From: a virus
Lineage: Duplodnaviria > Caudoviricetes
Virus record (IMG/VR): IMGVR_UViG_3300031669_000032
Span: 1-58,507 of that record
DNA length: 58,507 nt
Reading direction: 5' to 3' (one strand)
Shown here: positions 1 to 58,507 of the stretch, one piece after another
Numbering within the stretch: the stretch's first letter is position 1
Layout of the letters: the number at the start of each line of letters is the position of its first letter
Notes under the pieces: model-generated
Database searches by the model: none
What the model was told of the DNA's origin: nothing
Seen by the model: only the letters and a program-made list of their open reading frames with translations
Made by a program: the position numbers and the translations under genes

Positions 1-301
1 TAATATTTAGGTTCCAAATTATTTTCAGGTCTCTCAATATCTCATCAGCGCTCATTAAGAACGATTCAGCTTTCCTCTTTTTCAGGTATGCAATTCTATT
101 TGCAATTTTAGTGTTTTTTAGTAATACATTTGCATTAACAGACGCACCATTATTTCCTTTCATTTTGTATCCAGCATTCAAATAAGCATCCCCCATCGAT
201 GTGCCACTTACCATATTCATGCAGAATTGCTCCCATCTTGAATTTTCGAGTGGTGAGCTGGGATCGAGGTTCTCATTTACTATCTTTCGTTTCTTTTTCA
301 T
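1..301 (-). CDS. terS: Terminase small subunit (truncated by window edge)
   Basis: Manual translation MKKKRKIVNENLDPSSPLENSRWEQFCMNMVSGTSMGDAYLNAGYK...ASVNANVLLKNTKIANRIAYLK fits the TerS HTH pattern (F...AY..AGY...A..LL....I..RI); not in ORF track because it runs off the edge. Confidence 0.8.
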   Translation of the reverse strand, partial: MKKKRKIVNENLDPSSPLENSRWEQFCMNMVSGTSMGDAYLNAGYKMKGNNGASVNANVLLKNTKIANRIAYLKKRKAESFLMSADEILRDLKIIWNLNI

Positions 302-302
302 G

Positions 303-710
303 TCAACTACACGTCTCCATTTTCTCAAAATTTACCCTCTCGCTATAGTAGCCATTTGAGCCACCATACCATCTTATTGTTACGGTACCTTTTACCGTCC
401 CAATTTTATAGAAAGTCCAGGTAAACGATTCGTAGTATTCCGGCATGTTGACTCCGTCCGGTATTTCGTTATCATGAGTGACCTCTTCTGCCAACAAAAT
501 GGGGGTGTTCAGCAGATCGTTTAGATCTCCGCAAACATCTTCGATCACTACGTTTTCGCAGCAATTCTGATCGTGGTATAACCTGTACCTATTTCCTGTA
601 TCGGTTGTGAAGATGATCTCATCGCCAACATTGCCCCTTTCCTTCAATACCTCGACACTAACCAACACATTGCCGACTAATAATTCAAAGCTTACCTCGT
701 TATCTATCAT
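303..710 (-). CDS. Conserved phage hypothetical protein (DUF7448-like, recalled)
   Basis: YHDQNCCENV.IED.CGD and TWTFYK...KG.VTIRWYG.SNGYYSE motifs typical of a widespread phage family. Confidence 0.7.
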   Translation of the reverse strand: MIDNEVSFELLVGNVLVSVEVLKERGNVGDEIIFTTDTGNRYRLYHDQNCCENVVIEDVCGDLNDLLNTPILLAEEVTHDNEIPDGVNMPEYYESFTWTFYKIGTVKGTVTIRWYGGSNGYYSERVNFEKMETCS

Positions 711-716
711 AACACG

Positions 717-1220
717 CTACCATCCAAAACCACATTTCGGGCATTTATTCTTTTTCTTATCATCCCCTTCTTTCTCATTTATTACCGGATCCTCATAATA
801 GCACATTTTAAACGTCCCCATGTTCACTCCGGCCGGGGCAATCACTGTTTTGATCTTATAGAAGTCGAGGTTATTTATCTCTATGTACTTATGCAGCTCA
901 TTGTCTTGTATTCTCCCATATTCCGATAGCATAAGCAATAACATCGCTTTAGCTTCCTTCTCGCTATCAGCATAGATTTCAACACAGGCGATTTCTGTTT
1001 CCGGGGGATATCCCATGCTCCGCAGAACGAAAGTCCGCTGCCTGCCGTCAAGGATTTTGTCTCCCCAGATGCGCACAGGGTCGCAATAACCAAATTCTTT
1101 GATGGCCTTTTCTAATTTCTTTGCCTTTGCTTCGTTTAGTTCTTTCAGATTGCCCTGGAAGTTTTCAAGTTCAGCTAAAGTCTTATAAACAATTTTCCCT
1201 ACTCTATTTCTTAGTTCCAT
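717..1220 (-). CDS. ParB/Srx-like N-terminal domain protein with C-terminal Zn ribbon
   Basis: L.KAIKEFGYCDPV.IW...ILDGRQR motif; terminal CPKCG; typical upstream of terS. Confidence 0.75.
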   Translation of the reverse strand: MELRNRVGKIVYKTLAELENFQGNLKELNEAKAKKLEKAIKEFGYCDPVRIWGDKILDGRQRTFVLRSMGYPPETEIACVEIYADSEKEAKAMLLLMLSEYGRIQDNELHKYIEINNLDFYKIKTVIAPAGVNMGTFKMCYYEDPVINEKEGDDKKKNKCPKCGFGW

Positions 1221-1222
1221 GG

Positions 1223-1501
1223 TTATCTTCCCGTTTGGTTGACCAGCATCACAGCTATTTCCATTTCAGAAAGCGCATTGTCTACGGAACCTACAGCATC
1301 GCACAGGCTTCTATTGGATACGATTAGCCCCCTTGTTACCAATACAATTCTGGCTACATTTCGCTTCTTTTCAATCTTTGCCTGCTTGCTGCGGTCAAAA
1401 GTACCATACTCAAGAAACAGTCTCAAATTAAACAGGTAATATTTTAACTTCGTTTTGATACCGAAATGCCTTAACTCCCGGATGTGATTTTTTATCTTCA
1501 T
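1223..1501 (-). CDS. Hypothetical protein, probably leaderless
   Basis: ORF track; ATG follows a -10 box after a 6-nt spacer. Confidence 0.55.
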   Translation of the reverse strand: MKIKNHIRELRHFGIKTKLKYYLFNLRLFLEYGTFDRSKQAKIEKKRNVARIVLVTRGLIVSNRSLCDAVGSVDNALSEMEIAVMLVNQTGR

Positions 1502-1507
1502 GATCTT

Positions 1508-1536
1508 AATATAACATGACTTTCAATATTTTTCAA
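1508..1536 (-). promoter_or_regulatory. sigma70-type promoter for the packaging operon
   Basis: TTGAAA-17-TATATT with TGn extension. Confidence 0.6.
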
Positions 1537-1734
1537 CTTTCTTGTTTTGGTTGCAAGTTTTTCGCTATGCATTTGTTTAGCATTCCTTCTATTTCGTGAG
1601 CCATTAACTCGTTATTCACGCACAGCCTTTATTGCATATGGGTGCCGAACTTTCAACTCCTTATCACCGAAAGCATTCGTTTTGCGTTTCCCTGCACATC
1701 TTTTAGCCATCTTATTCTCCTTCTAATAATTTTT

Positions 1735-1953
1735 TTAATTTTCCTCTTCTACGTAATTGTTTATATTTACGCCTACTTTCCTATCCTCATCTGTTATGCC
1801 GCAATCATCCAGGTTACCACTAATGCCAGTTGCATCGCCATGAACACCAAAGGCATTGCCATAAATTCCAGACTTATCGCCTTTCAAATTCCCGTCGTTA
1901 ACAAGCAGCTTTACGCCCTTCGCTTTTCTTAGTTTTTTTGATTTTTCTTTCAT
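1735..1953 (-). CDS. Hypothetical protein
   Basis: ORF with AAGGAG RBS; Gly-rich G.L.GD.SGI.G repeats. Confidence 0.6.
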   Translation of the reverse strand: MKEKSKKLRKAKGVKLLVNDGNLKGDKSGIYGNAFGVHGDATGISGNLDDCGITDEDRKVGVNINNYVEEEN

Positions 1954-1965
1954 GATATTATCTCC

Positions 1966-2826
1966 TTATTTTACTGGCAATCCCTTAACTTCCGGGATTA
2001 ACCAGCCTTTCTCCAATTCTGTTTTTATCTTATTTTCTGCAATTTCGCAGAACTTTTCGTTGCCATCACACCCTATAGTATTTCGTCCTAATTGAATGGC
2101 CCTTGCGCACGTGGTACCGGTTCCACAAAATGGGTCAAGAATTATCCCACCTTCCGGACACCCAGCGATAATCGGTTTATCTATTAGGTCTGGATTATAG
2201 GCGGCGCAATGGCCTTCCTTAGATGGTTTAACTGTTATATCCCAGAGGTCGGATACGTCACCTGGGTTTTTGCCAGATTTCACCGAGTTAAGATCAAAGT
2301 AATAATCCCTTTGCTTAGTAAATAAGAACACGTATTCATGCTTCCGAGAGAACCTGTCAATAACTCCCTCTGGCATACAGTTACGTTTTGCCCAAACAAT
2401 AGTATTCCTGAGAATCCAACCCCGGTCGACACAGCCTATCGCGAAACGGTGCGGAATAAGCAAAAGGCATTTCTCTGACATGCCTGGCGGTGGGTGTCTA
2501 TATCCTAATTTTGACAAAGACTCCATTCCTTTTATTGTTTTCTGCTTCCCACCCAATTTATTCGCACTACTCCGCCCACCCGCGCTGTAGGTATCTCCCA
2601 GGTTAATCCACATAGTGCCGGTATCTTTTAGTATCCGATGGGCGAATCCCATGAATTGCCATAAGTGCTCTAAATATTCCTGGAATGTTGGTTCTAATCC
2701 CCATTGCTCCTGATATCCATAATCCCTTAACTGCCAATAAGGCGGAGAAGTAATAATGCAATCGATGGATTTGCTGGCAATTTCTGATATTAATTCAAGG
2801 CAATCCTTATGATATATTTTATTCAC
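1966..2826 (-). CDS. DNA amino-methyltransferase, beta class (likely N4-cytosine)
   Basis: TSPPY catalytic motif near the N terminus; LDPFCGTGTT SAM-binding motif near the C terminus. Confidence 0.93.
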   Translation of the reverse strand: MNKIYHKDCLELISEIASKSIDCIITSPPYWQLRDYGYQEQWGLEPTFQEYLEHLWQFMGFAHRILKDTGTMWINLGDTYSAGGRSSANKLGGKQKTIKGMESLSKLGYRHPPPGMSEKCLLLIPHRFAIGCVDRGWILRNTIVWAKRNCMPEGVIDRFSRKHEYVFLFTKQRDYYFDLNSVKSGKNPGDVSDLWDITVKPSKEGHCAAYNPDLIDKPIIAGCPEGGIILDPFCGTGTTCARAIQLGRNTIGCDGNEKFCEIAENKIKTELEKGWLIPEVKGLPVK

Positions 2827-4256
2827 TTGTATATTATCTCCTTTTTCTCTCTATTAACCAGCAGCACCGATAGCCTTTGCTCCGCTATCTTGACATGTTC
2901 AGCTACCTTATCGCAGCCTATGAAATCTCTATTCATCCCGGCTGCAGCCAGTAGACTTGACCCGCTGCCGGCATAAAAGTCCCCGATCAGATCACCCGGT
3001 CGACTTGCAAGCGTTACCAGGTAAGCGAATATCTGCACTGGCTTTTCAGTTAGGTGCGCCTCTCTGCCGACCTTTGTTGACGCCGATGGTTTCGGCACTG
3101 GTAGGAATGGGTATGTTTTGGGCAACTTTTCGCGGCACCAAGAATCGAAACAAAAATATCTGGTATATGAGCCGGAATCCTGATAACCGGTCGAGGCTTC
3201 ACTTTTATTTCCAAATATACCTTTTTTACTTCCACTGCCAGATTTTCCGCCATTTACAATAGACTTTGCAGGCCTTGATTTTTCACATTCTCCGGTATCA
3301 AGTAGGTCGCCCTGGACGAGCAGGTTTGTGGGGTATCTGCCGTCAAGTCGTTTCCATTGATTCTCTATTCCGTAATTATTAATTAATTTTCCACCAACAA
3401 ATTTATCCTGCAATCCGCTTACCTCCCGTCGTGTATCCTCGCCCATCAACGGCACCCTACACCTATCAAGCCAGGTGCAAGCATGGCCGTTCATTATTGT
3501 CGCTGTGACGTAATCGCTTAACTTTGTATCTCGGTACGGGGTAGACTCGACTAATTTTCCATCAATCCACAACTCATCATTTAAGGCCGGATTAATGGCG
3601 ATCTTTCTGATAGTTTTCGTCTTTTCCCTTTTGGTCTCGAAATAATCTATTTTATGTTTTTCCCAGATTTCCGACCGCTTCACTTTCTCTACTGGCTTCA
3701 TGGCCGTGATTATTATTTCCAGGCACGGCTTCGGACGGTACCTAACGTATGCACCGTCAAATTCTTTTGCAAGGTCGGAAGCTGGGGCGGTGATTTTCCC
3801 TCCCTGCGTTACTGTTTTGCGATACCCCTCTTTTACTCTTTTTACAGAAATACCATTCGGCCTTGTGTATTCCTTTATAACCTCTCCCTCCACTCCCAGC
3901 CTCTTATCGATCATTTTCGACACATTAGCACCCAACCCAATCCCGGTAGCATATGTCCAATAAATTGACGGGAAGTCAATCATGAACCCAGCATCTTCGA
4001 TAAGCCTGGTCATCCGGTAAAGCAGGTCCTGCCTGGGAGATGAGAACACGAAACAGAACGCGCCGGGCTTCAATACCCTGAACATTTCAAGAAAGGCTTC
4101 CTTCGACGGTAAAACCTTGTCCCAACTCACTCCCATAAGCTTCATCCCGTAGGGAGGATCCGCGGCTATCATATCAAGCTTATTGTCCGGGATTCTTTTC
4201 AGTAATTCGATATTATCGCAGTGGTAAACTTTATTCGTCAATATTTTGGGTTCCAT
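2823..4256 (-). CDS. DNA amino-methyltransferase, beta class (likely N6-adenine)
   Basis: DPPY motif; RVLKPG; H.TEKP; DFYAGSGS. Confidence 0.92.
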   Translation of the reverse strand: MEPKILTNKVYHCDNIELLKRIPDNKLDMIAADPPYGMKLMGVSWDKVLPSKEAFLEMFRVLKPGAFCFVFSSPRQDLLYRMTRLIEDAGFMIDFPSIYWTYATGIGLGANVSKMIDKRLGVEGEVIKEYTRPNGISVKRVKEGYRKTVTQGGKITAPASDLAKEFDGAYVRYRPKPCLEIIITAMKPVEKVKRSEIWEKHKIDYFETKREKTKTIRKIAINPALNDELWIDGKLVESTPYRDTKLSDYVTATIMNGHACTWLDRCRVPLMGEDTRREVSGLQDKFVGGKLINNYGIENQWKRLDGRYPTNLLVQGDLLDTGECEKSRPAKSIVNGGKSGSGSKKGIFGNKSEASTGYQDSGSYTRYFCFDSWCREKLPKTYPFLPVPKPSASTKVGREAHLTEKPVQIFAYLVTLASRPGDLIGDFYAGSGSSLLAAAGMNRDFIGCDKVAEHVKIAEQRLSVLLVNREKKEIIYK

Positions 4257-4456
4257 TTCACAAATAACCTCCTAATGATATACGTTCTGGCAATACTCAT
4301 TACCGTAAAGAACAGCACTACCGATATGCTCTCTATGTATGACCTTGAAAATATAAGGTGATAGAGAATCGCGTTCAGTATGAATCCAACCGTGGTATTG
4401 CTTACCGCCTCGATAAAGCTTTTCTTTTTGGTCTGGGTGTGCATCCGCTTCGTCAC
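4238..4456 (-). CDS. Small membrane protein (DUF7220-like, recalled)
   Basis: QTKK.SFIEA..N..VGF...FT..SI.R.Y..RRLF pattern, two hydrophobic segments. Confidence 0.7.
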   Translation of the reverse strand: MTKRMHTQTKKKSFIEAVSNTTVGFILNAILYHLIFSRSYIESISVVLFFTVMSIARTYIIRRLFVKWNPKY

Positions 4457-4459
4457 TTT

Positions 4460-4669
4460 CTAAAGCTCCTCAAATTTCTTTTCTGTCCGCATAAATACGG
4501 AGCATTGGTCTTGAGTCCCAGTAATTTCAATCCTGCTACAGTGTGCCGCGTGCTCGCAAAGTAAACTTGTAGCATCGCAGTCCAAACTGCCGTGTATTTC
4601 GGTGGTCGAACTCACACCCTTCTCTTCCATTAATTTTGTCAATAATTCTGATAATTTTAAAATGGTCAT
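4460..4669 (-). CDS. Hypothetical protein
   Basis: Start moved to ATG with AAGGAG RBS. Confidence 0.55.
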   Translation of the reverse strand: MTILKLSELLTKLMEEKGVSSTTEIHGSLDCDATSLLCEHAAHCSRIEITGTQDQCSVFMRTEKKFEEL

Positions 4670-4829
4670 ACTTTTCTCCTTTAATTTAATTTGGCTTTCG
4701 GTGCCATAAATTTGTCGTGCCACAGCCATGCCAACACTACAGCCTTTTCTTTAGTTGTTAAACAGTAAAATTCTTTTCCAAAAAAAAACTTTGCCAACTG
4801 GTATGTCTCGTCTTTTTCTTTTATATTCA

Positions 4830-5066
4830 TTATACTACCTCTTGTTTTTCATAAAACATCGAACATTTCCCGCAAAAATTATCTTCCTGGATAGGAATCA
4901 GCATAGTGAGAATGTTTTTTGCTATATTATTGTTTCCACTTTTTTGTTCATAATTGTACTCAAAATGTGCAAGCCAGACCTTGCAACCCTTCCAGTGCAC
5001 ACACCTTTTGCAATACTCCTCTTCGTACTGGTCGGCTTCACAGCCATTACTAAAGTATCCCATCAT
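4830..5066 (-). CDS. Cys-rich hypothetical protein, paralog A1
   Basis: MMGYFS.G.E...Y...YC..C; paralog of 5899-6126. Confidence 0.7.
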   Translation of the reverse strand: MMGYFSNGCEADQYEEEYCKRCVHWKGCKVWLAHFEYNYEQKSGNNNIAKNILTMLIPIQEDNFCGKCSMFYEKQEVV

Positions 5067-5491
5067 CTACACCATTCAAGATTGTAACTTCCATATAATT
5101 CGCAAGCCTCGTACATTTTGGCAGGGATTACTTTTAGCCTGCTGTATGAAGGCGTGAAATACTTAACCCCATCTTTCACAAAGCAGCAAATGAGCATAAG
5201 GTTTCTGTTTTTCATGACCGTTACCCCGTCTTTCTTTAGCAATGCGCCCCAATACACGAAGCTCAATAACTCCTCATATGGTTCATGTCTCCCCTGGATA
5301 AGCAGTTCTATTTTTGCTATTTTTGCCAATTTACCTTCGTTTTTATATTCCGCTATCATTACGATATCTCCCACCTGCACCGGGCTATTATTTTTTATGA
5401 ATTCACCTATAACCGTGGTAGATTCTTTTCGCACATTGTACCGGTAATCGCTGAACTTCTTTGATCTTAATTCAATTAATTTTTCTTTCAT
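5063..5491 (-). CDS. Hypothetical protein
   Basis: ORF with GAGGAG RBS. Confidence 0.6.
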   Translation of the reverse strand: MKEKLIELRSKKFSDYRYNVRKESTTVIGEFIKNNSPVQVGDIVMIAEYKNEGKLAKIAKIELLIQGRHEPYEELLSFVYWGALLKKDGVTVMKNRNLMLICCFVKDGVKYFTPSYSRLKVIPAKMYEACELYGSYNLEWCR

Positions 5492-5492
5492 C

Positions 5493-5678
5493 TTAAGCTC
5501 CTCTTTTTTTAAATTCATCGTATGCGGCAAGTATCTTCTTTGCCTCATGTATTTGGCTATTCAATAGACTGCAATACGACCTGTCATCGCTAAAGCTCTG
5601 CAGCGCATCGTAGTATTTGCCGATTGTATTTTCCATATATTCTCTGAAATTTTTTGGTTCATCTGCGTTCATTTTCAA
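5493..5678 (-). CDS. Hypothetical protein
   Basis: ORF fills the operon gap. Confidence 0.5.
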   Translation of the reverse strand: MKMNADEPKNFREYMENTIGKYYDALQSFSDDRSYCSLLNSQIHEAKKILAAYDEFKKRGA

Positions 5679-5683
5679 TCTCC

Positions 5684-5887
5684 TCAGTCATAGAAAAGGC
5701 AATCATCACACAGAAACTTATCGCCAGATTTACACTCAAAACACATCATCCGCTCAACACACCCACAGATCAAACATTGTAGCGCAGGCTTTTTGCCGCT
5801 TACCACTCGCTTAGTATTCTTAAAGTTGTTTGCAGCTAAGTCGATATCGCAATCAGGGCAATTGTATTTAATTGATTTTTGCTTCAT
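5684..5887 (-). CDS. Zn-finger-like hypothetical protein
   Basis: Four CxxC pairs; AGGAGG RBS. Confidence 0.6.
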   Translation of the reverse strand: MKQKSIKYNCPDCDIDLAANNFKNTKRVVSGKKPALQCLICGCVERMMCFECKSGDKFLCDDCLFYD

Positions 5888-5898
5888 TCTTTTGCCTC

Positions 5899-6126
5899 CT
5901 ATCTTTCGTAAAACATCGAACATTTCTCATTGTTCATTCCCCCTACGTCAAGTGAAATAAGCATATTTAGGATTTTCCTTCCTACGTGTTTCTCTTTATC
6001 ATGTAACCTGTGAGCATACATTATATGAGCTAAATGTACAGAGCAATCACCGCAACGCACGCACTTCTCGCAATAGATCGCCTCATACACATCCAATTCC
6101 GACCCACAACTAAAGTATCCCATCAT
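5899..6126 (-). CDS. Cys-rich hypothetical protein, paralog A2
   Basis: Paralog of 4830-5066. Confidence 0.7.
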   Translation of the reverse strand: MMGYFSCGSELDVYEAIYCEKCVRCGDCSVHLAHIMYAHRLHDKEKHVGRKILNMLISLDVGGMNNEKCSMFYER

Positions 6127-6554
6127 TTGTCTCCCTTTCCCCAATAAATTAGGTTCATATGCTCGTTATAGTGCGGCTTGAAAAAGTCTGCCATTTCGGA
6201 GAAGTTATTCCAGCCGTCCATGATCGCAAGTCTTTCCAATATGCCGACGGGGTGCCTTTCCCAATCAACATAATCGGCTCTCCAATATAGAGCATCTATC
6301 AGGAAATCACTTTCCACTCTGACATAATCCAAACCCCACGGAATAAACCTGATATCCCACACCCCGGTACATTCCTTCTCTTTGCCCTTCTCGAATATCC
6401 GCTTACATTGGGGCGTTCTCAAGCCGGTATACATATATAGGGTATCTCCTGGATACGCTGGTACCTTGCCATCTTTCCGCTTTACCCTGTTAGTCAACAC
6501 TTTCGTACCGTCAACTATTTTCTGGCCGAACTGTTTCTTGAATCCTACCAACAT
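6123..6554 (-). CDS. ASCH/PUA-like domain protein
   Basis: F...F...I.DGTK..T.R, PGD.L..YTG.RT and LA..DG motifs. Confidence 0.75.
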   Translation of the reverse strand: MLVGFKKQFGQKIVDGTKVLTNRVKRKDGKVPAYPGDTLYMYTGLRTPQCKRIFEKGKEKECTGVWDIRFIPWGLDYVRVESDFLIDALYWRADYVDWERHPVGILERLAIMDGWNNFSEMADFFKPHYNEHMNLIYWGKGDK

Positions 6555-6566
6555 TTCATACCTCCT

Positions 6567-6893
6567 TTAAAATTTTTCAAATCCGTACCCGAAAAAATAA
6601 ATAACTTCCCAGTACGTCTCCTCATCGAAATCCGGATCATCGACCCCGCACATGCCGCCATGCAAAATATCTAACACATCCCCGCCATACAAGTCTCCTT
6701 CCCCGCTACCACAAAGAACATAATAGCACGGAATGCAAATGTAGGTATTTAATATTTTTTTATGGTTGGAGCAGGCTATTTCCACCACCATCGAACCGGA
6801 GGGTATTTCACGGCAGCACGTTTCGCATCGATGCAATTCACCGTTTCTTTTTCTCCTTACTTTGTGGGTCTCGCATGATAAAATTTCTGTCAT
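6567..6893 (-). CDS. Zn-binding hypothetical protein
   Basis: H.CETC...I..G and C..C motifs. Confidence 0.55.
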   Translation of the reverse strand: MTEILSCETHKVRRKRNGELHRCETCCREIPSGSMVVEIACSNHKKILNTYICIPCYYVLCGSGEGDLYGGDVLDILHGGMCGVDDPDFDEETYWEVIYFFGYGFEKF

Positions 6894-7405
6894 TTTGATT
6901 TCTCCACGCAATCATGGCAAATCTCTTCGCAGAAATGATTGCCAGAAAAATCATGCTTTTTGATAAGCTCTACCGAGTCATCAAAAAAGCTTTCAAATCC
7001 CGATACGCAATTCGCGATATACATTGGATATTTTAGCGCCTTGTAAAGGCCGGGGATCATCGGTTTTCCGTTATGTTTAATATTATTTTCGTCAATCACG
7101 CTCTTTGTAATTGCGAAACGATAATCCTCCGCCTTAGTTGCTTTATCAAAACAATCTTCGCAAATCGGGCATACCTGCTGATAGTGATCGCTATAACAAT
7201 CATCGCACATTGGATCGCCGTTATCATCTACCTCAGGTGACTCGATCTCATCTCTGTTTAACACCCGATGGCAATATCCGCAAATACCCTCCGCTTCGCT
7301 ATAGCAAGCCGGGCAAACTGGCGATCCTTCAGTATCGTTTTCCACAAATTCTCCGGCCCCTACCATGAATTTATTTCTACAAATAGCGCATTTATGTTCC
7401 TTCAT
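6890..7405 (-). CDS. Multi-Zn-finger hypothetical protein
   Basis: Six CxxC pairs; AGGAGG RBS. Confidence 0.7.
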   Translation of the reverse strand: MKEHKCAICRNKFMVGAGEFVENDTEGSPVCPACYSEAEGICGYCHRVLNRDEIESPEVDDNGDPMCDDCYSDHYQQVCPICEDCFDKATKAEDYRFAITKSVIDENNIKHNGKPMIPGLYKALKYPMYIANCVSGFESFFDDSVELIKKHDFSGNHFCEEICHDCVEKSK

Positions 7406-7406
7406 T

Positions 7407-7709
7407 TTACCCTCCTATCAAGGCCATTATATTAGCCTCTGAGAGAAAACCATTTTTGGTATTTTTTACGACATTTTCATTTAGTACCGCCGATATTGGC
7501 AAGCTTCTTGCATGAAGTAAGCCCATCACGTCTGTCCCGGCATCGGCATAATACACCGGGACACTTATCTTCCCTTTGTTTATCATGCTATCAACTCTCG
7601 CATGTAGCTGTTTGCACGGCTGGCAGGACTTAGAGCCGACTATTAACATAACTTTACGGCCGTTCATTTCCTCTTGAAGTTCTGATTTTGAGTTGATTAT
7701 TTTGATCAT
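7407..7709 (-). CDS. Thioredoxin-like protein
   Basis: CQPCK active-site-like motif and RSLP cis-Pro-like motif. Confidence 0.75.
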   Translation of the reverse strand: MIKIINSKSELQEEMNGRKVMLIVGSKSCQPCKQLHARVDSMINKGKISVPVYYADAGTDVMGLLHARSLPISAVLNENVVKNTKNGFLSEANIMALIGG

Positions 7710-8113
7710 CTTATCTCCTTAAAGGCGTTACTTAACGCACATACGACATGTTGGGCTGTGGTTTGGGCTGCAGCTAAATATGAAAATCTATTTAAATAAA
7801 TCGGCAATGTTTCTGTAAACAAATACATGTCGAAGTTAATTTCATAATCTGAATTCTTTAAAGCCGATATTTCAAAACATTCAGTTTTATTCACTGTGCC
7901 TATCCATATTTTCTTTTTATCTTTTTGCCGCCAATTTATCTTTATGCTTACATCTTCAAGTCCACACCTGCAGTCTACCGGGCCGAACGTTTCTTTTGCT
8001 GATTCAGCTTCACGATCAATACTCTTTATGCGCCCGATTAATGCGGCAACTGTATATGCGATTATTATCAAAAGACCCAAAATTATCGTAATTAAAAAAT
8101 TTTGTAAATTCAT
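7706..8113 (-). CDS. Hypothetical protein with N-terminal TM helix
   Basis: Hydrophobic residues 6-26; AAGGAG RBS. Confidence 0.6.
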   Translation of the reverse strand: MNLQNFLITIILGLLIIIAYTVAALIGRIKSIDREAESAKETFGPVDCRCGLEDVSIKINWRQKDKKKIWIGTVNKTECFEISALKNSDYEINFDMYLFTETLPIYLNRFSYLAAAQTTAQHVVCALSNAFKEIR

Positions 8114-8147
8114 TTTATTCTCCTTCTATTCATATCTATGCTTAGCA

Positions 8148-8360
8148 TCATTTCGCCCCCTTTCCTTCTTTCCTCATCAGCGATCTGCAGTAAGCACAGC
8201 AAAAGCCTTTTCCTCTATCAGCATTCAGCGCACCGCAAGTCTCACAAACGGTATCATAACTATAGCCATAGTCTCTGCCTATATCCCTTATATAGGCGAT
8301 GATCGCACACATAAGCAAAAGCAATAAGCCTAAGAGGATTGAAACTATTAATGTCATCAT
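8148..8360 (-). CDS. Small membrane-anchored Zn-ribbon protein
   Basis: TM helix then CETCGA...CAYC. Confidence 0.6.
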   Translation of the reverse strand: MMTLIVSILLGLLLLLMCAIIAYIRDIGRDYGYSYDTVCETCGALNADRGKGFCCAYCRSLMRKEGKGAK

Positions 8361-8650
8361 TTTTCGTCTCGCTTTATCACTGTGCAGGGTTCACTCACCC
8401 AATACGTGAAGTTATTTTCCAGGTCTCGGAAATACCAATGGTCACTGATACCACTCGGAGCATACATCACTATGGCCTTCTTGCATAGTGTATGCCGTGA
8501 GTTGTTAAAAGTAACGCTCACAATATCGCCAATTTTAATTCCGTCGACTTCTCTCTCTTTATTTTCATGCTTTTTCGCCTCTTCACTCAGTAGCCGGCGC
8601 ATCCATTCAAGTATTCCTAACATTTCATAAAAATCATTATCGCTAATCAT
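8357..8650 (-). CDS. Hypothetical protein
   Basis: AGGAGG RBS; overlaps neighbouring start/stop codons. Confidence 0.6.
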   Translation of the reverse strand: MISDNDFYEMLGILEWMRRLLSEEAKKHENKEREVDGIKIGDIVSVTFNNSRHTLCKKAIVMYAPSGISDHWYFRDLENNFTYWVSEPCTVIKRDEK

Positions 8651-8982
8651 TTTATTACCTCCTTCTCCTCGATAATTTCCAACTCTTCTGCAGCCACCCA
8701 CCATCCAACCTTTGCTGTCTTGTGAGCTTTTCCAGATTTGGTTATTTTCGCCAGGTGGTATTCGATCTTGAACTTTTCATGGTGACCTATCCTTCTTTCC
8801 ACCACTATTCCAATTGCCCCGCAGTCGTATCCACTTTTAGTTTTCACTTTTTGGCCCTGCTTTAGGCCGGTTTCGTTCATGTATTCCCATTCAGCATTTT
8901 TGATTTCTGTTTTTATGATTGACAGGGCGCTTGTGATTTTCCGCTTCCTGTCATATAGTTTTTGTAATTTTTCTTTGGTCAT
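8647..8982 (-). CDS. Hypothetical protein
   Basis: GGAGG RBS; coupled to the loader gene. Confidence 0.6.
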   Translation of the reverse strand: MTKEKLQKLYDRKRKITSALSIIKTEIKNAEWEYMNETGLKQGQKVKTKSGYDCGAIGIVVERRIGHHEKFKIEYHLAKITKSGKAHKTAKVGWWVAAEELEIIEEKEVIK

Positions 8983-9644
8983 AATTTCTTACCTCCCAGT
9001 AAATTGAACCTAAACTCTTCCCGCCTATCCCTGCCCTTCATTTCCAAAATAAGGGCCTGCTCTTTGATGCGGGATAAGGCAGTATCTATGTCAATCTTAT
9101 CGTATGGATTAAGATTCATTGTGATAATAATTTTCCGGGCTGCCAGGCGCTCAAATAGATCATTGAACTGCTTGACGAAGTCCGTCGAGGTTGTCTCCCT
9201 TGAACACCAAAAGTCATCAAATATGACAAAATCTGCAGTTCTAATATCTTCAATTTTACCTTGATTCTCTGTCGTCTCATACCCGCCGCGCTTCGATAGG
9301 TAAATATTCCTTTCAAGCTCGGTTGTCTTAATGAATTCAACATCCCGATAGGTCCCGGTTTTCGCTGCCCACATATTCATGAGGTAATACGCAAGCCTGG
9401 TCTTACCCCTGCCGGTTAAGCCATACAATACCAGGGTTGTTAACTCGGAGTAATCGGTATCAATGAACTTTTCAGCTATCATTTCCCAGTCATTCTTATA
9501 TCCGGTATTATCCCAGGGGCCCCGGTATTTCGGTGGGATCATTTTATTCCTGATCCTTTCTCTTTGGCAATCGCAGTGCTTGGCATAAGGCCTGCCGTCC
9601 TTCTCATACTGAATCCAACCGGTGCCGTTGCATTTGCAGATCAT
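8979..9644 (-). CDS. DnaC/IstB-like helicase loader ATPase
   Basis: N-terminal CKCNGTGW...CDC; Walker A GLTGRGKT; Walker B VIFDD; SRI and G.DRR motifs. Confidence 0.9.
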   Translation of the reverse strand: MICKCNGTGWIQYEKDGRPYAKHCDCQRERIRNKMIPPKYRGPWDNTGYKNDWEMIAEKFIDTDYSELTTLVLYGLTGRGKTRLAYYLMNMWAAKTGTYRDVEFIKTTELERNIYLSKRGGYETTENQGKIEDIRTADFVIFDDFWCSRETTSTDFVKQFNDLFERLAARKIIITMNLNPYDKIDIDTALSRIKEQALILEMKGRDRREEFRFNLLGGKKL

Positions 9645-10453
9645 GTTGGTTTCCCCGATGAGTTGCGGAAGTGGTCGAATTGTTGGTTGGTTTTCTTTTT
9701 ATTCCAGTCTACCATTTTTTCAAAATACCCATTCAGGTTATCTATTGAAATGAACACATCTACATTTTCAAATACCTTATTCCATCGTTTCGCAAAAACA
9801 AAACCCCAGTTTTTCGCTTTACATTCTTGAAAGTATAAATTTACGCGGCCTGCAAAGTCATTAATTTCTATCTCCTGCTTTTTTAATATCTTTAACGTCT
9901 CTTTGAATGTTTTATCGTTCGTAATTGGAATGCCGGTTAACTCTTGAAATTTTGTTTTTTGTTGCTCTAATTTATCTTGAGAATCTCCTTTACTTTTCTT
10001 TCCTTTACTTTCCTTTACTATACTTGTGGGATTAATGTTTACATTATGCCCATTCAGTGGGGTTTTTGTTGACAATAATCCTATTAACTGGGGTTTCGTG
10101 ACAACATTAACCCCTCTCCGTTGGTAAACTGCTGACAAATTGTCAATAAAATTTTGACTTCTAATAATTCCCCCCCTCCATAATTCACTATCAATTGCAT
10201 CTACCTCAGCTAATGTGTCGAGTATTTTCTTACACATCCCCTCATCCAATAGAGATTTGGCAAGAATGAATCTCCATGTAGGTTTATCTCTACAATCAAT
10301 AAAATGATTTTCTGTACTCCCTAATAGTTCGAGGACTTTAAACCAAAACGCGTATCCATTATTACCATATTCAGATTCAAGGATATAAATGGTTTTCCCA
10401 TTTGCTGTGTAATGCGGGAAATACTCAACTATTGCTTTTTTTGGTCTTGACAT
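9641..10453 (-). CDS. Phage replication initiator (DUF4373/Lin1244-like N terminus, recalled)
   Basis: MSRPKK..VEYFPH...YG..GYAFWFK.LE.L; Lys/Ser-rich linker; adjacent to the loader. Confidence 0.85.
   Translation of the reverse strand: MSRPKKAIVEYFPHYTANGKTIYILESEYGNNGYAFWFKVLELLGSTENHFIDCRDKPTWRFILAKSLLDEGMCKKILDTLAEVDAIDSELWRGGIIRSQNFIDNLSAVYQRRGVNVVTKPQLIGLLSTKTPLNGHNVNINPTSIVKESKGKKSKGDSQDKLEQQKTKFQELTGIPITNDKTFKETLKILKKQEIEINDFAGRVNLYFQECKAKNWGFVFAKRWNKVFENVDVFISIDNLNGYFEKMVDWNKKKTNQQFDHFRNSSGKPT
10026..10114. repeat. Putative replication-origin iterons inside the initiator gene
   Basis: Three imperfect palindromic GGG..TGT..ACA..CC units starting 10026, 10057 and 10088 (31-bp period), next to a strand-biased tract at about 9985-10020. 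Confidence 0.55.
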
Positions 10454-10471
10454 TTTTTCTCACTTTACTAT

Positions 10472-10684
10472 TTAAGTAATCATTAATCTAAATTCTTTTA
10501 CCATATTTACTCTAACTTCCAAATCAACAAAACCCCTGCGGCAAGCACCGCAAAGCATCATATATTCAGGGTATGGACAGTTCGGCAACTCATCTTTAAG
10601 TGTGTTGAAGTATGGGGATAGTTCTCCACTATCACGGCACACCATACATTTTTTTGTATCTGGTTTTTTAATTTTCTTTCTCAT
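10472..10684 (-). CDS. Zn-finger hypothetical protein
   Basis: CMVC...LCGAC. Confidence 0.55.
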   Translation of the reverse strand: MRKKIKKPDTKKCMVCRDSGELSPYFNTLKDELPNCPYPEYMMLCGACRRGFVDLEVRVNMVKEFRLMIT

Positions 10685-10941
10685 AGTTTATCTCCTGACC
10701 GGAATGTCGCGATACCAGTTTCCTCCAACCAACAACGATAACAAAATGTGGTTAATTCATCGGCCAAATATTCCCATCTTTCTAATCCCAGAAAATTCTT
10801 ATAGTGAATCATACCAGTATTACTTTTGCCACAAATCTGGCAGGTATAATTATCTCTTTTTAAAATTTTGTTATTTTTTTTCTGCCAATTTGATTTTTTG
10901 GATATATCAGGTAGGACTTTCTTTCTATTCTTTCTCTTCAT
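10681..10941 (-). CDS. HNH-like protein (degenerate)
   Basis: W.KK...ILKRDNYTCQICG...IHY...L.T.C.RC. Confidence 0.7.
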   Translation of the reverse strand: MKRKNRKKVLPDISKKSNWQKKNNKILKRDNYTCQICGKSNTGMIHYKNFLGLERWEYLADELTTFCYRCWLEETGIATFRSGDKL

Positions 10942-11050
10942 GCGGTCTCCTAAAAAAATAAACCTGGGAACAGGGGATTGAGACCGCGAAGTTTAAATCC
11001 CCTGACAGGGTTCCCAGATTATTATTATTGCTTTTTTTGGTTCGCGGTCT
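10942..11050 (-). ncRNA. Structured leader with anti-RBS loop (C4/CI-like arrangement)
   Basis: Hairpin 10964-11017 whose loop TTCGCGGTCTC is complementary to 11041-11050 and to the RBS region 10942-10949. Confidence 0.6.
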
Positions 11051-11065
11051 TTTTATCATAATCTT

Positions 11066-11094
11066 ATTATGCGCTAATTCTTTCATTTTGTCAA
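11066..11094 (-). promoter_or_regulatory. sigma70 promoter for the replication operon
   Basis: TTGACA-17-CATAAT. Confidence 0.75.
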
Positions 11095-11103
11095 GTTTTT
11101 TTA

Positions 11104-11580
11104 TTAAATCCTATAATTTATTTCTTTTCCGATTAGTTTCAATCGTTTGACGGCAATAGTTCCTTCTGGATAATAACCAAATGGTTCCTGTGATATGGTT
11201 CCTTCGGCGAGCCTATCGTAGTTACAAAATTCTGGCAATTGCACACGCTCTTCTATTTCGCACTTAAATAAATATCCTCCGTTATTTAAAGCAAAAAGCT
11301 TTGCCTCGTAAAGCACATTAAAGCACATTAAATGATGATCGCTTTTAAATAACCATTCCGGTGCGCTGGCCCATTCATTTATGGTGTAGTTAACTCTTGA
11401 TTCACCATAAGCATCAATTGAAGAATAAACTTTACCATACTGCGCTTTTGCTACAACCTTATAATATCCGTCTCCATAATGATTTTTTTCTGCCAATTCT
11501 ATGATTTTTTTGTGTAGTCTTTCGTTTTCCTTTTTAAGCTCTTTTATTTCTCGATCTTTTTTAAAAATTACATCTATCAT
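11104..11580 (-). CDS. Hypothetical protein
   Basis: 158-aa ORF with GAGG RBS. Confidence 0.65.
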   Translation of the reverse strand: MIDVIFKKDREIKELKKENERLHKKIIELAEKNHYGDGYYKVVAKAQYGKVYSSIDAYGESRVNYTINEWASAPEWLFKSDHHLMCFNVLYEAKLFALNNGGYLFKCEIEERVQLPEFCNYDRLAEGTISQEPFGYYPEGTIAVKRLKLIGKEINYRI

Positions 11581-11746
11581 TTTTTTGCCTCTATTTTGTC
11601 AAGTCTTTTATTCTTTTTTTGTAAGCTTTCTCTCGCTCTTTCTCACTTAGTTTTTTAAGTTTCTTAAGTTCACTCTTACTAAAAAGCTCTCCCAAAAGGA
11701 ATTCAAGAAATAGGTATTCGGAGTTTGAAACTTCTTTTTCCATGGG

Positions 11747-11941
11747 TCAATCCTTTTCCAGAATCAAGTCAAGATATTTTCTCCAACAAGTATAATTGCA
11801 ATCTGGCTCATCTATTCCATATGTGCACTCTGCCTCGCAGTAACTATCCGGTGGGTTCCGGTCTCCTTCCAAGCACTTGCAAAATTCATCATCTGTCATG
11901 ACTAATAATTTTAGAAATTCTTTATACTCTGATCTTTTCAT
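11747..11941 (-). CDS. Cys-rich hypothetical protein
   Basis: AGGAG RBS. Confidence 0.55.
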   Translation of the reverse strand: MKRSEYKEFLKLLVMTDDEFCKCLEGDRNPPDSYCEAECTYGIDEPDCNYTCWRKYLDLILEKD

Positions 11942-11942
11942 T

Positions 11943-12377
11943 TTATTTTTCTCCTATTTTAATGGTTTTTTGTTCAATTTCCGGTATTGCTTTATTTTCT
12001 ACATGCCACCGGAAATGGCATTTCTGGCATAGCCAGGTAACCTCAAGAGGTTTATTGTAATCATTATGATGAGATTGTACCTCTCGCCTGCCGTCCTGAA
12101 ACTTCCCATCATTCCCGCATACCTGGCAGGGCTCCGGGATCAAGTCCCCGCGCTTGATTGCCGCTTCTGTTATATCATGAACGCGTGCGCTGGCCAGTGT
12201 ACCCCGGTAGAAACTGTTGGCTTTGCCATACAGGCTCTTACCTCTAAACTTGACCCCTCTACGCCTTAACGCCCTGAACATCGCCTGCCTGGTAATTCTG
12301 AAGCGTTTCGCAACTTTAGCGATTGAAAGGCCGCCGTTGTACAATTTTACCGCACTTTGATAATTTTTTCTTAACAT
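11943..12377 (-). CDS. HTH + HNH endonuclease
   Basis: GLSIAKVAKRFRITRQAM helix-turn-helix; CQVCG...HHNDY.KPLEV.WLC.KCH..WH. Confidence 0.85.
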   Translation of the reverse strand: MLRKNYQSAVKLYNGGLSIAKVAKRFRITRQAMFRALRRRGVKFRGKSLYGKANSFYRGTLASARVHDITEAAIKRGDLIPEPCQVCGNDGKFQDGRREVQSHHNDYNKPLEVTWLCQKCHFRWHVENKAIPEIEQKTIKIGEK

Positions 12378-13029
12378 ATTATCCCCTTTAGATATGCACC
12401 CCACTGCTCCGCCATTGCTTTTGCAATTCCTGGGAAGGTCCTGCTTCTAAGCCTTGCCCGGTCTTTGTTATATCCGAGACTCTCACACCAATGAATTGGG
12501 TTACCAGCTTTTTGCCGGTCTTAATGTAATTGATGGGATCCGGCTTGCTTTTGTCATGAATTCTATATTGTAACGGCGGTAGATTCTTCAACCATAAACA
12601 CGTTCGCTTCATGTACTTATCCCCAAAGTACCAGGGATGAATAATTTGATCTGGTTCTCGGTAATGAGAACTCACATGCCCCACCGGATTCTCTATGCAG
12701 ATATACTTGATTCCGGAATTCCAGAGCATCATAAAAAATATAAGAGCATCCTTTCTTTTTTGTTTCCTTACTACCGCAGCGGTGCCGTATTCTTTTTCAT
12801 TAAACCAGCGATTGCCCACATTACTTAAGTAAGTACACGGAGGAAATCCGATTATCATATCCCATGATTTATCGATGTGATTCAGTACATCGTCTTTGAT
12901 ATGCCACTCCGGGTGTCCACCGCTGCAGTCCTGGGTATCACAAGAAAAGGCCGTAAACACTAATTTTCTGAATTCTATGGTTACGGCCTGGGACTTTTCA
13001 CAGGCGGTTAATATTCTCGTTTCGCTCAT
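12371..13029 (-). pseudogene. C5-cytosine DNA methyltransferase, frameshifted at an A5 run
   Basis: ACE.S, SCD, FPPCTYL, IENP and K.TCLWLK motifs; the conserved tail RSRTFPGIAKAMAEQWG lies in the -1 frame after 12509-12513. Confidence 0.8.
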
Positions 13030-13271
13030 TTCGTGCTTTTTGAGAATTCCCATACCAGTACACCGAAGAAAACGACTCCAATTGCCACGGCCGCTATAGG
13101 AGCGACCCAGAAAAATAACCGATAATGGCCGGGATCCTCGAAAACAATAGAACTTATTGCTCCGGCAAAAACCCCGCTGCAGCCGAGCATGAGCCAGAAG
13201 GTCGCCATTTTTCCGACCCGGTAAAAGATGATTGCGGCAATTAATGCCACTAATGCGATTGCGATTTTCAT
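13026..13271 (-). CDS. Small multi-pass membrane protein
   Basis: Three hydrophobic segments; AAGGAG RBS. Confidence 0.65.
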   Translation of the reverse strand: MKIAIALVALIAAIIFYRVGKMATFWLMLGCSGVFAGAISSIVFEDPGHYRLFFWVAPIAAVAIGVVFFGVLVWEFSKSTK

Positions 13272-13299
13272 TTTATTCTCCTTAAGTTTAATTTTTTCT

Positions 13300-13515
13300 C
13301 TACCACAGCCACCAAATCGTTTTGTATGCCAGGTAAATAGCCAGACCATAAGATGCTGTAAGCGATCTAATCGAGTTGCGTTTTATTGCTTTTCTCGATA
13401 TGCTTTTGCGGGAAAAGTAACCACTATAGTTAAGGAGTTTATCGAACACCCACATTATAATCTGTTGGTAGAATTCCCCAAGACACATAAGGATGAAAAT
13501 TTTTAGTACTATCAT
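13300..13515 (-). CDS. Hypothetical membrane protein
   Basis: AAGGAG RBS. Confidence 0.55.
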   Translation of the reverse strand: MIVLKIFILMCLGEFYQQIIMWVFDKLLNYSGYFSRKSISRKAIKRNSIRSLTASYGLAIYLAYKTIWWLW

Positions 13516-13553
13516 TTTAGTTCTCCTTTACTTTAATTTTTTAGTACTACATC

Positions 13554-13817
13554 ACCCCGGCCAGAAAGGTAAAAGAAAAGATGACCGGGGCTTTTTGTTT
13601 CAGTATCGTATGCCCGGCCCAATGCAAGCGACCGGACACACTCCATATAACTGTTAGAAATTTCACGCCCTACTCCCGGCAGGGTCATTGCGTTAACCTT
13701 CCCGGTGTAACGGGTTGCTTATTAACAGCATGGTCACTTCAGCACCTCCTCGAATAAAATTGCGTTGTGAGATACCAGGACGCGGGCCAGGAGGTTAGGG
13801 CACCGCGCCCCAATATC
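13554..13817 (-). ncRNA. Candidate structured ncRNA cluster
   Basis: Intergenic, GC-rich; stems 13554-13591, 13608-13641, 13643-13733 (multibranch) and 13771-13817; G-U pairs favour the minus strand. Confidence 0.6.
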
Positions 13818-13837
13818 ATGAAAATTATTGTAGTAAT

Positions 13838-14059
13838 TCATATTGATATAGTCTTAAGGCAAATCCAGAACGCAAGTGCTACGACCAAAATACCCGGTAA
13901 CCAGCAATGCCAGATATATTCAAGAAAAGTCTCCGGAATGTCAATTATCGTAATCTTGATAGCTGATTTCTGTTTACCGACCTCCTTTTTAATCGGCTTC
14001 TTTGCAGCAAGTGAAAAAATGTAAATGATTATTTTCTGCAGCACGTTACCTGTCCTCAT
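13838..14059 (-). CDS. Hypothetical protein with C-terminal TM helix
   Basis: ORF; start uncertain. Confidence 0.45.
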   Translation of the reverse strand: MRTGNVLQKIIIYIFSLAAKKPIKKEVGKQKSAIKITIIDIPETFLEYIWHCWLPGILVVALAFWICLKTISI

Positions 14060-14234
14060 GCTTACATTGCTCGCAAATAATATCGTAATTTTCACATTGG
14101 AAACACATCCAATATGTTTTAAATCGGCACACCGGGCATTCCGCATCCCCATCAGGAGTAGACCTTAATGGTTCTACTTCATTATGACACCTGGGGCAGG
14201 TGATGCAACTTTTCTTGATATAAAAACTTCTCAT
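14046..14234 (-). CDS. Zn-ribbon hypothetical protein
   Basis: Four CxxC pairs; CAGGAGGT RBS. Confidence 0.65.
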   Translation of the reverse strand: MRSFYIKKSCITCPRCHNEVEPLRSTPDGDAECPVCRFKTYWMCFQCENYDIICEQCKHEDR

Positions 14235-14252
14235 GTTACCTCCTGAATAATT

Positions 14253-14356
14253 CCCCGCCTGCCCGGTATTCCGGGAATATCAAGCGGGGCTGTAATAATA
14301 ATGCAACCTGGCGGGGGAGAGTTAAACTTAGGAGGTTTATTTGATTTCCCGCCAGG
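14253..14356 (-). ncRNA. Two hairpins, one with an anti-SD loop
   Basis: CCTGGCGGG/CCCGCCAGG stem enclosing TAAAC-CTCCTAA-GTTTA; second stem CCCCGCTTG/CAGGCGGGG. Confidence 0.55.
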
Positions 14357-14378
14357 GTGAATATTAAGATATATAATT

Positions 14379-14615
14379 TCATTTTGCGGTTCTTATATAT
14401 ACGAATGCCGTTACAATTGCAAGCATGGCAAAAACAAAACACAGGACGTACAGCAGGAATTCGCCAGGCGTTTCTGGCACCAGGTACTTGAATTCAAAGG
14501 CTGTGATTCCGCCGATCTTACATTTTTTTTTCGGCGGTGCATCATGCTTTGATCTTGATATTATTATTAAAATTGATAGCAATGCCTTATTTATCATCTC
14601 ATCGATAAGCTTCAT
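14379..14615 (-). CDS. Hypothetical membrane protein
   Basis: GGAGG RBS; C-terminal TM helix. Confidence 0.55.
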   Translation of the reverse strand: MKLIDEMINKALLSILIIISRSKHDAPPKKKCKIGGITAFEFKYLVPETPGEFLLYVLCFVFAMLAIVTAFVYIRTAK

Positions 14616-15043
14616 ACTTCCTCCATGACAATATGTATTGATGGATTTTTGGCCCATCGTTTCGATAGACCATCAATTGCAACTATATCCTCATCGTCGC
14701 CCATAACCAGGTCCTTCAGCACGTCCAGGAGTGGCTTATTGAGATTGTCTCCCAGGTCTGGCTTAATATCCCGGTACTGTTCCCACAGTGCCAGTTTTTT
14801 GGTGTTGAAGTAATAGGTCAATTCTGTTATTCTTATCGGGCCGGATAGCTTCTTGAACTTCTCACCGGTCTCTCTCTCTTGCTTGCGAATCTCATTTATT
14901 ACCCGGTATTTCAATTTATCCTGGTAGGCTCTTTTCTGTGGGGATTTGAATACATATGGTTTTCCGGTTTTACTCCGTGCAATCCCGGCCCGCTGAAATG
15001 ACCGTGGCCTAATATTTAAATACAATTCAATTTTATTTTTCAT
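14612..15043 (-). CDS. rusA: RusA-like Holliday junction resolvase
   Basis: KPDLGDNLNKPLLDVL...DD..IV motif. Confidence 0.85.
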   Translation of the reverse strand: MKNKIELYLNIRPRSFQRAGIARSKTGKPYVFKSPQKRAYQDKLKYRVINEIRKQERETGEKFKKLSGPIRITELTYYFNTKKLALWEQYRDIKPDLGDNLNKPLLDVLKDLVMGDDEDIVAIDGLSKRWAKNPSIHIVMEEV

Positions 15044-15258
15044 TTTATCATCATTTGAAGATAAATCGTATTATTGTTTCCGGACTCATGATGCAATTCT
15101 CCATGAAATGACCAACCGTTTCTCAATGCTTCGTTGATTTCCCCTTCTAAATCCTGCGGTGACAATGCTGATAATAGCAAGCATTTATATATTTGACAAT
15201 CGGCTTCTAATACCCTGTGGACACCGCATTGCCCTATAATATCAGTTGTTTTTTTCAT
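15040..15258 (-). CDS. DUF1737-like small protein (recalled)
   Basis: L...INEAL..GW...G......YLQ.M.K. Confidence 0.6.
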   Translation of the reverse strand: MKKTTDIIGQCGVHRVLEADCQIYKCLLLSALSPQDLEGEINEALRNGWSFHGELHHESGNNNTIYLQMMIK

Positions 15259-15259
15259 A

Positions 15260-15445
15260 TCATCTCCTGTTTATTTTTCTTGATTTTCTGGCAATTTTTC
15301 TTCTTGTTTTTTGATGCTGTTTTTGTTTTGCTTCTTTGCGGGTGAATTGGTATATAGGTTTAGTGTGCTGCGGCGGTACCACACCATCATTCATCGTCAA
15401 AGCTTCCGAAGCATAAGCGAGCCAATCGTTTGGTTTATTTTTCAT
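15260..15445 (-). CDS. Basic hypothetical protein
   Basis: C-terminal RRKIARKSRKINRR, common in small phage proteins. Confidence 0.6.
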   Translation of the reverse strand: MKNKPNDWLAYASEALTMNDGVVPPQHTKPIYQFTRKEAKQKQHQKTRRKIARKSRKINRR

Positions 15446-15728
15446 TAAATTCACCCTTCATTTTTTCCAAATTTTCCTTAGCTTCCCTCAGATACTCTTC
15501 CGCCATGGTCACGCAGTGCTGTTGAGCTTCATACTCATTAGTGAACATGGTATTTGGTATCGTTATGGTTTCGGGCCGACTGAATTCATTCGTCTCATCC
15601 CATCGCGTAACGGTGCACATTGCTTCGACATGATTAATATACCAGACCGTAAATCTATTCACTTCGGTCAATGTAAATGGCGAATAATAAATTGTACCTA
15701 CTCTTAAATCCTCTTTTTCTATTTTCAT
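15435..15728 (-). CDS. Hypothetical protein, paralog B1
   Basis: MKI...L.VG.I.Y...T.V....V N terminus shared with B2 and B3. Confidence 0.7.
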   Translation of the reverse strand: MKIEKEDLRVGTIYYSPFTLTEVNRFTVWYINHVEAMCTVTRWDETNEFSRPETITIPNTMFTNEYEAQQHCVTMAEEYLREAKENLEKMKGEFNEK

Positions 15729-16042
15729 TTTTCACTTCCGTTTTCGATAGCCATTTCCATTTTCCGCTTTTTGTAATTTTCAGTTGCTGCCTTTGTGTAC
15801 TTTCGCAACTCTTCAAATGTATGCTCCCACGCTTCTGATTCAGTACTGAATATATTATCCATGTCACAGGTTAGTATACCAAAAGGCCGTTCACAGACGA
15901 ACGTTTTACCATTTTTGTCCTGGACAGATACCTTTATTTCCCCATCATCAACATTGTCTACCCAGTATTTTTCTATTGCCGTAAACCCATAAGGCCTATA
16001 AAAAATATCACCGATTTTTAAGTTTTCGGCTTTTAATTTCAT
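15725..16042 (-). CDS. Hypothetical protein, paralog B2
   Basis: NLKIGDIFY...IF.TE.EAW...L.KYT.....NY..R..E. Confidence 0.7.
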   Translation of the reverse strand: MKLKAENLKIGDIFYRPYGFTAIEKYWVDNVDDGEIKVSVQDKNGKTFVCERPFGILTCDMDNIFSTESEAWEHTFEELRKYTKAATENYKKRKMEMAIENGSEK

Positions 16043-16344
16043 TTTATACCTCCACCCATTTTTAAATATTTTGCCAATTCACAACCCCATGCCCGCTGTA
16101 TTTTGCTTTGATTATGAATGTCCGCCACAGCTAAGGCGCTACCTATAGCCTTCATGAAACTGCCGCCATAACTTGCAATCCCTCTTGTGATTATCGCTAT
16201 ATCATCCGGATAATATGGCATTCTGGGAGGGGCAGCGAATCCGGTACGTGAACCGCATTTCGGACATTTAAAGACAGTCTCTCCCCCTTCATTTAATCCA
16301 TCCGGTTCTTTTCTCTTGTTGCAGTCTACACAATATACCATCAT
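16039..16344 (-). CDS. Zn ribbon + conserved phage domain protein
   Basis: CVDC/CPKC then YGGSF..A...A...AD..N..KI..AW. Confidence 0.7.
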   Translation of the reverse strand: MMVYCVDCNKRKEPDGLNEGGETVFKCPKCGSRTGFAAPPRMPYYPDDIAIITRGIASYGGSFMKAIGSALAVADIHNQSKIQRAWGCELAKYLKMGGGIK

Positions 16345-16664
16345 TTTATACCTCCACCTTCATCAAAAATTATTTCTATTCTGCGTTGCTGGTAATTTCT
16401 TATTGTTTCGTTTGTGTATTTAAATAGTTTCTCAAGTGCATCCACCCACACCTCTTTTTCACTATCAAATATATCCCACACAAACACCCTAAACACCTCT
16501 CCATTAACAAACTTTTCTTTATCTTTGCTCCACTCAGACGTTCTCACTACAGGGCAATCGGTTTTGCCGACGATCGAATCTACCCGATATTTTCTTACTT
16601 CCGTAAATGCGTTGGTCATATAAAAAATATCTCCAACCTTTAAATTTTTGACTTCTATTTTCAT
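16341..16664 (-). CDS. Hypothetical protein, paralog B3
   Basis: NLKVGDIFY...IFDSE.E.W...L.KYT.....NY..R..E; CAGGAGGT RBS. Confidence 0.7.
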   Translation of the reverse strand: MKIEVKNLKVGDIFYMTNAFTEVRKYRVDSIVGKTDCPVVRTSEWSKDKEKFVNGEVFRVFVWDIFDSEKEVWVDALEKLFKYTNETIRNYQQRRIEIIFDEGGGIK

Positions 16665-16680
16665 TTTAAACCTCCTGTTG

Positions 16681-17232
16681 TTAGCTAATCTCAACTGAAT
16701 TACCATTACTGTCACACTGATACATTTTCCCCATCAATTTGGCTCTCTCGTCAGGATGCATCTCGTATATAAGTTTTTTTTCGTATTCACGGTATTCGTG
16801 TATTGGCGTATCGACTGAATTTAACAATTTATTCCAGCCGCTAACTTCTGCCGTACATCCTGCGAAAACGTAGCATTTCTTTAAATCTTCAATGGCCCTA
16901 AATGTCACTAATGTTAACTCTATTTTTAATAATTCGCAAATTTCTTCGCGTGCGCCATCCCACCACTGCCCGTGGCAATCTACACTCTCTCCATTTTCCA
17001 GATTAATTGTAAACTTTCTGCCACCAAAGGCTTGGGCGTAACACGATGGCCTTTTGTAAAAATAGCAGTCATAAAAAAGACCATCTGTTCCGTAAATTAA
17101 ATTACCTTTTTCACCGCAACTCTGGATATTTCTGTGATTTGTTCTATAGAATTTTAATATCGGTCGCTTGTTTAAAACAACCGCAATTCCTGAGTTAAAC
17201 TTTACTTTTGCTAATATTTTATAGTTATCCAT
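16681..17232 (-). CDS. Conserved phage hypothetical protein
   Basis: AFGGRKF.I.L..G....C.GQWWD motif. Confidence 0.7.
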   Translation of the reverse strand: MDNYKILAKVKFNSGIAVVLNKRPILKFYRTNHRNIQSCGEKGNLIYGTDGLFYDCYFYKRPSCYAQAFGGRKFTINLENGESVDCHGQWWDGAREEICELLKIELTLVTFRAIEDLKKCYVFAGCTAEVSGWNKLLNSVDTPIHEYREYEKKLIYEMHPDERAKLMGKMYQCDSNGNSVEIS

Positions 17233-17258
17233 TTTGTTACCTCCTGGTAACCGGGGGA

Positions 17259-18287
17259 CTATGCCCCCGGCGTGTCATCGAACTCTTCATGCAACGATTC
17301 CTTATCCAGAAACATGTTTTCTATAACAGTTTCCGGATAGATGCTTTGACAAATATCAAAAAATGGACACGTGCCAAACCCTATACAATTCGAGGTGTTC
17401 CGGTAAAGGTAGTGTGATTCTGGGTTTTCTCCCTCTGTCCATGCTTTTGCAATATCAAAGATAACAGAATTCAGGTCATTTAATAAATACTCAAATTGCT
17501 TTTCGTGATAAATGATTATCTCGCGATAGAAGTATTCACCTTGATTATCTTTTAACCAGTCGAGGTATTCACTGTAATCATTAACGTCAAGGCCATTTCT
17601 TTCTATCTCGGCGATATATTCGCGTAAATCCGGTTTCCTATTTTTTGCGGTAGATATCTTGCCACTCTTTAGCACTTCTGGTTTCATTGGAAGTGTTGAG
17701 CTGGTTACATTATAGATTACACCCTGTACCGGGAATCCTAATGACCTGAGACACAGAATATAGAACATGCTTTGCAGGTCTACCGTGAGCTTTTTTTTAT
17801 ACAGCGCATTAATTCCTTTGGTTGTCTTATGCTCCATTAGATACAATAGGCCGCTTTTCTTTACTATCGCGTCAACCCTTAGTCTTATTTCTATACCGGC
17901 CCAAAGCCCCATTTTACTGGCATTAATGGAAAGGTCTTTCTCAATTTCCACAAACTCTAATCCCTTATCCTCTTCCCGGTAATGATTTAGATACCTCGAA
18001 AAAATCCTCATCGTATCGTCAAGCGCTGCTTTGATTTCCTGTTCTCTCTCAAAGTAATTTTCCGCTTCCATGTCCGGTGCCTTAGCTTCAAAGTAGGACC
18101 TAATCGCACCCCTGGACAAATCTGCATCATGTTTATCATACCACAACTCTATCGCTTTATGGAACGCGCTTCCGATACCAAAATATATCGGCTCATCGAT
18201 AGGTTTTAATTTCCTGATATACCGAAACTCAAAAAGCTTCCGGCAGTTCAGGAAAGTTCTAATTGCTGAATACGTTATTGATTTCAT
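17259..18287 (-). CDS. PD-(D/E)XK (RecB/Cas4-like) exonuclease
   Basis: TYS.I.TF..C; GSAFH..IE; RVD...EHKT; Q..FY; C-terminal C.....CPF..IC. Confidence 0.88.
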   Translation of the reverse strand: MKSITYSAIRTFLNCRKLFEFRYIRKLKPIDEPIYFGIGSAFHKAIELWYDKHDADLSRGAIRSYFEAKAPDMEAENYFEREQEIKAALDDTMRIFSRYLNHYREEDKGLEFVEIEKDLSINASKMGLWAGIEIRLRVDAIVKKSGLLYLMEHKTTKGINALYKKKLTVDLQSMFYILCLRSLGFPVQGVIYNVTSSTLPMKPEVLKSGKISTAKNRKPDLREYIAEIERNGLDVNDYSEYLDWLKDNQGEYFYREIIIYHEKQFEYLLNDLNSVIFDIAKAWTEGENPESHYLYRNTSNCIGFGTCPFFDICQSIYPETVIENMFLDKESLHEEFDDTPGA

Positions 18288-18296
18288 TTTTTTACC

Positions 18297-18746
18297 TCAA
18301 AACGGGTCGTTAATGTCCTGCTCTGGGATTTTCTCACTTCCCCCGCTTTGGGTATCATCATCCCAGTCATCGGTTTTCAATCCTTCCTTTTTGCACGGGT
18401 GAACGTTTTTCAGTTTGGTTAGGCTCTTCCCGTCATACTCTTCTTTGTGGAGTTCGATGGTTAACCATTTATCTAACAAGTTCCTCATCGTGAATCTGGT
18501 ATCATTTGGGTCAATCCCGCAGACAATCGCAAGTCCTTTTATTCTCCACATCGCCTTTTCTGTCCAGTAGAATCTGGCTGTGTGCGTTTGGGCCTGCTCA
18601 TTCCTAAACACCATTTCTATGTAAGGCGTTTTTCCCTGCTCCTGTATCTCTTGCATAGCAAAAACGTATACGTCATGAAATCCAACGTCCAAAAAACTTC
18701 CACTTTCAATATCCATTAAATTTACCTCTTGATCTATTAAACTCAT
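18297..18746 (-). CDS. ssDNA-binding protein (DUF669-like, recalled)
   Basis: Predicted beta-rich core, acidic tail ending DINDPF; next to Sak4. Confidence 0.75.
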   Translation of the reverse strand: MSLIDQEVNLMDIESGSFLDVGFHDVYVFAMQEIQEQGKTPYIEMVFRNEQAQTHTARFYWTEKAMWRIKGLAIVCGIDPNDTRFTMRNLLDKWLTIELHKEEYDGKSLTKLKNVHPCKKEGLKTDDWDDDTQSGGSEKIPEQDINDPF

Positions 18747-19492
18747 TTCTTACCTCCGTTAAATATTTTTTCAGTTATCTTGCTAAGGTTCACGGTTCCG
18801 TCCGTACCAGTTTCGTGGGTATCAAGCGACTCATGCCCTTTCGTTATGGTATTGTCAAGCTTTTTACATAGGAACCTGTTTTTGAATTTAGCGCCCTCCG
18901 CCCTGGCTTCCAATCGATATACATCCGTGAAGTATGCACCGATTGACAATGAAAGTTTCCCGGTAATTTCAGGAGCAAACGATATCACCCCGGTTCTGTC
19001 GTCTCTTCTTTCTGATTCCCTGGCAATCATGATGATATGTTTTTGCAGATTCGTATATTTCATTAAGAATCTTGTCCACCTCACATTCAGCACCCTATAA
19101 TCCTCGCGGGTCAAAACATCTTCGTACATGTTTTGTACCATGCTGGTTCCTTTTGCGGCAGCCCGATCTTTCATCGCGATTTGCTCTTGACTCATAATGT
19201 CAAGCATGGTTAGGGAATCAATTACAACGATTCGGTATGAGGGGGTTTTTTCTAAATCATCTTTCATTAGCATTTCGTGAATCGTTACATCGATGTCACT
19301 CCACGAATCTACCTGCCAACACTCATATCCGGTGCCTGCTAACCTGGTTGGCGTTTGTGGTTCGGTAGACAGTATCAGCGTTCCTTTTTCTGGCAATGTT
19401 TTGATGGATGTGGTTTTCCCGGTACCAGATGCACCATAAATTAATAGCTTTAATCTTTCTTCAAGTTTTTGTTTTAAATCAATTTTTCTCAT
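18743..19492 (-). CDS. sak4: Sak4-like AAA_24 single-strand annealing ATPase
   Basis: LLIYGASGTGKTT; IVVIDSLT; P...GK. Confidence 0.85.
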   Translation of the reverse strand: MRKIDLKQKLEERLKLLIYGASGTGKTTSIKTLPEKGTLILSTEPQTPTRLAGTGYECWQVDSWSDIDVTIHEMLMKDDLEKTPSYRIVVIDSLTMLDIMSQEQIAMKDRAAAKGTSMVQNMYEDVLTREDYRVLNVRWTRFLMKYTNLQKHIIMIARESERRDDRTGVISFAPEITGKLSLSIGAYFTDVYRLEARAEGAKFKNRFLCKKLDNTITKGHESLDTHETGTDGTVNLSKITEKIFNGGKK

Positions 19493-19501
19493 TTTTTTCT
19501 C

Positions 19502-19816
19502 CTAAGTTTCTTTTATTTTCTCATAAACAACTACCGTTTTCTCTTTTTTCTCTACTTCGCAAACGGAATCAATATCAAACTCCCAACCCATCTCCTCGGC
19601 CCCGGAATCCCCGGTTGTTTCTGCCCAATCGTACCCGATAGGCTTTTCGTTTACGGTAACTACCAAAAACACATCATTCCACCATCGATGTGCATCGAGT
19701 GTCTCGCTATAAATTACGTACCTATCTTGCAGGGCTTCTTTAATGCCCCGTTCTGAAACCTCATAACCATTGTCTTTGCAATAGCCCATTAAAAAATCTT
19801 TGATTTCTTTATTCAT
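19502..19816 (-). CDS. Conserved phage hypothetical protein
   Basis: HRWW motif and EV...EKTVVVYE tail; AAGGAG RBS. Confidence 0.7.
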   Translation of the reverse strand: MNKEIKDFLMGYCKDNGYEVSERGIKEALQDRYVIYSETLDAHRWWNDVFLVVTVNEKPIGYDWAETTGDSGAEEMGWEFDIDSVCEVEKKEKTVVVYEKIKET

Positions 19817-19838
19817 CTTGTGTTCTCCTTTGTATTTT

Positions 19839-20123
19839 TTATATTCCCTCAACATATTCAAAAACATGAAATACTTCGTTGTAATCGAGTAGCTGATATG
19901 TGCCAACAAATAGCAACGGCACATTCCTACTGTTATTGATTTGGTGACCAGTACAGAATATCTTAAACGTTCTCTTTCTTGTACTTTCTCCCGGGTCAAC
20001 CATGGCCCATAGGCATGGCGTCCCATTCTGAACCTGTACCGTTAACACATCTGCGCCGGCTGGCATTTCAATCATTTGAGTGTCGGTTGTTTTTAAATTA
20101 AATTTCCAAATTGTTTTATTCAT
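19839..20123 (-). CDS. Conserved phage protein (DUF7352-like, recalled)
   Basis: IWKF.L...MP.GA.VL.VQ.Q...CLWA.VDP...TGH...GT.Q...FHVFE. Confidence 0.75.
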   Translation of the reverse strand: MNKTIWKFNLKTTDTQMIEMPAGADVLTVQVQNGTPCLWAMVDPGESTRKRTFKIFCTGHQINNSRNVPLLFVGTYQLLDYNEVFHVFEYVEGI

Positions 20124-20144
20124 CTTGTGTCTCCTTTGTATTTT

Positions 20145-20573
20145 TCATTTCGGCACCGTGCTGCGGTCAAATGTTTCCAGGTTATCAGCAAATGAGGTAG
20201 TAAACTCCTTTTCACAGCCGCAACATATCCTGGTTCCATGGGCCATATATGATGGGAGATTTTGCGAGTTGCCGCATTCAGGGCATTCCACCTTTACGGT
20301 TTCCTGTTTCTGCACTACCTTTGCAGTATTCTCATCTAACCTTTCCATATCATCGTAATAATTCGATTCCCCGATGTTGTAAAAGTCCTCATTGGCCAAC
20401 CTGGTTATCCCAGGCACATCTTCCAGTTCACCATTAAGCAGCCATTCTACCATTTCAATTAAGTAAATATATACCATAACGATCGCATCGTTACCAACTT
20501 TCCTGTGACGCATTTCAATCTTTTCATACCTGGTCTTGATTTTTTCCAGGTACTCTTTATTTAGCTCTCTCAT
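20145..20573 (-). CDS. Hypothetical protein with C-terminal Zn ribbon
   Basis: CPECG...C.GC; CAGGAGGT RBS. Confidence 0.65.
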   Translation of the reverse strand: MRELNKEYLEKIKTRYEKIEMRHRKVGNDAIVMVYIYLIEMVEWLLNGELEDVPGITRLANEDFYNIGESNYYDDMERLDENTAKVVQKQETVKVECPECGNSQNLPSYMAHGTRICCGCEKEFTTSFADNLETFDRSTVPK

Positions 20574-20586
20574 TTTGCACCTCCTG

Positions 20587-20979
20587 TTACCAACTTCTGT
20601 CCAACTCATCAAAATACTTCCAGCCTTTTGGAGTGAACTGTTTCGCCGGGGTGCGTTTCAATACCGGCAGCACTTTGCTTTCCAATATATCGGCTATTTT
20701 GTAGAATATTTTGATGTGCATTTCTGCAAACTCCCTACGGGAAGCGCAGTAAGGTTTTAGTACTAACTCTTCATAGGTCATAAAATTTTCGCAACCACCT
20801 TCTCCGTCCCGATCCGCTAACGGACAACTAACGCAGCCTTGACCATATACAGTAGGTTTCTTATGTATTTTGCAATATGGGCAATGCTTTGGAGAAAAGA
20901 ATATTTTACCTTCCGGATTCCTAAACTTTTCGATCAATTCGTGAGTTGCTTTAATTGTTTTTTGCTTGTTTGATTTCAT
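20587..20979 (-). CDS. Cys-rich hypothetical protein
   Basis: CPYC...C.SCPL...C; AGGAGG RBS. Confidence 0.65.
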   Translation of the reverse strand: MKSNKQKTIKATHELIEKFRNPEGKIFFSPKHCPYCKIHKKPTVYGQGCVSCPLADRDGEGGCENFMTYEELVLKPYCASRREFAEMHIKIFYKIADILESKVLPVLKRTPAKQFTPKGWKYFDELDRSW

Positions 20980-21371
20980 TACGTTACCTCCTTTCTAATC
21001 ATTTTTATTTTTGCTACATTCTCTCTATTGTGATTATGGGATATTATCTTATTTCTATGATCGACCGTGAATAAAAACAATACGCTCCCAATATCACATC
21101 CGAAAATCCTGGCTGCGTGTCTTTTGGTAACGGCGTTGCATGTACGGCCGGAATTATCACCATAAAAATTATGCAAGTTTCTGGTTCTGTATTCTCTACT
21201 TTGCCAGTTTATTAATTCAGTTTTTTCCTGAAAAATTGGGCCACGTATTTCCATTATGTACTCTTCGGCTTCCATCAATAATTGATCTACGCTTTCACAT
21301 TCCAATTCCTCTGATTCGATGACTTGAATTAATTTTTCTATGATACTTATTGCTTTATAATCTTGTTTCAC
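20979..21371 (-). CDS. Hypothetical protein
   Basis: GTG start with GGGAGG RBS. Confidence 0.55.
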   Translation of the reverse strand: MKQDYKAISIIEKLIQVIESEELECESVDQLLMEAEEYIMEIRGPIFQEKTELINWQSREYRTRNLHNFYGDNSGRTCNAVTKRHAARIFGCDIGSVLFLFTVDHRNKIISHNHNRENVAKIKMIRKEVT

Positions 21372-21390
21372 GTCGACCTCCCTATCATTC

Positions 21391-21669
21391 CTAACGGTAA
21401 GAATTGCCGGGGTGAGCCTTGTGCTCTTTTCCGTTTTCATCCCACCACGTAGCAAACCATATCATGCAGCCAACTCTTCTGAAATAGACATCCAAATCGT
21501 TCGCCATTTTGATTGCCTCTTTTAGCGAGTGGCATTCTCTTGGATCTCCAATATCCTTTGACGTTTTTGTCCCTCTATGAATTCCCCATGTTAGCAAATT
21601 TCGATTACCAGTCACTTCTTGTTTTTTCTCTCTTTTAATTTTACTAAAAAATAATTTAAAAATATTCAT
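21391..21669 (-). CDS. Hypothetical protein
   Basis: AAGGAGGT RBS. Confidence 0.65.
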   Translation of the reverse strand: MNIFKLFFSKIKREKKQEVTGNRNLLTWGIHRGTKTSKDIGDPRECHSLKEAIKMANDLDVYFRRVGCMIWFATWWDENGKEHKAHPGNSYR

Positions 21670-22070
21670 GTTACCTCCTTTTTATTCTCACACTCACACT
21701 TCCCGGCTACTTCCCCGCAATATCCGCAGTGAGTTTCCCAGTATTCCGTAATTTCCTGAAGCTTCCGGAAGTGGTCGAAAAGTTCGTTATCTCGGTTCAT
21801 TATTTTTCCTTACTGCCGCGCTCATGCTCTTCCATTTCCATGGCACAGAGCGGATGAGCATAACCATCAATATAAATTTGATAATTTACGTATCCTGTTT
21901 TTTCCCCGCATATTTCACATTTCAATTGAATTGCCTCTTTTACTTCTTTTCCGCCAAAACAATTAATATTACCCATTTTATTACTCCTTTACCTTCCCAA
22001 AATATCGGCCCACCCTGGCAGTACAATGACCAACCAGGGCAGACCTTTTATCAAGGAGGTTACATATGAA

Positions 22071-22388
22071 CTATTTAATAGTGCGGTCATTTTGGTCTAT
22101 ATTAATTAATACGAATGGTTCTGGTGAGCCCTTTGATTCCATCGCAATTTCCAAAATCCAACCCCGGCTCTTCACCTGCCCCACAACTCCAACCAGGTTC
22201 GGCTTTTTTCCATTCTGTAATAATCCGCCTTTGTTCACGGGAGCGGATGCGAAAACAGACTTCCCATCACTTTCCCGAATGAGCCGGTAAACGCCCTTCG
22301 CAAATTCCCAATGGCATATGTCGCCCGGTTCAGCATGGGGTGCTTTGGGGTATTTTGGGTAAGTGTTTTTAGCGATCTTGATTTTCAT
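22071..22388 (-). CDS. Hypothetical protein
   Basis: ORF in operon; start uncertain. Confidence 0.55.
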   Translation of the reverse strand: MKIKIAKNTYPKYPKAPHAEPGDICHWEFAKGVYRLIRESDGKSVFASAPVNKGGLLQNGKKPNLVGVVGQVKSRGWILEIAMESKGSPEPFVLINIDQNDRTIK

Positions 22389-22569
22389 TTTGATCTTCCC
22401 GCTCTCCAATTACGGACACAGTATCCTTGTCCGCAAAAAAAATCTTCCGTGTGACAATGTAGTTGTGATCGTTCATGTATATCGTATCCCCAATGTTGGG
22501 GATTGCTGGAAGCCAGATGTGCTTCGCAAGCTCTGGTGTGTTGAATAAAACCCTCATTTCTTGATTCAC
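22369..22569 (-). CDS. First gene of leftward operon, hypothetical
   Basis: GTG start with TTAGGAGGT RBS; P.IPNIGD.I....Y.V..K.F motif. Confidence 0.7.
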   Translation of the reverse strand: MNQEMRVLFNTPELAKHIWLPAIPNIGDTIYMNDHNYIVTRKIFFADKDTVSVIGEREDQNENQDR

Positions 22570-22602
22570 AATAACCTCCTAAGTTATTTTTAATATTGCA
22601 AG

Positions 22603-22784
22603 CAGGGCGCATCCCGAAGGAATCGCAAGACAGTCAATCTTGTGATCGATAATGCCATGGAATGAATGCTGCGTGCCTGTATCTGCCCGTGCTGTATCCA
22701 TCGACCGTTCCTGGCAGGGTTGACGATTTCCTGCTACGATCGAGCATTAACGCCCCGTCAAAATTATATCGCCCAACCTGGGCA
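22603..22784 (-). ncRNA. Structured 5' leader RNA of the leftward operon
   Basis: Multiple nested stems, a C(UUCG)G tetraloop and complementary loops between promoter and first RBS. Confidence 0.6.
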
Positions 22785-22789
22785 CCTTA

Positions 22790-22864
22790 AGTATAATATG
22801 GTTTTCGCAAATTGTCAACAAAAAAAATTATTTTGTTGACAATCTGATATTTCCATATTATACT
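22790..22864. promoter_or_regulatory. Symmetric divergent sigma70 promoters
   Basis: TTGACA-17-TATACT on both strands; 12-bp and 13-bp perfect inverted repeats. Confidence 0.88.
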
Positions 22865-22870
22865 ATAGAT

Positions 22871-23119
22871 ATGAAAAAAATAAAAGTATTAAGAGAAAAG
22901 TTACCGGGGAGAACTCATTTGGTTTCTCTCCGGGTAAATAGGTCTGTGGCCGATTTCATGAGTTACAATGCAGACGAATGGGGTCGCTCAACAAATAAGC
23001 AATGGGGCTTCATAGCTGGACTTTATGCTGCTGGAAATTTCGAGGAGTTAGAGAGGCAGTACAACGGGCCAGATGAGGCGAGGAAGCAAGAAAAGAAAGA
23101 AATAGGGGTGGTAAAATGA
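22871..23119 (+). CDS. Arc-like ribbon-helix-helix repressor, leaderless
   Basis: VSLRV...V.D.M...A...GRS.N matches the Arc/Mnt pattern; ATG follows the -10 after 6 nt, no SD. Confidence 0.75.
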   Translation: MKKIKVLREKLPGRTHLVSLRVNRSVADFMSYNADEWGRSTNKQWGFIAGLYAAGNFEELERQYNGPDEARKQEKKEIGVVK

Positions 23120-23373
23120 AAAGTAAACCCGACGCTAAAGAAATCACAATTCATATTTTCCATGCTCCCAGCGTTAGAGATATAAAAGTTGATGTTCAGC
23201 GGAAAATCTGTCTATTTCTGGATAAAAATAATGACTTCCGGGCCATGACAAGCACGGAGTTATTCTGCAAGACGTGCCCATTGAGTACCGACTGCGCGGA
23301 AGCAAATCGCGGTCATGATGGCTCGGTGGAGGTAAACAATGACCAAAAAAATATACATCTTAAGGAATCCTGA
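23116..23373 (+). CDS. Cys-containing hypothetical protein
   Basis: ATGA coupling; FC..CPL..DC. Confidence 0.55.
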   Translation: MKSKPDAKEITIHIFHAPSVRDIKVDVQRKICLFLDKNNDFRAMTSTELFCKTCPLSTDCAEANRGHDGSVEVNNDQKNIHLKES

Positions 23374-23504
23374 TCTTAACATTACGGTCGAAACAGAAAT
23401 TGTTGATTGCGTTATGATGCGCGCCGATGGGATATTCTCATGTACCAACCTGGGATTGTGGTGCAATGAGTGCGAGCATAAAGATTGTCAGAGAAACAAG
23501 AATC

Positions 23505-23789
23505 ATGAAAAAGACTGATCTTTCAAATGGGTGGCGCGTACACCTGCCGAACTTAATCAAAGAAATTTTCAAATCTCAAGATGTCCAGATACTGAAAATT
23601 CCGCTTACCACTCTTACCCAAATTCTGGCAAAATTAGCCAAAAGGGCCATTGAATTGGATGACACAAAACTGAATCAATTGATGATGAGGCTGTGCTTGT
23701 ATGAGGAGTCTGATCCGTGTGTCAAGGGATATAGCAAAAAGAAAATTATAGAATATCTGGACAGGGAGGTAAATCATGATAATCAATAG
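23505..23789 (+). CDS. Conserved phage hypothetical protein
   Basis: WRVH.PNL..EI...A.RA.EL.D.KLN.LM.RL.LY. Confidence 0.65.
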   Translation: MKKTDLSNGWRVHLPNLIKEIFKSQDVQILKIPLTTLTQILAKLAKRAIELDDTKLNQLMMRLCLYEESDPCVKGYSKKKIIEYLDREVNHDNQ

Positions 23790-24006
23790 AAAAGAGTTGG
23801 GAAATATTATTTGTTATTATCCGCGCGGTCAAGTGCGCCCCATAACCAGGTTGCACTGCAGGTCGTGTTTCCAGATGGGGTTTGCTATAACTAACGATAA
23901 TATATGCGGCAAGGACGACGTGATGCTTTCGGAAACCATCTGCGGAAGTTGCACTATTTCCGGATGCACTTATGCGAATTTTAACGAGGTGAACAATGAA
24001 AAATAA
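23776..24006 (+). CDS. Cys-rich hypothetical protein
   Basis: GGGAGGT RBS. Confidence 0.6.
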   Translation: MIINRKELGNIICYYPRGQVRPITRLHCRSCFQMGFAITNDNICGKDDVMLSETICGSCTISGCTYANFNEVNNEK

Positions 24007-24382
24007 CACCCGTTGCGTACCGGTCGCGAAAAGTGATAAGTATCCGGAAGGGTTGGTAAAATTTGATGTTTGTTTTGATTGCCCGTGTTATGATGATAAT
24101 ATTGATGAATGCAATGTACTGGATATATGCATCGATATTCCTGACGCGTATCATAGCATCCACAATGACTGCCCACTACCCTTCTATGACCGGGTGCGTT
24201 GGCATGATGCAAAGCGCGAATTCCCGGAAAATTTCCTGAACGTTGCTGTGAAGATGCTGAAAGACGGGAAGGTTGTCTATAGCACCGGATTGGCAACGAG
24301 AGACGGGACGTGGGTTGCTGATGGGATGTTTATTGATGGAATAGTAAAAATTGAAATATTAGAATGGAGGTATTATGAGTGA
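23996..24382 (+). CDS. Hypothetical protein, paralog C1
   Basis: CxxC...CPLP.YD.VRW...WRY. Confidence 0.7.
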   Translation: MKNNTRCVPVAKSDKYPEGLVKFDVCFDCPCYDDNIDECNVLDICIDIPDAYHSIHNDCPLPFYDRVRWHDAKREFPENFLNVAVKMLKDGKVVYSTGLATRDGTWVADGMFIDGIVKIEILEWRYYE

Positions 24383-24806
24383 ATCAAGAGCAATAGTTTA
24401 CAAAGACGGCGGTTACCGGGAAGTAAATAGTTGCAGCCAGTGTGGCAATTTTGATGTGTATTATAAGAAAGATGGATGCGGATTTGGTGTCCTAACTTTC
24501 TCTTGCGCGGAGTTATGCTTTATGTTAATGTGTGATCGGTGGGATGAGAGGGTTGCAATTATTGATTACAATAGCATTTCGGGTAACTGCCCGCTTCCGT
24601 ATTACGACTCTGTCCGCTGGTACGACCATAGCGAGATAACTGAGTATTTCGGAAAAATAGACTGCGAATATGTCGAGGTGCGACTAAAGCATGATGACGG
24701 TAGGATCCAGCCGGTATTTATTAAGAAAGTTGGCCTGGGAGCCGTCGACAAAAAAGACAGTCTCCTGTTGGGTACGGAAGTGTTGAAATGGAGACCGGTA
24801 CAATGA
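24375..24806 (+). CDS. Hypothetical protein, paralog C2
   Basis: CxxC...CPLP.YD.VRW...WRP. Confidence 0.7.
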   Translation: MSESRAIVYKDGGYREVNSCSQCGNFDVYYKKDGCGFGVLTFSCAELCFMLMCDRWDERVAIIDYNSISGNCPLPYYDSVRWYDHSEITEYFGKIDCEYVEVRLKHDDGRIQPVFIKKVGLGAVDKKDSLLLGTEVLKWRPVQ

Positions 24807-25081
24807 GTGAACATCAAGGCACCATAGACCGAATTTACGCCGGGTTCAAGGCGGTCTACGGGTATCCGCAGGGGAAATGTGGGCAGATTGCCGAAAAAAT
24901 ACAGAAAGAAATCGGCGGTGAAATAGTCGCTGGACTCCTGGTGTTTATCACCGGTGAGCGGGAGCATTGGTGGGTTGAGAAAGACGGCGAAACCATCGAC
25001 CCAATGAGTGACGAATTGATGGAAACTGATCCACATTATCACCGCGAGGTTCACCGTGATGCGTCGAAAGGATACTGGTAA
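24803..25081 (+). CDS. Small transglutaminase/papain-like fold protein
   Basis: G.C...A, HWWVE.DG..IDP (Cys-His-Asp order). Confidence 0.55.
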   Translation: MSEHQGTIDRIYAGFKAVYGYPQGKCGQIAEKIQKEIGGEIVAGLLVFITGEREHWWVEKDGETIDPMSDELMETDPHYHREVHRDASKGYW

Positions 25082-25352
25082 AACAATAGATAACGAATTC
25101 GTCGGCCTGCCGGAAGGTGAGCCACAAATACCCGGTGAAACTGAAAGCGAACTAATTGTCCAGCCCATATCAGAGCAGCGCATAGGAGAAGTAATAGCCT
25201 TGAGTGATGCGATAACCGACCTGATAATTAAGTATCCTGGAACTGGAGTTAATCACTTTGCTGGAATTAATCTCCTCATAGCTTCCGGGCTTAGTCTGGA
25301 AAATGCTATCACAATATATCAAGGTGTAATGTTCAAGAAATTCGGATATTGA
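25056..25352 (+). CDS. Hypothetical protein
   Basis: GAGGT RBS. Confidence 0.55.
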   Translation: MMRRKDTGKTIDNEFVGLPEGEPQIPGETESELIVQPISEQRIGEVIALSDAITDLIIKYPGTGVNHFAGINLLIASGLSLENAITIYQGVMFKKFGY

Positions 25353-25594
25353 AAATGAAAATTAAAGTATTGATAGATGACAGAATGTATCAAGCGGACA
25401 TTAATGAAGAGAACAATTCTTGTTGTAAGTTTTACCCGAGAAGTTGTTTTCACTCACAACTTTTCGTATATGGTGAATCTTGTACATTATTTCATGAGAG
25501 GCTAAAATTCTACAACAGAACCGAATTATACAAGCGCTGCCAGGCGTGCATCGATGCGGAAGTGGCAGCCAAAAAAATGGAGGTGAAACGATGA
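25349..25594 (+). CDS. Cys-rich hypothetical protein
   Basis: CTLF...RCQAC..AE motif, similar ending in 31201-31425. Confidence 0.6.
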   Translation: MKMKIKVLIDDRMYQADINEENNSCCKFYPRSCFHSQLFVYGESCTLFHERLKFYNRTELYKRCQACIDAEVAAKKMEVKR

Positions 25595-25992
25595 AAAATA
25601 ATGGGCGTATAATTTGTGGTTTTGCTGGAATTGGAAAATCTACGCTGGCTAAAAATAAGGCTGGTTTCGTTGACCTCGAAAGCACCCCCTTCGAGAAAGA
25701 TTGGGATAGATACGTTAAAGTTGCAATACATATGTCAAGTAACGGATATACGGTTTTAATGTCTTGTCATGCGGAATTAAGAGAAAAATTACACGACAAA
25801 AATGCACGTTATTTATTAGCGATACCATCAAAGGATAAAAAAGAGGAGTATATACAACGCTATAAGAATAGAAAAAATACGGAAGATTTTATTCGGTTGT
25901 TAAGTGATAACTGGAACAGTTTTTTGAGTGTTCTACCCCATGAAAAGGATATTTTAATAGTAACGGATTATTTAGAAAATGAAAATCTATAA
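25591..25992 (+). CDS. P-loop NTPase / nucleotide kinase-like
   Basis: IICGFAGIGKST; DLES; YIQRY..R.N. Confidence 0.75.
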   Translation: MKNNGRIICGFAGIGKSTLAKNKAGFVDLESTPFEKDWDRYVKVAIHMSSNGYTVLMSCHAELREKLHDKNARYLLAIPSKDKKEEYIQRYKNRKNTEDFIRLLSDNWNSFLSVLPHEKDILIVTDYLENENL

Positions 25993-26028
25993 AATCACAG
26001 GAGCAAGCGAATATCTTGGGGTGTCAAA

Positions 26029-26223
26029 ATGAAGAAAACGATAATCGGGTACATTGCGAAATCGCATGAATTAGGTGAAGTGCTGGAATGGGGGAGACCG
26101 AATCATGGGATATCGGTTCTTGACGGGGTTGAGGTATACAGCAATATGCTGTGTAAATTTAAGGATAAATACAAAAAAATCAAAATTATAGTAGAAGTGA
26201 AGGAGGTAAAAGATGGCAAATAA
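26029..26223 (+). CDS. Hypothetical protein
   Basis: ORF in operon. Confidence 0.5.
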   Translation: MKKTIIGYIAKSHELGEVLEWGRPNHGISVLDGVEVYSNMLCKFKDKYKKIKIIVEVKEVKDGK

Positions 26224-26443
26224 AAAGAAATATATAAGGCTAATCTATTACGACGATAGAGAATGGCTCATGGATGAAAGCAAGCTCGGAACTCCAACGA
26301 TTCATGAAACCATAGAGAGAGTTATCGCCCAAATTGAAGCTAATTTGGATTCAGATGAGCCGAACGAAGGATTCTATGGATTGCAAGCGGTGGGGATGAC
26401 AGAATCTGAGTTCGATAATCTGCCAGAACCTGAAGGGTATTGA
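26213..26443 (+). CDS. Acidic hypothetical protein
   Basis: MTE.EF.NLPE tail; AAGGAGGT RBS. Confidence 0.65.
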   Translation: MANKKKYIRLIYYDDREWLMDESKLGTPTIHETIERVIAQIEANLDSDEPNEGFYGLQAVGMTESEFDNLPEPEGY

Positions 26444-26451
26444 GGTGAAAA

Positions 26452-26958
26452 ATGGATAGTAAGAATACATTCAGAAAAAAGGCGATAATAATTAATAGCC
26501 CGAATGGTTTTGATGCTATCGAAATCAAGGGTTGTATGGAGTGCGATCATCTCAAAAATATAACTCCGGAATGCAACACCGAAAAGGTTGTCTGCAACAT
26601 AGGGCGCAGTCGTTATCGGCAATGGGAGTGGTATGATGAGATTCAAGCTGAACGTCCGCATTTCATTTTTGATGATTGCCCGCTTTTCGACTGGGAAGAT
26701 GTGCGCTGGCATGGCATTAAGGAAATTCCGAGGGACGAATCTATAATAGCTATAAAATTAAAAAACGTATCTCCTCAAGCCATGGGCGACAAAAAATATA
26801 TTCTGGGTTCATATAATCATAATTGGAAATGTTTTTCCCCTTACAATGTTAATCTTATGAAAATGACTATTCCTTTTGATGAAAAAATAGCGCGCACCTG
26901 GCTGATTAAATGGCCCCGGAAGTATGCCGTCGAATCCTGGCGCTATTTGGAGTATTGA
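26452..26958 (+). CDS. Hypothetical protein, paralog C3
   Basis: CMEC...DCPLFDWEDVRW...WRY. Confidence 0.7.
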   Translation: MDSKNTFRKKAIIINSPNGFDAIEIKGCMECDHLKNITPECNTEKVVCNIGRSRYRQWEWYDEIQAERPHFIFDDCPLFDWEDVRWHGIKEIPRDESIIAIKLKNVSPQAMGDKKYILGSYNHNWKCFSPYNVNLMKMTIPFDEKIARTWLIKWPRKYAVESWRYLEY

Positions 26959-27149
26959 TGGCAGCCGATAAAATGAAAAAATATGACTATTCAAAGACTG
27001 GAAATTGCTATTGTTATACGTGTGAAAAACATTTCCATCCGTTGGGTATCGCACGACATAGGGCAGCGCACCGAGATAAAAAAGAGAATTGCAAGATTAT
27101 GTTTTCAGATGGGACGGTGAAGAAATGGCATTTTGGAAAGAAGGAGTAA
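26958..27149 (+). CDS. C2H2 Zn-finger-like protein
   Basis: CYTC...FH.LGIARHRAAH. Confidence 0.65.
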   Translation: MAADKMKKYDYSKTGNCYCYTCEKHFHPLGIARHRAAHRDKKENCKIMFSDGTVKKWHFGKKE

Positions 27150-27357
27150 AAAATGAGGGAAAAGAAACTTTATATAATTCAATGCATAATCGAAGAATAC
27201 CACAGGGTGGTAGCCGGGACAAGAGAGGAAGCTAAAGAAATGATAAACCGGAAGCTCACCACCCCCGGCAGTAGGGTCAAGATGACAAGGATCACAAGAA
27301 CGGTAGCTATAGAGAAGGAATCATGAATATCACAAGCATCATGGATAAGAGCAAATA

Positions 27358-28323
27358 ATGGCAGCTACAAAAAAAATCAAAATACCTTTCTCAAAATACA
27401 TTTCAATCACCGCTTGCTTATTACTTACCGGTGCATCACTGATTAATCAATATGATTTTTACGTTGCTATTGCCGGGGTAACTAAAGCCTATGGGGCATC
27501 CGTGATCGTGGAGTTCACAAGAATCTATACTCTCTATATGGCAATCACGAAAAATAAGAAGGGCCTTGCGTGGACTGCCTATTTTCTCCTGGCTGCGTGG
27601 TGTATGTTCGCCAATTCTATCGCGATCACAAATACGGAGTATCAAGAAGAAAGTCAACTTGATATCAACTTGATAGAAAAGTATCAAGTTCTCAAGGGTG
27701 AAGCGGTCGCGAAAATCAAACTTGATATCGCAAGGGAAGAAAAGGAATCCCGCCAAAACTCTGGGATCCTCGGTGCGCAGCCGAACAATGCCAGGATTAG
27801 GGAGATTCAAAAGGTTAGAAAATCTAATATTTCCAGATTCCAGAGGGAGATTAACGGAATTCTCAATTTCCGGGGCAAAAATAATGCCGAATTATTAGCG
27901 AAATGCCGCGAGGTGGCCGCAAGGTACGGTTTAAGATTCAAATACGATAAAACATACACGGATAATGGTGAACGTGCCCCTACATCGATTTTATGGATTT
28001 CAGAAAAAACGCAGCAAATCGCGGCGAATCTATTTTTTATCCTCCTTATCGAAATTGGGATTTTCACAACGGCAATATATGCGAAGCGAAACGGTCAAGT
28101 TGATATCAAGAAAAGTCAAGTTGATATCAAGTTGATATCAAGAAATGATACCACGGAGAAAGATATAATCAAGAAACATCAAGAATATATCAAGCATCCG
28201 CTATATTCTGATTTTCTTGACGGCAAAACTACCGCGGATTATGCTCCGGGGGAAAATAGGAAAGCAATGAAAATAATACGAAAATTTTATAGACAAAATC
28301 CAGAACTATTAAAAAAGAGGTGA
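27358..28323 (+). CDS. Multi-pass membrane protein with coiled-coil loop
   Basis: Three N-terminal TM segments, a charged loop, a fourth TM and a basic tail. Confidence 0.7.
   Translation: MAATKKIKIPFSKYISITACLLLTGASLINQYDFYVAIAGVTKAYGASVIVEFTRIYTLYMAITKNKKGLAWTAYFLLAAWCMFANSIAITNTEYQEESQLDINLIEKYQVLKGEAVAKIKLDIAREEKESRQNSGILGAQPNNARIREIQKVRKSNISRFQREINGILNFRGKNNAELLAKCREVAARYGLRFKYDKTYTDNGERAPTSILWISEKTQQIAANLFFILLIEIGIFTTAIYAKRNGQVDIKKSQVDIKLISRNDTTEKDIIKKHQEYIKHPLYSDFLDGKTTADYAPGENRKAMKIIRKFYRQNPELLKKR
27654..28142. repeat. TTGATATCAA palindrome clusters forming a 20-bp inverted repeat
   Basis: 27654-27673 is the exact reverse complement of 28116-28135. Confidence 0.8.
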
Positions 28324-28327
28324 AACA

Positions 28328-28732
28328 ATGAAACAAATAAAATTTAGAGCATGGGTGGGTAATGAGTTCTTATATTGCGATGTGCTGCAGGATGACCATC
28401 ATGCAATAAAAAAATTTTGGGTTGCCGTTAGTTCTGCCGGTATAGAACCGGAACAATTCACCGGACTTTATGATTCTACAAAGTGGCATGATTTGCCGGA
28501 AGCCGATAGGCTCTCATGGATCGAATTGAATGCAGGGAAGATAGGGAGCAGTGAATGGCCTGGTCGCGAAATTTATGAAGGTGATTTGCTGAGCCATAAG
28601 TATGGCGGTGGACTTGTAGAATGTGAATTTGGAAATGGTGAATTTTTCACGGGAGACGTTAGCGTATTGGATGACTCGTTAAGAATTATCGGACACATTC
28701 ATGAGAACCCAGCAGCAAAGGAGAAGAAATGA
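28328..28732 (+). CDS. YopX-family protein
   Basis: IKFRAW; QFTGL.D; G.EIYEGD; IIG.IHENP. Confidence 0.9.
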   Translation: MKQIKFRAWVGNEFLYCDVLQDDHHAIKKFWVAVSSAGIEPEQFTGLYDSTKWHDLPEADRLSWIELNAGKIGSSEWPGREIYEGDLLSHKYGGGLVECEFGNGEFFTGDVSVLDDSLRIIGHIHENPAAKEKK

Positions 28733-29211
28733 AAGCCAAAAACAGCAATAAGCTCAAGGTGAAAATCAAAGGTATGGTGTACCGGTTAACCTATGCGATA
28801 CGCTGCCTATTTAGTTTTTGTTTCATCATGCCGATTAATATGATTGTCGAGACAATTAAAGCGTCCGCCGCCTATAATGCTGAGATTGAAAAGCTTAGTA
28901 AAATATCCCATAATAAGGATATGAAAACGAGAGAAGGGGTGGCGTTACCTGCTGCAATTAATTGGCTATATGTAGATGAAGCTATAGAAGTGTTAGCCAG
29001 GACTGTGGACGGTAAGGCGCTATTGTCTACGCGTGCATTTATCAACACACATATGGCAGGCCGTAAGAATTGGGCTACATACAGTATAGCGGAATTGATG
29101 AAAGAGATTAAAGAATCCCTTGAGACAAGTAAAACATCGGCGGACATGAAGGGGATAGGTGAAATGGCGTTTTGCGTTAGCCGCTTCATGGAAATACTGG
29201 AGAAGAAATGA
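28729..29211 (+). CDS. Hypothetical protein
   Basis: ATGA coupling on both sides. Confidence 0.6.
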   Translation: MKAKNSNKLKVKIKGMVYRLTYAIRCLFSFCFIMPINMIVETIKASAAYNAEIEKLSKISHNKDMKTREGVALPAAINWLYVDEAIEVLARTVDGKALLSTRAFINTHMAGRKNWATYSIAELMKEIKESLETSKTSADMKGIGEMAFCVSRFMEILEKK

Positions 29212-29438
29212 AAGAAAGCGGACTCTCTTTCAAAGCATTGTCCTGCGGCATGTGTCCGGACTGCGGAAGGTACACTCGCTTCGCTAACTTTCACATGACC
29301 TGGCAAGGTTGGGATTCTACCTGTTTACGGTGTGGCCGGAGATGGGGCGATGGAGAATGGTTGCCTCTTGACTTCTCTCGGTATGCGAGAAGAGATAGTA
29401 TTGATTCTGCTAAAAGGAGATGGAAAAGTGGGAATTGA
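29208..29438 (+). CDS. Zn-ribbon protein
   Basis: CPDC...W.GW..TCLRCGR.W.DGE. Confidence 0.65.
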   Translation: MKESGLSFKALSCGMCPDCGRYTRFANFHMTWQGWDSTCLRCGRRWGDGEWLPLDFSRYARRDSIDSAKRRWKSGN

Positions 29439-29829
29439 CAAAAGCAGCATTGAATTAATTCAGGAATATGCCGATAGCTTCAGGAAAATATTTGCGTATT
29501 TTTTAGCGCCTAGCAAAAGAATTAATATTGGATGCTGCAACTTATTCGATTTTGAAATGGCTGTTTATTTTTGGGTTGTGAGTGAAAGTGAATATGAGTC
29601 AAAAGTTAAGATTAGAAATGCACCGCCTTTAGGAATGCCAAAAATGTGCCCATTGGCAAAAACGCGCCTTGCGAGAACGGAAACGGATATAATCAGGGTG
29701 TATACCGAGAACGCGCTGTTCATTGTTAAGGGGATCGATAGAGGCAACTGGTCGAGCGCTGCTGGACATACCGACGCAATGGAAGAATTGGGAGAATTAC
29801 TGGCACGTCTCCCGGAAGGTGAAGGATGA
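29428..29829 (+). CDS. Hypothetical protein
   Basis: GTG start with AAGGAG RBS; I.IVK......W....A..DA tail. Confidence 0.55.
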   Translation: MGIDKSSIELIQEYADSFRKIFAYFLAPSKRINIGCCNLFDFEMAVYFWVVSESEYESKVKIRNAPPLGMPKMCPLAKTRLARTETDIIRVYTENALFIVKGIDRGNWSSAAGHTDAMEELGELLARLPEGEG

Positions 29830-29855
29830 AAAATAAAATTACAGGAGAAAATAAT

Positions 29856-30212
29856 ATGAATAATAAAAAGTTTTATCAACAGGGCGATGTGGTATTTAGA
29901 AAAGTTAACGATTTCCCGGAAGGAAAAAGGAAATTAAAAAATGGCAATGTAATAGTTGAGGGTGAAGGGTCTGGGCATTTTCATGCGGTACAGCCTGGAC
30001 AGCTACCGTTTTCACTGTTTTTCGTAAACGATGGATTTTTTCTTGAAAATGAAAGTGACGATAATATTGTCATAGAACATCAGGAACACAATCCAATTGC
30101 ACTGCCTCCCGGGAAATACGAAATAGACAAGGTTAATGAATTTGATTGGAAACGACATTTCGATGAAAAAGAAGATGAAAGGGGAAAGGCGACAAGAAAG
30201 GTTATTGATTAG
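29856..30212 (+). CDS. His-rich QQGDV-family protein
   Basis: QQGDV...EGE.SGH.H...HQEH..I.LP.G.Y...V.D. Confidence 0.75.
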   Translation: MNNKKFYQQGDVVFRKVNDFPEGKRKLKNGNVIVEGEGSGHFHAVQPGQLPFSLFFVNDGFFLENESDDNIVIEHQEHNPIALPPGKYEIDKVNEFDWKRHFDEKEDERGKATRKVID

Positions 30213-30221
30213 GAGATATAA

Positions 30222-31130
30222 ATGAAAAAGAAATTAAGTTTTGAAGAGTGGAGTAATGCGGTAAAACTTTTGTATGGTACGGAAGGCAAGGTGTCGATAG
30301 ATTCAGGGAAACCTTATTTCCATGATATTCATTTTAGTAAGGTTGATTTCAACAAGGTGGTATTTCCGGAGAACGTAACGCTTTGTGAGTGTACACTAGA
30401 TGCTCCGGTAAAGAACTATAGCTTTAGGAATATAGAGTTCAGGGATTGCTATTTTAGCGAAATAGCCTTTGTGGGCTGTGACTTGACTGGATCAAAGTTT
30501 GTGATTAATACTTCGTTTTGGAAAGATATTAGTTTTGATGGTTCCAATTTAATGGGCGTTGAGTTCGATTGTAGTACGGAGAATTTTAGAAAAGTTAATT
30601 TTAATTTTTCAAATACAAAAAACTTCAATACTGTTTCCGGTATATCTGGATATTTCGTTGATATTGGAGATTCTGGCGATACCGAGCGATTCAACACAAT
30701 GAATCCCGATGAATTTGCAAACGTAGGGCCATTCGTCGTCAAGCGAAGCGGATGGTGCGCACACTATCTGAATAACGTAAAGATAAATAAAAGTTTCTAC
30801 GATTTTCTGACTATGCCAGCCGACACGATAACGCCCTTTGATATAAAGAAAGTAATGAAAAAGAACGATTCGTTTATTATCAGCATAATAGAAAAAGCAG
30901 GAATTCAGAAAGTTTTAGGCGCTGTTGGTAAAGTGATAGAAAAAAAGGACGGATACGTATTGCATCAACTCGATGCCAATAGAGAAAGGATGCTTTATCT
31001 CGAAATGACAAATCCATCGACTGGCGAAAGGCACTTTGAAGGCATTCCTCCCACACAAGAAGTTAGGTTCATCGATCAAGCCCTGATCTTTCGGAATGGG
31101 CTTCCAGGGAGACCGGAAACATTGACATGA
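30222..31130 (+). CDS. Pentapeptide-like repeat + DUF6745-like C-terminal domain (recalled)
   Basis: F....L.G..F 5-residue periodicity at about aa 35-135; L.M.NPSTG..H..GIPP...QAL..R...T tail. Confidence 0.65.
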   Translation: MKKKLSFEEWSNAVKLLYGTEGKVSIDSGKPYFHDIHFSKVDFNKVVFPENVTLCECTLDAPVKNYSFRNIEFRDCYFSEIAFVGCDLTGSKFVINTSFWKDISFDGSNLMGVEFDCSTENFRKVNFNFSNTKNFNTVSGISGYFVDIGDSGDTERFNTMNPDEFANVGPFVVKRSGWCAHYLNNVKINKSFYDFLTMPADTITPFDIKKVMKKNDSFIISIIEKAGIQKVLGAVGKVIEKKDGYVLHQLDANRERMLYLEMTNPSTGERHFEGIPPTQEVRFIDQALIFRNGLPGRPETLT

Positions 31131-31200
31131 ACAGAAAACGATTAGCGTTAGTGTATATAAATGTTCTGTTTAGGGATGACTTTTAAAAAAGAGGTTAAAA

Positions 31201-31425
31201 ATGAAAACAATAGCTTGTTATAATATAATAAGAATTGGTGCAACTGACGATTTATGCGATGGCTGCGAACACGATATAGACAAGGATAATTGCCCATTAT
31301 TTTTAGAGCGGAAAAATGGCACCAATGGGCGTTGCAAGTCATGTCTTTTTGCTGAAAGGTTGGTAGAAATTATAATTGCGGAAAACGTAAGTTGCGCTAA
31401 ACCATATATGCCGGATGAGATTTAA
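31201..31425 (+). CDS. Cys-rich hypothetical protein
   Basis: CDGC...CPLF...RCKSC..AE; GAGGT RBS. Confidence 0.6.
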   Translation: MKTIACYNIIRIGATDDLCDGCEHDIDKDNCPLFLERKNGTNGRCKSCLFAERLVEIIIAENVSCAKPYMPDEI

Positions 31426-31528
31426 GGCCTATAAGATCATGCTGAAACGTGCATTTATAGCGGAAAAGTTGCTAAAAATTACGTTTCGGCGCATAGCAAA
31501 GTTAATAAAGAAATCATGGAGGTATAGG

Positions 31529-31888
31529 ATGCCGAAATTTAGTGCTAAGTCAATTGCTAATTTAGAATCCTGCGATTGCAGGCTGCAGGCTATTTTTAAT
31601 TATGTCATCATTTATCGCGATTGTTCTATCCTGTGCGGATACCGAGGGAAAGATGAACAAGACCGGGATTTCGGCAGGGGAAAGTCGAGATTAAAATGGC
31701 CGTTCTCAAAACATAATAAGATTCCCAGCCAGGCTGTCGATGTGGTACCATATCCCATTGACTGGGATGACATAGAGAGGTTTGAGAAATTTGTGCAATT
31801 CGTGAAAATGACTGCGGAAACAATGAAAATCGAAATTATTTGCGGTGGTAATTGGGGTTGGGATTATCCACATTTTGAGTTAGCATGA
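31529..31888 (+). CDS. Endolysin, peptidase M15 family (L-Ala-D-Glu type)
   Basis: CGYR...EQ; SKH......AVD; GGNW..D.PHFEL Zn motifs; GGAGGT RBS. Confidence 0.9.
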   Translation: MPKFSAKSIANLESCDCRLQAIFNYVIIYRDCSILCGYRGKDEQDRDFGRGKSRLKWPFSKHNKIPSQAVDVVPYPIDWDDIERFEKFVQFVKMTAETMKIEIICGGNWGWDYPHFELA

Positions 31889-32715
31889 AAGTCGGACTGA
31901 TTGACCTGGACGCTAAGCTGCCGAACCTGGCATTGATGAAGCTGAAATCATATTACCCGGAAGCAGAATTGACATTCCCATTATTTTGCAGTGGTTACGA
32001 TGAGGTTTATGCATCGTCAATCTTTAAATTTTCCGATAAAAGATATATCCATAGTAATGTTATTTCCGGAGGTACCGGATTTGATATTACGTCAAGACTC
32101 CCTGCTGATATAGAAGCTTGCCAGCCAGATTACAGTTTATATCCGAAGTGCCGATTTTCCTGGCAGCGCTTCACATACGGGTGTATCAGGAAATGTGGTT
32201 TCTGTGTATCCTGGAAAATGGGAGAATTTCAGGAGTTGGAACCGATGAACCTGAACCCGGCCGGTAAATATATATACCTATTGGACAATAATTTTTTTGC
32301 CTCTGTTAACTGGAAAGAAAATATCGGGTACCTGGTAAGGCAAAATAAGCCGGTCAAGTTCGAGGGGATTGACGCGCGGATAATTGCAGAAAATGATGAA
32401 ATGCTGTACCTCCTGGATAAGGTTAAATTGAAAGGCCGGATGCATACAGCATGGGACATACCGAGTATTGACATGATGCCGAAATTCAAGAAAATTATCA
32501 AGGTCATTAAGCCCTACAAAATAATGTGCTACGTGCTGGTAGGGTTCGACTCTACTCCTGAGGATGATCTGCACCGGGTGTTATTTCTTGACGCGATCGG
32601 GATTGACCCATTTGTCATGCCGTTTAATAAGAGAGACCGGTATGTTGAACGTTTCGCCAGGTGGGTGAACCATAAGGCAATATTTAAGTCAGTCAAGTGG
32701 GAAGATTATAAGTAA
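31885..32715 (+). CDS. Radical SAM protein (phage family)
   Basis: PNLALMKL; GGTG; GCIRKCGFC (CxxxCxxC); LLDNN; FARWVN. Confidence 0.9.
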   Translation: MKVGLIDLDAKLPNLALMKLKSYYPEAELTFPLFCSGYDEVYASSIFKFSDKRYIHSNVISGGTGFDITSRLPADIEACQPDYSLYPKCRFSWQRFTYGCIRKCGFCVSWKMGEFQELEPMNLNPAGKYIYLLDNNFFASVNWKENIGYLVRQNKPVKFEGIDARIIAENDEMLYLLDKVKLKGRMHTAWDIPSIDMMPKFKKIIKVIKPYKIMCYVLVGFDSTPEDDLHRVLFLDAIGIDPFVMPFNKRDRYVERFARWVNHKAIFKSVKWEDYK

Positions 32716-32790
32716 CTGCAAATAAACTTGCATTTCTACTTACCATTGCAAGCAAACTGCAAATAAAAAAATAATAATTGCGTTTCGTAG

Positions 32791-32819
32791 TTGACAAATA
32801 GCCATAATTATACTATTAT
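32791..32819 (+). promoter_or_regulatory. sigma70 promoter of second early operon
   Basis: TTGACA-17-TATTAT with A-rich upstream tract. Confidence 0.8.
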
Positions 32820-32862
32820 ATAGTTGGTAACCGGGTGTTACTGAATAACTTAGGAGGTTATT

Positions 32863-33144
32863 ATGAAACAAGAAATAAGGATTAATTTTGCGGTTCTGGA
32901 AGATGTAAGTAGGATATGGAATAAGGGGAATAAGGAAAGGTACTATCTCACGGAACGTAGTATCGACCCTTGTCTTTCAGCGTATATCTCAAGAGAAAGA
33001 GACAAGGGCCGGTATGAGATAGAGTTAAGTAACGGGTTCCTATATCTCGAAAAATGTTACAATGATCTTAACAAAAGGATAGAGGAAATTGTCGAGATGT
33101 TGAAGGTTAACAATTGTATGGCTTACGAGCCGAATAAAAATTAA
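32863..33144 (+). CDS. Early hypothetical protein
   Basis: W.KG.K.RYY motif; TTAGGAGGT RBS. Confidence 0.7.
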   Translation: MKQEIRINFAVLEDVSRIWNKGNKERYYLTERSIDPCLSAYISRERDKGRYEIELSNGFLYLEKCYNDLNKRIEEIVEMLKVNNCMAYEPNKN

Positions 33145-33157
33145 TTTGGAGGATATT

Positions 33158-33700
33158 ATGTATAAAAGTAAAATTGATAATCAGGTATTCACCGATGATG
33201 AGTATCGGGAATATGTCAAGAATGAATGTGCGGAAAATGGTTGGGATTTTAGTAAGGTTATTAACAGTCCTGACGAAGATTTTGAGTATATCGAAGATGA
33301 AGGAGATCAGACCAAACAAGAAGAAAAATCAATGATATTGGAGTGGCTTGACTGGGTTGAGTTCCACAAGTTGATGGCATTCTCCCAGGCTGGCGATAAG
33401 GTTATCGTTTGGGATGATGGTACAATATCTACCATGGATTCCGGGACATATCCTAATCCGGAAATCATGGATAAAATCGTACACATTTATCACCCGTGCG
33501 GAATGGGGAATACAGACTTTTCCGTCTACTTCGACGGATGGGGTACAAGAAATGAGGACGGCGATGTTATCGTTGATGATACAAGCGAAGTGATGGATTT
33601 TAACGATGCGCTTGTTAATTGCATTGAAAACGGAGATTTTACTGATTGGATTGAAGCGTGGAAGAGTGAAGCGCTTCGGGTAGATGAGAACGCTATTTAG
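33158..33700 (+). CDS. Highly acidic early protein
   Basis: Asp/Glu-rich; GGAGG RBS. Confidence 0.7.
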   Translation: MYKSKIDNQVFTDDEYREYVKNECAENGWDFSKVINSPDEDFEYIEDEGDQTKQEEKSMILEWLDWVEFHKLMAFSQAGDKVIVWDDGTISTMDSGTYPNPEIMDKIVHIYHPCGMGNTDFSVYFDGWGTRNEDGDVIVDDTSEVMDFNDALVNCIENGDFTDWIEAWKSEALRVDENAI

Positions 33701-33763
33701 TCAGTTTACCCCGCGGTCGGGTTCGCCCGACCTCGGAGGTAAATTAATTAATCACAGGAGGTT
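33697..33763 (+). repeat. Intergenic hairpin repeat, copy 1
   Basis: 67 bp, 2 mismatches to 34518-34584; long stem with G(TTCG)C loop followed by RBS. Confidence 0.9.
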
Positions 33764-33768
33764 TTAAA

Positions 33769-34164
33769 ATGAAACAAGAAAACTTATCAGCATTAAGTAC
33801 TATGTTATCTTGGAAGAGGACATACAAACGCAAGGGGTTCAGAGAATTTCTATCGCGTTGGGAATGTGAAACAGCGGAGAATTTCCGCGATGAAACCCTT
33901 GAAATTGTCGATCTCCTTCGTATCAATAGTATAGAGGGAGGTGTGTGTTACTTTCTCCGCCGCGGGGATGATGCGTTGTACAGAGGGACAGATGTTGATG
34001 CATATGGATACAATGATGCTGATTGCATCAACGTCGAAAAAATGGAAATAAAATTCTTAAGAAGCATTATATCTCATCTTCCGGAAAAAATGTTTTGGTA
34101 TAACTCATTGCTAAGGAAATGCGGGAAACCGTATGATAAGGATTTGAGTAGCTTAGGCTACTGA
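33769..34164 (+). CDS. Early hypothetical protein
   Basis: CAGGAGGT RBS. Confidence 0.7.
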   Translation: MKQENLSALSTMLSWKRTYKRKGFREFLSRWECETAENFRDETLEIVDLLRINSIEGGVCYFLRRGDDALYRGTDVDAYGYNDADCINVEKMEIKFLRSIISHLPEKMFWYNSLLRKCGKPYDKDLSSLGY

Positions 34165-34177
34165 TAGGAGGATTAAA

Positions 34178-34504
34178 ATGAAAGAAGAAAAAATTATTCG
34201 GAGAACAGTATACATGAGGGGTAGGCCAATGTACGGTGTTTTCGCGACATCTACCTTCGCGATGTATCGGGATGAATCCGAGTGTGGTAAATGGAATTAT
34301 ATTGAATTAAGAAGGAGAAATCCTGAAGGTGCTATACAAGGATTAAGGTCTGAGGTAGAAGATTGGATCATGAACAAACCTCTTGCTGTCGTCCTCAAGC
34401 ATCATGACATCAAAGTAGTGAGTAGTAGCTACTGGGGAAGAGTAGAGTTAGACGAGAATGGGAAAATAATAGAAATGGCGTCACATTTCAACACGCCACA
34501 TTAA
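34178..34504 (+). CDS. Early hypothetical protein
   Basis: AGGAGG RBS. Confidence 0.7.
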   Translation: MKEEKIIRRTVYMRGRPMYGVFATSTFAMYRDESECGKWNYIELRRRNPEGAIQGLRSEVEDWIMNKPLAVVLKHHDIKVVSSSYWGRVELDENGKIIEMASHFNTPH

Positions 34505-34517
34505 AGGAATATGTTGA

Positions 34518-34584
34518 TTAGTCAGTTTACCCCGCGGTCGGGTTCGCCCGGCCTCGGAGGTAAATTAATTAATAACAGGAGGTT
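34518..34584 (+). repeat. Intergenic hairpin repeat, copy 2
   Basis: Matches 33697-33763. Confidence 0.9.
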
Positions 34585-34587
34585 ATT

Positions 34588-35571
34588 ATGAAAAGAAAAA
34601 TGGTTTTTGAAAAAATGGTAAAAAGATTGCAAGGAGATTGCGAGATTTTGAAGCACTCCCAGAACTGGGCCTGGGCAGATGTTGAATCGCATGGCGATCC
34701 GGAAGATTGCTCAATAAAACGGTATACCATCGATGAAGCTATCGCCATAGTCGATGAGTGGGAAAAGGAAATCGAAAAAGTCGTGGGAATTATTAACATG
34801 TCGCCCCGGAAGGGTGATGCGCCGATGGTTACCGAATACGGCAAGGATTGTGTTGGTTGCACAATCGAAGGCGATATCGAGCGAGAATATCCCATCCCCT
34901 ACGATACCATAATTAATTTGAGTGGAAAGTGGGAATTCCGGTTCTATGTAGAATCGACTGCAGGTGGTGGAGCGTCGTGGGAAACTATGGGGCCTGGTAT
35001 CAACGATACTAGGAAAGAATATGTAATGCGTAATTATGGGAAATTAGGTTGCTACAGCACCTTGTTAGCTGGGTATATTGTTAATCCAGAAATAATGTGG
35101 GCAAGAAACGGCTGTGCCGTTAGTGCTCCAGCGGAGATCAAGCAAAGCTACTTACGAGGTTTTAATTTTTTCACCAGGCACAAAATCTTGGGGGGAGATA
35201 CTTTCCTTCAAAAGGAAAGCAGAAAAATGCTGATTGACCTTATAGACGATTGCGAACTTTTGGATTTTGGTAGTTATACGCAAGGACATCTTGCATGTGC
35301 TGAATTGACAGAAGCTGATCTCAGCAGCACGAAAGTGCATGTTGAGGATTTGGAAAGGTTTCCGGGAAAATACCATGCGAAGTTTTTTAATCACCAATGT
35401 CTCGGTGGTATGTATGTGGACTCAACCAGGATTGACGATACTGGCTATTGCTTAGTTCATTTTCGTATGCCTGGTTGGATAGTTTCGCCTGACCACATCG
35501 ATGAAGCAGTATCAGTTTTGCCGGGATATTATCTATTGCGGCATCCTATCCCGCATGGGGACGTTGATTAA
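34588..35571 (+). CDS. Early protein with C-terminal QQGDV-like domain
   Basis: TQGHL...NH...I.SPDH......PG.Y......D.D resembles 29856-30212. Confidence 0.65.
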   Translation: MKRKMVFEKMVKRLQGDCEILKHSQNWAWADVESHGDPEDCSIKRYTIDEAIAIVDEWEKEIEKVVGIINMSPRKGDAPMVTEYGKDCVGCTIEGDIEREYPIPYDTIINLSGKWEFRFYVESTAGGGASWETMGPGINDTRKEYVMRNYGKLGCYSTLLAGYIVNPEIMWARNGCAVSAPAEIKQSYLRGFNFFTRHKILGGDTFLQKESRKMLIDLIDDCELLDFGSYTQGHLACAELTEADLSSTKVHVEDLERFPGKYHAKFFNHQCLGGMYVDSTRIDDTGYCLVHFRMPGWIVSPDHIDEAVSVLPGYYLLRHPIPHGDVD

Positions 35572-35622
35572 TTGGTTTACTTTGCCCGTCGTACTGCGGC
35601 GAGCGGAAGATAGAAGTATCAC

Positions 35623-35679
35623 TTAGTTTAAATCCGGGATTCGGTTCGCCGGCTCCCGGTCTTAAATTAACAGGAGGTT
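35623..35679 (+). repeat. Diverged third hairpin copy
   Basis: TTAGTTTAA..CCGGGA..CGG-TTCG-CCG..TCCCGG..TTAAATTAA then CAGGAGGTT. Confidence 0.7.
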
Positions 35680-35682
35680 AAC

Positions 35683-36099
35683 ATGAATAAGCAACAATCT
35701 CTGAAAGCATTTTCGGACAGTATGATCCGCAGCACATTGGCCCTGGCTTATGATGTGTTGGAGTCTGGGGTTGTACCATATGGTGGTACGGCCAAAATGG
35801 CAATATCAACACACATGCCATTCAAAAACGATTCTACGGTTACGGTAGAATCCTGGTCACGGTTAGTTTGTGGGCCAAATGATATACCGGGCGATTACAG
35901 CGCCGGTGGAAAAATAACATGGGAAACGACAGGCTGTCATACTGTGGTTTTTCTATTTTCGCAATTCGATGCGGTGAATGGGAATTCGTGGTTAGAATTG
36001 AATCGCGTTACGATCGGCTGCGATGAATCAAAGTGTTTCTACCCTGGGATTATATCAGCGTGTAAAGGCGCTGGGATTCCGGTAGAAGTTAAGGGATAA
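35683..36099 (+). CDS. Early hypothetical protein
   Basis: CAGGAGGT RBS. Confidence 0.7.
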   Translation: MNKQQSLKAFSDSMIRSTLALAYDVLESGVVPYGGTAKMAISTHMPFKNDSTVTVESWSRLVCGPNDIPGDYSAGGKITWETTGCHTVVFLFSQFDAVNGNSWLELNRVTIGCDESKCFYPGIISACKGAGIPVEVKG

Positions 36100-36113
36100 C
36101 GGGAGGTTTTAAA

Positions 36114-36308
36114 ATGAAAGACACAATTTTTATTATTTTGTATCAGGATAATACAATGATTCCAATGGTTAATGAGCCGCTAAAAGAGCATTTCCCTGAA
36201 GGTACTCGATTCTTTAAAACAAACAGGGAAACTACGATTAGTGACCTTTCCGGATGGTATGGCTCTAAATGGACTGCGAAAAGATTTAAGGAGATAGCAG
36301 GAAAATGA
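36114..36308 (+). CDS. Hypothetical protein
   Basis: GGGAGGT RBS. Confidence 0.65.
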   Translation: MKDTIFIILYQDNTMIPMVNEPLKEHFPEGTRFFKTNRETTISDLSGWYGSKWTAKRFKEIAGK

Positions 36309-36508
36309 AAAGCGTTAACAGAAAACATACTAATTGCGGAAAGTGCATTTTCCATGGCGTAATGAATGCGCTTCGGTTAACGTGCAATAATCAAGAAGTT
36401 AAAAAAAGGTTTGTTGATGACTTAGATGGTTATTGCAAACATTTTAAAGTAATTAATTCACTCTCCGGGAATGGGGATTGCCTGTTTCCGGAAGTGGAAG
36501 GAGAATGA
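36305..36508 (+). CDS. Cys-rich hypothetical protein
   Basis: CGKC.F...C...C..F. Confidence 0.6.
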   Translation: MKSVNRKHTNCGKCIFHGVMNALRLTCNNQEVKKRFVDDLDGYCKHFKVINSLSGNGDCLFPEVEGE

Positions 36509-36509
36509 A

Positions 36510-36767
36510 GTGAAAGAAATACACGTAAAGATTGACGATACCCTGTTTGAAATGCTTGAGTACTTACGCCAGGCACATGACTTGAGGTTTTCAGCAGTCA
36601 TAAAAACAGCACTCCGACGCTTTCTGTCTGACCGTCACCTGACCAGAAATCTTATCGATGCCAGGGAAGCCAAAATTATTGCGGCTGCGGAAAAGAAAAA
36701 GGAGTATAACCGGGAATATAGCAGGAAACATCCCGCTAAGAAGAGAGGTGGATGTTATGGGAGATAA
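36510..36767 (+). CDS. Ribbon-helix-helix (CopG-like) regulator
   Basis: IHVKIDD.L...L..L.......S.VI..AL.RFL. Confidence 0.7.
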   Translation: MKEIHVKIDDTLFEMLEYLRQAHDLRFSAVIKTALRRFLSDRHLTRNLIDAREAKIIAAAEKKKEYNREYSRKHPAKKRGGCYGR

Positions 36768-37557
36768 GAAGTACAAGAACTATGGGGCGTATTGCCTCAT
36801 ATTGTATCGTTGTGACACTTGCGGAAAACAAGAAATGGTTTGGAATTCACGAGACGGGGATGCGGTCAGTCCCATCGAGTGTAGGCGTCACGATTTTTTT
36901 TGCGGACTTATGTGGCGTGACCAGAAGTCCCACGCATTGCATGTACCGAACTTCGATCCGCCCGATACGAGTCGGGTGCTGATCAGCAAAAAATCCAGCA
37001 ATGACACGATGGTTGTGTCAGGCAAGGAGTATAAAGCTCTGGTTAATGACCGTCAAATGTCATCGATACTAAAAGGAGAAGATAAAATGAAGATAGAAAT
37101 AACAGAAGCAGAAGGGAGAATAAATGAGGTAATCGCTAAACTTGATGAGATAGAGCACGTCAAGTTGGAGCCAGTAAGCTCATTGCTCCCCAAATTGGAA
37201 GCAGAAAAAGAAAAGTTGTTTGCGTTGTATGCTGAAAACGAAAAGATTGTTAGTTCGGAAAGAGGAAAGGCGTTAAGGTCTATGGGTGCGTTCAGCAAAG
37301 ACGTTAATAATGAAAGGATAAAATTGCTTGAACGTAAAGATGAAGTCGAAGCTATAATTGATCAACTAAAGCTTACGATAGAAAAGGCCGAAAGTGATAC
37401 CCCTCAAGAGTCCAGGACTGTCAAGTTGAAATCTGTGCTGAAATACTTCCTGGTAGGGGGGTTCGTTCTTATTGTTTACCTGAAAGACCCCATTATCTCT
37501 TTGTACCTTGCTATTCTGGTTGTTCTCGCCTGGCTAACGGATAGGTACATTACCTAG
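36757..37557 (+). CDS. Zn-ribbon domain fused to a coiled-coil membrane protein
   Basis: YRC..CG..E..WNSRDG domain; internal AAGGAG + ATG at 37087; two C-terminal TM segments. Confidence 0.6.
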   Translation: MGDKKYKNYGAYCLILYRCDTCGKQEMVWNSRDGDAVSPIECRRHDFFCGLMWRDQKSHALHVPNFDPPDTSRVLISKKSSNDTMVVSGKEYKALVNDRQMSSILKGEDKMKIEITEAEGRINEVIAKLDEIEHVKLEPVSSLLPKLEAEKEKLFALYAENEKIVSSERGKALRSMGAFSKDVNNERIKLLERKDEVEAIIDQLKLTIEKAESDTPQESRTVKLKSVLKYFLVGGFVLIVYLKDPIISLYLAILVVLAWLTDRYIT

Positions 37558-37602
37558 AGTGTTTCTGATCTACTTTAGAATAAAAAATAACAGGAGGTAA
37601 AA

Positions 37603-37962
37603 ATGCCAATAATTAAAGAAAAAGAAGAATCCTGGTTGTGGTATCAAGGGGTAAACATGGATGATCTTAGCAGATCGTGCGTTGATATAGCAAAAGAAGT
37701 AATGAGGTTGCTTGACACGCCTGGTCATGAGACAATCGATGCTGATAAGCTAATTATCATTGCTGCAGCCAACATCAATGAAAGCGGAATAACCGGCGCT
37801 ATGACCGGGGAGATTGCGGACATGATTTCCAGATACCATAGTCGCGGTAAGGAGTTTCGCGAAAAGTGGAATCTATCAAATCAAATCAATCATGAAGGTG
37901 AACGGGCGAATATATTGGGCGATACACTGAACCCGGCCTTATTAAGCATACGTCCTAAATAA
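37603..37962 (+). CDS. Conserved phage hypothetical protein
   Basis: GITG.M.G...RG.EFR..WN...LNPAL; CAGGAGGT RBS. Confidence 0.7.
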   Translation: MPIIKEKEESWLWYQGVNMDDLSRSCVDIAKEVMRLLDTPGHETIDADKLIIIAAANINESGITGAMTGEIADMISRYHSRGKEFREKWNLSNQINHEGERANILGDTLNPALLSIRPK

Positions 37963-38000
37963 GTCTATTTTGGTAATGCAATCACAGAAAGGGGTAAATC

Positions 38001-38258
38001 ATGAAAAAACTAAACAACAAAGTGCTTGATTATAAAATATGGGCGGAGAGGTATTGGCGTTTATTGGGTGGTGCCGATGAAGGGTGCAAAATATGGAGAA
38101 TGGTATTGAAGCAGATACAGAAAGGCGGTAAGGAACCTGCTGAAAGTTTGCTGAGGCATGAAACCCAAACAGAGGCAGGGTACAATATAAAAAATAGCGA
38201 AATCGTAATTGATGAAAGTAAAATAACAGGAGGATTAAATGAACAAACAAGAAGTTAA
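38001..38258 (+). CDS. Hypothetical protein
   Basis: AAGGGG RBS. Confidence 0.55.
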   Translation: MKKLNNKVLDYKIWAERYWRLLGGADEGCKIWRMVLKQIQKGGKEPAESLLRHETQTEAGYNIKNSEIVIDESKITGGLNEQTRS

Positions 38259-38448
38259 ATCTCAGCAACTCGCGGAAGGGATGAAGTTTCTGGCTGTTAC
38301 AAGAGAATATGACGGGCAGCCTGCAGAGTTTATGTTGAATGATGCCGAAGGTCCATTGTTTTACAAAATTGAAAGATATTCCGGGAGGATGCTTTCAGCA
38401 ACAGAAATGGTTGGCGGAAGAACGATAACACACGAACTCAATAACTGA
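38239..38448 (+). CDS. Hypothetical protein
   Basis: CAGGAGG RBS. Confidence 0.6.
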   Translation: MNKQEVKSQQLAEGMKFLAVTREYDGQPAEFMLNDAEGPLFYKIERYSGRMLSATEMVGGRTITHELNN

Positions 38449-38466
38449 ATCTTCACCCCAAAAATT

Positions 38467-38499
38467 AAGCCCCGGTGCTCGCCGCATTGGGGCTTTTTT
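38467..38499 (+). terminator. Rho-independent terminator at the convergence of the arms
   Basis: AAGCCCCGGTGC/GCATTGGGGCTT stem followed by a T tract. Confidence 0.85.
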
Positions 38500-38553
38500 A
38501 TTTCCCGCCTGCAAAATACTACTAAGAAAAAGTGTTATTTTTTTCTGTTAAAC

Positions 38554-38668
38554 GTATACCCCACCACTCATGGCTGGTATACTTGACCGGGATAACGGCA
38601 TGGGCGAAGTGAAACAGGAATAGCAATAGTGATTTCCCGGCCGTTCTCATGTTGAGGCGGAAGTGAGA
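38554..38668. ncRNA. Candidate structured RNA in the convergent intergenic gap
   Basis: Stems GTATACC/GGTATAC, CCGGGA/TCCCGG and TCTCA/TGAGA in series. Confidence 0.35.
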
Positions 38669-38705
38669 TAGGTATCGCTTTGTCATTGTACTTATTTTTT
38701 GGCCA

Positions 38706-39317
38706 TTATTTCGCTATTAAAGCAATTAGTATTCCCATCGGTATCCCAGCAATTCCGCCCTTGACATATCTCCAGAAGTTACCCTTTTTTATATTTCTGA
38801 TAGTTGTATCTTTAAGCTTGATTTTTTCGTTCAGATTGTCAACTCTCAGGTTGCAGCTTGCATAATCCTCATCTTGCAATTCGATGATATTGTGGTATTC
38901 TGATATTTCAGATTCATGCAGTTCTATAGTCAGATCGAATTTATCAGTAGATTCTTTGATATATTTTTTGTAATCGATCAGCAAGCTATTGAAGTTTTCT
39001 TGACATTCCGGAAGGTCATAAAATACCAGGCTCTTATAATGCTCTATCTCTTTGTTCGCTGCAGATATCCCATTTCTATAATCCAGCACAGCCTTATCGT
39101 TCGCCGCGGAGATTGTTTTGATCTGTTCGGTTTTCAGCTCAATGGCTGCCCGGTTCCTCCGTTCAGTTTCCAACAGATTTTCATTTTTAATTTCTATAGC
39201 TTCTATCCGGGCCCGGGCTGTGTCAAGATCACTACTTACCGCGCGGTACCCAATAAAGCCGACTATCAGCAGGATTACTCCGCATAGTATCAGCACACTT
39301 TTCCACTTCCTTTTCAT
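38706..39317 (-). CDS. Spanin-like coiled-coil membrane protein
   Basis: N-terminal TM, long coiled coil, C-terminal hydrophobic GG..G..G segment. Confidence 0.6.
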   Translation of the reverse strand: MKRKWKSVLILCGVILLIVGFIGYRAVSSDLDTARARIEAIEIKNENLLETERRNRAAIELKTEQIKTISAANDKAVLDYRNGISAANKEIEHYKSLVFYDLPECQENFNSLLIDYKKYIKESTDKFDLTIELHESEISEYHNIIELQDEDYASCNLRVDNLNEKIKLKDTTIRNIKKGNFWRYVKGGIAGIPMGILIALIAK

Positions 39318-39409
39318 AAGAGCACCATGATTGCAATTATCGCTACCGCTACAATCAAGATGGATATAACCGCATCTATCACTATCGATGCTAATTTTGC
39401 CAGTCTCAT
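39314..39409 (-). CDS. 31-aa hydrophobic peptide
   Basis: Manual translation MRLAKLASIVIDAVISILIVAVAIIAIMVLL; ATGA coupling at both ends. Confidence 0.6.
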   Translation of the reverse strand: MRLAKLASIVIDAVISILIVAVAIIAIMVLL

Positions 39410-39537
39410 GCTATCCACCTGATGGCGAAATACAGCAACGCTGCACCTGCACAAATCATAAATCCAATTGCGATATAGCTAAAAAATATAACCGAATTAA
39501 TGAATGAAATTAAACAAGATACACTTGATTTAATCAT
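39406..39537 (-). CDS. 43-aa hydrophobic peptide
   Basis: Manual translation MIKSSVSCLISFINSVIFFSYIAIGFMICAGAALLYFAIRWIA; GGAG RBS. Confidence 0.6.
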   Translation of the reverse strand: MIKSSVSCLISFINSVIFFSYIAIGFMICAGAALLYFAIRWIA

Positions 39538-39579
39538 CTTTGCTCCATTTTATTGTATTTTAAGATTGCCATAGTCAGC

Positions 39580-39885
39580 TTAATTATCATGATTCAGCTT
39601 AATGATGAAATTATTTATAGTTTCCGTTAGACTCGCTATGTCCTCTCTTGTCTCTTTTCTGTTAGTGAATATGCTTTTTTCTATTTTCTCTAGCATAGCT
39701 GTTATCGATTTTATCCTCACTTCCCCACTATCTGATTTTCTCTCATATAGTCGCAATCTTTTTCCATGTTCTCTTAATGTTTCACCATGTTCTCTTAACG
39801 TTCGGCGCGTCCCTAATCCCTTTAGCAATGCCGTTACTCCTGCGGCTATCATCAAGCATATTGCAACGATTATTTCCTTATTCAA
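39580..39885 (-). CDS. TM + coiled-coil protein (holin-associated type)
   Basis: Likely TTG start overlapping the upstream stop; N-terminal TM; TLREHG tandem repeat. Confidence 0.55.
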   Translation of the reverse strand: MNKEIIVAICLMIAAGVTALLKGLGTRRTLREHGETLREHGKRLRLYERKSDSGEVRIKSITAMLEKIEKSIFTNRKETREDIASLTETINNFIIKLNHDN

Positions 39886-40094
39886 TCTTTTGTCCCATTT
39901 TTTTTCTTGATGCAATAATTCCCAAATTGATGCAGGCAATAAATACCGACTGTATATTTTAGTGTTGGCGCTATATATTTAGCGTGTTCCGCTTGTTTAG
40001 TAAGCGCCATAATGAGAATGATTGCAATTGTCCCTATCACGGAAATCAACGCGATAACAGAAACTATAACAAAATACCATTTTATCGATTTCAC
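39882..40094 (-). CDS. Small membrane protein (holin candidate)
   Basis: Hydrophobic segments and a basic C terminus. Confidence 0.55.
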   Translation of the reverse strand: MKSIKWYFVIVSVIALISVIGTIAIILIMALTKQAEHAKYIAPTLKYTVGIYCLHQFGNYCIKKKNGTKD

Positions 40095-40306
40095 TTATTT
40101 TTTGACCATTTGCTTCTAAGTTTATTTGCGATTGCAATAACAATTATCAGCGCCGTAATGATCGCAGTAAACAGATTGTCGGTAATAAGAACTGCAGCAA
40201 GAAACATCCAAAAAGCAAAATTTGTTACCGACTCCACTTTTTTATTCATTATGAAAGATTTAATCTTTTCCATTACGCTTGTGATGAAAGGTTTAATTTT
40301 TTTCAT
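40091..40306 (-). CDS. Small membrane protein (holin candidate)
   Basis: Two TM segments, basic tail; GAGGAG RBS. Confidence 0.55.
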   Translation of the reverse strand: MKKIKPFITSVMEKIKSFIMNKKVESVTNFAFWMFLAAVLITDNLFTAIITALIIVIAIANKLRSKWSKNK

Positions 40307-40315
40307 TTTTACTCC

Positions 40316-41662
40316 TCATAGTATAGCCCCCAATATAACTAGTATAATTATGATTGCCAGGGCATATATTATCAATTTTAATTTACTTTTTTTCTCCGGT
40401 ATAATCGGATCCGGCGCTACTGGCCCAGGTGCTATGATCGGAGTGTCAGGTTCCTCTTCAATGATCATTTCCGGCGGTGATTTCCCATAGTTCGGAGGGT
40501 TGCCGTATGCTTCCCGATATGCCATTATCGCCGGGACTATATACTTCATGTCGAGTTTGTCTAAATGGATTGTGTGCCTCCAATAGTTCCCACTGGAATC
40601 ATATATTCCACGCGGGTGAAGGGCCAGGATTTTGGACTTATTCTTGATTTCTTTGACTGCCGCAGCTTTTTCGATACCAGGCGCATCCGCTGCGATAATG
40701 TCCTTTGTAAAGTTGTACAATGCTGAAGAGTGCACTCCGCCATCTTTCATATTGCTGCCGTCAAGCGAAATACAAAACGCCTGCCCGGATAATCGCCCGA
40801 TTGATGTGCATTTTACAACTTGCTCCCAGGTAGTTGAATTGTGATCAGAGAGAATATAATCGTATTTTACAGGCTTCTCTTTGTGTTTCCAAATATCACC
40901 GATAGGCCCAAAAATATTAAGTTTCCCGGATAGTGCCTGCGATAGGAGACCGGCAATCTGCACAGCTTTAATGTTTTCCTGAAAAGTCTCCTTATTTACT
41001 CCGTCCGAACAGTTTAGCTGGAAATTCCACTGATTGAAATCCTTCCGCAGCGCCCGAACCAGATCGACATGCCACCTGGTCAGGTGAACAATTGATTCTA
41101 ACTTGAATTCAGATTGCATCCCGGCTTCCGGCTCATTAGTAAGCTCGATGATGCAATTGTTGTCTATTCCGAGATAATCAATTTCATTCAAGACGAATTG
41201 GCTTCCCTTCTCGCTATACAGGCTTTCCGGATGAACGAATGGTTCACCGTTCTTCTTGTCTACTGCCACTCTCTGGACGGGGATCAGTATTTGCCGATTA
41301 GTATAGCCAGTCAAACCAAGGCCCGGAATCAAGTTGAACTCTTCCATCATATCCATGACGGGCCTGAATATGTTATCCCGAAAGTGAGAATTAAACTCTA
41401 ATGTCCAGGTATCCTTTTCCAGATTTGGAAGTGTGATCATTTCCTCCCAAAGGTGAGCGGGTGTTTTGGACGGTGCAGCCAATGGCCATGGCAACCACAC
41501 CATTACTCCAGAAGTGCCCGCATTGCTGATTTTCCGCAGCGTTTCCCGTACAAGTTCCAGGTATTTTACCAGGTCACCCTTCGGCCGAGCAAAGAACAGG
41601 CCGCACAGATTGACGAAGGGCGGTGCTAACCGCCCCCGTCTGAAGAAATCCTTCGATAACAT
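40316..41662 (-). CDS. Putative clan-A (GH5-like) glycoside hydrolase with Pro-rich linker and C-terminal TM anchor
   Basis: IIELTNEP acid/base-like motif; PDTP..PGPVAPDP linker; terminal hydrophobic helix. Confidence 0.5.
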   Translation of the reverse strand: MLSKDFFRRGRLAPPFVNLCGLFFARPKGDLVKYLELVRETLRKISNAGTSGVMVWLPWPLAAPSKTPAHLWEEMITLPNLEKDTWTLEFNSHFRDNIFRPVMDMMEEFNLIPGLGLTGYTNRQILIPVQRVAVDKKNGEPFVHPESLYSEKGSQFVLNEIDYLGIDNNCIIELTNEPEAGMQSEFKLESIVHLTRWHVDLVRALRKDFNQWNFQLNCSDGVNKETFQENIKAVQIAGLLSQALSGKLNIFGPIGDIWKHKEKPVKYDYILSDHNSTTWEQVVKCTSIGRLSGQAFCISLDGSNMKDGGVHSSALYNFTKDIIAADAPGIEKAAAVKEIKNKSKILALHPRGIYDSSGNYWRHTIHLDKLDMKYIVPAIMAYREAYGNPPNYGKSPPEMIIEEEPDTPIIAPGPVAPDPIIPEKKSKLKLIIYALAIIIILVILGAIL

Positions 41663-41682
41663 CTCACTACTCCTTTAGATTA

Positions 41683-42060
41683 TTATTTCCAGTTATCGGG
41701 GGGTTCGATTTTAAACAGCCTCGAAAATGACTTACACAGCCACTTCAACATTTTTTGAATATTATCGATTTTCACTTTATCACTTCTCGATTCTGGGGGA
41801 AGATACGGCAGCCCAACTTCATAAAACACTTTTAGCACCGGGTTCCCTCGACCTTCATGTCGATTTCTGTTCATATCATAATAAAAGCAACTCTGGAATC
41901 CATGGGGGTCTGTTTTCTGTAAATCCCATCCCGGGGCTACCGGATTGCCTATCTCATTTAGTCCGTACGGTAAGAAGTCAGGTGTCCCTGTGTACATACC
42001 GCTAAATGCCATAACCGAACAAAACGCCAAAATGATTAAGATTGTAAATGTTTTTTTCAT
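41683..42060 (-). CDS. Secreted hypothetical protein
   Basis: MKK + hydrophobic core + AFS signal-peptide-like N terminus; AAGGAG RBS. Confidence 0.65.
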   Translation of the reverse strand: MKKTFTILIILAFCSVMAFSGMYTGTPDFLPYGLNEIGNPVAPGWDLQKTDPHGFQSCFYYDMNRNRHEGRGNPVLKVFYEVGLPYLPPESRSDKVKIDNIQKMLKWLCKSFSRLFKIEPPDNWK

Positions 42061-42092
42061 TTTAAACTCCTTTTTAAATTTCATCTATTAGA

Positions 42093-42125
42093 ATAGTAGT
42101 ATATGTTTCAATATTTTTCAACTTT
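42093..42125 (-). promoter_or_regulatory. Putative promoter of the membrane/lysis cassette
   Basis: TTGAAA-17-TACTAT; 42106-42125 identical to 1521-1540. Confidence 0.5.
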
Positions 42126-42136
42126 ATTTTCATAAT

Positions 42137-42619
42137 TTATGCAGCACCAGTCCGGTGATACAATACTCTGATCTTTATCGTTTTGGATCCTCCGCCCTCA
42201 ACTGCTACCTTTGCATACACCCCTGTATTTCCGTCTATTGGCCCGCTATGAATCTCTGGAACGTATATTGATGATACGTTAGTGTTTAACTTGACAGGCA
42301 CTTCTAATACATTGCTATCGTTTGCCTTATTGTAGAACGTCACGACGAATGTTTTATCGAATATAGATACTGCGTCCACAAACACTCCATGAATATCATA
42401 TTCTACAGGTATTGTATTGTTTGGGATTATGTCAACTGCAACTCCTTCTACATAAGATGCGACACCGGTAGTTAACGTCACTGGTGGTGCTAATTTTGGA
42501 TATACCCTACTCGCAGCGTGCATATGCCTTTGTATATCATTTGTAATATTGTTTGTTTCTACAGCCCTACTTCTATCGGTAGAACCGTAATCAACAAAAA
42601 AAGCTTCATCAATCGGCAT
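42137..42619 (-). CDS. Putative virion-associated beta-rich protein
   Basis: Follows the tail genes; AGGAGGT RBS. Confidence 0.6.
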   Translation of the reverse strand: MPIDEAFFVDYGSTDRSRAVETNNITNDIQRHMHAASRVYPKLAPPVTLTTGVASYVEGVAVDIIPNNTIPVEYDIHGVFVDAVSIFDKTFVVTFYNKANDSNVLEVPVKLNTNVSSIYVPEIHSGPIDGNTGVYAKVAVEGGGSKTIKIRVLYHRTGAA

Positions 42620-42629
42620 ACATCACCTC

Positions 42630-43046
42630 CTATTGGTTTGAATTTATCCCGGCACCAATATTTAGCACCGTGTTTTGATTTGCGCCTATTATTTCTATAT
42701 CAATTATTATTTTTTCAATACTTTTTGTGTACGTAATGGGAATCAGGTAGCCATCATCGGGGGTAATATTTCCAAATACTTCCTGTCTCTTTGATAATGT
42801 ATTATTGTCTGGGTCTTTGATTGCGAAATGCACCACCTTTATCCCATCTGCCCACGATGGGGTTGCTGATAATTCCATTATCATCGATGTGTTTGTTTCC
42901 AGTTCAGCTAAATCAATTTGAATGAATGCTGATTCGGTATTGGCTACATTCAGTGAAAATCTTGCCGTACTCACCCCGGTCGATATGGTTTGCAAGGTAT
43001 CTATGTTTGTATCTTTGTATTTTAAAACATTAAATACATTAGGCAT
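42630..43046 (-). CDS. Putative virion-associated protein
   Basis: Position and composition. Confidence 0.55.
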   Translation of the reverse strand: MPNVFNVLKYKDTNIDTLQTISTGVSTARFSLNVANTESAFIQIDLAELETNTSMIMELSATPSWADGIKVVHFAIKDPDNNTLSKRQEVFGNITPDDGYLIPITYTKSIEKIIIDIEIIGANQNTVLNIGAGINSNQ

Positions 43047-43048
43047 GG

Positions 43049-43645
43049 TTATTTCTCCTTATGCTCATCCCAATAAATTTTAAACTCAGCTACATTGTCA
43101 GACGCATTCGATGTTATCTTAAAAATATAAGTTGTGTCTTTTTTTAGTGGCTGCTCTTCATTGTTGACAATGGGAGTAGCTGATTTTTTTATTATCGTCG
43201 AATCCGTGTCAAGAACTTTTCCGCCAACAATATTAGCTGGGTTTACCAATAGATTGTTTGATGCTACGAAAGCCCCGGTTGAATTTTCAAGTAATACAGA
43301 ATTTTCAATATATTCTCTATTTCTCTGGATTAGTCCAAGTTTAGCACCGGTGCCAGAATCCCAGGTAGCACCTTCAATTATCTCTATTTTACCAGCCACA
43401 TAAGACCACCAAACATACCCCTTAACGTGAACCCCCCATCCTGTAGCTGGGGTCTTGAAACATACTGATAGAGTGTCATCTTTTGCCATTCCCGGCAAAG
43501 AAGTGAAAGCCCTGTAACACCCGCCTTCATGCAGGCAATGATGCTCTATCGAAGTTACTACGGGAGAACTGGTAATACCATTGCTCATCGGTTTGTACCG
43601 ATTGAAAATATTTGCCAAACTCGAAAATATCATTAATATTCTCAT
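43049..43645 (-). CDS. Putative virion-associated protein
   Basis: EHH..HEG motif; LK..T.Y...IT.....W.EH tail. Confidence 0.6.
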   Translation of the reverse strand: MRILMIFSSLANIFNRYKPMSNGITSSPVVTSIEHHCLHEGGCYRAFTSLPGMAKDDTLSVCFKTPATGWGVHVKGYVWWSYVAGKIEIIEGATWDSGTGAKLGLIQRNREYIENSVLLENSTGAFVASNNLLVNPANIVGGKVLDTDSTIIKKSATPIVNNEEQPLKKDTTYIFKITSNASDNVAEFKIYWDEHKEK

Positions 43646-43654
43646 TGTATCTCC

Positions 43655-44026
43655 TTAATTTCTCGAATCGAGATGAGACGAAATCCATGCTTGACCGGTC
43701 GAACCGCCAGACAGAACAATCTTCCAAAATAATCTTTGATCAGACGTGTCGTATGTAACCGGTATGCTGAACGTTTCGCCAGCAGGTGTATTTGCGTCTA
43801 TGTATGGTTCCCATACAGATACCTTTCCGTCGCTTGCCATTTCCGTAACGAAGCTTCTTTCTGTTTTACCTTTTTTTGTAGTCAAGACATTAATTGTTAA
43901 TTTATCTGAATCTCCCTTGATATAACTTACAATCAAAGTTGCCCCGGTGGTGGCAACTGAACCGCCTTTATGCTCATAGTATCCACCGCCAGAATCGATT
44001 AATGTTTCATCGGTTATTATTGCCAT
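43655..44026 (-). CDS. Putative virion-associated protein
   Basis: GAGGT RBS; has its own promoter. Confidence 0.55.
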   Translation of the reverse strand: MAIITDETLIDSGGGYYEHKGGSVATTGATLIVSYIKGDSDKLTINVLTTKKGKTERSFVTEMASDGKVSVWEPYIDANTPAGETFSIPVTYDTSDQRLFWKIVLSGGSTGQAWISSHLDSRN

Positions 44027-44041
44027 TTTTACCTCACTGTC

Positions 44042-44070
44042 ATATTAATGTTTATTTTCATAATTGTCAA
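44042..44070 (-). promoter_or_regulatory. Internal sigma70 promoter
   Basis: TTGACA-17-TAATAT immediately after the tail gene stop codon. Confidence 0.6.
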
Positions 44071-46320
44071 CTATAATGGCCCTTTTGTATATGATGCGAG
44101 CCCGGTATAATCGCCCCATAATCCAACTGGGATCGTAAAGCTATTAGTAATCCCAGCATTTGGAGCCAGCATTGCATTTAATGGCCCTGCAGAATTTTTA
44201 TAAATTCCCAGCGCGGCTATTGCTATATTGCTGAATGTGGTATATGTAGCACCGTTAAACGCAGCCCCTATAGTAAGACCTTCATTTGCTGTACCGGTAT
44301 CGGTATCGATGAGATACGAATCTTGATTGCCGTCTAAGTAAAACGCATATGTCGTATTTGTTTTTATAAATGTTACTAAATGCCAATTCGTATCAGCTAT
44401 TGAAGTATTCCCATTCATTGTTATTTCGTTAACTCCGCCCTCAAACGCAACGAATGATAATTTGTTTCCTGCTCCGATACCTCTTTTAGTAATTCTCCAA
44501 AAATCAGTAGTATTATTTTCGTATTGACCGCAGATTGACTCGGCATTATCTAATGCTCTGAATTTCACCCATACCCATACAGAAAAACTCGGAAAATGAC
44601 CAATTCCCCATGGGTCAAAATCAAAAAATCTTTCACTATTCCCAAACTTCAAAAATTGATCTGTGCCGTTAAACGATATGCATGAGTTGCCGTATTTGTA
44701 ATCGGAGATGACATGGGCTATATTTCCGCCGGAATCCATCAAAAAATTAGTGCCATTCACCGAACTGTCATAAAAATTTTGTGATCCTTTTTGATTATTT
44801 GATTGCAATAGAAATATCTGGTCTGTATTCAATTTCTCATATCCAGAAATATCAATCAAATCAACATTTACCTGGTCTCTTTGGTAATCGAATTTTAATC
44901 TTTGGACGATGAACAAATGAGCTTCAGCATCTTCAAATTGATTATGATAGAATTTAATCAAATCGAAAGGTTTTGTTCCATCGAATTCTTTTATATTCGC
45001 CGTAAACGATCGTTTTCTTTCCGGGAACGATAATTCGGTCATTATTTTTTTTCTAATGACGTGTGGCCTTGCATCATATTTTGGGTAGCCGGTCGTATCA
45101 GTAAGGCCCCAAAATTTATCCCTTGCGAATTCAGTGGTATTTGATAATATTCCAAATCTTGAAATGCTCTCGTCTTTATTGAACACTTTTGTATCGCCCG
45201 TCTTTGCTTCATTGTACTGATATGCTATTTCAGCATTTATCCTATTTAATGTATTCGATCCATCATCTTCCCAATCGAAATTAGGCCTAAATGAGTTAGA
45301 TACACCCGGTTGAAATTCTTTAGCAATCGCCAAATTGCCAAAATCAATTGATACGAAATAAATTTTTCTATCAGAATCAAGAAAAAAATGGACATTTAGC
45401 ATTTTGCAAATATCTTTCACAAGCTCTATTCCATTAATTTGATCTACTATTGCATAATGAGTGTCATATGCGCTACCCCTTAAGCTTACGATACTATCAA
45501 GGTGCCACTCATCCACCTTGAATACGGTCATTCCATCAGCATCGATGGTTTTGAATGGATACCTTGTGAAAAACTTGCTACCTATCGACTTGCCTATCGC
45601 CTGTGTAGATTTATATGGAAAATTGAAATTGACATCAAGATATTCTTCCGTAGTAGCTGAGTATTGAACGTAATAATATGGGTCATCCCCTACCGGAGAT
45701 ATTAATGTTGAGCTTCCGGTAACATCGGTATCATCTGATTTTAGCACGTATTGCAGCGTTAGCGTATCAACTATCCCTGATTCCCCCAATATGTATAAAT
45801 TTGAAGATACCCTGTTGGCTCTTATAGAATTTTTTCTTTTTTCAGCAGATGATGGGGCGCGGAATTGACCTGAAAAGAACGGTATCGTTTTCCCCCGGCT
45901 TGTCTCAGGAGAATTTGGATAATTTTCATCGGTAATCATCATATCAGAATTAATTGATTTTTTTTCAAATTCTGATAATCTGTCTGACATCTTCAGTGTA
46001 ATAAGATTTTCGCTTATTCCTGCATTTTGTATTATGTATCTCCCGATAATAGTTCCGTCATCTTTCCTTATAGTTACATCCCCTCCGGAAACATACCTGG
46101 TCTCGACGTTAGCAAGCAAAGCTCTATATGAAATCTTGGAATTATCTCTCAGCTTTATAGAAATATGACTGGTCTCATAATCACCCCATCGCGCCCCATT
46201 CCATGATAACGGCGATATGTCAACTATATCAGGAGTGTACTGAATGTTATTGTAAGTAAATCCGTTTAGCGAAACATGATAGGTAGTTCCAGACCAGTCG
46301 ATATCCATTCCGATATTCAT
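44071..46320 (-). CDS. Tail tip/hub protein with C-terminal LamG (concanavalin-like) domain
   Basis: After TMP and distal tail gene; KYGNS...F.G, FSV..WV, WH.V.....FYLDG. Confidence 0.75.
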   Translation of the reverse strand: MNIGMDIDWSGTTYHVSLNGFTYNNIQYTPDIVDISPLSWNGARWGDYETSHISIKLRDNSKISYRALLANVETRYVSGGDVTIRKDDGTIIGRYIIQNAGISENLITLKMSDRLSEFEKKSINSDMMITDENYPNSPETSRGKTIPFFSGQFRAPSSAEKRKNSIRANRVSSNLYILGESGIVDTLTLQYVLKSDDTDVTGSSTLISPVGDDPYYYVQYSATTEEYLDVNFNFPYKSTQAIGKSIGSKFFTRYPFKTIDADGMTVFKVDEWHLDSIVSLRGSAYDTHYAIVDQINGIELVKDICKMLNVHFFLDSDRKIYFVSIDFGNLAIAKEFQPGVSNSFRPNFDWEDDGSNTLNRINAEIAYQYNEAKTGDTKVFNKDESISRFGILSNTTEFARDKFWGLTDTTGYPKYDARPHVIRKKIMTELSFPERKRSFTANIKEFDGTKPFDLIKFYHNQFEDAEAHLFIVQRLKFDYQRDQVNVDLIDISGYEKLNTDQIFLLQSNNQKGSQNFYDSSVNGTNFLMDSGGNIAHVISDYKYGNSCISFNGTDQFLKFGNSERFFDFDPWGIGHFPSFSVWVWVKFRALDNAESICGQYENNTTDFWRITKRGIGAGNKLSFVAFEGGVNEITMNGNTSIADTNWHLVTFIKTNTTYAFYLDGNQDSYLIDTDTGTANEGLTIGAAFNGATYTTFSNIAIAALGIYKNSAGPLNAMLAPNAGITNSFTIPVGLWGDYTGLASYTKGPL

Positions 46321-47054
46321 TATCTTCTCTCTATGAAATTCAAATCAATGTTGAATTTATCGGCGCATCTTAATCCTTTTTCGTTTGAAAATCCGATTTC
46401 GCCGTAATAAACTTCTCCTTCTTGATCATCGTATATGCAAGCATCCTCAAGAATTCTTATAGTTTTATCGAATAGGTTAAATTGAGTTGTCCCAATGGCC
46501 CGGAATTGCCAATTGCGTTTCGCACGTAAATCCTGGAATTCTCTGTCTTTTTCAAATGAATAACCAATGGTATCAATAAACGATGCTTCATTTCCAATAC
46601 CCCTATCCCATAGGTAATTTCTTTCAAATTCATAAACATTTCTAAATAGAGCTAATTTCCCGAATATTCCGCTGCTTAATCCTGTATCGAAAACGAATTT
46701 CCAATACTGATAGGTCTCACTGAATTCCGCCCAACTTTTTGTACCCAAATAACCTGACATGTATTTTATGTTAGGTTTCAGGTCTATTGAAAAATCAGTA
46801 GTAGCAGACGTGGTACCGGCCTGCAATTCAAAAGTAGGAGAGAAGCTCAGTATGCTTGAGCCGCCGACATAACATGCTTTCAATAATATCGGCCCGCCAA
46901 AATCAAGCAAAAACGTCCCGGCAGGATTAATGGCATCCCATTTGGATTTCTGATTATAATCTACGGCATACTCTTTTTCAAAAGTTGCCTTTTCTCCTGA
47001 TACTATTGCTGTCGGTATACCTGCCACATCACTGTAATATATTTTACCTGCCAT
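46320..47054 (-). CDS. Distal tail-like protein
   Basis: Immediately after the tape measure gene. Confidence 0.6.
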   Translation of the reverse strand: MAGKIYYSDVAGIPTAIVSGEKATFEKEYAVDYNQKSKWDAINPAGTFLLDFGGPILLKACYVGGSSILSFSPTFELQAGTTSATTDFSIDLKPNIKYMSGYLGTKSWAEFSETYQYWKFVFDTGLSSGIFGKLALFRNVYEFERNYLWDRGIGNEASFIDTIGYSFEKDREFQDLRAKRNWQFRAIGTTQFNLFDKTIRILEDACIYDDQEGEVYYGEIGFSNEKGLRCADKFNIDLNFIERR

Positions 47055-47055
47055 T

Positions 47056-50000
47056 TTATAATCCTGCCTTTTCTAATTCGCCTACTATATTTTGTCCATT
47101 TACGCGAACGGCCTGAATCAATTTATTTGTGAGCGTATCAACTGAATCTCCACTACTTGCTTGCACTACAACTGTCATGTTTACGTCACCGACCGTACGG
47201 CTATTATTGATATTTCCACCGGCCGGAGTGACTTGAAATTCTTCACCGCTCGATACGCCTATTAGAAAGTCATCGTTATTAAAGCCGGGCGGTACTATTC
47301 CCCCTCCGCCGGTTGCAAATTTAGGTATATTCCTTTGCGGTGGATTTAGTGGAGGTTGCGGAAATCCATTGTTTTGGCCCAGCTTTCCCAATTCTTTATT
47401 AGCAGCATTAACAAAATTCCTAATTGAATCGAGTGATTTTTTACTTGCATCATCAAAGCCAGACTTCATGCTATTTGCGGCATTATTAGTTCCATCTGAA
47501 AGAGTAGTCATTGCATTGACGCTTCCTTCGGCAAGCATGGTCATTGCGCCAACGCTTTCTCCAGCGAAACCTTTCATCGAATCAGCAGACATTTCGGCAA
47601 ATGCATTAATATCTCCGGTCATAGTTTTCGCAGTATTGGTAGTATTTTCTCCCAATTTTACCATTTCCATATCTATTTGTTGAATATCATTTGATGAATT
47701 TTCTGCAGCACTATTAATTGTACTGTCAAGTTTTTGGAATTCCGACATATCCGCTCCCAGGGCTTCACCGATTGTCTTTAATATATCAGCTATTGTATCG
47801 AGCGGGTCTGCCATTTCGTCGAACATGCCTTGTTGTTTGGCCTGGTCAATCAAACTTTGTGTATTGGCATCTAATTTCAATCCATACTCTTCCGCTTGAT
47901 CTGATAATATTTTCAAACTGGGAGCCATCATCAATAAGGATTGATTTTGAGAAAATCCGGCATTACGCAATTTATCGAACTGCGCAACAGTACTACGCCC
48001 ATAAGATTCAAATTGATCCTGATCCATCTTGCCTAATTCTGCTGTCATTTGCAGGACGGCATTGAATCCTTCAACTGATTTAACCAGTTCTTCGTTATTT
48101 TTTATAAGCGTTCTGAATTCACTTAGAGCTTTAAATGTGTCATCCGCTGCCCACTTATTAGCCTCTTGACTTGCTATAAGTGCATCAAATGAATCGCCCA
48201 TAGTTGACATCACTTCCGTAATGGATGCACCTGATTTCATCATATTGGCGAATAATCCCAAAGTTATATTAACCTGGTCGTTAAATTCAGTTTGGCTGGT
48301 TGCGCTAACTTTAAGGTAATCTGCTAAAGCAGGTGCTGCGTCAAATGCTTTCTCATAATATTCAGCAGTATCTTCAGCAACCTTTTTTGCGGCGTCCTCG
48401 GCATACTTCGCAAAGTTTTCCCAGTATTCCTCTGGATCGTCGATAGAACTAAATAGACTGTTTGCTTCGACATATTTTTCCAGTAAATTTGTTAATTCTC
48501 CAATTGCTTCTTGACTTGTAACTCCTAAATTTGATAGCGCTTCGGTTGCCAATTCGGCACCGCCTGTCAACCCGGCCGGCCCCAATACGTACGTTACGTG
48601 TTGGATCGCTGCAGCCACGGCACCCAAATAATTACCGGACGCAAGGCTTTTGCTAATATTTTTGAAATTATCAAATACTTCATTATTTTCACCCATAGCA
48701 TCGCCCAATACATCCAGGGCCATAGATATTCCTTCAAAGTATTTTGACATTTCAATTTTGCTGATTTTGTTAAGTATATTGTCTAATAATGTAGACTTCT
48801 CAACTGAATTTGCCATTTCATCAGCAGTTTCCCTGACAGTTCCGGCCAATTCAGCAAAGCTTTCGCTGCCGCCATCCACCACATCACTTAACTCTTCAAT
48901 TCTTCTTTTTTCCTCTCCCATTGCATCGATGATCTCTTGCACAGATTCATCTAAATCTATATTATTTTCTATAATATCTGAAAGTGGCTTGCTGGTATCA
49001 TTCAGGTTATTTTTTCTATCAGATTCAAGATTGTTCAGAATTTTATAAACTTTTGTTGCCTCCTCCAACGATACACCGAGTGTTTTTTGCAACTTTCCTA
49101 TTTCTTCTATTTCAGGTTTCTGTTTTTGTAATATAGCCGTTGCAGATTGCGTGGATACTCCGTATTTTTTCATAATCTTTTCGACATCTGTCAATGGTTT
49201 TTTTTGTTTTACAATATCAGATGTTACTTTTTTTGTAGTTTCGCTTAACTTTTTTGTTGTTTCTTCTAATTTAGTAGAAACTATAACTATATTCCCATAT
49301 TCATCCTCAACAACAGTCCATTTAGCTGCTGCTTGTTTTACTACTTCACTGACTTCGGCCTGTTTTTGCCCCAAATCAGATATAGCAGTCATAAATTTTG
49401 CTCCGAATGTTGAAGCCTCATCGAATACTATACTTAGGCCCTTTATTACATCAGCAAGCCCTTTAAAAAATGCAAGTATAGATTCCTTATTATCCTTTAT
49501 CCAGGACGAAAAATCTTTTAAAAACGGAAGCAATAAATCGACAAATGTTTTCCCAATATCAACTTTTAAATCTACTATAGTTGCGTCAAGTTGCCTTGAT
49601 TGATTCGCGAAGCTATCCTGAGTACGCGAAAAATCCCCCATGGCGTTTTTTGATTGCTCCATAATAAGCGCAAGAGTTGCCTGCGCTTTTGCTGTTTTTA
49701 AAGCAGAACCTGATAGATTCTGTTGACCTTTTTCAAGTAATCTTTGGCTAAGGTCTGTTTCAAGAATTGATATTCCAAGACCTTTCATCATTTCGCGTTC
49801 ACCTAGCAATGCCTTTGTTATTGCCTCTGAGGCTCCAGCGGCATCACCGGCATAATTCGTAAAACTTGCAAGGTCTACGGCATGTTTTTGGGTTTGCTTT
49901 GACAATTCCAGGGCTACCTTTTGGTTGGCTCCCAGCCCGGTTAATAGGTCTCCTGTAGCACCGAGCATTTTTTCTGCTGATAATGTAGATAGGCCATAAG

Positions 50001-50313
50001 AGTCAGTTAATTCTTCCACGGCCATTGACGTTTCCGCTGTAATATTTGAAAATACCGTGTTTAATTTAGAATGCTCTTCCATTGCGGAAGATGCTAAAGA
50101 AATTGAATCACTTATAAGACTAAATGCTTTACGTGCTACCATTAAGATAGTCCCTCCAGCAATAATCTTCTTAAGCATTCTTGAATATACGTCACCTGCT
50201 TTTTTACTTTTATTTTCTAAGCCACCTACTGCCCCGGTGATATTATCAATTTTTATTACGCTCCCTTTATCATCGGTGGTAATAACAAATTTCAATTCCC
50301 CTGCGACTGCCAT
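47056..50313 (-). CDS. Tape measure protein
   Basis: 1085 aa, Ala-rich helical; DLASF.N...ALLGERE..K.LGI and GDF.RT.DS.ANQ.R motifs. Confidence 0.92.
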   Translation of the reverse strand: MAVAGELKFVITTDDKGSVIKIDNITGAVGGLENKSKKAGDVYSRMLKKIIAGGTILMVARKAFSLISDSISLASSAMEEHSKLNTVFSNITAETSMAVEELTDSYGLSTLSAEKMLGATGDLLTGLGANQKVALELSKQTQKHAVDLASFTNYAGDAAGASEAITKALLGEREMMKGLGISILETDLSQRLLEKGQQNLSGSALKTAKAQATLALIMEQSKNAMGDFSRTQDSFANQSRQLDATIVDLKVDIGKTFVDLLLPFLKDFSSWIKDNKESILAFFKGLADVIKGLSIVFDEASTFGAKFMTAISDLGQKQAEVSEVVKQAAAKWTVVEDEYGNIVIVSTKLEETTKKLSETTKKVTSDIVKQKKPLTDVEKIMKKYGVSTQSATAILQKQKPEIEEIGKLQKTLGVSLEEATKVYKILNNLESDRKNNLNDTSKPLSDIIENNIDLDESVQEIIDAMGEEKRRIEELSDVVDGGSESFAELAGTVRETADEMANSVEKSTLLDNILNKISKIEMSKYFEGISMALDVLGDAMGENNEVFDNFKNISKSLASGNYLGAVAAAIQHVTYVLGPAGLTGGAELATEALSNLGVTSQEAIGELTNLLEKYVEANSLFSSIDDPEEYWENFAKYAEDAAKKVAEDTAEYYEKAFDAAPALADYLKVSATSQTEFNDQVNITLGLFANMMKSGASITEVMSTMGDSFDALIASQEANKWAADDTFKALSEFRTLIKNNEELVKSVEGFNAVLQMTAELGKMDQDQFESYGRSTVAQFDKLRNAGFSQNQSLLMMAPSLKILSDQAEEYGLKLDANTQSLIDQAKQQGMFDEMADPLDTIADILKTIGEALGADMSEFQKLDSTINSAAENSSNDIQQIDMEMVKLGENTTNTAKTMTGDINAFAEMSADSMKGFAGESVGAMTMLAEGSVNAMTTLSDGTNNAANSMKSGFDDASKKSLDSIRNFVNAANKELGKLGQNNGFPQPPLNPPQRNIPKFATGGGGIVPPGFNNDDFLIGVSSGEEFQVTPAGGNINNSRTVGDVNMTVVVQASSGDSVDTLTNKLIQAVRVNGQNIVGELEKAGL

Positions 50314-50314
50314 T

Positions 50315-51108
50315 CTATTTCCTCGATCTCGACTTTATTCGCTGCCTTTCTCTATTGCTGGCTTCTAATGACATTTTGTATTGAATTATTCTATGAGTGT
50401 TATCTATCATGGCTAATTTCCTGATAAATTCGTTTCGATATATTTCGTCAAATTCAAGCTCATCTATCATCCTTGCGATTAACCCCGTTTTAATCGTGAA
50501 TTCATTCACGTTTTCACGGTAAAAACTATATGCGAATTGGTTCGCATACGTTAAATCTTCAATGACTTCCTTGACTTTGTGTTCCCAACTTTTATAATAA
50601 TCTTCCCAGTAATCAAGGAAGTCATTTAGTTTTTTATGTCACCTTCACAGAAATTTTCTGAATTGCACGCCTTTCTCAATAGCCACGTGTTGAATTGCAA
50701 TGCTATCTCTTCACCATCTTCATCGAGTTCTGGACTGCCATCTTCGTCAAGTTCAATCGCTATCTTCCGGCTCCATAAGAAATTCAATAATTTTTCAAGA
50801 TTTCCTTTATTGAATTCAATTTCTTTTCCATTTTGATCTTTGAATCCAACGAATCCTTTGATTTTTTTCATAAATAAGTCGTTCAATTTTTCAAAAAATA
50901 GGGCCTCGTTCCATTCCCTTGCATTGCGTTTACCGTCTTTCACCACAACATTCCCGTTTGTTATGGTCTTTGATATTCCTGAAAATAAAAATAAATTTTC
51001 CTTACTGGTAATGGGTTCAATCAAAATCCCATATTTGGTATCTGGGATCGTGAACATTTTTGCTTTTCCATAATCTGTATTGATTGTTAAGTCTAATTCT
51101 AAAGTCAT
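50315..51108 (-). CDS. Tail assembly chaperones G/GT via -1 frameshift
   Basis: ORF 50626-51108 ends ATA AAA AAC TAA (slippery A AAA AAC, 50629-50635); the -1 frame is open through to 50315. Confidence 0.85.
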
Positions 51109-51121
51109 TCTATTCTCCTTT

Positions 51122-52183
51122 TTAGGTTTCAGTGATTGCCGGGTACCCGGTCAATGCGGTAAGATCGTTAATCCATTCTATGTACGGGACATTGTATGAC
51201 ATCCCAGCTACGTTTCCGGAATCATACTGAACCGTAAATGTGGTACTGGTCGGCTCAGGTGTTTCTTGATCGACAGCAGTTGTAGTAATGTAAACGCCAG
51301 GCAGATTGATTGTAAATTGATATGGAGTGTCAGGAGTAACCCCTACAATGTTTGGCCCGGTCATAGCTATTGACATCTTGTATATCGTTCCTGCTTGATA
51401 TTCAGTTAGATGATCTTCGTTTTGTGCAGTTTTTTTAGGATATTCAAGAACGACAGTCAACATGGGCTGGGTGTTATCAATCACATCAGAAATAGCAGCG
51501 GTTCCGGCAGTGACTGGGACACTGGTATATCCCCTTTCTGCAGTAAACGAATATGATGTTACGTCCTGATCATCCGCTGAACTTAGGGCTGCTGCTGATT
51601 GTGCATTTATTCTTACGGTTGTGTTTTCGTTCAGAAAACAGGCTATGCGCGGGTCTCCGGTTACCACCATCGGAGTAGCAAATAATGATTTTACTCCATA
51701 AATGTTACCGATGTAATTCGTGGTGTGCTTATACGAACCGTCAAGGGCAATTGCAAATGAGTTGAACTTTGCGCTATCTACTGCTTTCACCTGGCTTCCT
51801 TCATCGTGGGCTATGGTATGGAAAATATCTGTGCTTAATATCCTTTGCAATACGAATACATTTGTTAATGCTCCTATTTGGGGGGTATCAGGGGTTCCTC
51901 CATAAGAGCCAAAAATACTCGCGATTATTTCCATTATTTTGTCCTGCGACACATATAGTTTTCCTGCAAAACTGCCAGATTGTTCAGGGTATGGCCCCAT
52001 GCACAATTGGGATTCCAATCCTTCTCCGTATTCTTCGGCGCTGGTTATTTGTTCACGTTCTCCTGCAGGAGGTGAATTGGTTTCGACGTGCAATTGATCT
52101 CCTGTACTCGGCTCAACTGCATCCCCCCAATCGGTTCCTTTTTTAAATGCTACTTTATTTTGTCTTTTTATGATACTCATCAC
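51122..52183 (-). CDS. Major tail tube protein
   Basis: 353 aa, Thr/Ser-rich, between tail terminator and chaperones; no sheath gene present. Confidence 0.8.
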   Translation of the reverse strand: MMSIIKRQNKVAFKKGTDWGDAVEPSTGDQLHVETNSPPAGEREQITSAEEYGEGLESQLCMGPYPEQSGSFAGKLYVSQDKIMEIIASIFGSYGGTPDTPQIGALTNVFVLQRILSTDIFHTIAHDEGSQVKAVDSAKFNSFAIALDGSYKHTTNYIGNIYGVKSLFATPMVVTGDPRIACFLNENTTVRINAQSAAALSSADDQDVTSYSFTAERGYTSVPVTAGTAAISDVIDNTQPMLTVVLEYPKKTAQNEDHLTEYQAGTIYKMSIAMTGPNIVGVTPDTPYQFTINLPGVYITTTAVDQETPEPTSTTFTVQYDSGNVAGMSYNVPYIEWINDLTALTGYPAITET

Positions 52184-52389
52184 TTCACCTCTCTTTTAAT
52201 TATTCCCAATTCGCTATCAACTGTTGATTTTTTACCTAATTTTACTAAATCATTCCTTATCTTTCCGATTCTTTCTTTTTGCTTTTTTGTATATTTCTGT
52301 TTTCCCTTTACTTTAGGCTGGTCATTTTTTTTAATTGGGACATCTACTTCTTCTTCTTCTTTTTTTATTTCATTTTCTTCTATCTTCAT
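52180..52389 (-). CDS. Small charged hypothetical protein
   Basis: Coupled ORF. Confidence 0.55.
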   Translation of the reverse strand: MKIEENEIKKEEEEVDVPIKKNDQPKVKGKQKYTKKQKERIGKIRNDLVKLGKKSTVDSELGIIKREVK

Positions 52390-52868
52390 GTTCTCCTCTC
52401 TTCTACTTGATACAACATACTGAATCCGCCGGAATTATTGTAAAATTCATCCGGGATCCCTAGCTGCGTGTTGCTTGTGGTAGCATTGAAATTTTTTGCA
52501 GCGGCATGATAGATGTAATTTGGTATTTCGGTCTCAAACATGTACAGGTCAAGTTTCAACTTTGCTTCATTTACTACGTTAGGTATCGTTTTGCTACCAG
52601 CTACCGTTGCAATATAAGTACCGGCACCCTCTTTATCCCATCCGTGTTTAAAAACGAATATTCCAAAATTATGATCCTGATCTTCATACCCGTGATTATC
52701 TCTGATATCGGCACCCATATAATAAACCAAAACAAACGGGTCCTTCTTTCCCTTATGTTTGAATGCTTCGGTTGTGTTGTGAATCGGGAATACTCCATTA
52801 TTTAGATATGGCAATTCAGTTTTAAGCCTGGAAACAATAGCATTCATTATATCGCCATAATCACTCAT
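52386..52868 (-). CDS. Tail terminator-like protein
   Basis: I..AI..RLK...P...P.VLV.Y.G; synteny with Mu-like head-tail genes. Confidence 0.6.
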   Translation of the reverse strand: MSDYGDIMNAIVSRLKTELPYLNNGVFPIHNTTEAFKHKGKKDPFVLVYYMGADIRDNHGYEDQDHNFGIFVFKHGWDKEGAGTYIATVAGSKTIPNVVNEAKLKLDLYMFETEIPNYIYHAAAKNFNATTSNTQLGIPDEFYNNSGGFSMLYQVEERRT

Positions 52869-53359
52869 CCTGCTACCACCTTTTTCGCTATGATCGGTGC
52901 AAGCGCTTCGATCTCTCTTTTCCCTAAATCAGAAATCCCCATGAATTCCCTGGCTGGAACATTTATTTCAGTTACCGATCCATCCTCTTCGAGAATTTTT
53001 CCTTTGCCACCATCATTTTGTAATTGTGCTACATTTATTCCGAAATATGCATCGTATTTATTGAGTGATACTACCGCCGCGCTTGCAGTTGTTTGACTGA
53101 TATTTATCGATTGTAATAACTGCCCGGTATCCTGCAGCATTTTAGGACTCGCAGAACCTTTGCCATGTCTGCGTCTTTCTTTTGTGACCTCCGCTAATGC
53201 TGGCCATTTTTTACCATCTGGGTCTTGTTCATTTCTGAAATGTTTTATTATATCGCCCATTGCTACATTAGCAACCGATTTGTTGAGTTCAATTCCGGTT
53301 ATGATACTTTTGAAATTAAGCAATGCTTTTCCGATAGTATTTTTAGTTATTTTTATCAT
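52865..53359 (-). CDS. Virion morphogenesis protein (Mu gpG-like)
   Basis: F..EQDPDG..W..LA..T; L.DTG.L..SI; PAR.F.GIS. Confidence 0.88.
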   Translation of the reverse strand: MIKITKNTIGKALLNFKSIITGIELNKSVANVAMGDIIKHFRNEQDPDGKKWPALAEVTKERRRHGKGSASPKMLQDTGQLLQSINISQTTASAAVVSLNKYDAYFGINVAQLQNDGGKGKILEEDGSVTEINVPAREFMGISDLGKREIEALAPIIAKKVVAG

Positions 53360-53862
53360 CCCATAAATTCCGTATTGTCACTTCTACTTTCTTCAAATAG
53401 ATTCATGTCCCTTCTCAATTCCGTGTATCCGCCTTTATCTTTCTCAGCATATGGAGAGTACGAGCGCGCACCTTTTGAGCTTTTCGCACCTATACCAGGT
53501 ATATCCATCTTTCCGGATGCTATATTATCAAGCACCTCTTCGGCCTTTTTGCAGTTTTCTTGTCTCCATTCCGGGCCACCACTTTCCTTAACGAATATCA
53601 TGCAAATCGCCAATGCTCTTGCTATCCATTCGATCGCTGGTATTGCAATTGCTGCCAGAGGAGTTGTGTAACGCTGCCCGATTATACCATCCATTTTATT
53701 GCTTATGGTTTCGATTATTCTATCTATCCTGTCAGTATCTACCGTGGCTGGGATAACTGTTTCCCCTACGGTATCAACAACCGGAATAATCTTAAGCAGT
53801 TCGGACAGCGTTACATCATCTTCTATTTCCTGATACGTAGTATATGTTGGAGAATGTGGCAT
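53356..53862 (-). CDS. Head-tail adaptor (Mu gp36/DUF1320-like)
   Basis: Y.T..E; .DG.I..RY..PL; A...L..IA.GK..I. Confidence 0.8.
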   Translation of the reverse strand: MPHSPTYTTYQEIEDDVTLSELLKIIPVVDTVGETVIPATVDTDRIDRIIETISNKMDGIIGQRYTTPLAAIAIPAIEWIARALAICMIFVKESGGPEWRQENCKKAEEVLDNIASGKMDIPGIGAKSSKGARSYSPYAEKDKGGYTELRRDMNLFEESRSDNTEFMG

Positions 53863-54245
53863 TAACTTCCTTTCTGGGCTTTCTTCTTTGCAGTATCAGT
53901 CTTAACAATTACCTCTTCTTTTTTAGGTTCGCCTGTTCTCTTCACCTCTATTAGCTTCACTCTACTTATTGCCTTTGGGGTATCTTTAATGGGGAATCCT
54001 TCAAGAGCAAACGTTTCGCCTGTATTTAGCGAATTAACGTCAACGTCTATTTCAGCAACAAATATAATTTCCTTCTTAACGTCTTTATCATATTTATTTT
54101 TATCTTTTTCATCCATTTCGTCTAATGGAACGATACGCCAATAAGGCTCTGATACCTTCGCTGTTCTTTCACCGCACCTGTATGTATGTCTTTTTTCACC
54201 GATAAAGTATGGATTCGATCTTACTATTGTCAATTTCATGGCCAC
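53862..54245 (-). CDS. Hypothetical head-module protein
   Basis: AAGGAG RBS, follows the capsid gene. Confidence 0.6.
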   Translation of the reverse strand: MAMKLTIVRSNPYFIGEKRHTYRCGERTAKVSEPYWRIVPLDEMDEKDKNKYDKDVKKEIIFVAEIDVDVNSLNTGETFALEGFPIKDTPKAISRVKLIEVKRTGEPKKEEVIVKTDTAKKKAQKGS

Positions 54246-54248
54246 TCC

Positions 54249-55178
54249 TTAATTGTTGATGTATATAGCTGCCTGCCAATAAGCAGGTACCATGCTATAG
54301 TATTCGCTTCCGCCATATGCCATAACATTTTTGTGGAAAAAGCTATCGCCCGTCCTGTTCCATTCAAAAATAAGATTGTGGATAACCATTTGCATAATAG
54401 GAGACAATCCGTATCCTTCGATTAGTATAATCCAATCGCCGCTGAGGGTTTCTAATTGTGCGGCAGGCCAAATGTCAGCAAAACCTTTCCATTGCCCTTC
54501 GGTTGCAGATGCAGTACCAACAGAACGATCATTCAGGAATATGTTTTTGAATTTTGTGAAATCCGTGACCCTACTCAGTATGGTAAATTTAAGGTTACTT
54601 AGGTCGCTATACAGATACTCTCCGCCTCTAATTTTCCAATTCAACATTGTGGTCATGGCAGTTTGGAAGTCAGCTACAATATTCGCCTCAGATGTACCAG
54701 TCCCGGAAATAAGGTTTGAATTGACAGCGGCAGGAGACGATCCCTTAATTGGGTGAACAGTTGAGAATAAAGGCACTCCATCTGGGCCAATGGTCACTGT
54801 ATCAAGCAAAGTCCTAAACCATTTAGTATTACGAAGATCAAAAAATGTATTGACAAATCTTGATGTGCGTGTCACTAAAAACGGTCTTTGGTCAGGATCA
54901 TTAATGTCATCGCGATTAAATTCACAAGAGTTTTCTACTTTATCTCCTGATATATTGTATTTTGATGTACCCCATCCCTCAAGTTGCCTCATACCTTTCC
55001 AGTCTTTTGCAGGCGCTAAATCATTTGCCCATTGCAGTGTAATCGACTGCCTGCCATTGGTCGGGTAGACCATCGTAAACTTTCTCCATTTTTGCGCAGA
55101 CGCAACCATGTCTTTTACTGATTTAATTACATTAAGCTCTACCGGCCTAATAATATCTTTTTCTATATTAACTATCAC
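54249..55178 (-). CDS. Major capsid protein (Mu gpT-like)
   Basis: W.G.R; E......R.DI.D; DG.PLFS..HP; W+L; PI; YG......WQ.A. Confidence 0.88.
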   Translation of the reverse strand: MIVNIEKDIIRPVELNVIKSVKDMVASAQKWRKFTMVYPTNGRQSITLQWANDLAPAKDWKGMRQLEGWGTSKYNISGDKVENSCEFNRDDINDPDQRPFLVTRTSRFVNTFFDLRNTKWFRTLLDTVTIGPDGVPLFSTVHPIKGSSPAAVNSNLISGTGTSEANIVADFQTAMTTMLNWKIRGGEYLYSDLSNLKFTILSRVTDFTKFKNIFLNDRSVGTASATEGQWKGFADIWPAAQLETLSGDWIILIEGYGLSPIMQMVIHNLIFEWNRTGDSFFHKNVMAYGGSEYYSMVPAYWQAAIYINN

Positions 55179-55179
55179 G

Positions 55180-55944
55180 TTACGCCTCCTTAATGGTGAA
55201 TGTTACATGGACACCGACTGCGTTTGTGCTGCCTCCATCGGTAGCTATCGAAATGTAATCACCGGCAGCAAGTACATTTAAGGCGGAAGGAGTAGCAGTG
55301 TCAATATCTCCTGCAACACTGGCATTGGCAACTGTTATTGCTCCATCAGTTATTGCTACCGCATTGATAGTTGGAGTCAACACAGCGTCTGCCGTTGCAA
55401 TTGTCCCTTCTAATACCGATTTAATTGAAACGATCTCTCCGGCAAAAGGAGACAAAACGTAAAAGGTGCTTGCGGTAGATATGTCGGTGATATGGACAGA
55501 TAATGACCTTACCTCTGACGGCAAGAGTTTTCCAACTCCTACCCATACCCAAACTATCGTGGATGATTCTACCACATGACATATACCAGCTTTGATACTA
55601 TTTCCAGGATCAGCAAGCGATACTGTATTATCGTCAACAATATACAGCATTTTCCCAACCCATGCCTGTGTAGCTCCTGTGGTCTCTAATTTAGCAAGGT
55701 CTTGCATAGTGACATTTGCTTTTAAATCTCCATTTGCCCCGGTTGAATTATCATAATTACCTTCTGAAATCCCCATCACTTCAAGTCCGATGGCGTTGGC
55801 TGCTTTAACAAGATAACCGGTTGCAGATTCTATCGCAACTAAAGCACCTTGATAAATAAGAGCCGCTGCTTTCAGAGGATATTTCTCTGTTATGTGACAC
55901 CACGCCTTTGTTGCGCGGTTAAAATCACTTGCTAAAGCAGTCAT
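55180..55944 (-). CDS. Capsid decoration/cement protein with extra C-terminal domain
   Basis: MTAL..D; IYQGALV; DNS.GA.GD; VG...Y..DD.TV; G.......VWV. Confidence 0.75.
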   Translation of the reverse strand: MTALASDFNRATKAWCHITEKYPLKAAALIYQGALVAIESATGYLVKAANAIGLEVMGISEGNYDNSTGANGDLKANVTMQDLAKLETTGATQAWVGKMLYIVDDNTVSLADPGNSIKAGICHVVESSTIVWVWVGVGKLLPSEVRSLSVHITDISTASTFYVLSPFAGEIVSIKSVLEGTIATADAVLTPTINAVAITDGAITVANASVAGDIDTATPSALNVLAAGDYISIATDGGSTNAVGVHVTFTIKEA

Positions 55945-57146
55945 TATACCCTCCCACCTTCACTTTTCTGCCTATTCTCTTCATAAGCATAAAATTGGTC
56001 GACGTTAATTTCCATCTTTCTTGATTCATTATCAGTCATTTTTACGAAATCCTGATATTCGTTACCACTACCACCGCCCATGTTACCATCGATTCCAAAT
56101 GATATTTCATCATTTTTGCTATCAATGAGGTCTTTTATGATATTGTACCCTTCAACTCCTGAGGTAAATCTTGCTTTTACCAACTGATTGTAGAGTGCCT
56201 CTTTCTTTTTCGGAGCAATCTTAGTGCTCCCAGCAACGTAATTAAAGATTTCAAGCCTAACTACTTTCTCATCTGCTTTCTTGAATTTTGCTTCAAGTTC
56301 CGCTTTTTCTTTACCCAATCTTTCGATTGTCTTATCTTTTTCTTCCAATGATTCTTTAAAAATAGCCATTTCTGTATTTTTTTCACCGATGGCTTTTTCT
56401 TTTTCCTTTATCTCGGCATCCTTAAACTCAATTGTTTTAGTGTACTTATCTTCTACACTGGCAAAGTCTCTTTTCATATCCTTGACTATAGCATCATTTG
56501 CCTGTTGTAAAAGCAAATTGTGCCTATCTTGCGTAATTGTTTCTGACATCTCTTTCTCCTTTTTAGTATTTTGTGTATCGGCCCTATTGCCGGGAGAATC
56601 ACCACTTTGATTCGCAACAATTTGATCCTCACTCGGATCAATTTCAGAATCACCACTTTGATTTTCGCTAAAGCTGAACTCAAAATTCTCACCACTTTGA
56701 GAAAACATTTCAAATTGAGCTAAATTTTTATTTTCAAAGATAGACAGATGGTTTAACTTTAAGCCAGCCACTTGTGGCTTTTGCATACCGCATAATGCGA
56801 TATGATCTATGATTACCCGTCCATCTTTAGTCCTTACAAGTCCAACTGATTTATGGTCATACAATTTTCTTTGTAACAATGGCGCTGCCTCTTCTAAAAA
56901 TGCACCATTCCCACTCCATGTTCCGTCTGGCTTTCTGTATATTTCCTTCAAGTATCCCAATCTTGCTGAATTCTTTTTATCTTCAGTGTCATGGGCCTCT
57001 TTGGTATTTAATACGATAGGAATATCGGTGCCAATTTTTTTGAAATTTTCTAATGCTTTATCAAAATCCTCTTTTGTCCATTCGTCTTTTCCTTGCTTCG
57101 TATAATCGCCCTCTTTGAAAAATTCTAAATCTCTTAACGTTTTCAT
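55944..57146 (-). CDS. Prohead protease/scaffold (Mu gpI-like), nested scaffold start at 56549
   Basis: F..G.Y; H.......G; Y...S; H.AL.G..P.V.GL; internal AAGGAG + ATG before the coiled coil. Confidence 0.82.
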   Translation of the reverse strand: MKTLRDLEFFKEGDYTKQGKDEWTKEDFDKALENFKKIGTDIPIVLNTKEAHDTEDKKNSARLGYLKEIYRKPDGTWSGNGAFLEEAAPLLQRKLYDHKSVGLVRTKDGRVIIDHIALCGMQKPQVAGLKLNHLSIFENKNLAQFEMFSQSGENFEFSFSENQSGDSEIDPSEDQIVANQSGDSPGNRADTQNTKKEKEMSETITQDRHNLLLQQANDAIVKDMKRDFASVEDKYTKTIEFKDAEIKEKEKAIGEKNTEMAIFKESLEEKDKTIERLGKEKAELEAKFKKADEKVVRLEIFNYVAGSTKIAPKKKEALYNQLVKARFTSGVEGYNIIKDLIDSKNDEISFGIDGNMGGGSGNEYQDFVKMTDNESRKMEINVDQFYAYEENRQKSEGGRV

Positions 57147-57388
57147 TATATCACCTTCAAGCCATGATCTTTTATCCACATTTCTACCGTTTCGCGCGTC
57201 CATCTTTTTTTGCTTAAATCAAATATGTAAGATTGCGCCGTAGTGGTAGTTTTTCCGATTAGTCTGCCAATAACTTGCATTATCCCCTGGGTTGCGTCAA
57301 TAGTGATAGTTCTAAAACTACTTTGTATGAATTCTCCCGGGTTGCGTACTCTTGCTCTGATTGTATTCTCTTTAATATCTATCGGCAT
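57146..57388 (-). CDS. Conserved head-module hypothetical protein
   Basis: R.R.P..F...SFR..I...GI..VIG.L...QS..F....W. Confidence 0.65.
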   Translation of the reverse strand: MPIDIKENTIRARVRNPGEFIQSSFRTITIDATQGIMQVIGRLIGKTTTTAQSYIFDLSKKRWTRETVEMWIKDHGLKVI

Positions 57389-57395
57389 GTTCAAT

Positions 57396-57477
57396 TATAT
57401 AAACTTTTTTTAACGATTTGTCAACTATATTGTTAAAAAAAGTTTATTTGGAATATTTATTAAAGTTGTATTATAAT
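57396..57477. promoter_or_regulatory. Divergent promoter region with a 15-bp inverted repeat
   Basis: Minus-strand TTGACA at 57419-57424 lies between inverted repeats 57400-57414 and 57432-57446; plus-strand TATAAT at 57472-57477. Confidence 0.6.
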
Positions 57478-57495
57478 ATTCTAATGTAATTTGTA

Positions 57496-57777
57496 ATGAT
57501 AAAAATGAAAAATAAAGAAATTATAAATCTCATAAAGAATTCGATCCCATGGCTATCGGCCGGTACAAATAGGGGATATGCAACGTATTACAGAATTCAC
57601 TTGACAGATGATATTTATTTCAGTTTTAGTGTCCAGTTAAAGAAATTGAATGGAATTTTCTATTTTGTGATAATGAAAGGCAATTCGGTATCAGAAATCA
57701 AGAGCTTCTATGGTATGCCAGAGAAGATTAAAAAGATAGTCGAGAGAAAAATTAGAAATTTTGGATTCCATCATTAA
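57496..57777 (+). CDS. AT-rich moron-like hypothetical protein
   Basis: Only plus-strand gene filling a gap in the late arm. Confidence 0.55.
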   Translation: MIKMKNKEIINLIKNSIPWLSAGTNRGYATYYRIHLTDDIYFSFSVQLKKLNGIFYFVIMKGNSVSEIKSFYGMPEKIKKIVERKIRNFGFHH

Positions 57778-58507
57778 AAAGTTATATTAGCTATTTCTTC
57801 AAGCTTATCAGGGATTAATCCTTTAATTCTCTTATCAATATTTAGCAAATTCTGCTTACCGGTAAAATCTGAATGTACCACGCTTATCCCACCTCTTACC
57901 TTATCATCGATGATTGAGATTTTTTGATTGCCAGTCTTTAGGCCGTATGCTGAAACAGGGCCAGCACTGCACCTGCAATTGTAATCATTGGGCGGATAAA
58001 TTTGAAACCAAACAGGATCATCCTTCGGAGCAATGAATCCGTCAAGTGATTCATGTTCTGATCGTGTCCTATCATCTACTACAGCCAGGTATTCAATAGC
58101 TTCAATATTCCTATCCCTCATGAAGTTCTCATATCTTGCTGAATTGTAAACGCTCGATTGATTAGTCCGGAATACAGTTTCTAAATGATGTGGCGTTAGG
58201 CTGGGAGTTCTTAAGTATCCATTTTTTTGGAATAGATCAGGCAATGTCATATTCATCCAGTCACGAAAGACATACCCGTTGTCTATTGACATTTTCAGTG
58301 ATTTCTTGATTAATCCGATTGCATTCAAATCCTCTATGCGCTGCACGGAGAATGCTATTGATTTTATGTAAGCGCTTGCCGCTTTGAAAACTGCTGCCGG
58401 GATAACTTCTTTGGCTGCTAACAATTTTCTTGCAAGCTCAAATCCTACTATTCTCCAATTCACCCCGGTGATAATTGCAAAATTATAAATTGATTCTATT
58501 TTGTTAC
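57774..58507 (-). CDS. Head morphogenesis protein (Mu gpF / SPP1 gp7-like); frame open to window edge
   Basis: LETVFRTN; Y.AV.D.RTR.EH..LDG; W..IYPPN.YNCRC. Confidence 0.9.
   Translation of the reverse strand, partial: NKIESIYNFAIITGVNWRIVGFELARKLLAAKEVIPAAVFKAASAYIKSIAFSVQRIEDLNAIGLIKKSLKMSIDNGYVFRDWMNMTLPDLFQKNGYLRTPSLTPHHLETVFRTNQSSVYNSARYENFMRDRNIEAIEYLAVVDDRTRSEHESLDGFIAPKDDPVWFQIYPPNDYNCRCSAGPVSAYGLKTGNQKISIIDDKVRGGISVVHSDFTGKQNLLNIDKRIKGLIPDKLEEIANITF

Follow-up and report, generated by a model that had tools for sequence, protein, structure and literature searches.

In phage MS2, the replicase is tied to coat translation by long-distance pairing. The c4 antisense RNA of phages P1 and P7 (Rfam C4) adopts a defined fold of its own and is released by processing, the RNase III R sites of phage T7 are intergenic and usually carry an internal loop, and Com of phage Mu acts on the mom messenger. 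A loop that starts with Y-U-N-R bears the U-turn signature of fast-pairing antisense loops. The cuckoo RNAs of alpha-proteobacteria (RSs0680/C14-type sRNAs) are free-standing genes with two to four adjacent hairpins that each carry CCUCCUCCC (PMC4615179). The cuckoo family is the closest trans analogue of the phage locus analyzed here, which shares with it CCUCC-containing anti-SD loops, several modules per genome, compensatory stems and a kept loop motif. Unlike the cuckoo RNAs, the phage hairpins are single and lie 541 nt apart with genes between them, their loops carry AACCUCCU rather than CCUCCUCCC, one of them sits inside a coding ORF, and they are phage-borne with no transcription signals of their own found. 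The two phage hairpins, H1 and hairpin A, fall outside the cuckoo family, lacking its defining features. On the cis side, translational coupling through a sequestered SD and riboswitch pseudoknots that pair with an SD come closest. A non-exhaustive literature search turned up no publication describing hairpins with anti-SD loops within phage operons.

We analyzed a whole viral record of 58.5 kb (the window; estimated completeness 89%), in which genes lie on the minus strand at 1–22.6 kb and 38.7–58.5 kb and on the plus strand in between. The left arm encodes recombination and replication functions, namely a Sak4-like protein, SSB, an exonuclease, RusA, DNA methyltransferases, an initiator and a DnaC-like loader, and an AGGAGG(U) with 5–8 nt of spacing stands ahead of nearly every gene of both arms. 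Hairpin H1 (13771–13817, minus strand) falls between the RusA gene and a methyltransferase gene. The original prediction had described a 15-bp minus-strand stem with four G-U pairs, and folding confirmed this stem and extended it: arm 13817–13803 (GAUAUUGGGGCGCGG) pairs with 13785–13771 (CCGCGUCCUGGUAUC) in 15 bp that include four G-U/U-G pairs, above which one bulged U is followed by a 3-bp inner stem of GCC/GGC pairs and a 10-nt apical loop, CUAACCUCCU (13789–13798), that displays the anti-SD motif ACCUCCU with P(unpaired) 1.0. The 15 bp alone have a stem energy of −21.2 kcal/mol, and H1 ranks second in stability among the 50 strong sense-strand hairpins of the window. A search with Rfam 15 covariance models, which had been suggested as a check for a family of silencing RNAs, came back empty: the whole window gave 0 matches at gathering thresholds, relaxation to E values up to 10 over 12800–14500 gave only three matches at chance level, and the best score over H1 was 15.9 bits for Termite-leu against a gathering score of 51. 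A tRNA/tmRNA scan of the window found none.

Relatives of the locus were recovered from metagenomes. The GenBank phage collection, searched in near and distant modes, gave no match; nor did IMG/VR, searched with a 31-mer, a 28-nt consensus pattern and two neighboring proteins, or GTDB genomes, searched by pattern and with the major-head protein, and 80 loci obtained through the methyltransferase family were without similarity to the hairpin block. A metagenome scan with the neighboring 62-aa zinc-ribbon protein returned 15 loci, 14 of which (L082–L095) align with the region, and the resulting alignment (A2) holds 15 sequences, the window and these 14 metagenomic relatives, which all fall within about 75–97% identity. 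The stretch or part of it occurs in 10 public runs, six from soil (six studies) and four from marine sediment (one study). Four of these runs were examined, each with contigs ranging from identical down to less than 90% alike, and in marine-sediment run X9 the longest listed pieces are 83–96% alike.

Comparison of the aligned sequences reveals that H1 is present in 15 of 15, and hence in all 14 relatives, with 266 of 270 cells paired. One G-C pair is replaced by A-U in five sequences with at least three different flank backgrounds and reads G·G in three others, an inner C-G pair is U-A in two sequences and U·G in two, and four more pairs vary on one side through wobble. The loop and upper stem are almost invariant across the 15 sequences; ACCUCCU is kept in 14, the exception being AACUCCU in L085. 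Paired cells amount to 98.5% on the sense strand versus 78.1% on the opposite strand, and for the six-helix structure that H1 forms with downstream hairpins H2–H6 the corresponding values are 99.2% and 82.6%; the structure therefore belongs to the sense RNA. The plus strand does not fold into H1, and the earlier claim that the G-U pairs form on the minus strand only holds on both counts. The covariation score of the six-helix structure was matched by 0 of 500 shuffles, and slid controls paired 32–45%. We conclude that H1 is a real, conserved, strand-specific and covarying RNA hairpin, a solid structural finding for which the functions considered below are proposals. As a separate observation, the H1 copy at L082:807–853 carries four simultaneous 5′-arm substitutions that turn this arm into a perfect Watson-Crick match to the 3′ arm of the window type and cause three amino-acid changes in the encoded peptide, a pattern that looks like template-switch (templated) correction of a quasi-palindrome.

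H1 is contained in ORF35 (13734–13841, minus strand), a frame of 35 codons plus a stop whose ATG overlaps the TGA of an upstream membrane-protein gene (ATGA). An ATG-started frame of 33–37 codons is open in 15 of 15 sequences. The ATGA overlap is found in 13 of them, with three different upstream gene ends, and the two sequences that lack the usual ATG (ACG and ATT) each carry an in-frame start codon, ATG, three codons earlier; a 6-nt indel keeps the frame. The pN/pS ratio of ORF35 is 0.29 (0.21 without L082), compared to 1.36 and 1.45 in the other two frames and to 0.21–0.38 in neighboring genes. The third-position excess is weak (7:4:9 versus roughly 1:1:3 in neighbors) and pS is 0.137, against 0.209–0.393 in three of four measured neighbors and 0.123 in the fourth, the zinc-ribbon gene, for which two sequences were compared; the weak excess and the low pS fit an extra constraint from RNA. 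The compensatory change of G-C to A-U in H1 is synonymous on both sides (GCG>GCA and CGC>CGU). Judged by these substitution patterns, ORF35 is a small protein-coding gene under purifying selection. H1 is not a free-standing RNA gene and is embedded in this ORF, in the middle of a polycistronic leftward early operon; inspection by eye for a frameshift or bypass signal found no slippery heptamer ahead of it. A profile of ORF35 found no relatives among 1.84 billion representative proteins, the sole match, a 1135-aa repetitive protein, being taken as spurious, and Atlas gave no usable match. The lack of relatives elsewhere would suit a chance inverted repeat in a small ORF with no function, an explanation that we regard as extremely improbable for a conserved hairpin in which two pairs have changed on both sides and whose covariation score no shuffle reached.

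The prediction of a second anti-SD hairpin within 600 bp proved correct. Hairpin A (14307–14356, minus strand) is intergenic and shares the 8-mer AACCUCCU with H1; it combines a 9-bp GC stem with a 32-nt loop containing AAACCUCCUAAG, in which an inner 5-bp stem presents CUCCUAA. Twelve relatives keep hairpin A nearly unchanged, and L095, which retains the zinc-ribbon gene with its SD, lacks it. Hairpin B (14253–14289, minus strand) lies between hairpin A and this SD (14238–14244). An ORF of 49 codons over hairpin A (ORF49) was rejected as a gene, with a pN/pS of 1.33 over eight variable columns and a frame that is broken in L085, L089 and L090, and a homology of modules A and B was rejected with a global-alignment z of only 2.1. 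A third sense-strand UAACCUCCU of the left arm (22054–22062, minus strand) is intergenic and immediately precedes, on its 5′ side, the hairpin that ranks first in stability in the window (22007–22045); in the MFE fold it pairs with GGGAAGGU, located 3′ of that hairpin and a short way ahead of the SD of the next gene (21976).

We next consider whether the anti-SD motif reflects chance or selection. The sense strand of the 58.5 kb holds 14 CCUCC, 6 CCUCCU and 3 AACCUCCU; all three AACCUCCU are hairpin-associated, and two of them, in H1 and hairpin A, occupy apical loops. A count of CCUCC-loop hairpins, the second check that had been suggested, gave a split answer: the two CCUCC loops among the 50 strong hairpins exceed the 0.11 expected from window composition (P = 0.006), yet 80 unrelated phage loci have such loops in 13 of 1082 strong hairpins, and against that background rate two of 50 is therefore unremarkable (P = 0.12). 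The N-L-L of ORF35 is spelled AAC CUC CUG, with CUC accounting for 6.4% of the Leu codons and AAC for 29% of those for Asn, and the H1 loop is also constrained by the conserved peptide P-N-L-L. From the rare codons, the scarcity and hairpin association of AACCUCCU and the low pS of ORF35, the motif looks selected at the nucleotide level, and we lean toward it being functional.

The SD complement in H1 lies upstream of a strong SD in the same mRNA and inside coding ORF35, the arrangement of a cis element. This SD, GAGGAGGUG (13743–13751, minus strand), is very strong and nearly invariant and belongs to the 3′-terminal part of ORF35; a 7-nt spacer separates it from the GTG/ATG of ORF14 (13693–13737, minus strand), a frame of 14 codons that is probably translated and whose start overlaps the ORF35 stop (GTGA; ATGA in seven relatives). 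The small frames of both modules end on or next to the next start, and UUAUUC(G)AGGAGGU follows both modules and is found at no other AGGAGG site listed. We tentatively propose, as the likeliest of the explanations considered, that H1 is a cis translational-coupling device whose loop masks the strong SD until ORF35 is translated, an explanation that we hold to be possible and somewhat short of an even chance. The H1 loop ACCUCCU (13795–13789) would pair with AGGAGGU (13750–13744) within GAGGAGGUG, 38 nt downstream. The SD complement sits in an apical loop, and the pairing therefore needs a pseudoknot, which would be of the H type: 3 nt would precede the loop helix on its 5′ side, no spacer would follow it 3′, and the linker would span ~20 nt. 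The loop–SD helix would keep free 30S subunits off the SD; a ribosome passed on from the upstream gene at the ATGA overlap would translate ORF35, melting both the hairpin and the loop–SD helix; and the same ribosome would terminate at the (G/A)UGA stop–start overlap, so that initiation at the next start would depend on upstream translation. Hairpin A would act likewise on the SD of the zinc-ribbon gene.

The energy of the loop–SD duplex, including the cost of opening, is predicted at −6.6 kcal/mol for H1 and −6.1 kcal/mol for hairpin A, both before any topology penalty, and by our own estimate a pseudoknot with a 3-nt first loop, a 7-bp second helix and a linker of ~20 nt across 18 bp appears geometrically possible. 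Nested MFE folds, computed with a program that does not handle pseudoknots, leave the H1 loop free. The 15 sequences contain no loop–SD covariation and include uncompensated single changes that break the helix, C>A in the loop of L085 and G>U in the SD of L088. H1 and hairpin A each match their own downstream SD over a 7-nt core only, and for H1 this is shorter than the matches to several distant RBSs. Two further findings stand against control in cis: the candidate regulated ORF14 is unconserved as a peptide and deleted in 4 of 15 sequences, and L095 retains the zinc-ribbon gene with its SD in the absence of hairpin A. An alternative SD-sequestering helix proposed by RNAalifold, in which the 3′ arm GGUAUCUC pairs with GAGGUGCY, was rejected; full H1 is more stable in 11 of 15 sequences, by 3–10 kcal/mol, and the alternative helix shows only one-sided transitions.

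Masking of an SD by H1 would resemble MS2-type coupling in that an SD complement lies in an upstream translated cistron, a stop overlaps a start and passage of a ribosome would free the SD; unlike in MS2-type coupling, the complement here is carried by an apical loop that tops a strong local hairpin, and its pairing is predicted. The preQ1-II and SAM-II riboswitches likewise form SD-sequestering H-type pseudoknots in which a hairpin loop pairs with a downstream SD, as is predicted here, and H1 differs from them in showing no sign of a ligand pocket, in having no Rfam match and in lying inside an ORF. We class H1 as a cis-acting mRNA structure with an SD complement and a putative role in translation, and from the sequence arrangement we infer loop–SD pairing, SD masking and coupling. 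Control over how its own messenger is translated is a more likely role for H1 than silencing of other genes. Should H1 act in cis, 47 bases would carry three layers, a selected peptide, a synonymously compensated stem and an anti-SD loop spelled in rare codons, and the locus would show how uncultivated phages with strong SDs enforce both order and ratio of translation along long early operons.

Five more conserved hairpins follow H1 in a block of ~320 nt (13554–13841) that has no Rfam match. ORF14 contains hairpins H2 (13716–13730) and H3 (13701–13714); its peptide is unconserved and is lost through a 38-nt deletion in 4 of 15 sequences, and an H2 pair changes from U-A to C-G in 5 of 11 sequences by substitutions that are non-synonymous for ORF14. 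Hairpin H4 (13668–13684, minus strand) varies in 4 of 15 sequences, with both partners substituted at two pairs. It is followed by a single-stranded stretch of 20 nt, AUUUCUAACAGUUAUAUGGA (13642–13661, minus strand), that has 0 substitutions in 15 sequences, six of which have one inserted T. Hairpin H5 (13608–13641, minus strand; 12 bp, three wobble pairs, dG −19.6) is paired in 180 of 180 cells, with five pairs that vary on one side only, via G-U, and hairpin H6 (13554–13591, minus strand), with 9–10 bp and a large pyrimidine-rich loop, is the last element before the SD of the next gene. A 51-aa ORF over H4–H6 (13533–13688) was discarded, since 1-nt indels lead to a stop after eight codons in many relatives, as was H6 as a plus-strand terminator, given its overlong loop, wobble pairs that suit the minus strand and the absence of a call by the terminator scan. 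Pairing between the H1 apex and H4 gives the best duplex in the window (−25.7 kcal/mol; next-best duplexes −23.9 and −22.7) and was rejected, as it requires an opened inner stem and is weakened in the four deletion variants. The region 13554–13735 (minus strand), downstream of ORF35, is largely non-coding and structured and may form the functional core to which H1 belongs. This conserved and undescribed structured RNA block, without an Rfam family, recurs in phage contigs from soil and marine sediment and is located exactly at sites of gene-cassette exchange.

The density of stable hairpins points to a second possible explanation, which we consider doubtful though by no means negligible: H1 may be a structural mRNA element, such as an RNase III-type site, a decay barrier or a ribosome-slowing hairpin, in which CCUCCU is incidental to the P-N-L-L peptide. 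When the sense-strand hairpins of the window are ranked by stability, six of the top 12 are at 13554–13817 and 14253–14356, four of these six have no anti-SD loop, and the 18 bp of H1 with a single bulge are near the size of RNase III substrates. Purifying selection on the peptide constrains the loop, and the frequency of CCUCC loops is usual by the standard of unrelated phages. Like the T7 R sites, H1 is a long and nearly perfect stem in a polycistronic early transcript; unlike them, it lies within an ORF, and its 18 bp with one bulge compare with about two turns of dsRNA as the criterion for an RNase III substrate. Counting against a purely structural role are the spelling of the motif in rare codons, the presence of the same 8-mer in the loop of an intergenic and nearly invariant hairpin 541 nt away, and the rarity of CCUCCU elsewhere on the sense strand.

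We also examined the complementarity of both loops to distant RBSs. CAGGAGGTTA occurs on the plus strand at 34576 and 35671 in the RBSs of genes starting at 34588 and 35683. The original prediction had listed 10-nt and 8–9-nt complementarities between H1 and phage RBSs, and our recount gives matching figures: the H1 loop is contiguously complementary over 10 nt to the RBSs at 34577 and 35672, over 9 nt to those before 33769, 17232 and 16664, and over 8 nt to those before 37603 and 14234. With loop flanks shuffled, a longest match of 10 nt to the 24 AGGAGG RBSs has P = 0.09, and the match of H1 is within chance given the RBS consensus of this phage. The hairpin A loop can pair with 13 contiguous nt of the RBS cassette AACUUAGGAGGUUAUU (P = 0.03, shuffled flanks), or by eye at 16 of 17 positions with one bulge allowed. 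This cassette is found at 22573–22590 (minus strand) and 32840–32857 (plus strand), ahead of the genes at 22369–22569 (minus) and 32863–33144 (plus), which also have their first ~9 codons in common.

These matches bear on the proposal that H1 and hairpin A, as excised RNAs or stable decay products, mimic the 16S 3′ end and silence phage or host RBSs in trans, which we judge unlikely. The H1 loop is fully exposed and begins with CUAA, fitting Y-U-N-R, it has the 10-nt complementarity to the two rightward RBSs, hairpin A matches the distant cassette over 13 nt and its own SD over 7 nt, and the cuckoo sRNAs with their CCUCCUCCC loops offer a known precedent (PMC4615179). Against this, ribosomes translating ORF35 would unwind H1, a 10-nt match is expected by chance, and an RNA directed at AGGAGG, which precedes almost every gene, would be without target specificity. 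No promoter- or terminator-like site adjoins H1, and the surrounding 2.1 kb contain five promoter-like sites versus 6.0 expected. The more specific version in which processed anti-SD decoys with (U)AACCUCCU loops bind the cassettes CAGGAGGUUA (H1) and AACUUAGGAGGUUAUU (hairpin A), timing or silencing the genes behind them, is in our estimate decidedly unlikely; if correct, one 47-nt stretch would double as peptide-coding sequence and riboregulator, and action in trans would more generally make the locus a phage counterpart of the alpha-proteobacterial anti-SD-loop sRNAs. Like c4, H1 is an RNA element embedded in a phage operon with a loop that could pair with the RBS of a downstream cistron of the same transcript; unlike c4, it is coding, and the C4 model gave no match even at E values up to 10. 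The suggestion of a family of translation-silencing RNAs is accordingly kept in part: structure at the RNA level, restriction to the minus strand, conservation and a second AACCUCCU hairpin stand, and separate silencing RNAs aimed at the CAGGAGGTTA genes are unsupported, given the position of H1 inside a coding ORF, the missing promoter and terminator, the empty Rfam search and a match with P = 0.09.

The gene between the two anti-SD hairpins suggests another partner for H1. The zinc-ribbon gene (14046–14234, minus strand) encodes 62 aa with four CxxC pairs and is kept in 14 of 14 relatives, and its product might bind H1 as an operator in the manner of Mu Com on mom. The near invariance of the H1 loop and upper stem and the DNA methyltransferase gene downstream would agree with such a role; proximity is the sole link between protein and hairpin, and the protein matches no family above threshold, Com included. 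We consider this proposal quite improbable.

Module A is the most conserved segment measured, with 97.0% identity to the window, compared to 93.6% for ORF35 and 80–93% for flanking genes. This gradient, mosaic joints at both module edges (three upstream contexts of ORF35, and a 71-aa gene that 4 of 14 relatives carry and 9 lack) and the loss of hairpin A together with its upstream gene in L095 would fit a role at the DNA level, in which the region is a conserved linker for cassette exchange by homologous recombination and its identity reflects recent exchange. Recombination leaves the strand-specific G-U pairing, the compensatory pairs and the 99.2% pairing unexplained, and we find it very unlikely as the explanation of H1; a linker function may coexist with an RNA function without replacing it. 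The 71-aa gene (13300–13515, minus strand), replaced in the one remaining relative, is bounded by a repeated RBS sequence, and at 14008–14058 most relatives, unlike the window, have an extra gene of 61–141 aa between the zinc-ribbon and membrane genes.

Repeated RBS sequences also occur in the rightward genes. The same intergenic cassette stands ahead of two of them, at ~33716–33768 and 34537–34587 (plus strand), in the order hairpin GUCGGGUUCGCCCGRC, then CUCGGAGGUAAAUUAAUUAAU, then ACAGGAGGUU, and the phage appears to make a habit of reusing RBS cassettes. In the divergent region between the arms, a perfect 13-bp palindrome (ATTGTCAACAAAA...TTTTGTTGACAAT; 22811–22843) has an operator-like look.

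Follow-up and report, generated by a model that had tools for sequence, protein, structure and literature searches.

A conserved hairpin with an anti-Shine-Dalgarno loop in a phage operon and its possible antisense action on operon-head ribosome-binding sites

The DNA analysed here (the window) comprises the 58,507 bases of an IMG/VR virus record, which is classed as linear and has a completeness estimate of 89%. Between two small genes of its leftward operon lies a 50-nt hairpin, H1, whose loop is complementary to Shine-Dalgarno (SD) sequences. The question raised by this locus is whether H1 acts on distant ribosome-binding sites of the phage, as a sequence-only reading had proposed, or serves a role closer to its own position.

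The hairpin, its surroundings and its conservation

Bases 1-22570 of the window are read leftward and bases of approximately 22870-38500 rightward, with a canonical terminator present at 38467-38495; leftward head and tail genes occupy 38700-58507. The PHROG matches in 1-22570 include RusA, an exonuclease, a Sak4-like annealing protein, a replication initiator, a DnaC-like loader, and several methyltransferases, and all family-assigned genes in this part are on the minus strand. Also on the minus strand, 15435-16715 contains a tandem array of three or four small paralogues (97-124 aa) whose start regions are repeated. Both ends of the window were matched at 100% by an IMG/VR contig of 9,248 nt, L077 (1,502 + 107 nt; 57006-58507 and 1-107), which supplied the 7,639-nt gap between them. 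Since L077 bridges both window ends, the phage genome is, as judged from this overlap, approximately 66.1 kb and circular or circularly permuted, a size consistent with the completeness estimate. The gap contains two packaging genes:

L077:2306-3829, large terminase gene
L077:3887-5230, portal gene

Iteron-like repeats of TCAAGTTGATATCAAG, direct and inverted, were found at 27654-27673 and 28095-28145, in or beside a 321-aa gene (27358-28323), and the region 27654-28145 is a candidate replication origin. H1 itself was considered as a cos/pac site or a replication origin and was rejected, as the terminase genes lie approximately 14 kb off, the initiator gene lies approximately 4 kb off, and the iteron-like repeats are located elsewhere.

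The features around H1 are as follows.

14612-15043, RusA gene
14379-14615, minus strand, 78-aa gene with a C-terminal hydrophobic segment (membrane protein), upstream of H1
14307-14356, minus strand, H1, 50-nt hairpin from the fold, invariant in 5/5 sequences
14323-14339, minus strand, inner hairpin UAAAC-CUCCUAA-GUUUA, with the anti-SD loop at 14328-14334 and the 13-mer core at 14325-14337
14296-14366, minus strand, possible outer AU helix, with which H1 would span approximately 71 nt, from consensus and single-sequence fold prediction
14253-14290, minus strand, H2, second GC-rich hairpin (GCCCCGC..CCCGG-AAUA-CCGGG..GCGGGG), 16 nt downstream of H1
14236-14382, minus strand, 48-aa ORF filling the gap, its ATG overlapping the upstream stop (ATGA) and its stop 1 nt before the next ATG
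14046-14234, minus strand, 62-aa Cys-rich (zinc-ribbon-like) gene downstream of H1, with the SD AGGAGG at 14239-14244
13771-13817, minus strand, hairpin A, GC-rich from the fold, with the anti-SD loop CUAACCUCCU

H1 and H2 occupy the 144-nt gap between the 78-aa gene and the 62-aa gene, downstream of RusA. H1 consists of a 9-bp GC clamp (CCUGGCGGG/CCCGCCAGG), an internal loop of 8+7 nt, a 5-bp inner stem, and a 7-nt loop. Its minus-strand fold reached -19.3 kcal/mol (z -4.92), which was equalled by none of 200 shuffles, and the single-sequence fold predicted for H1 with the outer AU helix reached -21.7 kcal/mol. The sequence-only reading had described a minus-strand GC stem enclosing TAAAC-CTCCTAA-GTTTA, and the fold of 14307-14356 agreed with both this description and its coordinates. 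H1 was rejected as a Rho-independent terminator, for, like H2, it lacks a U tract, its clamp arms stand 32 nt apart, and its tail is UUGCAUUAUUAUUAC; the terminator scan of the window flagged neither H1 nor H2, though it flagged the terminator at 38467-38495. Promoter and terminator scans flagged neither element beside H1. A role as a frameshift stimulator was also rejected, the only A-run being approximately 25 nt from the hairpin. Rfam gave no family at the gathering score for the whole window. At E values up to 10 over 13200-14500, there were three weak matches to other families, none of them on H1, and over 22540-22900 the matches were weak and sub-threshold only.

Relatives of this region were identified by RusA alignment against metagenome contigs, with at least 586 pattern matches, and four relatives (L070-L073) were among the matches listed. 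These four contigs shared 86-90% DNA identity with the window over the region. H1 was identical in all five sequences, so that the loop, whose lack of conservation in relatives was among the refuting outcomes named in the sequence-only reading, is invariant together with its stems. In a four-sequence alignment of approximately 2.2 kb, the longest invariant run was 14357-14307 (51 nt), which is the hairpin itself, and the second-longest was a run of 44 nt within RusA. Meanwhile, 168 of the 950 columns in 15029-14083 were variable. By arithmetic, a preset stretch of 50 nt would be invariant by chance with a probability of approximately 6e-5 at a uniform rate and approximately 5e-3 at the best-conserved coding rate. 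The sequence and fold of H1 are thus established together with its conservation, which is, judging from these alignments, real. None of the 35 predicted pairs in the H1/H2 region carried a double change, and all 14 H1 pairs were invariant in the five sequences; therefore, covariation is uninformative either way.

The five sequences also bear signs of exchange around the hairpins. All four combinations of two upstream-gene alleles and two H2 alleles are present among them. L072 carries a deletion of approximately 1.96 kb, in which the 3' arm of H2 is joined to 12294 (L072:4780-4800), and, among the contigs of four DNA sequencing runs, those of X4 and X6 join 14302 to 15751. With the L072 deletion, the 62-aa gene, hairpin A, and the methyltransferase are lost, and the HNH endonuclease gene is without its first 37 codons. 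Recombination within the invariant run may contribute to how conserved H1 appears.

Outside these contigs, relatives were scarce. Among GenBank phages, a DNA near-match search found no relative of the H1 region and tblastn found none of the 62-aa protein; the 477-aa protein, a DNA methylase, had distant matches only. Single-protein searches of IMG/VR with RusA, the 62-aa protein, and the exonuclease yielded no relative. DNA patterns gave 30 IMG/VR loci for the inner hairpin, of which none aligned to the window in blastn, 32 for the clamp, of which none was related, and six for the operon-head 19-mer described below, of which one (L036) was related. In species genomes, the clamp-plus-loop pattern had two matches in Bacteroidales assemblies, which had no similarity to the window and were taken as chance. 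Among the sequencing runs listed for the phage, none was an RNA run. The protein database contained one homologue of the 62-aa protein (81% identity) and two of RusA, and a Pfam search of the 62-aa protein gave weak sub-threshold zinc-finger matches.

The operon-head cassette and its predicted pairing with H1

With up to one mismatch allowed, AACTTAGGAGGTT occurred at exactly three sites in the window, 14325-14337 (+), 22573-22585 (-), and 32847-32859 (+), compared with a shuffled expectation of 0.07 on average; none of 100 shuffles reached three. All three sites are exact, in agreement with the earlier claim that the 13-nt core of H1 is exactly complementary to two ribosome sites. The sites and their promoters are listed here.

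22570-22588, minus strand, target 1, 19-mer AAUAAC-UUAGGAG-GUUAUU directly before the GUG of the first leftward-operon gene (22369-22569)
32844-32862, plus strand, target 2, the identical 19-mer directly before the AUG of gene 32863-33144
32791-32819, plus strand, promoter of the target 2 cassette, sigma-70-type TTGACA, 17 nt, TATTAT, as read from the sequence
22790-22818, minus strand, leftward promoter TTGACA-17-TATACT, 11/12 consensus positions

The stretch shared by the two operon-first genes is even longer than the identical 19-mer that had been reported before them: the arms 22549-22588 and 32844-32883 are 90% complementary over 40 nt, the first seven codons included. Relative to their promoters, the cassette sites sit at approximately +25 and approximately +200, and the equivalent promoter in L036 is TTGACA-17-TATAAT. 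A transcript from the leftward promoter should, from the layout of the window, contain both target 1 and H1; the structure of the leftward 5' leader was not unusual (z -0.64). The region 22790-22864 holds two divergent, near-identical sigma-70-type promoters (TTGACAAT…CATATTATACT) inside an inverted repeat of 37 nt. Just 6 nt separate the end of the rightward promoter from the ATG at 22871, and the gene that starts there may be translated from a leaderless mRNA.

The target SD had also been placed in a hairpin loop, which holds in part. The SD is partly in the loop; however, the minimum-energy folds of the two target hairpins were weak (-4.1 and -3.8 kcal/mol), with an 8-bp stem and a loop of only 3 nt, AGG. 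Alternatively, the target hairpins can adopt a 6-bp stem with a 7-nt loop.

A third copy of the cassette is present in the gap supplied by L077, where a promoter, a leader hairpin, and a ribosome-site hairpin stand at the head of the packaging operon. Its loop has a 1-nt deletion (UUGGAG), which weakened the duplex with H1 to -15.0 kcal/mol, and no complement of this loop variant was found in the window. In L078, a more distant relative, the packaging-operon cassette has the full 13-mer and matches H1 over 15 nt, and the 3' flank differs. L036 retains the exact 19-mer before a different gene, and a contig of run X9 diverges 6 nt past the start codon at 32863. The 13-mer is retained in L036 and L078 despite a differing promoter, a differing downstream gene, and, in L078, a differing 3' flank, and all full-13-mer copies of the cassette carry the identical 13-mer. 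Since the cassette also heads the packaging operon, the targets are operon heads in general and not only early genes. Read in this way from the sequences, the matching sites are a reusable operon-head cassette rather than an early-gene mark. The shut-off of early genes proposed in the sequence-only reading keeps its two sites, but "early" is too narrow, the same cassette heading the packaging operon in L077 and L078.

The duplex energies of the H1 core were calculated for 83 sense-strand SD start sites. The sites at 32863 (-20.3 kcal/mol) and 22569 (-20.1 kcal/mol) ranked first and second, and the third-best, that of the Sak4-like gene, reached -16.2 kcal/mol; the median for 86 start sites on both strands was -10.9. 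This ranking of partners is established, and the two sites named beforehand are the best of the 83 by a margin of approximately 4 kcal/mol. The longest exact complements to the H1 core among start sites were 13, 13, 11, and 10 nt. Opening costs were 0.06 kcal/mol for the H1 loop, 2.55 kcal/mol for the H1 13-mer, and 4.23 and 5.57 kcal/mol for the targets. With -18.6 kcal/mol for the 13-bp duplex, the net energy after opening is by arithmetic approximately -10.5 to -11.8 kcal/mol. If an anti-SD hexamer is taken as given, the seven bases flanking it would agree with one or another of the 24 distinct AGGAGG contexts with a probability of 0.0028.

Furthermore, local alignment of the plus strand of H1 with either start region gave 19 matching positions out of 21, with two gaps of one base each and the start codon included, and scored 28 against a maximum of 25 in 300 shuffles. 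This alignment would fit selection for pairing, and it would fit equally well if H1 arose from a start region copied in inverted orientation. The other proposal made for the hairpin, mimicry of the 16S 3' end, drew no support other than the resemblance common to any anti-SD sequence.

Related structures and rival explanations

H1 is not the only structured element of this phage. Hairpin A opens a structured non-coding stretch of approximately 300 nt (13530-13850, minus strand; -110.5 kcal/mol, z -4.63). Its search against sense-strand start sites gave no outstanding distant target. One of its pairs is compensatory (G-C to A-U), which was not significant (178 of 500 shuffles; three distinct sequences). 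Hairpin A is followed by a 36-nt invariant run and then by a 14-codon mini-ORF with a strong SD, whose start is GTG in the window and ATG in three relatives, and a 51-aa ORF in this stretch (13533-13688) is broken by 1-nt indels in relatives. The minus strand at approximately 13555-13605 carries a GC hairpin that follows an A-run and has no U-run behind it; taken on the plus strand, this hairpin has the form of a canonical terminator (…GACCGGGGCTTTTTGTTTC) lying within the minus-strand operon, and its weak Rfam match to PsrR1 (E 3.6) is confined to the terminator part. A 67-nt intergenic GC-rich hairpin element occurs in two copies of 97% identity (33697-33763 and 34518-34584) and again at L036:1262-1345, L036:1908-1958, and L077:738-831, always just before a ribosome-binding site. 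The gene that starts at 10941 has its SD in the 3' arm of a perfect 8-bp GC hairpin (10942-10987, minus strand), and just upstream, at 11066-11117, there is a strong divergent promoter-like pair with 11/12 consensus positions each.

Against this background, the main rival to the antisense reading is a cis-acting RNA structure, which we regard as somewhat unlikely. H1 would then act in its own mRNA, either with H2 as an element of mRNA processing or stability, such as an RNase III-type or RNase E/Y-flanked hairpin, or through a pseudoknot of its anti-SD loop with the next SD, 85 nt downstream, which would set the translation of the next gene. The 13-nt match to the operon heads would be a by-product of the origin of H1 from an inverted ribosome-site copy. 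Such an origin is possible because SD-in-loop ribosome sites are common in the phage, in which 42 hairpins have GGAG in the loop, approximately 10 of them directly before a start codon. Hairpin A shares the design of H1, a GC stem with an anti-SD loop; it follows the stop of a small membrane-protein gene, stands 40 nt before a strong SD, and is without a specific distant target, which favours the cis-acting role. The loops of both hairpins pair over 7 nt (AGGAGGU) with the next SD, at -12.1 kcal/mol for H1 and -13.8 kcal/mol for hairpin A, GC-rich intergenic hairpins recur in the phage, including that at 10942-10987, and the mosaic breakpoints are located at hairpins. Nevertheless, the distant sites match H1 far better (13 nt, -20 kcal/mol) than does this adjacent SD, and the invariance extends beyond the CCUCCU core to the entire inner hairpin. 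It is improbable, in our estimation, that H1 works at the DNA level, as a 13-bp AAC-TTAGGAG-GTT site bound by a phage regulator (operator or roadblock) or as a recombination linker of mosaic phages. The three 13-bp sites are identical whichever strand is read and both arms are palindromic, and the four flanking-allele combinations, the L072 deletion junction, and the joint of runs X4 and X6 would suit a linker. However, the arms differ between the sites (TAAAC/GTTTA versus AATAAC/GTTATT) and the centre is identical, the reverse of the usual pattern of dimeric DNA binders; the GC clamp would have no operator role, yet it is as invariant as the core; the distances of the sites from their promoters argue against such binding; and a recombination linker would still require a reason for its conservation.

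Two further explanations concern the strand and the coding content of the gap, both of which the sequence-only reading had entered as caveats. More pairs do form on the plus strand (12+7 versus 9+5), where the fold of H1 is stronger (-25.8 versus -19.3 kcal/mol) because of G-U pairs that are impossible on the minus strand. A functional plus-strand RNA, a short antisense transcript whose 5' hairpin mimics the operon-head hairpin as a decoy for its binder, is nonetheless very improbable. Its start might be at TGTAATAAT, an extended -10-like motif (14291-14299; TG-n-AATAAT) that ends 7 nt before H1, and the plus strand also offers an SD, 5 nt, and TTG at a spacing found in real cassettes. The motif has no -35 element, though, and was left unflagged by the promoter scan; the plus-strand ORFs behind it are 8 codons long or broken in relatives, and the exclusive use of the minus strand by the family-assigned genes of 1-22570 speaks against it as well. 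The plus-strand ORF after H1 (14357-14491) is interrupted by stop codons in L070, L071, and L072 and lacks its start codon in L073, and the 78-aa minus-strand protein is conserved in all five sequences despite many DNA changes, which indicates that the minus strand is the message and, by these reading frames, the coding strand at H1. The overlapping 48-aa ORF (14236-14382) is likewise present. We give a small chance to the explanation that the gap encodes this small protein, coupled translationally to both neighbours, with the hairpins incidental or modulating its translation. The ORF is open in all five sequences (44-49 aa), its two junctions with the neighbouring genes are tight, and separate +1 and +2 insertions in L070 and L073 sum to 3 nt and keep its frame. 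By contrast, five of six substitutions, a number too small for formal testing, alter a residue, and the altered residues include two, I to N and F to S, at its hydrophobic start; the C-terminus is lost in L071 and L072, its ATG has no preceding SD, and the invariant run tracks the borders of the hairpin and not those of the ORF. It had no Pfam match, and a search of 5.8 billion proteins returned two, the window's own and the L073 form. A coding role of the 48-aa ORF is possible from its open frame, but it would not be the main explanation.

The antisense reading is itself opposed by some of these observations. CCTCCT occurs six times on the sense strands, so such hexamers are not unique to H1. 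The anti-SD loop of hairpin A, which lacks an outstanding target, is a hint that loops of this kind act generically or in cis, and those of this phage may also work locally.

Known RNA regulators and the proposed action of H1

To our knowledge, few phage RNAs control ribosome-binding sites in trans, the standard example being c4 of P1/P7. This RNA is processed by RNase P. According to a 2025 review and a 2021 paper, c4 of the immI operon is phage-encoded and operon-transcribed, and short complements presented in its loops block translation at a ribosome-binding-site region (PMC12197685, PMC8198154). The loop region of H1 similarly complements the ribosome-binding regions of phage genes, with 13 nt exact at two sites. 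However, c4 has two complementary loops and its target just downstream in its own operon (icd/ant), whereas H1 has one loop, and of its best targets, one is 8.2 kb upstream within its own transcript and one belongs to another operon. The c4 covariance model of Rfam did not match H1, which by sequence is not a member of the c4 family.

H1 may also resemble CopA/CopT, RNA I/RNA II, and RNAIII with rot or coa, in which two hairpins carry complementary apical loops of 6-8 nt; in the pairing of Staphylococcus RNAIII with rot or coa mRNA, a C-rich loop meets a hairpin-borne SD. Kissing regulators of this kind are separate RNAs, each made from a promoter of its own and ended by its own terminator; neither element was flagged for H1. 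The 7-nt loop of H1 is open, and its predicted target hairpins are weak (-4 kcal/mol). The sar RNA of P22 and the OOP RNA of lambda are small phage cis-antisense RNAs that shut off a gene through its ribosome-binding site or gene end. Both are made from the opposite strand and complement their target in full, whereas the targets of H1 are distant and matched over 13 nt (19/21 with bulges). The early mRNA of T7 contains irregular intercistronic RNase III hairpins of approximately 50 nt with an internal loop. H1 is likewise an irregular hairpin of approximately 50 nt with an internal loop between cistrons of a polycistronic mRNA, but its upper stem is 5 bp, and the T7 sites are not known to carry an anti-SD loop that matches ribosome sites elsewhere. 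Should H1 act in the way suggested here, it would be a new form of a known type of antisense regulation at ribosome-binding sites.

The reading to which we commit is an RNA-level role, which H1 would exert by pairing of its anti-SD with SD sequences. In its most likely form, which is plausible and which we hold tentatively, H1 would be an antisense RNA hairpin acting on the operon-head cassettes, like the c4 RNA of P1. Here we infer an active RNA species, its pairing, and an effect on translation. H1 would be embedded in the long leftward polycistronic transcript, with its GC clamp holding out the anti-SD loop CUCCUAA. Either in the mRNA or after excision at the AU-rich single-stranded flanks, it would contact AAUAAC-UUAGGAG-GUUAUU loop to loop. 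The contact may extend to a 13-bp duplex and, with two bulges, to 19 of 21 positions, through the start codon. Ribosome entry would then be blocked at the first cistron of the cassette-bearing operons. The packaging-operon cassette fits poorly with a simple early shut-off. A wider version of the antisense reading, which we consider doubtful, is that the one 13-nt seed of H1 times first-cistron translation of every operon, as a genome-wide anti-ribosome-site RNA of which hairpin A would be a second member. As transcription reached H1, its loop would kiss the SD hairpin cassette heading each sigma-70-type operon, which would cover the two exact copies in the window and the weakened copy before the terminase genes.

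If the antisense reading is true, a promoterless hairpin inside an operon, together with a reusable ribosome-site cassette, would couple the progress of transcription to translational control of several operons, and a GC-clamped anti-SD loop with matching SD hairpins would be a search signature for uncultivated phages. If H1 is instead a cis-acting or processing element, it would be a clear non-coding element more strictly conserved than the adjacent genes.

Follow-up and report, generated by a model that had tools for sequence, protein, structure and literature searches.

Introduction

What does an untranslated leader of approximately 180 nt do at the head of a long early arm in a virus genome? 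The window, i.e., the whole stretch of DNA analyzed here, is a single virus record of 58,507 bases with 40% GC and a completeness estimate of 89%. On its minus strand, a series of complementary segments follows a promoter-like sequence. The original prediction was that these segments form a structured leader, possibly with a kissing loop or pseudoknot, which might act either as an antitermination RNA similar in role to HK022 put or as a riboswitch. In this study, a structured, untranslated leader right after the promoter was supported, and the leader region is real, non-coding and modular. Its 153-nt core is a candidate for a new phage RNA motif with a narrow distribution.

Genomic Context and Relatives

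The minus-strand genes of the window span 22.57 kb to approximately 0.7 kb, and the leader lies at the head of this arm. The first products of the arm are small proteins without assigned function, and recombination and replication genes lie beyond them. The genes farther in the arm encode a Sak4-like annealing protein, a Cas4-like exonuclease, an HNH endonuclease, methyltransferases, a replication initiator and a DnaC-like loader. The arm was originally regarded as a single unit of approximately 22 kb. Its minus-strand genes do extend over this length, but the arm is split by a promoter-like site and a strong terminator-like hairpin (Table 1). In addition, the window encodes a protein of 1085 amino acid residues that, judged by its size, might be the tape measure protein; its sole PHROG match is without known function. 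Of 50,697 deposited phage records, none matched the 901-base region 22300–23200 in a blastn search.

Related loci were obtained through the first gene of the operon, whose product has 66 amino acid residues. A scan of metagenome contigs with an alignment of the 66-aa homologues yielded 10 loci, and a scan of species genomes yielded one more. Thus, 11 of the 12 loci, as well as every core copy except the window's own, came via this gene. No relatives were found in viral_contigs with the 66-aa protein, the divergently encoded 82-aa protein or the Sak4-like protein as anchor. Every core copy that was found sits ahead of the same 66-aa gene, and this apparent linkage is biased because the copies were found through that gene.

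Upstream sequence was compared at 11 places, including the window. The core is present in 10 of them and missing from L010, in which the promoter and the 5' hairpin lead directly to the ribosome-binding site. Contigs of run X4 carry an L010-like joint as well as another upstream sequence without the core, and those of runs X11 and X12 did not extend over the core. Given its absence from L010 and the X4 joint forms, the core is dispensable. In L007, L008, L009 and L012 (the L007 type), the order is promoter, hairpin, ribosome-binding site, 61-aa zinc-ribbon ORF, second hairpin, core and 66-aa gene, and the core lies approximately 250 nt downstream of the promoter. The leader is thus built of separable modules. 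The zinc-ribbon ORF, found at 3610–3795 of L008 and also in the other three loci, precedes the core and has an AGGUU-loop hairpin on either side. In Pfam, it is best matched by the restriction-alleviation protein Lar, with an E value of 4e-4 and below the curated cut-off. Finally, L014 is a contig of 2,892 bases binned in a Dehalococcoidia MAG, and it carries the promoter region, the core and the 66-aa gene. It may be a phage fragment that was mis-binned, and because it is so short and possibly mis-binned, it provides no evidence of the host.

The element family is tiny and was seen only in a few soil and sediment metagenomes. When run on the window and the 10 metagenome loci, the covariance model R1 found no second core copy. 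It matched one of 151 genomes of the class Dehalococcoidia, which was the MAG holding L014 with the known copy only, and none of the 150 others. No match was found with three core patterns in viral_contigs or with one in genome_contigs. A fifth core pattern hit L016, but this partial match of 12.6 bits lies within an ORF and was ascribed to chance. A blastn search of the core against 72,556 plasmids found no match. The Rfam search that had been suggested recognized no family: the full 58,507 bases gave 0 matches at the gathering score, and region 22300–23100 at E ≤ 10 gave 7 low-scoring matches, six of them to microRNA precursor families and one to a Salmonella sRNA, all of which were far below the cut-offs.

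Promoters, 5' Hairpin and Ribosome-Binding Module

Transcription from the leftward promoter is predicted to start near 22784–22786. This promoter is kept in the window, L004, L005, L006, L011 and L014, and L010 has a variant form. A mirror-image rightward promoter, also TTGACA-17-TATACT, is back to back with it at 22836–22864. A 13-bp inverted repeat (region 22811–22871) holds the −35 hexamers of both divergent promoters and is, judged by this arrangement, likely an operator. The rightward promoter precedes the 82-aa gene (22871–23119), whose ATG is only 6 nt past the −10 hexamer. Thus, the mRNA of this gene is probably leaderless. No Pfam or PHROG family was found for the 82-aa protein, and Atlas pointed only weakly to a ribbon-helix-helix protein. 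In the rightward operon, the leader core has no counterpart.

The 5' hairpin that had been predicted right after the promoter, GCCCA/TGGGC, is present on the minus strand, and its stem covaries. Its stem variants were GCCCA/TGGGC, GCTCA/TGAGC, CTCCA/TGGAG and CCGGATA/TATCCGG, of which the AGGUU loop is invariant. Both sides change in six of seven pairs, 0 of 500 shuffles attain the covariation score, and 88.6% of cells are paired, compared with 27–46% with slid partners. The alignment behind these values has five distinct rows, of which four came from positional alignment and one, hairpin 1 of L007, from a search that requires a stem and therefore favors pairing. L010 has the hairpin despite lacking the core, and each of the L007-type loci has two copies of it. 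The window contains one AGGTT-loop hairpin with a stem of at least 4 bp, and composition shuffles contain 2.5 on average. As this count is no higher than that of the shuffles, the significance of the hairpin comes from its conservation rather than its count. The hairpin is short and not a convincing terminator. Between it and the core, the −10-like TATAAT is present in the window, L004, L005, L006 and L014, is AATAAT in L011 and is absent ahead of the core in the L007-type loci.

The ribosome-binding module folds into a hairpin of 7 bp, and half of the Shine-Dalgarno sequence is buried in it. The module is also found at 435–451 of L010 and 3594–3608 of L008, and is reused at 32845–32861 on the plus strand of the window. 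The AGGUU of the 5' hairpin loop is repeated within this module. At 32790–32865 of the plus strand, a second cassette was observed, which consists of a promoter, a 5' hairpin (GTAAC-CGGGT-GTTAC) and the same GAATAACTTAGGAGGTTATTATG module, and has no 153-nt core. The gene of this cassette begins with MKQEIRINF, which resembles MNQEMRVLF of the 66-aa protein. The alleles of the AU-rich linker, which lies between P1 and the module, assort separately from those of the core.

The 66-aa gene starts with ATG in L010, L011, L012 and L014. Four clusters of homologues of its product were identified, with identities of 85–93%. The 66-aa protein is predicted to be all-beta from its modeled structure (pLDDT 62.6). 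No family was found for it, no PDB fold matched at E ≤ 0.001, and Atlas returned only unnamed viral clusters.

Table 1. Positions of the leader features and of the terminator-like hairpin of the same arm in the window.
Feature	Position	Strand	Basis or remark
Leftward early promoter, TTGACA-17-TATACT, 11/12 consensus matches	22790..22818	minus	sequence prediction
5' hairpin, UGCCC-AGGUU-GGGCG, fixed loop, covarying stem	22770..22784	minus	covariation
Perfect −10-like TATAAT between 5' hairpin and core	22763..22768	minus	read from sequence
Core, P1-closed branched fold, 153 nt	22603..22757	minus	predicted fold, conservation
P1 (GGGGCGU/GCGCCCU)	22757-22750/22610-22603	minus	dot-bracket of core fold
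P2	22749-22743/22656-22650	minus	dot-bracket of core fold
P3	22742-22736/22708-22702	minus	dot-bracket of core fold
P3b	22734-22730/22718-22714, loop 22729-22719	minus	dot-bracket of core fold
P3b loop AAAUCGUCAAC; GUCA(A) complementary to P5 loop (U)UGAC at 22632-22637	22719..22729	minus	candidate kissing/pseudoknot contact
P4	22701-22697/22661-22657 and 22692-22685/22676-22668, loop 22684-22677	minus	dot-bracket of core fold
P5	22647-22637/22631-22621, loop 22636-22632	minus	dot-bracket of core fold
P6	22620-22613	minus	dot-bracket of core fold
AU-rich linker, P1 to ribosome-binding module	22581..22602	minus	two length and sequence alleles
Ribosome-binding module AUAACUUAGGAGGUUAU, AGGAGG at 22580-22575	22571..22587	minus	fold centroid, repeats elsewhere
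First operon gene, 66 aa, GTG start	22369..22569	minus	homologues, AGGAGG upstream
Promoter-like TTGACA-17-CATAAT	11094-11066	minus	45 nt upstream of terminator-like hairpin
Strongest terminator-like hairpin of the window, tail UUUAUUUUUUU	10952..11020	minus	terminator scan, fold

Predicted Fold of the Core

All of the helices listed in the original prediction are present on the minus strand after the near-consensus promoter, and all are found in the minimum-energy folds of both the leader and the core. The GGGGCGT/GCGCCCT helix, which closes the core as P1, has 7 bp including two wobbles. The TCGATCGT/ACGGTCGA helix, with one G-U, encloses GCAGG/CCTGC with the loop AAATCGTCAAC. The ATCACAAGA/TCTTGCGAT helix has one A-C mismatch and the loop TTGACTG, and the TCC-TTCG-GGA hairpin is present as well. 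In addition, the minimum-energy folds contain two helices beyond that list, UAAUGCU/GGCAUUA and AUGGA/UCCAU with an extension. In the predicted topology, P2, P3 and P4 meet in a three-way junction without unpaired bases, P5 and P6 branch from P1, and P1, P2 and P3 share one unbroken 5' strand of 21 nt.

The folding energy of the window's leader had a z score of −0.63 (54 of 200 shuffles as good) and that of its core −1.50 (14 of 200), so that energy alone is not significant for the window copy. The antisense of this core scored −0.41 (68 of 200). The z scores were −4.01 and −4.79 for the cores of L005 and L006, respectively, with 0 of 200 shuffles as good in either case, and −2.29 (4 of 200) for the antisense of the L005 core. 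In both the window and L005, the sense strand of the core folds better than the antisense.

The core has 54% GC, compared with 40% for the phage, and is within the top 0.46% of its 153-nt windows. A second GC-rich island, with at least 54% GC over 153 nt, was observed at 29213–29398 on the plus strand, partly in a gap between called ORFs, and it may simply be the 76-aa ORF at 29208–29438. No long terminal inverted repeats surround the core, and no second copy was found in the window or in the other loci. A MITE is unlikely, as the terminal repeats are only 5–6 bp. Moreover, no reverse transcriptase, as would be expected of a retron RNA, was found beside the core, and no tRNA-like element was found.

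Alleles of the Core and Their Conservation

The identified cores fall into two alleles, with only eight distinct sequences sampled. Allele A comprises eight copies that differ from the window at no more than two of 153 positions, with a single change in L014. Allele B, which was found in L005 and L006, differs by approximately 12% and carries an insert of 25 or 26 nt. The two alleles assort independently of the neighboring gene. For instance, the window and L012 have 0/153 differences in the core and 20/183 in the adjacent gene, and the window and L006 have 18/153 and 2/183, respectively. Between the P6 loop and the linker, in the 3' part of the element, the alleles are distributed in a pattern of their own, so that recombination takes place both within the element and around it.

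In the core, 98.9% of cells are paired, compared with 34–43% with slid partners. Variable columns make up 17 of 57 unpaired and 10 of 100 paired columns (one-sided Fisher p 0.002), a test in which the structure was predicted from these same sequences. Seven one-sided changes keep the pairing via G-U and would be A-C on the other strand. Moreover, the insert of allele B folds into a separate hairpin at the P4 tip, and mismatches beside P3b and inside P4 become pairs in this allele. Three core pairs are broken, of which two are in allele B (U-A to A-G and A-U to A-C) and one is in L014. The covariation that was proposed as a check was found for the stem of the 5' hairpin, but in the core 0 pairs changed on both sides in a shallow alignment of seven distinct rows. 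Support for the core fold is thus moderate and comes from the pattern of conservation. The unpaired bases of loops and junctions are conserved as well as the helices.

The Putative Loop–Loop Contact

A pairing between the loops GTCAA and TTGAC was part of the original prediction. Their complementarity is real, lies inside the conserved core and, in four pairs (GUCA/UGAC) of which 100% of cells are paired, survives a change from C-G to U-G in allele B; however, the evidence is one-sided only, as no compensatory change was found across the rows. The alternative pairing of GTCAA with the upstream TTGACG was rejected. This complementarity exists, but L006 has an altered form of the partner, and the partner is missing from L007, L008, L009 and L012, all four of which have cores with at most one difference from the window in 153 positions. 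Two other candidates were also discarded: in allele B, the P3 internal loop AGGAA no longer pairs with UUCCU, and a kissing duplex as a mimic of the −35 or operator word is degraded there.

The Terminator-Like Hairpin of the Same Arm

The terminator-like hairpin lies 11.6 kb downstream of the leader in the same arm and is followed by replication genes. It accounts for the top two matches of the terminator scan, one per strand, and is also terminator-like on the plus strand. Its 128-nt leader has a folding energy of −32.5 kcal/mol with a z score of −2.33. After the hairpin, AGGAG and then an ATG at 10941 were observed (10935–11094, minus strand). Moreover, GACCGCG occurs twice, once at the 5' end of the leader of this hairpin and once at the ribosome-binding site, and the hairpin loop contains the complementary CGCGGUC. 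The sequence of 10935–11094 suggests an attenuator or a unit similar to PR'/tR'. If the leader modifies polymerase, this hairpin would be a candidate target; a factor other than the leader may act on it, as it has a promoter of its own 45 nt upstream.

Possible Functions of the Core

Based on these observations, the leftward early transcript would carry two independent RNA modules. One is the promoter-proximal hairpin with the fixed AGGUU loop, common to all relatives; the other would be an optional 153-nt domain that folds on its own and is closed by P1. The core is exchanged among related phages as a cassette via recombination in conserved flanks, of which the promoter with the hairpin would be the left joint and the ribosome-binding module the right joint. 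As unpaired loop and junction bases are conserved alongside the helices, the core is taken to bind a partner as RNA. In the leading model, to which we give a probability of approximately 0.3, the core is a polymerase-modifying cis RNA that resembles HK022 put in role and not in fold. It would fold while emerging from a host-type RNA polymerase and act in cis on that polymerase. Early transcription would then pass pauses and terminators, particularly the one at ~10.95–11.02 kb before the replication genes. The position of the core, directly after a near-consensus promoter or, in the L007 type, approximately 250 nt downstream, argues for this model, as do its non-coding nature, its 54% GC island, its pattern of conservation and the strong terminator of the same arm. 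Against it stand the dispensability of the core, which is absent from L010 and two other X4 joint forms, the lack of pair changes on both sides, the folding energy of the window copy, which is no better than that of 14/200 shuffles, and a fold unlike that of put. Moreover, the rightward operon has no counterpart, and the terminator has a promoter of its own. More broadly, and with still greater reserve, the core might found a new class of RNA-only accessory cassettes in phage early regions. Such a cassette would be a six-helix domain, possibly locked by the loop–loop contact, that binds a macromolecule at the start of infection, either the host RNA polymerase or, as a decoy, a host defense or RNA-binding protein, and that is traded at the hairpin and ribosome-binding joints.

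The core could instead be a payload, i.e., a stable non-coding RNA that is freed from the early transcript and acts in trans, for instance as a decoy for a host defense or RNA-binding protein. This RNA would be released by a cut in the AU-rich linker and bounded on its other side by the 5' hairpin, and the site would be an accessory slot like those of small anti-defense genes. RNA-based anti-defense by phages is described in PMC10651486. Gain and loss of the core as a cassette in near-identical backgrounds fits such a role, as does the conservation of loops and junctions as well as helices. The neighboring slot of the L007 type, which has the same hairpin boundary, holds the zinc-ribbon ORF with the weak Lar-like match below the cut-off. 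However, no terminator or recognizable processing site is found at the 3' end of the core, no repeats like those of CRISPR or toxin-antitoxin systems were found, and every core copy precedes the same 66-aa gene, though 11/12 loci came via that gene. In addition, no complementary target longer than 10 nt was found in the phage for the exposed loops, only scattered 9–10-mers as expected by chance. Overall, the payload reading is doubtful. We are equally hesitant about a core that has no RNA function, being a recombining spacer, a selfish insertion or a DNA-level site such as an auxiliary operator, whose near-identity would reflect recent spread and not selection. The TTGAC-like words of both loops would suit an auxiliary operator, and the lack of compensatory covariation, the shuffled alleles, the dispensability, the tiny family and the z score of only −1.5 for the window core are all consistent with this reading. 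Yet alleles that are 12% apart keep 98.9% of cells paired and have their changes concentrated in loops, and allele B loses the GTTGAC word (GTTAAT) and keeps the RNA pairing via wobble. Moreover, the element has neither long terminal inverted repeats nor a second copy, and its GC content is atypical for the spacer DNA of this phage.

The remaining explanations are less likely. The core may be a processing, stability or insulation domain that guards the 5' end of the mRNA, or an end made by cleavage in the L007-type operons, and shields the ribosome-binding hairpin from upstream pairing. According to a review, 5'-terminal structures and Shine-Dalgarno-like sequences stabilize mRNAs, including phage SP82 mRNA in B. 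subtilis (PMC7509114). Closure by P1 keeps the domain from pairing with its flanks, and P1, P2 and P3 are on one unbroken 5' strand, both of which would suit this role. It is nevertheless unlikely: the simple 5' hairpin, found in all relatives, would suffice for protection, six helices and conserved unpaired bases exceed the needs of a stabilizer, and L010-type phages manage without the core. A riboswitch, in which an aptamer for a host metabolite or signal sets early-gene expression, was one of the two functions originally proposed. Its appeal lies in the P1-closed multi-helix junction, the conserved loops, the 5' leader position and the possible loop–loop contact. It is disfavored, and we regard it as improbable, because no expression platform was recognized: there is no terminator/antiterminator between the core and AGGAGG, the Shine-Dalgarno sequence is in its own small hairpin with or without the core, and no core helix sequesters it. 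In addition, no Rfam aptamer matched even at E ≤ 10, the downstream genes encode small proteins without known function and not metabolic ones, and the element is optional. Finally, translation of the region, as the 22385–22612 frame or as a 40-aa frame at 22579–22701, is scarcely credible. Both frames are open in the window, and AGGA is 7 nt upstream of the 40-aa frame. The frame starting at 22612, whose translation had been named as a ground for refuting the prediction, closes after 8 codons in L004, L005, L006, L007 and L008. L005 lacks the 40-aa frame, L006 has a truncated and different version of it, and allele B has AAAA in place of its AGGA. No reading frame of the core is kept across the alleles, of which B carries the insert of 25 or 26 nt. 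In contrast, homologues are known for the overlapping 66-aa frame, whose start at 22569 is preceded by a strong ribosome-binding site, AGGAGG.

Comparison With Known Systems

The pRNA of phage phi29 has approximately 120–174 nt and is transcribed from an early promoter; its 5' and 3' ends form a closing helix, a three-way junction lies at its center, and two of its loops are complementary over 4–5 nt. Similar to this pRNA in size, the core also has a closing helix, a three-way junction, complementary loops and an early promoter. It differs in having no Rfam match, the pRNA family included if it is in release 15. With 58.5 kb, a putative tape measure protein of 1085 residues and recombination genes, the phage is not phi29-like, and a part essential for packaging could not be missing from close relatives, as this element is. 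The c4 RNA of P1 and the CI RNA of P4 are small structured immunity RNAs in the leaders of early operons, whose loops are complementary to nearby sites of the same transcript. The core would likewise be a small structured leader RNA of an early operon with complementary loops. However, its complementarity spans only 5–6 nt, the upstream partner is not conserved, and no target near the ribosome-binding site was found.

To our knowledge, few factor-independent RNAs reprogram RNA polymerase, and RNA-based counter-defense by phages has only recently been described. A compact RNA domain that is gained, lost and swapped at the start of an early transcript would add a new case of one or the other that is amenable to study, and the core is small enough for probing, reporter and cryo-EM work. 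Among the RNAs that act on polymerase, put is described as suppressing pausing and termination via the beta-prime zinc-binding domain. In the account of PMC9378689, putL is just downstream of an early promoter and putR approximately 270 nt downstream, both head long early operons, and no phage protein is needed. The same account describes put as approximately 70 nt with two stem-loops and a triplex, and putL as having a −10-like element at +23 to +28. Similar to put, the core is on the predicted nascent transcript past an early promoter, and both of the placements described for put in PMC9378689 were seen. The TATAAT of the leader, at approximately +18 to +23, is another likeness, but it is ahead of the element and not inside it. 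Different from put, as known by its description, the core has 153 nt, six helices and two junctions, so that neither size nor fold corresponds. Moreover, the core has no similarity in Rfam, is present in one copy per phage and is optional among relatives. If the host RNA polymerase is its partner, the core would be the first put-like device outside the lambdoid phages, with an unrelated fold.

The modular arrangement is similar to that of the PeSL cassettes of T4-type phages. In the account of PMC2839356, small conserved promoter and stem-loop modules flank variable early genes and act as joints at which recombination inserts, deletes or replaces sequence; these cassettes are also treated in PMC4122927. 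In the loci of this study, the promoter, the AGGUU hairpin and the ribosome-binding module bound slots that hold the core, the zinc-ribbon ORF or nothing. The promoter-hairpin motif repeats at 22.8 kb, at 32.8 kb and twice in the L007-type loci, and the variants differ exactly between the modules (11 loci). A promoter followed by a strong stem-loop terminator is also found at 11.09–10.95 kb. Different from the PeSL cassettes, the present elements belong to another phage group, and their hairpin is short and not a convincing terminator. Moreover, the likeness explains the shuffling and not the 153-nt payload. Even if the core is only a recombining spacer, the loci still document how early cassettes are shuffled at joints made of a promoter, a hairpin and a ribosome-binding site, in a phage group that is distant from T4.
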